Shown here: positions 1-20,000 of the stretch, in pieces
Layout of the letters: the number at the start of each line of letters is the position of its first letter
How positions within the stretch are numbered: the first letter of the stretch is position 1
Virus record (IMG/VR): IMGVR_UViG_3300037488_001694
Strand: one strand, 5' to 3'
Length of the DNA: 20,000 nt
Source of the DNA: an uncultured virus (IMG/VR IMGVR_UViG_3300037488_001694)
Taxonomy: Duplodnaviria > Heunggongvirae > Uroviricota > Caudoviricetes
Made by a program: the position numbers and the translations under genes
The notes under the pieces: generated by a model
What the model was told of the DNA's origin: nothing
Seen by the model: the letters and a program-made list of their open reading frames with translations, nothing else
Databases searched by the model: none

Positions 1-195
1 CGGAATTAATTTTAAAAGATCTTGTGATTGGTCTTTTATAAATTGTATATCCTCATCGTCTAATTTAAACTTTTTATCCTTTTTATACTCTTTCGCTGCC
101 GACATCAATATCTTAACCAACAACCTAGTTTCTTTCGCCTCACTAGTTGCTGCGTTTTTGTATTTTTTAAGTTCGTCAGTAATTTTACTCATCAT
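1..195 (-). CDS. Hypothetical helical protein, 3' end outside the window
   Basis: Not in the ORF track. Read manually, ATG ATG at 195/192 gives MMSKITDELKKYKNAATSEAKETRLLVKILMSAAKEYKKDKKFKLDDEDIQFIKDQSQDLLKLIP with no stop before base 1. It is preceded by GTATTTAT on the - strand and is divergent from the 246 gene. Confidence 0.8.
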   Translation of the reverse strand, partial: MMSKITDELKKYKNAATSEAKETRLLVKILMSAAKEYKKDKKFKLDDEDIQFIKDQSQDLLKLIP

Positions 196-209
196 AAGTA
201 TTTTTTACA

Positions 210-217
210 ATAAATAC
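210..217 (-). promoter_or_regulatory. GTATTTAT upstream motif (putative late promoter) for the leftward gene
   Basis: ATAAATAC on the + strand at 210-217, ending 14 nt before the ATG at 195. The same motif precedes the + strand genes. Confidence 0.6.
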
Positions 218-227
218 TTCGTTTGCT

Positions 228-235
228 GTATTTAT
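228..235 (+). promoter_or_regulatory. GTATTTAT upstream motif (putative late promoter)
   Basis: Ends 10 nt before the ATG at 246 and sits back-to-back with the - strand copy. Confidence 0.62.
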
Positions 236-245
236 TAAAAAAAAG

Positions 246-3089
246 ATGGCACAACAGAACATTAATCAATATGTGTATCCGAAACTAAAAATAAGTTTCG
301 CTTTAGATACTTCAGATATGTCCTTATCGTCTGATGAGGTGGATTACAACCAAGAGGTTGTGTTCTCACCATATCTTATTGCCCAAACATATGGAAATAG
401 ATTACCTGTTTACTATGACCTTAATAGTTCGAACACCACACAAAATTTAACACTTACATATGGTCAATATGATTTTAGAAATTTAGTTGTTTCTGAAAAT
501 TATTATAATCCCGATAATTTGGATTTAACTTGTTTTAGTGCTCAAAGTGCTTGTGATATAGGTTTAGTCGGAATGGACAATGGTTTGGTAACATCTTTAG
601 TCGGTCAAACAATTACATTTACTAATGGATTATTTAATCAAACGGAAAAATTCCAAAGAACATATTTTGATAGAAGAATGAAGATGTTCCAAGTTACGGG
701 ATATACTTCACAATATAATAGATTTTCAGGTATTCCAAAAAATACTTTATATGAAATTGAAAGTACTGTAGAACCTAACGTTGGTAAATACCATAAGTTA
801 TATGGTGGTTTTTACCAAGGTTTCTATAAATTATTTGGTTATGATTATGAAGCGTTACCGGAAAGAACCAATAAAGGTTGGTCGGTAGAGATGTTATTAA
901 AACCAAGAATTATAAATGATAGGATACCAGGATCAGGTGATACAACATTAAATGAAATTTATCCTGATAATAAAAATACATTCTTTTATTTAGGGACACG
1001 AGCTGAAAATAAATTTTATCACCACGCAGATGGTCATCCAAAATGTTTTACGGGTTATACAAGAGTAACATCAGGATTAACGGATTGTTTAGTTACTTGT
1101 GCTTGTTGTAATACAGGAGTAACAAATAGTAGATGTATTTTTGTTTACCCTCCAAGATCTGTTGATGGAATTCACGATTACCATGTTAATTATGGGTGTG
1201 ATGTTTGTAGGGAACAAAAACGTTATTGTGGTTGTGATTGCGGTGAGGAACCTTGTGGTACTTGTGGTTGGGAATGTAAAACTCACCCATGTGCATTAAT
1301 AACGGGGGTTACCCCAACGCCAATGCCAATTGTACCTCTAATATGTAAACCATGTGTACCAACCCCTACTCCAACTCCTACTCCATCACCAACACCTATT
1401 TATTGTGAAGTAGTACCTCCTTGTGAACACCCTTGTCCTGATTGTGAAACCTGTGACGAATGTGTTGATTGTATTACCTGTGCAACCACAGGATATACAT
1501 CAATAGAAGATACTTGTGAGAAAGATCCATTATGGGATTCATTGTCTAATGCGTTTTCCGTTAAATTTTCAGGAGACCCAAGAAACCCAAGAATATGTGT
1601 GAAAGCATTAAGATTTACCGGTGACTGTGTCACAACAGGAAGTTGTTCAACAACAGGAATAACTCAAATGACAGGTTATACGATTGATACGTATTGTTCT
1701 CCAAATGGAATATATGATTATTGTATTAATAAATGCGATACATTTTTTGATTTAGAAAAGTGGGCGTTAATTGATGTTGTATGGCGAAGATACACTTGGC
1801 TTGATACTTGTGATTTACAATGGAGGGGTGGGTTAGGTGATATAACGGAAGTAAAATATTTAGATTCGTTAGTAAACGATACAACTAAATTAATAAAACC
1901 ACCATATACTCACGAAAATTGTAGTATTGATCCTGAAACAATAGAATTAGTTAGGCTTAACCAAAAATGGTTAAATGATTTAGAATTTAGAATGGGTAGA
2001 TTAAAAATCTATGTTAATGGAAAACCATTCTTTACTATTGAGAATTTTGAAGAAATTATTCCAAGACCTTTGGATACCGATAAAGAAAGACAAATTGGAG
2101 TTCCGTTTAATATGTCTTGGGGTGGGGGAACACAAGGATTACGTGAGAATTTAATTTTCTCTTCTTGTACTTTACCTTATACAGATTATATCCAAGACCC
2201 GGAATTATTCCCTGAGAATGTTCTTAGTGGAACAACATTTGCAGGAATGAGAACAAATATTTTATTGGAACAAAATTTTGGTGGAACATTTGAGGGAGGT
2301 ATTTCTCAATTTAGAATGTATGTTGACCCATTGACGGCACCTGAAATAAAACATAACTTTAAAATATTAAAGGACAGATTTAGTATGTTTGATCCTGACT
2401 GCCCTGATTGTGATCCTGTGGTATGTGAGGTAAATGATTTTGAGTATGATGTTGTTGGAGAAACACCAACACCAACGCCAACTATAACATCAACCCCAAG
2501 ACCAACTCCAACACCAACACAAACATTATTACCATTAGATTGTGAAAATTGTAATACTCAAGCTGTTTTACCATTACCAGGAAATAATATTACGTATTCA
2601 AGTGGTATTAGTATTTCTGCCATTGGAACAGGAAGTGTTACACCATACACATTCCCAACGGGAACAGAAAACTATTGTGGATTTACTGGTTTACAAAATA
2701 CGGTTTGGTTGGGTCAATCAGGATCGTTTACATATACCTTAAACTTTAGTCAACCAATTAATAATTTTAATTTTACTTTACTTGGATATGAAATTACAGG
2801 AGGGAATCCAGAATCTTTTACTATAACAACAAACACAGGAAATAACACACCTGAAATTATTTTATGTTCAGGATGTTGTGCATCAATTTCGGGGAATGTT
2901 ATAACCGCAAGTAATATAAATAATGATTGTGATCCGATTTGTGGTAATGGTTGTGGAGCGGGACAATTCACGATAAACAACTCAGTATCTTTCACGTCTT
3001 TAACAATTGCAGGTAGTGGAGGTAATGCGGGATCCGTAATGTCAATTTGTGATTCCATACCATCGGTAACTCCGACACCAACGCAGTAA
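246..3089 (+). CDS. Large Cys-rich putative virion protein with LamG/ConA-like motifs and Pro/Thr linkers, probably frameshift-truncated
   Basis: 947-aa ORF. LamG-like motifs are GWSVEMLLKP, RLKIYVNGKP and FEGGISQFRMYVDPLTAPEIKHNF. It also has CxxC/CxC clusters, TPTPTP linkers and a C-terminal beta-rich domain. The fold call is by motif recognition only. Confidence 0.75.
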   Translation: MAQQNINQYVYPKLKISFALDTSDMSLSSDEVDYNQEVVFSPYLIAQTYGNRLPVYYDLNSSNTTQNLTLTYGQYDFRNLVVSENYYNPDNLDLTCFSAQSACDIGLVGMDNGLVTSLVGQTITFTNGLFNQTEKFQRTYFDRRMKMFQVTGYTSQYNRFSGIPKNTLYEIESTVEPNVGKYHKLYGGFYQGFYKLFGYDYEALPERTNKGWSVEMLLKPRIINDRIPGSGDTTLNEIYPDNKNTFFYLGTRAENKFYHHADGHPKCFTGYTRVTSGLTDCLVTCACCNTGVTNSRCIFVYPPRSVDGIHDYHVNYGCDVCREQKRYCGCDCGEEPCGTCGWECKTHPCALITGVTPTPMPIVPLICKPCVPTPTPTPTPSPTPIYCEVVPPCEHPCPDCETCDECVDCITCATTGYTSIEDTCEKDPLWDSLSNAFSVKFSGDPRNPRICVKALRFTGDCVTTGSCSTTGITQMTGYTIDTYCSPNGIYDYCINKCDTFFDLEKWALIDVVWRRYTWLDTCDLQWRGGLGDITEVKYLDSLVNDTTKLIKPPYTHENCSIDPETIELVRLNQKWLNDLEFRMGRLKIYVNGKPFFTIENFEEIIPRPLDTDKERQIGVPFNMSWGGGTQGLRENLIFSSCTLPYTDYIQDPELFPENVLSGTTFAGMRTNILLEQNFGGTFEGGISQFRMYVDPLTAPEIKHNFKILKDRFSMFDPDCPDCDPVVCEVNDFEYDVVGETPTPTPTITSTPRPTPTPTQTLLPLDCENCNTQAVLPLPGNNITYSSGISISAIGTGSVTPYTFPTGTENYCGFTGLQNTVWLGQSGSFTYTLNFSQPINNFNFTLLGYEITGGNPESFTITTNTGNNTPEIILCSGCCASISGNVITASNINNDCDPICGNGCGAGQFTINNSVSFTSLTIAGSGGNAGSVMSICDSIPSVTPTPTQ

Positions 3090-3241
3090 GGACAGATGTG
3101 AATGACCCAAGAAGTTTTGACATATATGTTGGGAATTATTTAAATAGTCCAACAAGTTTCCCAAGTTCAATTGCGGTTTTAATTTATCGTCAAGTAGGTA
3201 CAAACCCACCAATTATTTATGACCCGAATTATTTTGTATAA
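3084..3241 (+). pseudogene. Out-of-frame C-terminal continuation of the 246 gene (apparent 1-bp deletion near 3084)
   Basis: The -1 frame is stop-free from 3053 to TAA at 3239-3241. Inserting one C (acg ca gta to acg cca gta) gives ...TPTPTPVRTDVNDPRSFDIYVGNYLNSPTSFPSSIAVLIYRQVGTNPPIIYDPNYFV*. This fills an otherwise unusually long gap before the motif at 3256. Confidence 0.62.
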
Positions 3242-3255
3242 AATAATTTGGTATT

Positions 3256-3264
3256 GTATTTATA
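3256..3264 (+). promoter_or_regulatory. GTATTTATA upstream motif (putative late promoter)
   Basis: TATTTAT at 3257-3263 ends 12 nt before the ATG at 3276. Confidence 0.62.
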
Positions 3265-3275
3265 GGTAAACAAAG

Positions 3276-4784
3276 ATGAGTCAAACTATATTAATAGGGA
3301 GTATTAATTATAACGGTGAAATTGCAACCGTATTATTTAAACCAGATAATGCAAATGTTGTTATCAATTTAGGTAATGTTGTCTTGCCGTATTTATTTGA
3401 CCCATCTTTATTAAACCCACCAAGAGAAATTTATGGTACTTATACAATTTTAGTTTTAGGGGATGATGGAAATTGCAAGACAGATTGTCCAAACATACTA
3501 CAAGTACCAAGACCGACTCCAACGCCAACCCCAACACTAACACCAACAAGAACATTAACACCGACCCCAACTCCTACGATTACTCCAACCCCAACCTTTG
3601 ATCCTTGTAAGGTTCCAACACCTACACCAACAACAACATCAACACCAACGATTACACCTACCAATACTCCAACACCAAGTGCGACTTGTACAAATCCATG
3701 TGGTTGTCCTGAACCAAGTAGAACTCCAAGACCAACAAGAAGTCCAAAACCAACACCAAGTGCAACAAGTGGGTATTGTTATCCAACACCAACACCAACT
3801 CCAACTAATACACCAACCCCAACATCAACTTTAACGCCCACAGTTATACCAACAAACACAGTTACGCCAACGAATACGGTAACACCAACTAATACGACTA
3901 CACCAACTAATACGACTACACCTACGGTAACTGAAACCCCAACTAACACACCTACCCCTACAATAACTGAAACTCCAACTAATACGCCAACAAACACAAT
4001 CACACCAACAAATACCATCACATCAACCCCTACAACAACACCCACAGTAACTAATACACCAACTTTAACAACAACACCAACTAATACCCCAACATTAACA
4101 TCAACACCAAACTTGGTCATATCCGGATTAATTATACGATTAGATGCGTATGATGAGTTAAGTTATTCGGGTTCAGGAACGAACGTTCTTAACTTACAAA
4201 CACCAGGAACGTATGATCACACATTAACAGGTGCAGATTATGTAGTTCTTAATGGTATAAAATGTTTTGATTGTACGACAGGAACTGACAGAGTCGTTGT
4301 AAATGGTGATGGACCTACATTACCAACATCAGGTTATACATATATTACTTGGGCAAGATTGATATCCAGTACCGCAGCATTTAGAACATTACTTTATACA
4401 AATGGTTCTACTAAAATCACACCAATTACAATCCCTGATGGTACAAATACTTTAGGATATTGGGACACCGCATTTAGAAGTTCGGGATATGATTTATCAG
4501 GTCAAACTAGTGTTTGGGTTCAATATGCAGTTGTTGGAACAAATTCATCTCAAAAATTTTATATAAATGGTTCTGAAGTTGGAAGTGAAATTGCTTTTGG
4601 TTCAGGTGGAAACACACATTGGGGATGGGGTAATAATCAGGGACCAAGTCAACCATTTGGATATGTTGCCAATATGTATTTCTATAATAGACAATTATCA
4701 CTTTCTGAAATAACACAACAATATAACTTCTTGGCCCCAAGATTTATTGAAGTAACACCTACTCCTACACCAACAGGAATATAA
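3276..4784 (+). CDS. Putative virion protein with N-terminal domain, mucin-like Pro/Thr stalk and C-terminal LamG-like (ConA lectin/glucanase superfamily) domain
   Basis: 502 aa with about 200 aa of TPT/TPTNT repeats. The C-terminal domain has phage LamG-like hallmarks: [32 protein letters not shown] and [18 protein letters not shown]. Confidence 0.82.
3507..4109 (+). repeat. Pro/Thr low-complexity coding repeat (mucin-like stalk)
   Basis: Degenerate ACN-CCN repeats encoding PTPTPT, TPTNT and TETPTNT, interrupted by a few Cys (DPCK, CTNPCGC, YCY). Confidence 0.9.
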
Positions 4785-4803
4785 TTTATTTTTTTATTTC
4801 AAC

Positions 4804-4811
4804 TATTTATA
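4804..4811 (+). promoter_or_regulatory. TATTTATA upstream motif (putative late promoter)
   Basis: TATTTAT at 4804-4810 ends only 5 nt before the ATG at 4816. Confidence 0.58.
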
Positions 4812-4815
4812 GGAT

Positions 4816-5124
4816 ATGACACAAATACAAATAAATTCCATAACGGGATCAGCATATCCTTATACTCTTTACGCTTGTGATGTTTATGGTAATCAGTGTC
4901 TTTTAATTGCAACAATTCCATCCACAGCAACATTTCCTTTAATTATAACATTACCACCACAATTCAATGGTGCTCCCGCAGTTGGGTTGAAAATGATAGA
5001 TATTTTAGGTTGTGAATTATTTGGAGTTATCTATTGTCAAGGTGTTAATAAAGGTAAATTATTTGAGGATGGGGAGATATTCTTATTTATGGACGCAGAG
5101 ATTTACATTTTCCAAGACCAATAA
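4816..5124 (+). CDS. Small hypothetical protein, probably structural, with 4 Cys and an acidic/aromatic C-terminal tail
   Basis: 102-aa ORF with an upstream motif and tight packing between neighbours. The tail reads KLFEDGEIFLFMDAEIYIFQDQ. Confidence 0.8.
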   Translation: MTQIQINSITGSAYPYTLYACDVYGNQCLLIATIPSTATFPLIITLPPQFNGAPAVGLKMIDILGCELFGVIYCQGVNKGKLFEDGEIFLFMDAEIYIFQDQ

Positions 5125-5136
5125 TCATTTTTACAA

Positions 5137-5143
5137 TATTTAT
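5137..5143 (+). promoter_or_regulatory. TATTTAT upstream motif (putative late promoter)
   Basis: Ends 14 nt before the ATG at 5158 and is followed by an A-rich leader with no Shine-Dalgarno sequence. Confidence 0.6.
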
Positions 5144-5157
5144 TAATAAAAATAATA

Positions 5158-8100
5158 ATGGGATTTCAAAGACTTACGGATAGGACAATTGCCACAGGTG
5201 TATCACTTAATGATTTAATACATATCGTTATTACCGGCGACACGTCCCAAAATCCGGCAGGATCTTCATATAAAGCAACAATTGCACAAGTAGGTGCGGC
5301 AATCACAAGTGTTGGTACTTCAGGTACAGACGGTACTTCAGGTACAGATGGAACAAGCGGAATTAATGGAACTTCAGGGACAAACGGAACTTCAGGTACA
5401 AATGGATCTTCAGGTACAGATGGTACATCTGGAAGTAACGGAACAGATGGTACTTCCGGTACTAATGGGACTAACGGATCTTCGGGCACAAATGGAACCA
5501 ATGGATCTTCAGGAACAGATGGTACTAATGGGTCTTCAGGTACAGATGGTACTTCAGGAACAAACGGATCTTCAGGAACAAATGGCACTTCAGGTACAGA
5601 CGGCACTTCAGGAACGAATGGTACAGACGGCACATCAGGAACAAATGGAACTGATGGAAGTTCTGGAACAGATGGAACAAATGGAAGTTCGGGTACAGAT
5701 GGAACTAATGGAAGTTCAGGAACAGATGGTACTTCAGGATCTGATGGTACCTCAGGTACGGACGGAACTTCAGGTACGGACGGAACTTCAGGTACGGACG
5801 GTACAAGTGGAATATCAGGAGTAAACGGAACAAGCGGAACTAACGGAACAAATGGTTCTTCAGGAACAGATGGAACAAATGGTAGTTCGGGAACAGATGG
5901 TACTAGTGGTACAGATGGAACTAATGGAAGTTCGGGTACGGACGGTACTTCAGGAACGGACGGAACTAATGGGTCTTCAGGGACTGATGGTACGAACGGT
6001 ACTTCAGGTACTGATGGTACGAACGGTACTTCAGGTACTGATGGTACTAGCGGAACGGATGGAACTAATGGAAGTTCAGGTACGGATGGTACTAGCGGAA
6101 CAGATGGAACAAATGGTAGTTCAGGAACAGACGGAACAAATGGTTCAAGTGGGACGGATGGAACAAACGGATCAAGTGGTACAGATGGTACTTCAGGAAC
6201 AGACGGATCTAGCGGAACAAATGGTACTGACGGAACTAGCGGAACAAATGGTACTGACGGATCTAGTGGGACAAATGGTACGGATGGATCTAGTGGGACA
6301 AATGGTACGGATGGTTCTAGTGGGACAAATGGTACGGATGGAACAAGCGGTACAGATGGAACAAATGGATCAAGTGGGACTGATGGAACAAATGGATCTT
6401 CAGGTACTGATGGAACTAGTGGTACAGACGGAACTAATGGTTCAAGTGGTACGGATGGTACTTCAGGAACAGACGGAACTAATGGAACTTCAGGAACAGA
6501 TGGAACTAATGGGTCTTCAGGTACGGACGGAACAAATGGTTCAAGTGGAACCGATGGAACTTCAGGTACGGATGGAACTTCAGGTACGGATGGGACTAAT
6601 GGATCTTCAGGAACAGACGGTACGAGCGGAACCGATGGAACTAATGGTAGTTCAGGTACAGATGGTACTAATGGATCTAGCGGAACTGATGGAACTAATG
6701 GTTCAAGTGGAACTGATGGTACTAATGGATCTTCAGGTACAGATGGTACTAGTGGAACTGATGGTACAAACGGATCTTCAGGAACAGACGGTACGAGCGG
6801 AACCGATGGAACAAATGGTTCAAGTGGAACTGATGGTACAAACGGGTCATCAGGTACAGATGGAACCAGCGGTACAGACGGAACAAATGGTAGTTCAGGA
6901 ACAGACGGAACAAATGGTTCTTCAGGAACAAATGGTACTGATGGAACTAGCGGAACAGATGGAACTAGCGGAACCGATGGAACAAGTGGTACAGATGGTA
7001 CTAATGGATCTAGTGGCACTGATGGAACAAATGGCTCTTCAGGTACGGATGGTACTAGCGGAACAGATGGAACAAATGGAAGTTCGGGTACGGATGGAAC
7101 AAATGGAAGTTCAGGTACAGACGGAACTAGCGGAACAGATGGTACGAATGGGACTAGCGGTCTTTCAGGTGTAGATGGTACGGATGGTACTTCAGGTACT
7201 GACGGAACCTCAGGAACTGACGGAACAAATGGTTCTTCAGGTACTAATGGTACCGATGGGACTTCAGGAACAGACGGAACAAATGGTTCAAGTGGAACAG
7301 ATGGAACTTCAGGTACGGATGGTACTAATGGAACTAGCGGAACAGATGGAACAAATGGTAGTTCAGGTACAAATGGTACTAACGGAACGTCGGGAACTAA
7401 TGGTACGAATGGAACATCAGGTACGAATGGAACAAACGGAACTAGCGGAACGAATGGAACTTCAGGAACTAACGGTACAAATGGAACAAACGGGACTAGC
7501 GGAACGAATGGTACTTCAGGAACTAACGGTACTAATGGAACAAATGGTACCAACGGAACTTCAGGAACTAATGGAACAAATGGTACTTCAGGGACTAACG
7601 GAACCAATGGTACAAATGGTACTAACGGTACTTCGGGTACAAACGGAACGAATGGTACATCGGGAACGAATGGAACTTCAGGGACCAACGGTACAAATGG
7701 AACTTCAGGTACAAACGGAACTAGTGGAACGAACGGTACTAATGGGACATCAGGTACAAATGGTACTAATGGGACATCAGGAACTAACGGAACATCGGGA
7801 ACTAACGGTACGAATGGAACAAATGGTACAAGTGGTACAAGTGGAACTAACGGAACTAATGGTACGAATGGAACTAACGGTACATCAGGTACGAATGGAA
7901 CTAACGGTACATCAGGTACTAATGGAACAAACGGGACTAGCGGAACGAATGGAACAAATGGTACTAATGGTACTAATGGTACAAGTGGAACTAATGGGAC
8001 TAACGGTACAAATGGAACCAATGGAACTAGCGGAACTAATGGTACTAACGGAACTTCAGGAACTAACGGTACTAACGGAACAAATGGAACTTCAGGAACT

Positions 8101-11100
8101 AACGGTACGAATGGTACTAGCGGAACGAATGGAACATCAGGAACCAATGGTACAAATGGTACATCAGGAACCAACGGAACTAGCGGTACAAATGGAACTA
8201 ACGGAACTTCAGGTACGAACGGAACAAATGGTACTAGCGGAACTAATGGAACTAGCGGTACGAATGGAACTTCAGGTACTAACGGGACTAGCGGAACGAA
8301 TGGAACAAATGGTACGAATGGAACTAACGGAACAAGCGGGACCAATGGTACGAATGGAACTTCAGGAACAAATGGTACGAATGGAACTAGCGGAACTAAT
8401 GGAACGAACGGTACGAGCGGGACCAATGGAACTTCAGGAACAAATGGTACAAATGGTACAAACGGCACTAGTGGGACAAACGGAACTAGCGGTACTAACG
8501 GTACTAATGGTACTAATGGAACCAATGGTACATCAGGTACAAACGGAACAAATGGTTCAAGTGGTACCAACGGTACTAATGGGACGAATGGAACATCGGG
8601 TACGAACGGAACTAACGGTACTAATGGGACGAATGGAACATCGGGTACGAACGGAACAAATGGTACTAACGGTACTAATGGGACTTCAGGAACAAACGGA
8701 ACTAATGGTACGAACGGAACAAATGGTTCAAGTGGTACCAACGGTACGAATGGATCATCAGGAACTAATGGTACAAATGGAACATCAGGTACTAACGGAA
8801 CTAGTGGTACAAATGGAACCAATGGTACTTCAGGTACAAATGGTACCAATGGAACAAACGGAACATCGGGAACTAATGGAACTAACGGTACATCGGGTAC
8901 TAATGGAACCTCAGGGACCAATGGAACGAATGGAACGAATGGTACGAGCGGCACTAACGGTACTTCAGGAACAAACGGAACTAATGGAACTTCAGGAACA
9001 AATGGTACTAACGGTACGAATGGAACAGATGGAACTTCAGGAACTAATGGTACAAACGGAACTAATGGTACAAACGGTACTAGCGGAACAAATGGAACTA
9101 ATGGTACTTCAGGTACAAACGGAACAAACGGAACTAGCGGTACGAATGGTACTTCAGGTACTAATGGTACGAGCGGGACCAACGGAACTAATGGGACAAA
9201 CGGTACGAGCGGAACTAATGGAACAAATGGTTCAAGTGGTACTAACGGTACTTCTGGAACAAATGGAACTAGCGGTACTAATGGTACATCAGGCACGAAT
9301 GGTACAAATGGGACTAGCGGTACTAATGGAACCTCAGGTACAAATGGTACAAATGGTACATCAGGAACTAATGGAACAAACGGAACGTCAGGAACAAATG
9401 GAACCAACGGTACATCAGGAACAAACGGGACTAATGGAACCAACGGAACAAATGGAACTAGCGGTACCAATGGAACTAACGGTACTAATGGGACGAATGG
9501 AACATCAGGTACGAATGGTACTAATGGATCATCAGGAACTAACGGAACAAATGGAACTAGCGGTACGAATGGAACCAATGGAACTTCGGGTACTAACGGA
9601 ACTTCAGGTACCAACGGTACTAGCGGAACTAATGGTACTAATGGAACTAGCGGTACAAATGGTACTAACGGATCATCAGGTACTAACGGTACGAATGGAA
9701 CATCAGGTACGAACGGGACTTCAGGAACTAATGGTACTAACGGTACTAATGGAACAAACGGGACTTCAGGAACTAATGGTACTAATGGAACTAGCGGAAC
9801 GAATGGTACTAACGGTACATCAGGTACTAACGGAACTTCGGGTACTAACGGAACGAATGGTTCAAGTGGCACCAACGGTACAAATGGTACCTCAGGAACT
9901 AATGGAACGAACGGAACTTCAGGGACTAATGGAACTAGTGGTACGAACGGAACAAATGGTACTAACGGTACAAATGGAACTAGCGGAACGAATGGAACGA
10001 ATGGAACTTCAGGAACAAATGGTACGAGTGGGACCAATGGAACAAACGGAACATCTGGAACAAACGGTACGAATGGAACTAGCGGAACGAATGGTACTTC
10101 GGGAACAAACGGAACAAATGGTTCAAGTGGTACCAACGGTACTAATGGGACTAGTGGAACAAATGGAACAAATGGTACGAATGGTACTAGCGGAACAAAT
10201 GGAACAAACGGAACTTCAGGTACGAATGGTACTAGCGGAACTAATGGTACTAGCGGAACAAATGGTACAAATGGATCGTCAGGAACTAATGGAACAAACG
10301 GAACTAGCGGTACGAATGGTACTAGCGGTACGAATGGCACTAGCGGAACAAATGGAACTAGCGGTACGAATGGGACTAACGGAACAAATGGTACTAGCGG
10401 AACTAACGGAACTTCAGGAACCAACGGGACTAATGGAACATCGGGAACGAATGGAACCAACGGAACAAGTGGTACTAATGGAACTAACGGAACCAATGGC
10501 ACGAGCGGTACTAACGGAACCAATGGCACGAGCGGTACTAACGGAACTTCAGGAACTAATGGTACAAACGGTACAAATGGTACATCGGGAACTAACGGTA
10601 CAAATGGTACATCAGGTACGAATGGTACTAATGGAACTTCAGGCACAAACGGTACGTCAGGGACCAATGGAACAAATGGTACTAGCGGAACAAACGGAAC
10701 TAACGGAACATCCGGAACTAATGGAACTTCAGGTACTAATGGCACAAACGGTACGAATGGTACATCAGGAACTAATGGAACTAATGGTACTAGCGGAACA
10801 AATGGTACTTCAGGTACAAATGGAACAAACGGTACTTCAGGAACTAATGGAACATCTGGAACTAATGGAACGAACGGTACTAATGGAACTTCAGGTACTA
10901 ATGGTACAAATGGATCGTCAGGAACAAACGGAACAAATGGTTCAAGTGGTACCAACGGAACATCGGGTACAAACGGAACTAACGGTACTAATGGGACGAA
11001 TGGAACTTCAGGTACGAACGGAACAAATGGTTCAAGTGGTACCAACGGTACAAATGGAACTTCGGGTACGAACGGAACTAGCGGAACTAACGGAACGAAT

Positions 11101-14100
11101 GGTACTTCAGGTACTAACGGGACAAATGGAACAAACGGGACAAGCGGAACGAATGGTACGAATGGTACTTCAGGAACAAATGGAACTTCAGGAACAAATG
11201 GTACCAATGGAACTAGCGGAACGAATGGAACTAACGGGACATCAGGTACAAACGGAACAAATGGTACTTCGGGAACTAACGGAACGAGCGGAACAAATGG
11301 GACTAATGGAACGAGCGGAACAAATGGGACTAATGGAACTTCAGGAACAAATGGTACTAATGGAACATCGGGAACGAATGGAACTAGCGGAACGAATGGA
11401 ACTAACGGGACTTCAGGAACCAACGGTACAAATGGCACATCAGGAACCAACGGTACAAATGGCACATCAGGAACAAACGGTACTAATGGAACTTCAGGAA
11501 CAAATGGGACATCGGGAACAAATGGAACTAACGGTACCAATGGAACGAATGGGACATCAGGAACAAATGGAACTAACGGTACCAATGGAACAAATGGGAC
11601 ATCGGGGACTAACGGTACAAACGGGACTAGCGGAACGAATGGAACCAATGGTACTTCAGGAACTAACGGAACCAACGGAACCTCAGGGACAAACGGTACT
11701 TCAGGAACAAATGGTACTAACGGAACTAGCGGAACAAACGGAACATCAGGTACAAATGGAACTAGTGGTTTAGATGGTGCAACAGGAACTAGTGGTACAT
11801 CAGGAACTAATGGTACAAACGGAACATCAGGTACTAATGGAACAAACGGTACGAATGGGACAAGTGGAACCAACGGTACAAATGGAACAAGCGGAACCAA
11901 CGGTACAAATGGGACTAGCGGAACCAACGGTACTTCAGGAACAAATGGTACGAATGGATCGTCAGGAACAAATGGGACAAATGGAACTAGCGGAACCAAC
12001 GGAACATCTGGTACAAGAGGAACGTCAGGAACCAATGGTACGAATGGAACATCAGGAACAAATGGTACGAATGGTACTAGTGGAACAAACGGAACATCAG
12101 GGACTAACGGTACAAATGGTACTAGTGGAACAAACGGAACATCAGGGACTAACGGTACAAATGGTACTAGTGGAACAAACGGAACATCAGGGACTAACGG
12201 TACGAATGGAACATCGGGAACTAATGGTACGAATGGAACTAGCGGAACAAATGGTACTTCAGGCACAAATGGAACAAATGGTACGAACGGGACTAATGGA
12301 ACCTCAGGTACAAACGGAACAAACGGTACATCAGGAACCAACGGGACTAGCGGCACTAATGGTACAAATGGAACTTCAGGTACAAATGGTACGAGTGGAA
12401 CTAACGGCACTTCAGGTACTAATGGAACGAATGGAACCTCAGGTACTAACGGAACAAACGGAACATCGGGAACTAATGGTACTTCAGGAACAAATGGTAC
12501 AAACGGTACTTCAGGAACAAATGGTACAAGTGGAACAAACGGAACATCGGGAACTAATGGTACGAATGGGACTTCAGGGACTAACGGAACGAATGGGACT
12601 TCAGGTACGAATGGTACTTCAGGAACTAATGGTACTAGCGGTACAAACGGAACAAATGGTACTTCAGGAACAAACGGTACATCAGGAACTAATGGAACAA
12701 ATGGATCGTCAGGTACAAATGGTACTTCAGGAACAAACGGTACTAGCGGAACGAATGGTACAAATGGTACATCAGGTACAAACGGAACGAATGGTACTAG
12801 CGGAACTAATGGAACTTCAGGGACTAATGGAACTAATGGCACTTCAGGTACAAACGGTACGAATGGAACCAACGGAACATCAGGAACCAATGGAACGAAT
12901 GGTACGAGCGGTACTAATGGTACTTCAGGTACCAATGGAACTAGCGGAACGAATGGAACAAATGGTTCAAGTGGTACCAATGGTACTAATGGAACATCAG
13001 GAACCAACGGGACATCAGGTACAAACGGAACGAATGGTACTAGCGGAACTAATGGAACTTCAGGGACTAATGGAACAAATGGTTCAAGCGGTACCAACGG
13101 TACTAATGGAACATCAGGTACCAACGGTACGAATGGTACTAGTGGAACAAATGGAACCTCAGGTACAAACGGGACAAATGGAACTTCGGGAACTAATGGA
13201 ACTTCGGGAACTAATGGAACGAACGGGACTAGCGGAACAAATGGTACTTCAGGAACGAATGGAACAAATGGTACAAGTGGAACTAACGGGACATCAGGTA
13301 CAAATGGTACTTCGGGAACTAACGGTACGAATGGAACTAGCGGGACAAATGGAACTAATGGAACGAACGGGACTAGCGGTACGAATGGTACTAGCGGAAC
13401 AAATGGTACAAATGGTACTAGCGGAACGAATGGTACATCAGGAACAAGAGGAACTTCAGGAACTAACGGTACTAACGGAACATCAGGTACTAATGGAACG
13501 AATGGAACTAACGGTACATCAGGAACGAACGGTACAAATGGAACTTCAGGGACGAACGGTACAAATGGAACTAACGGAACATCAGGTACGAATGGAACTA
13601 ATGGTACTAACGGAACTTCGGGAACGAATGGAACAAATGGTACATCAGGGACTAACGGTACAAACGGGACTAGTGGAACGAATGGTACTAATGGAACTTC
13701 GGGTACTAACGGAACCTCAGGTACAAATGGTACTTCAGGTACTAACGGAACAAATGGAACTTCAGGAACTAATGGAACCAACGGAACTAGCGGAACAAAT
13801 GGTACTAGCGGAACTAATGGAACAAACGGTACTAGTGGAACAAATGGAACTTCAGGTACGAACGGTACGAATGGAACATCGGGAACAAATGGGACTAGCG
13901 GAACAAATGGAACTAACGGTACGAGCGGGACCAATGGAACAAACGGTACATCCGGTACGAATGGGACTTCAGGAACAAATGGAACTAATGGTACATCAGG
14001 TACGAATGGAACTTCAGGTACGAACGGAACTAATGGAACAAGTGGGACTAACGGTACTTCAGGAACAAGAGGAACATCAGGGACAAACGGAACAAATGGA

Positions 14101-17100
14101 ACTTCAGGAACTAATGGAACTTCAGGTACGAATGGAACATCAGGAACTAATGGGACATCAGGAACTAATGGGACAAATGGTACCAACGGAACAAATGGAA
14201 CGTCAGGGACAAACGGTACAAACGGAACCTCAGGTACGAATGGAACAAATGGAACTTCAGGTACGAACGGTACAAATGGAACAAACGGTACTTCAGGGAC
14301 TAACGGTACAAATGGAACAAACGGTACAAGCGGGACTAATGGAACAAACGGTACTTCAGGCACAAATGGAACTAGTGGAACGAACGGTACGAATGGAACG
14401 AACGGTACGAATGGAACATCCGGAACTAATGGAACATCAGGTACAAATGGTTCAAGTGGCACCAACGGTACAAATGGTTCAAGTGGGACGAACGGTACGA
14501 ATGGAACCTCAGGTACAAATGGTACTTCAGGAACTAATGGGACTAGCGGAACAAATGGAACTAACGGAACATCTGGTACAAATGGAACAAACGGTACATC
14601 GGGAACGAACGGAACAAATGGAACATCAGGTACAAATGGATCATCAGGAACTAATGGTACAAATGGAACTTCAGGTACAAATGGTACAAATGGGACTAGC
14701 GGAACGAATGGAACATCAGGAACCAATGGTACAAATGGGACATCAGGAACTAACGGAACGTCAGGTACTCGTGGAACTTCAGGAACTAACGGAACTAACG
14801 GAACATCAGGTACAAATGGTACAAATGGAACTTCGGGAACTAATGGTACAAACGGAACTAATGGAACATCAGGTACAAATGGAACAAGTGGTACTAATGG
14901 TACAAACGGAACTAGCGGTACGAATGGAACTAATGGAACATCAGGTACAAATGGAACAAGTGGTACTAATGGTACAAATGGCACTAGCGGAACAAATGGA
15001 ACAAATGGTACTTCAGGTACAAATGGAACTAGCGGAACCAACGGTACTAACGGAACAAATGGGACTTCAGGTACGAATGGAACAAATGGTACTAGCGGAA
15101 CTAATGGTACGAACGGAACCAACGGTACTAGCGGAACGAATGGAACTTCAGGTACAAACGGTACTAATGGAACTTCAGGAACAAATGGAACAAATGGTAC
15201 ATCAGGAACAAACGGAACTAGCGGTACGAATGGGACAAATGGTTCAAGTGGTACCAACGGAACTTCGGGAACCAATGGAACAAATGGTTCAAGTGGAACT
15301 AACGGATCATCAGGTACAAACGGTACGTCAGGAACTAATGGTACTAGCGGAACGAATGGAACTAATGGTACTTCAGGAACTAATGGTACTTCAGGAACTA
15401 ATGGTACAAATGGAACTAACGGTACGAATGGAACTTCAGGAACAAACGGTACGAATGGAACTAATGGCACATCGGGTACAAACGGAACCAATGGAACATC
15501 AGGAACAAATGGTACGAATGGTACTAGCGGAACGAATGGGACTTCAGGTACAAATGGAACAAACGGAACATCGGGAACTAATGGTACAAACGGAACTAGC
15601 GGAACGAATGGAACAAATGGTACCAACGGGACTTCTGGAACGAACGGAACGAATGGTACATCAGGTACGAATGGAACTTCAGGTACGAATGGAACAAATG
15701 GTACAAACGGAACTAGCGGAACGAATGGAACAAATGGAACTAGCGGAACGAATGGTACTAATGGAACATCAGGTACCAACGGAACTAGTGGGACAAATGG
15801 TACGAATGGAACGTCAGGGACAAATGGAACTTCAGGCACTAACGGAACAAATGGAACATCGGGAACTAACGGAACTTCAGGTACAAACGGAACAAATGGT
15901 ACTAGCGGAACAAATGGTACTAGCGGAACAAATGGTACTAGCGGAACAAATGGTACATCAGGTACTCGTGGAACTTCAGGTACAAATGGAACTAATGGAA
16001 CGAATGGTACATCAGGTACAAATGGAACTAATGGAACTAATGGAACGAATGGTACATCAGGAACTAACGGGACATCAGGTACGAACGGTACTAATGGTAC
16101 CAACGGAACATCAGGAACTAATGGTACCAACGGAACTAGCGGTACAAATGGTACATCAGGTACGAATGGAACGTCAGGAACAAACGGAACAGGAGGATCT
16201 TCAGGAACAAATGGAACTTCAGGTACAAATGGTACAAATGGTACAAATGGCACTTCAGGAACAAACGGAACTTCAGGAACAAATGGTACGAATGGTACTA
16301 ACGGAACTTCAGGAACAAACGGAACAAATGGTACAAATGGCACTTCAGGAACAAACGGAACTTCAGGAACAAATGGTACGAATGGTACTAACGGAACCTC
16401 AGGAACAAACGGTACTTCAGGAACAAATGGTACAAATGGTACTAACGGAACCTCAGGAACAAACGGAACAGGAGGATCTTCGGGAACAAACGGAACCTCA
16501 GGAACAAACGGAACAGGAGGATCTTCGGGAACAAACGGAACTTCAGGAACAAATGGAACAGGAGGATCTTCGGGAACAAACGGAACTTCAGGAACAAATG
16601 GTACATCCGGTGTTAGTGGAGCGTCAGGAACTTCAGGAACTAATGGTACAAACGGAACTAATGGGACTTCAGGAACAAATGGAACTTCGGGATCTAATGG
16701 TACAAACGGAACTAATGGGACTTCAGGTACGAACGGAACAAATGGTACCAATGGGACTAGCGGAACCAACGGAACAGGAGGATCTTCGGGAACAAATGGT
16801 ACATCTGGAACAAATGGAACTTCAGGTACGAACGGAACAGGAGGATCTTCGGGAACAAATGGAACTAGCGGTACGAATGGTACAAACGGAACTAATGGGA
16901 CTTCAGGTACGAACGGAACAAATGGTACCAATGGGACTAGCGGAACCAACGGAACAGGAGGATCTTCGGGAACAAATGGAACTTCAGGTACGAACGGAAC
17001 CAATGGTACAAATGGAACTTCAGGTACGAACGGAACCAATGGTACAAATGGAACTTCAGGTACGAACGGAACCAATGGTACAAATGGAACTTCAGGAACT

Positions 17101-17721
17101 AATGGTACAAGCGGAACCAACGGAACATCAGGAACAGGATTTAGTACGATATCTCCAACAACAGATAATAATATATTAACCGCAAATGGTACGGCAAATT
17201 CGGCAAACTCAGAACCTAACCTAACATTTAATGGAGCTTCCAATTTATTAACGGTAACGGGAAGTGCAACGATAACCGAACATTTACGAATCACTAGAAC
17301 TTCAGGTCTCTACACAATCAGCACAGACCCTATTTCAAGGTTAGTTAGTAATGGTGATTATTATGGTGAGACACTTGCTATTGGAGATGTTGGTACTCCA
17401 GCCGTTGGAAGTGTTTATTATTTTTCATCTTCAAGTACGTGGTTATTAACCGACGCAGATACCGCAGCACAATCAAGAAATTTAATTGCCATTTCCGTAG
17501 ATGCTATTGGATTTAATAGAGGTATGTTAATTAGAGGTTATTTTAAAAACACCGCTTGGTCATTTACAATTGGGTTCCCGGTATACTTATCTGTTAATCC
17601 AGGTGGACTATCTTCTACACAACCTACAGGATCTGGAGATATTGTTAGAGTTGTGGGTTATGCAATTGCTTCAGATGAAATTTATTTTAATCCTTCACAA
17701 GATTGGATTGAGTTAGTATAA
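5158..17721 (+). CDS. Giant collagen-like (Gly-X-Y) fibre protein, 4187 aa
   Basis: 52-aa non-repetitive N-terminus, 3939 aa of Gly-X-Y repeats and a C-terminal globular region of about 195 aa (..[43 protein letters not shown]). Synonymous third-position variation across the repeat shows this is the coding frame. Confidence 0.9.
12070..12203 (+). repeat. Exact 45-bp tandem repeat, about 3 copies
   Basis: The unit GGTACTAGTGGAACAAACGGAACATCAGGGACTAACGGTACAAAT starts at 12073, 12118 and 12163. The third copy differs only near its end. Confidence 0.88.
16696..16979 (+). repeat. Exact 104-bp direct repeat, 180-bp period
   Basis: 16696-16799 is identical to 16876-16979, including synonymous positions. 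Confidence 0.88.
16978..17085 (+). repeat. Exact 36-bp tandem repeat x3
   Basis: GGAACTTCAGGTACGAACGGAACCAATGGTACAAAT at 16978, 17014 and 17050. Confidence 0.9.
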
Positions 17722-17731
17722 TTTATTTAAT

Positions 17732-18448
17732 ATGCCAACAGTAAGTAAAGTTAATGACGTTTTATGTTTTAACATCAGTAAAGTAGATGATGTACTTAAA
17801 ACAAATGCAAGGAAAATGGACGATATTGACTTCTGCTCACCAACACCAACAATGACACCAAGTACATCACCAGGGGCAACACCATCAAATACACCAACCA
17901 TTACTCCAACAAGAACGGTTACACCAACAAGAACACCAACCATTACTCCAACAAGAACGGTTACACCAACAATTACTCCAACAACAACACCAACCATTAC
18001 ACCAACAAGAACACCGGCTAATACACCAGCCAACACACCATCTAATACTCCATCTAATACTCCATCTAACACACCAAGTAATACTCCATCTAACACACCA
18101 AGTAATACTCCAAGTAATACTCCAAGTATTACACCAACAAGTACACCAGCAGGTGGTACACCAACACCAACTCCAACACCAACTCCAACACCTTGTGTGG
18201 AAATTTGTTGTTTAAAAGAATTATGTTTTGATGAGAATGACCCCCCAATAGCTTGTCAGTGTAATGTTACAGTACAAGTTTATTTACACTTACCTTGTGG
18301 TGGTTCATGTGGTTTTAGCAATGCCGATGGTTTATTTGATGATGCCGATTGTAGAACTCCAGCACCACGAGGTTTTTACTCAGATGGTGTTGATGTTTAC
18401 TATTGGGATCCACCAACACTTTCATTATCCTACATCGGACCTTGTTAA
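17732..18448 (+). CDS. Putative virion protein with short N-terminal repeats, Pro/Thr stalk and Cys-rich C-terminal domain
   Basis: 238 aa. The N-terminus has three related motifs (VSKVNDV, ISKVDDV, ARKMDDI), followed by about 120 aa of TP repeats and a Cys-rich C-terminal domain containing APRGFYSDG. It starts 10 nt after the giant gene's stop. Confidence 0.82.
17837..18193 (+). repeat. Pro/Thr coding repeat with a TPSN tetrapeptide array and a 40-bp exact duplication
   Basis: 17891-17930 is identical to 17933-17972. Tandem 12-bp units encoding TPAN/TPSN lie at about 18012-18130. Confidence 0.88.
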
Positions 18449-18478
18449 TAAAAAACCCCCACTTTTTAGGTGAGGGTT
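18449..18478 (-). terminator. Intrinsic terminator between convergent genes, best on the - strand and possibly bidirectional
   Basis: The - strand RNA reads AACCCUCAC-CUAAAAA-GUGGGGGUU-UUUUAUU, a 9-bp stem with one G.U pair, a 7-nt loop and a U-tract. On the + strand the stem has a C/A mismatch and a weaker tail. Confidence 0.75.
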
Positions 18479-18482
18479 AAAT

Positions 18483-20000
18483 TTATTTTCTGTTATCCAT
18501 ATAAACGATAATTTCATCGTACCATTCAATAAAGTGTTCATTCCATAGATCCCATTTAATATCAACACCATCTACTGAGAAAATTTGTATGTTATCAAAT
18601 TGGGGAAAGATATTATCTCTAAACCATCTGAACTTACACTTATGAAAATTACTATCGTTTCTCATATGAAACTCCGTAACAATTTTTGGAATAGTTTTAA
18701 GGAATTCAATATTACTTTGTTGGAATACGTCATATTCACCACCTTCACAATCACACTTTAAAAAATCAATGTGTTTAATGTTATTTTCGTCTAAGAATTC
18801 TTTGAATGTAAAGGTTGGAACACTTTCAGTTATGTGATCCCAACTGATCTCAATTTTCTTTTTATCTGTGATTGCTCCTTGAATAATTTTAACATTGTCT
18901 CTTCCAACATTTTTATGAAGGACATCAATCTGATATGACAATGGTTCAACAACATAACATTGTTTTGGATTCTTCGGTAGAATTTTATACGTAAATGGTC
19001 CCAATGATGCTCCCAAATCTACAACAATATCACCTTCTTCAACTTCAAAGAATCTCTCATATGTGTTATCATCAAATATTTCTTTGATTGCAGCGTCTAC
19101 GTACCAATCACTTTTTTTGCCCCAATCAAATGAGATTTCATCAATTTTTTCTTCCATTACTTCTTTGTTAATTATTTTATTTATTTCTTTTATTACCATA
19201 TCGGAACTTATTCTTTTTGTACATTCAAACATCCGATCGGTATTTTTATGTAATGGACACCAGTTCCAATCACCAGCATCTAATCTTTCCGAATTAAAAC
19301 ATCCGTGACAAACACTTTCGTTAATAACTCTATATGTGTCTAAAGTTGTTTCGGCCCATTTTTCACTAAACCCTGAGATTAAAACTAACGGTAATTCACA
19401 AGCCCAAGCCAACCAAGACAACCCTGATCCTAAACCAATGAAAAATTCACAAGTACTTAAATCATTAATGACTTCTTGTAGGTTACCACCTTCAAATATT
19501 GTTACACCTTTAGGGTAATTGTTATTCATATATCCATCACCTTCTTTAGAATAGATCATACATTCATAACCTAACGATGTTAGATAATCAACAACTTTTT
19601 GCCAACCATCGGGGTTATTCCAATATTTTGATTGTGCTGTTGAGTGGAATCCAATACCAACCTTTTTCTTTTTTGACACATTTGGTAATTTAAGTTTTGG
19701 TCTAATCTCGGTATGTTCAAGACCTAAGATATCCGTTGCGGTTTTTTGTAATGGTTGTTTTTTGTAATCGCTAGGTGCCATATCATAATCAACCGAACCG
19801 TCTTCTTTATAGAACCAACCCAATCTGTATTGTGCGTGGATATTCATAACAACATCACCTGGTTCAACAAACTGAATATCAGGATATTGATCTGAAAATA
19901 AGTAATTCATAAATGTTGATACAATTAATTCACATTTGTGTTTCAACCTAAATTCCTCAACGTAAGGAACCCAAGCCATTGTATCCCCTAACGACTTTGA
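18483..20000 (-). CDS. Aah/TibC-like (BAHT) autotransporter O-heptosyltransferase domain fused to a C-terminal FkbM-family methyltransferase, 5' end outside the window
   Basis: The frame is open to base 20000 (SKSLGDT-MAWVPYVEEF), so ATG 19979 is internal. BAHT-like motifs are LGDxxAWxPY, STAQSKYWNNPDGW, FFIGLGSGLSWLAWA, LISGFS and the 4-Cys iron-finger-like VCHGCFN..WNWCPLHKNTDRMFECTKRI. FkbM-like motifs are GDIVVDLGASLG, VVEP and IDFLKCDCEGGE. Confidence 0.85.
   Translation of the reverse strand, partial: SKSLGDTMAWVPYVEEFRLKHKCELIVSTFMNYLFSDQYPDIQFVEPGDVVMNIHAQYRLGWFYKEDGSVDYDMAPSDYKKQPLQKTATDILGLEHTEIRPKLKLPNVSKKKKVGIGFHSTAQSKYWNNPDGWQKVVDYLTSLGYECMIYSKEGDGYMNNNYPKGVTIFEGGNLQEVINDLSTCEFFIGLGSGLSWLAWACELPLVLISGFSEKWAETTLDTYRVINESVCHGCFNSERLDAGDWNWCPLHKNTDRMFECTKRISSDMVIKEINKIINKEVMEEKIDEISFDWGKKSDWYVDAAIKEIFDDNTYERFFEVEEGDIVVDLGASLGPFTYKILPKNPKQCYVVEPLSYQIDVLHKNVGRDNVKIIQGAITDKKKIEISWDHITESVPTFTFKEFLDENNIKHIDFLKCDCEGGEYDVFQQSNIEFLKTIPKIVTEFHMRNDSNFHKCKFRWFRDNIFPQFDNIQIFSVDGVDIKWDLWNEHFIEWYDEIIVYMDNRK

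Follow-up and report, generated by a model that had tools for sequence, protein, structure and literature searches.

A giant phage fibre gene with 1,314 unbroken, proline-free Gly-X-Y triplets beside the gene of a TibC-type glycosyltransferase

Can a collagen-type fibre of micrometre length be built without proline, and, if so, what would hold it together? The question is raised by the window, the 20,000-nt stretch of viral DNA analysed here, which contains a giant fibre gene on the plus strand (5158..17721). The gene is a single open reading frame of 12.6 kb encoding 4,187 residues (~370 kDa, pI ~4.05), with a reading frame that is fixed by the homology of both termini and by the wobble pattern. 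The product comprises a 52-aa N-terminal anchor module, a Gly-X-Y array and a 193-aa C-terminal domain. Tail-fiber homology, and the Gp23 capsid family found in four of five related contigs, place the gene in a phage structural context; the relatives belong to T4-like phages in the range of about 250-380 kb. We propose that the gene encodes a virion fibre of a T4-like phage, with an anchor, a collagen-type spacer and a tip, and we put the probability of this reading as a whole slightly above one half.

Glycine occupies every third position in 1,314 consecutive triplets (residues 53-3994, nt 5314-17139; 3,942 residues). A reading of the sequence alone had recognised the uninterrupted run and its start at 5314, but counted one triplet too few (1,313, or 3,939 residues) and placed the end 9 nt short, at 17130. 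Its description of the composition agrees with our counts: Pro and Lys are absent and Arg occurs five times, position X is nearly always Thr (1,231 triplets; Ser in 74, others in seven), and position Y is nearly always Asn (749), Ser (470) or Asp (81), with Gly (8), Arg (5) and Thr (1) making up the rest. Glu is absent as well. The commonest triplets are GTN (745), GTS (395), GTD (78) and GSS (71), and Gly accounts for 33.5% of the residues. Charged residues amount to 2% of the array, almost all of them in its first quarter. By block composition, a proximal Asp-rich zone (about triplets 1-230; 5314..7383, plus strand) contains 30, 37 and 10 GTD per 100 triplets in blocks 1, 2 and 3, after which GTD is almost lacking. 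The uncharged zone that follows (7384..17139, plus strand), delimited by block composition and triplet counts, has the grammar (GTN)1-4-GTS, and holds five GTR as well as eight GTG within roughly its last 120 triplets. Past triplet 620, GTN runs have a length of 1 (100 times), 2 (104), 3 (29) or 4 (8), and GTS or GSS stands single in 247 of 248 runs. At the textbook rise of 0.286 nm per residue, the computed contour of the array is 1,127 nm. Annelid cuticle collagens equal or exceed it in length, but they are animal proteins with imino acids.

The array is a diverged coding repeat under selection, far beyond chance, and not an assembler loop. Positions 1 and 2 of the Gly codons are invariant (entropy 0) with 1.43 bits at position 3, and the Thr codons carry 1.74 bits at the third position versus 0.32 and 0.13 at positions 1 and 2. 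The opposite strand carries a stop-free shadow frame. A protein set of 5.8 billion clusters held no protein of 2,302-7,328 aa with both fibre termini, and gene callers and protein databases seem to overlook such giant fibre genes.

The anchor (5158..5313, plus strand) is 98% identical in a syntenic relative, a 3,723-aa gene in an IMG/VR contig with 409+695 triplets. Relatives of the anchor are present in 196 viral contigs, usually as one or two copies per contig; 80 anchor loci were kept, to which the family counts refer. In these loci the proteins that begin with the anchor range from 181 to more than 3,345 aa, and their C-termini are of many kinds. At least five Gly-X-Y triplets follow it in 38 of the 80 loci, each with at most 0.3% Pro, and the remaining 42 keep the same anchor with zero triplets. 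Proline-free triplets in the spacer slot of the relatives number from 0 to about 1,000. Complete relatives reach 988 triplets, 926 of them unbroken; unbroken runs span 346-926 triplets, and for one relative 783 or 784 were found in ten contigs. In 14 members, the sole interruptions of the arrays are complete globular inserts (37-177 aa) and two one-residue slips, which argues for a strict three-residue structural constraint. Directly upstream of the fibre gene lies the gene of a 102-aa protein (4816..5124, plus strand), a homologue of which ends about 35-45 nt ahead of the fibre start in 76 of the 80 loci. Its residues C21, C28, C66 and C74 are invariant across 24 aligned sequences. It had no match in PHROG, Pfam or PDB, and in the ESM Atlas it matched only unnamed virus-derived clusters. 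We consider it a candidate docking protein or assembly factor.

The β-rich C-terminal domain (17140..17718, plus strand) is 42% identical to the C-terminus of the tail fiber of Flavobacterium phage immuto (MW353176.1), a protein that owes the label 'tail fiber' to its depositor's annotation. The family of the domain counts 7,445 proteins at E ≤ 1e-3 and 2,072 at E ≤ 1e-10, with 32 viral loci, and the domain is C-terminal in every member whose sequence was read. In one relative (P0005) a proline-containing Gly-X-Y run joins the same domain at the same junction. The AF2 model of the domain (pLDDT 85.9) has its best fold matches among capsid decoration or cement proteins, those of HFTV1 (Z 8.8), cyanophage Pam3 (Z 8.7) and Mycobacterium phage Adjutor (Z 8.6), values that fall where the fold-search tool calls scores common for unrelated models. 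Decoration proteins of this kind act as trimers, and BclA of the Bacillus exosporium also carries a trimeric globular domain at its C-terminus. Among the 44 BFVD matches at E ≤ 1e-3, the named ones are mostly tail-fibre-like. The domain is probably a nucleus for trimerisation and registration, and the distal tip of the fibre.

Upstream in the fibre module, a 947-aa Cys-rich protein with Thr/Pro linkers (246..3089, plus strand) has no Pfam family and a weak PHROG match to 'virion structural protein' (E 0.002). In the ESM Atlas it yields no more than a lead to clusters of Laminin_G_3 (score 0.85). Counterparts of its N-terminal and middle parts are found ahead of the anchor gene in 20 of the 80 loci. 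The 947-aa protein is followed by a 502-aa protein (3276..4784, plus strand) with a short N-terminal domain, a Thr/Pro-rich linker of ~230 aa and a C-terminal concanavalin-A-like lectin domain (Laminin_G_3, PF13385, E 1.2e-10), which is 81-83% identical to its homologue in a related contig. A gene located between those of the fibre and of the enzyme described below encodes a 238-aa protein (17732..18448, plus strand), which has a long linker rich in Thr, Pro and Asn and is Cys-rich towards its C-terminus; its homologues lie directly 3' of the fibre gene in five related loci (L002, L003, L004, L005 and L006).

Convergent with the fibre gene and 0.76 kb downstream of it lies a gene for a TibC/Aah-type protein O-glycosyltransferase fused to an FkbM-family methyltransferase (18483..20000, minus strand; TIGR04414 and TIGR01444). 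Its frame is 5'-open to the window edge, with the N-terminal part beyond the window. The window enzyme scores 242.4 bits against TIGR04414 (E 7.2e-72; cut-off 200, equivalog profile), and the TibC structures 4rb4 and 4rap match it with an E-value of 1e-55. Full-length relatives of 758-1,219 aa score 268-289 bits; three of the four that were scanned have an added GT1/GT4 domain, and one a GT2 domain as well, whereas the 758-aa enzyme (L007) shows the TibC-type domain alone, with neither FkbM nor GT1/GT4. In alignments read by hand, the equivalents of the catalytic Asp-110 of TibC, located in the 5'-open extension of the window frame, and of the iron-finger cysteines 339, 342, 358 and 370 are all conserved. 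Three of the four residues that bind ADP-heptose are kept (Thr-226, Lys-230 and Trp-305); Val takes the place of Arg-286 in both the window copy and L002, and Pro-300, the stereoselectivity residue, is Gly in the phage enzymes (residue roles from PMC4358343). Because of these two replacements, the donor sugar may differ from ADP-heptose.

The enzyme gene is linked to Gly-X-Y arrays beyond the window. A homologue lies at most 7 kb downstream in seven of seven Gly-X-Y loci, and among ten related contigs searched the TIGR04414 cut-off was passed in five of seven with arrays versus none of three without, an association drawn from few, phylogenetically related contigs. The two array contigs that miss the enzyme are fragments cut inside the fibre gene. 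In the window and in G006, G011 and G013, the enzyme gene is convergent with the array gene at a distance of 0.4-2.5 kb. One relative's contig also encodes nucleotide-sugar epimerases, aminotransferases and five glycosyltransferase-type ORFs. Since a glycosyltransferase gene adjoins the fibre gene, the fibre is probably sugar-coated. The arrangement resembles TibC-TibA and Aah-AIDA-I, the systems of the bacterial autotransporter heptosyltransferases (BAHT), where the enzyme gene also stands beside a very long, repetitive, Ser/Thr-rich gene for a surface fibre. The phage enzymes differ from TibC and Aah in the FkbM fusion and the added GT1/GT4 domains, and the substrates differ too: a β-helical autotransporter that is modified on Ser and not on Thr for TibC (PMC4358343), as against a candidate Gly-X-Y array in which Thr is the main hydroxyl residue. 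The long Thr/Pro linkers of the three neighbouring proteins could be an alternative substrate.

The Pfam profile Collagen (PF01391, IPR008160) matches three 300-aa pieces of the array with E-values of 2e-47, 4e-47 and 3e-40. The scores (159.2, 158.2 and 136.3 bits) are driven largely by the Gly period, and lie so far over the cut-off of 27.2 that the assignment as a collagen-type repeat, made at first sight of the sequence, is sustained. In host-guest studies, Thr in X and Asn or Ser in Y are reported as not favourable to the collagen helix. The known stabilisers of bacterial collagens are imino acids and charge pairs (PMC11923368, PMC13138384), and an array with neither Pro, Lys nor Glu has no imino acids and no Lys-Gly-Glu/Asp pairs. 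In the Thr-rich BclA and the cuticle collagen of Riftia, stability is attributed to O-glycosylated Thr (PMC11923368, PMC8968730), and (Gly-Pro-Thr)10 is reported to be a random coil without glycosylation (PMC11923368). BclA and the Riftia collagen have their Thr in Y beside Pro (GPT), whereas here it stands in X and Pro is absent; the enzymes that modify them bear no relation to TibC, and the phage array exceeds that of BclA many times in length. Of the two folds that the sequence-only reading had offered, a modification-stabilised triple helix and a polyglycine-II bundle, the former gains support from the neighbouring TIGR04414-FkbM fusion.

Other readings account for part of these observations. 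The gene may be real but its array wrongly sized, with a true count far below or above 1,314 triplets. In unitigs of metagenome runs from two studies, exact interior pieces of the array occur, yet no read or contig spans the whole array, which leaves its total length unbridged; these metagenomes are rich in related repeats, with more than 1,300 joints to other places, and several relatives' contigs terminate within their arrays. The longest exact repeat inside the array is 104 nt, however, 90% of its 31-mers and all of its 150-mers are unique, and any two 200-nt windows share at most 87% identity. With no near-identical copies, an assembler has nothing to loop through. The recurrence of 783 or 784 triplets in ten contigs and the syntenic 3,723-aa gene in IMG/VR also speak against an artefact, so that the earlier worry about expansion or shortening by assembly is largely answered, and we regard a grossly wrong length as very improbable. 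We attach about as little weight, or slightly less, to the second of the two folds, a snow-flea-type polyglycine-II bundle, or to another non-collagen fold such as a β-solenoid, possibly ice-binding. A three-residue Gly period suits polyproline-II and polyglycine-II geometry, the habitat is lake water, and the repeat is Thr-rich like those of some insect antifreeze proteins. Snow-flea-type antifreeze proteins consist of short antiparallel polyglycine-II helices and turns, with a very high Gly content and small side chains. The array has 3 as its one strict period, no turn-like breaks across 3,942 residues, Gly at only one position in three and bulky Thr in X, and a relative's Gly-X-Y run contains proline; the compact bundle is thus not supported. 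For a β-solenoid, the irregular spacing of GTS, set by GTN runs of 1-4, leaves no constant coil length above 3. Three polyglycine-II chains in parallel, each with a single Gly stripe, would in effect be a collagen-type helix, and an untwisted triple helix has been described (PMC11463431).

An unlikely reading, but one that we weigh seriously, is a mucin-like tether in which the array forms no triple helix: an extended, intrinsically disordered and heavily O-glycosylated bottle-brush of single chains, or of three chains joined solely at the C-terminal domain, that would serve as a flexible leash or as an entropic, anti-fouling coat. It would account for an array free of proline and charge pairs, for the adjoining glycosyltransferase gene and the sugar genes of one relative, and for the Thr/Pro linkers of the neighbours, of a kind usually taken as disordered and glycosylated; the coiling of unglycosylated Gly-Pro-Thr peptides (PMC11923368) is in line with it. 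A disordered linker has no need of an exact period. Gly is nonetheless retained through all 1,314 triplets and through the 346-926 of relatives, even though synonymous change is saturated and Y varies freely, and the same slot holds a proline-containing collagen-type run in P0005. Still less probable, in our estimate, is a head fibre of reversed polarity, with the C-terminal domain on the three-fold sites of the capsid and the 52-aa N-terminus free. The C-terminal domain finds its best fold matches in capsid decoration proteins and not in tail proteins, and the capsid-binding base of the phi29 head fibre matches as well (Z 4.8), although even the higher Z values lie in the range of unrelated models. 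Against this polarity, the N-terminal segment is constant over 196 contigs while the C-termini vary widely, which is the pattern of an attachment end and a host-binding end. Most named relatives of the C-terminal domain resemble tail fibres, and in a relative the fibre gene stands among lectin-domain proteins, ~36 kb from the head genes.

Returning to the anchored collagen-type fibre, we hypothesize that the shaft is probably a trimeric, O-glycosylated tether with a contour of ~1.1 micrometres. The 52-aa anchor would plug the fibre into a single conserved slot of the virion, probably along with the 102-aa four-cysteine protein, while the C-terminal domain would join three chains in register and probably also bind the host surface. 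From this C-terminal nucleus, the triplets would zip towards the N-terminus into a collagen-type triple helix. The proline-free shaft may be held by hydrogen bonds of side chains and water (Thr in X, Asn or Ser in Y), and also by O-linked, possibly methylated sugars that the TibC-type/FkbM enzyme would add in the host cytoplasm. We speculate that the fibre acts as a long, flexible, protease-poor tether, which would enlarge the capture radius or reach through a thick host envelope, and that its length is tuned freely via gain and loss of triplets. The complete picture, a triple helix of more than one micrometre without proline, hydroxyproline or salt bridges, stabilised by a polar zipper and/or TibC-type glycosylation, trimerised by a decoration-like C-terminal domain and variable from zero to 1,314 triplets in one slot, is tentative, and we lean against its being right in every part.

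The shaft of T4 fibritin (wac) is a coiled coil of about 50 nm. Fibritin with its foldon follows the same logic of an N-terminal anchor, a long trimeric shaft and a C-terminal registering domain (in part from PMC13138384), an analogy only, as no sequence relation to the fibre was found. Collagen-like tail fibres of phages and prophages ('Bacteriophage collagen', Smith et al., 1998, as cited in PMC1079782) are closer: they likewise have Gly-X-Y shafts in fibre genes and are taken as trimeric. In P-SSM2 orf028, Gly-X-Y containing Pro, Ser or Thr makes up 49% (PMC1079782), the E. coli O157 prophage protein EPclA has about 22% charged residues (PMC11923368), a 2022 review gives phage collagens as about 18 residues (PMC8968730), and structural operons of aquatic myophages pair collagen repeats with concanavalin-A domains (PMC7029224). 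Such shafts measure tens to a few hundred residues and contain proline and/or charges, in contrast to the 3,942 residues here with no Pro and 2% charge; we found no description in print of proline-free Gly-X-Y phage fibres on a micrometre scale.

The rules for collagen stability rest on imino acids, hydroxylation and charge pairs, and a 2025 paper on the 'folding code' presents Lys-Gly-Glu/Asp clamps as a solution shared across life and viruses (PMC11923368). An array that has none of these is a direct and cheap test case. If it folds, a new stabilising chemistry is at work, with glycosylation as the obvious candidate; if it does not, strict Gly periodicity serves a function outside the triple helix. 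A polar zipper or glycosylated helix, if true, would give collagen a third route to stability, and a proline-free helix of micrometre length a natural nanofibre of genetically programmable length. Hydroxylation-free, protease-poor collagen-like rods of this kind, with no Lys and five Arg, would be of interest as materials. The range from 0 to 1,314 triplets in one conserved slot suggests that, in dilute lake water, the reach of the fibre is a trait that can be tuned.

The fibre gene is a single ORF on the plus strand (5158-17721) encoding 4,187 residues, with a computed mass of ~370 kDa and a pI of ~4.05. Its sequence suggests a plan of anchor, spacer and tip. The spacer is a Gly-X-Y array (5314-17139, plus strand; residues 53-3994) of 1,314 consecutive triplets, with Gly at every third residue. 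The sequence-only reading had described a long unbroken array, which stands, and had counted 1313 triplets, one too few. Its account of the composition was also borne out, with Pro and Lys absent, only five Arg, mostly Thr in X, and mostly Asn, Ser or Asp in Y; Glu is absent as well. With so few basic residues, the array offers trypsin almost no cleavage sites. The X position is occupied by Thr in 1,231 triplets and by Ser in 74, and the Y position by Asn (749), Ser (470), Asp (81), Gly (8), Arg (5) and Thr (1).

The first ~230 triplets form an Asp-rich zone, and the remainder follows the grammar (GTN)1-4-GTS, with GTS or GSS occurring singly in 247 of 248 runs counted past triplet 620. Eight GTG triplets, with a GSS after every one, lie within the last ~120 triplets (~16060-17139, plus strand), as does the sole long exact repeat of the array (at 16696 and 16876). 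This tip-proximal zone may be more flexible, or recently duplicated. Long ORFs in the other frames of the array are shadows that arise from the limited choice of codons and can mislead gene callers: the opposite strand carries a stop-free, Pro/Val-rich ORF of 4,042 residues (5166-17294, minus strand), and the +2 frame has just three stops across 5314-17139.

The entropy of the Gly codons in the array is zero at positions 1 and 2 and 1.43 bits at position 3; for Thr codons the values are 0.32, 0.13 and 1.74 bits. Such a pattern marks purifying selection acting on the fibre protein. As DNA, the array is old and its repeats have diverged. Its longest exact repeat measures 104 nt, 90% of its 31-mers and all of its 150-mers are unique, and in a sliding-window scan the best identity between in-frame windows of 200 nt did not exceed 87%. 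Without near-identical copies, there is nothing for an assembler to expand. Part of the 31-mers is present in twenty public runs, mostly of lake water and drawn from 12 studies. Exact interior pieces, among them 9256-9480, 11689-12072 and 13386-13608 in X2 and 10518-10785 in X1, were recovered in unitigs of two runs, each from a different study. The total length is plausible rather than independently confirmed, since none of the unitigs in the public runs examined, all of them short, spans the array. Joints to related repeats from other organisms are numerous.

Indirect support for the length comes from a syntenic IMG/VR relative, in which a gene for 3,723 residues (L037 6243-17414), 98% identical at the N-terminus, contains arrays of 409 and 695 triplets with a globular insert of 165 residues between them, like a bead on a string. 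Ten other contigs (L096, L100, L102, L104-L106, L108-L110 and L112) encode a fibre of 2,553-2,556 residues with 783 or 784 unbroken triplets; this shows that assemblies of such arrays are reproducible and that the phage in question occurs widely. A protein search retrieved no giant proteins (2,302-7,328 residues) with the same C- or N-terminus, which is no sign that the fibre stands alone.

The anchor, comprising the 52 N-terminal residues (5158-5313), has relatives in 196 viral contigs, from which 80 loci were kept for comparison. The proteins headed by it in these loci range from 181 to more than 3,345 residues and end in many unrelated kinds of C-terminus. At least five Gly-X-Y triplets are present in 38 of them (at least 100 in 26 of these) and none in the other 42; Pro makes up at most 0.3% of every array-bearing protein. 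Directly upstream of the fibre gene lies a gene for a 102-residue protein with four cysteines (4816-5124, plus strand). A homologue ends 35-45 nt before the anchor start codon in 76 of the 80 loci, and the four cysteines are invariant among the aligned homologues. This protein has no match in PHROGs, Pfam or the PDB and, as judged from sequence, is a conserved companion of the anchor, still unnamed. Of five contigs checked, four have one or two anchor genes. Given the distribution of the anchor, its pairing with the 102-residue protein and the number of anchor genes per contig, a single virion slot, together with that protein, probably takes fibres with spacers of 0 to 1,314 triplets. Interruptions of the array in 14 members consist of whole globular domains of 37-177 residues and two one-residue slips in one protein, and of nothing else.

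The tip is a C-terminal domain of 193 residues (17140-17718), which belongs to a family of 7,445 proteins (E≤1e-3). In the family sequences read, the domain sits at the C-terminal end, and a few have extra internal copies. It shares 42% identity with the C-terminus of a protein annotated as tail fiber in Flavobacterium phage immuto; virion proteomics of this phage was absent from the papers listed in a literature search. Gly-X-Y runs of at least six triplets occur in six of the best 149 representatives: one, at precisely the junction seen here, has proline; another is charged; and four lack proline and are rich in Ser and Thr. The AF2 model of the domain is confident (pLDDT 85.9). Foldseek against the PDB gave nothing below E 1e-3. 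A wide structural search placed capsid decoration or cement proteins at the top (HFTV1, Z 8.8; cyanophage Pam3, Z 8.7; Mycobacterium phage Adjutor, Z 8.6), in a range rated middling; such proteins are trimeric. In BFVD, 44 entries match at E≤1e-3, and those with names are mostly tail-fibre-like. The model hints that fibre tips and capsid decoration proteins might share an origin. An intramolecular chaperone of the peptidase S74 type was rejected for this domain: there is no Pfam match, and all that points to it is a Z 6.2 fold match to the C-terminus of phi29 gp12 and a few BFVD entries of that name.

Many lineages keep the glycine strictly over thousands of triplets, with free variation at synonymous sites and at the Y position, which argues for a structure that requires Gly at every third residue along the whole length. 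The collagen-type three-chain helix is the known answer to so strict a period, and a proline-containing collagen run occupies the same slot in a relative. The array lacks both kinds of stabiliser that are described for collagens of bacteria and viruses. Unglycosylated (Gly-Pro-Thr)10 is described as a coil that turns helical upon galactosylation (PMC11923368). We therefore favour, with a probability of about 0.5-0.55, a triple helix assisted by glycosylation. The main rival, that the array is a mucin-like, disordered tether which is likewise glycosylated, seems unlikely; disorder would call for no exact Gly period. A polyglycine-II bundle, the other structure proposed in the sequence-only reading, lost ground, as the array lacks the turn-like breaks that an antiparallel bundle needs. 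A solenoid with a longer fixed coil is ruled out: three residues are the sole strict period, and the spacing of GTS is irregular.

Collagen rises by 0.286 nm per residue, at which the computed contour of the array is 1,127 nm. The persistence lengths of collagen are tens of nanometres, and a thread of 1.1 micrometres would therefore be flexible, reaching a few hundred nanometres on average, and not a rigid micrometre rod.

A candidate for the glycosylating enzyme is encoded next to the fibre gene. The ORF (18483-20000, minus strand) runs off the window and faces the fibre gene in convergent orientation, at a distance of 762 nt from the fibre stop codon. Residues 1-269 score 242.4 bits (cut-off 200) against TIGR04414, the equivalog of TibC/Aah autotransporter O-heptosyltransferases; the rest is an FkbM-family methyltransferase. 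Structures of TibC match the enzyme at E 1e-55. The catalytic Asp-110 of TibC, Thr-226, Lys-230, Trp-305 and the four iron-finger cysteines are all conserved, with residue roles as described in PMC4358343 and positions read by hand off HMMER alignments. Arg-286 is replaced by Val and Pro-300 by Gly, both here and in one relative, and the donor sugar may therefore be other than ADP-heptose. Full-length relatives have 758-1,219 residues; a GT1/GT4 domain is added in three of four scanned, with a GT2 domain too in one of these, and the 758-residue relative shows the TibC-type domain alone.

An enzyme homologue lies at most 7 kb downstream in all seven Gly-X-Y loci found via the C-terminal domain, and is absent from 25 array-less loci, which belong to more distant phages. 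Since the 80 anchor loci end 10 kb past the gene start, short of the expected enzyme position, the association was also scored per contig. Among ten related contigs searched, the enzyme exceeds the cut-off in five of seven that hold an array, both misses being fragments cut inside the fibre gene, and in none of three without one, of which one has a sub-threshold match. The most telling case is G013, a 274-kb, 93%-complete relative, where the array (C1:26092-34212) resides in an open frame of 3,395 residues that is not the anchor-slot gene (106671); a TibC-type gene (C1:36732-37763) is convergent with it at a distance of 2.5 kb. With counts this low and contigs that are related to one another, the linkage is suggestive and not proof; it makes the array a candidate substrate of the enzyme. 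The contig of the syntenic relative also encodes, in a cluster adjoining PhoH and dUTPase genes (L118 2228-14621, L002 contig), five glycosyltransferase-type ORFs along with two nucleotide-sugar epimerases and two aminotransferases.

Alternative candidate substrates of the adjacent glycosyltransferase would be the Thr/Pro linkers of three neighbour proteins, all on the plus strand: a Cys-rich protein of 947 residues with long Thr/Pro-rich linkers (246-3089), a protein of 502 residues with a concanavalin-A-like domain (PF13385, E 1.2e-10) and a Thr/Pro linker of ~230 residues (3276-4784), and a Cys-rich protein of 238 residues with a long Thr/Pro(/Asn)-rich linker (17732-18448). The sugars could also be attached to Asn, as Asn-X-Ser/Thr sequons hold 751 of the 765 Asn of the array. 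The idea of N-glycosylation by the phage is weakened by a search of five related contigs, including one that is 93% complete, in which no GT41 enzyme (HMW1C/OGT-type) was found; a host-encoded enzyme may act on the sequons instead.

Collagen-like shafts are already known in phage fibres, from Smith et al. (1998; a citation in PMC1079782), from P-SSM2 orf028 (PMC1079782) and from pelagimyophage operons (PMC7029224), and Thr glycosylation is described as stabilising the collagens of BclA and Riftia (PMC11923368; PMC8968730). Compared with all of these, the present array is without Pro and nearly without charge, and, unlike in BclA and Riftia, its Thr is in X and not in Y. It differs from the known phage shafts also in its micrometre scale, its length-variable slot and the TibC-type enzyme alongside. 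A 2022 review puts phage collagens at ~18 residues (PMC8968730), and according to a 2025 paper on the folding code, collagen-like chains in bacteria reach 6,000 residues (PMC11923368), so we claim no record in chain length. Our literature searches found no published description of such proline-free micrometre fibres.

A T4 Gp23-family capsid protein is encoded in four of five related contigs, and the genomes of relatives would be roughly 250-380 kb by our arithmetic from the CheckV completeness of related contigs. The hosts are perhaps Bacteroidota or cyanobacteria. The flank (1-5300) gave no blastn match to cultured phages, an exact 49-nt search of viral contigs did not find the contig of the window itself, no tRNAs were found, and the T4 late-promoter motif is not enriched (3 matches, 1.66 expected).

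The array (5314-17139) contains 752 Asn-Gly dipeptides. Asn-Gly is the most deamidation-prone sequence known, and the chain, if flexible, should deamidate fast, giving the fibre a built-in chemical clock.
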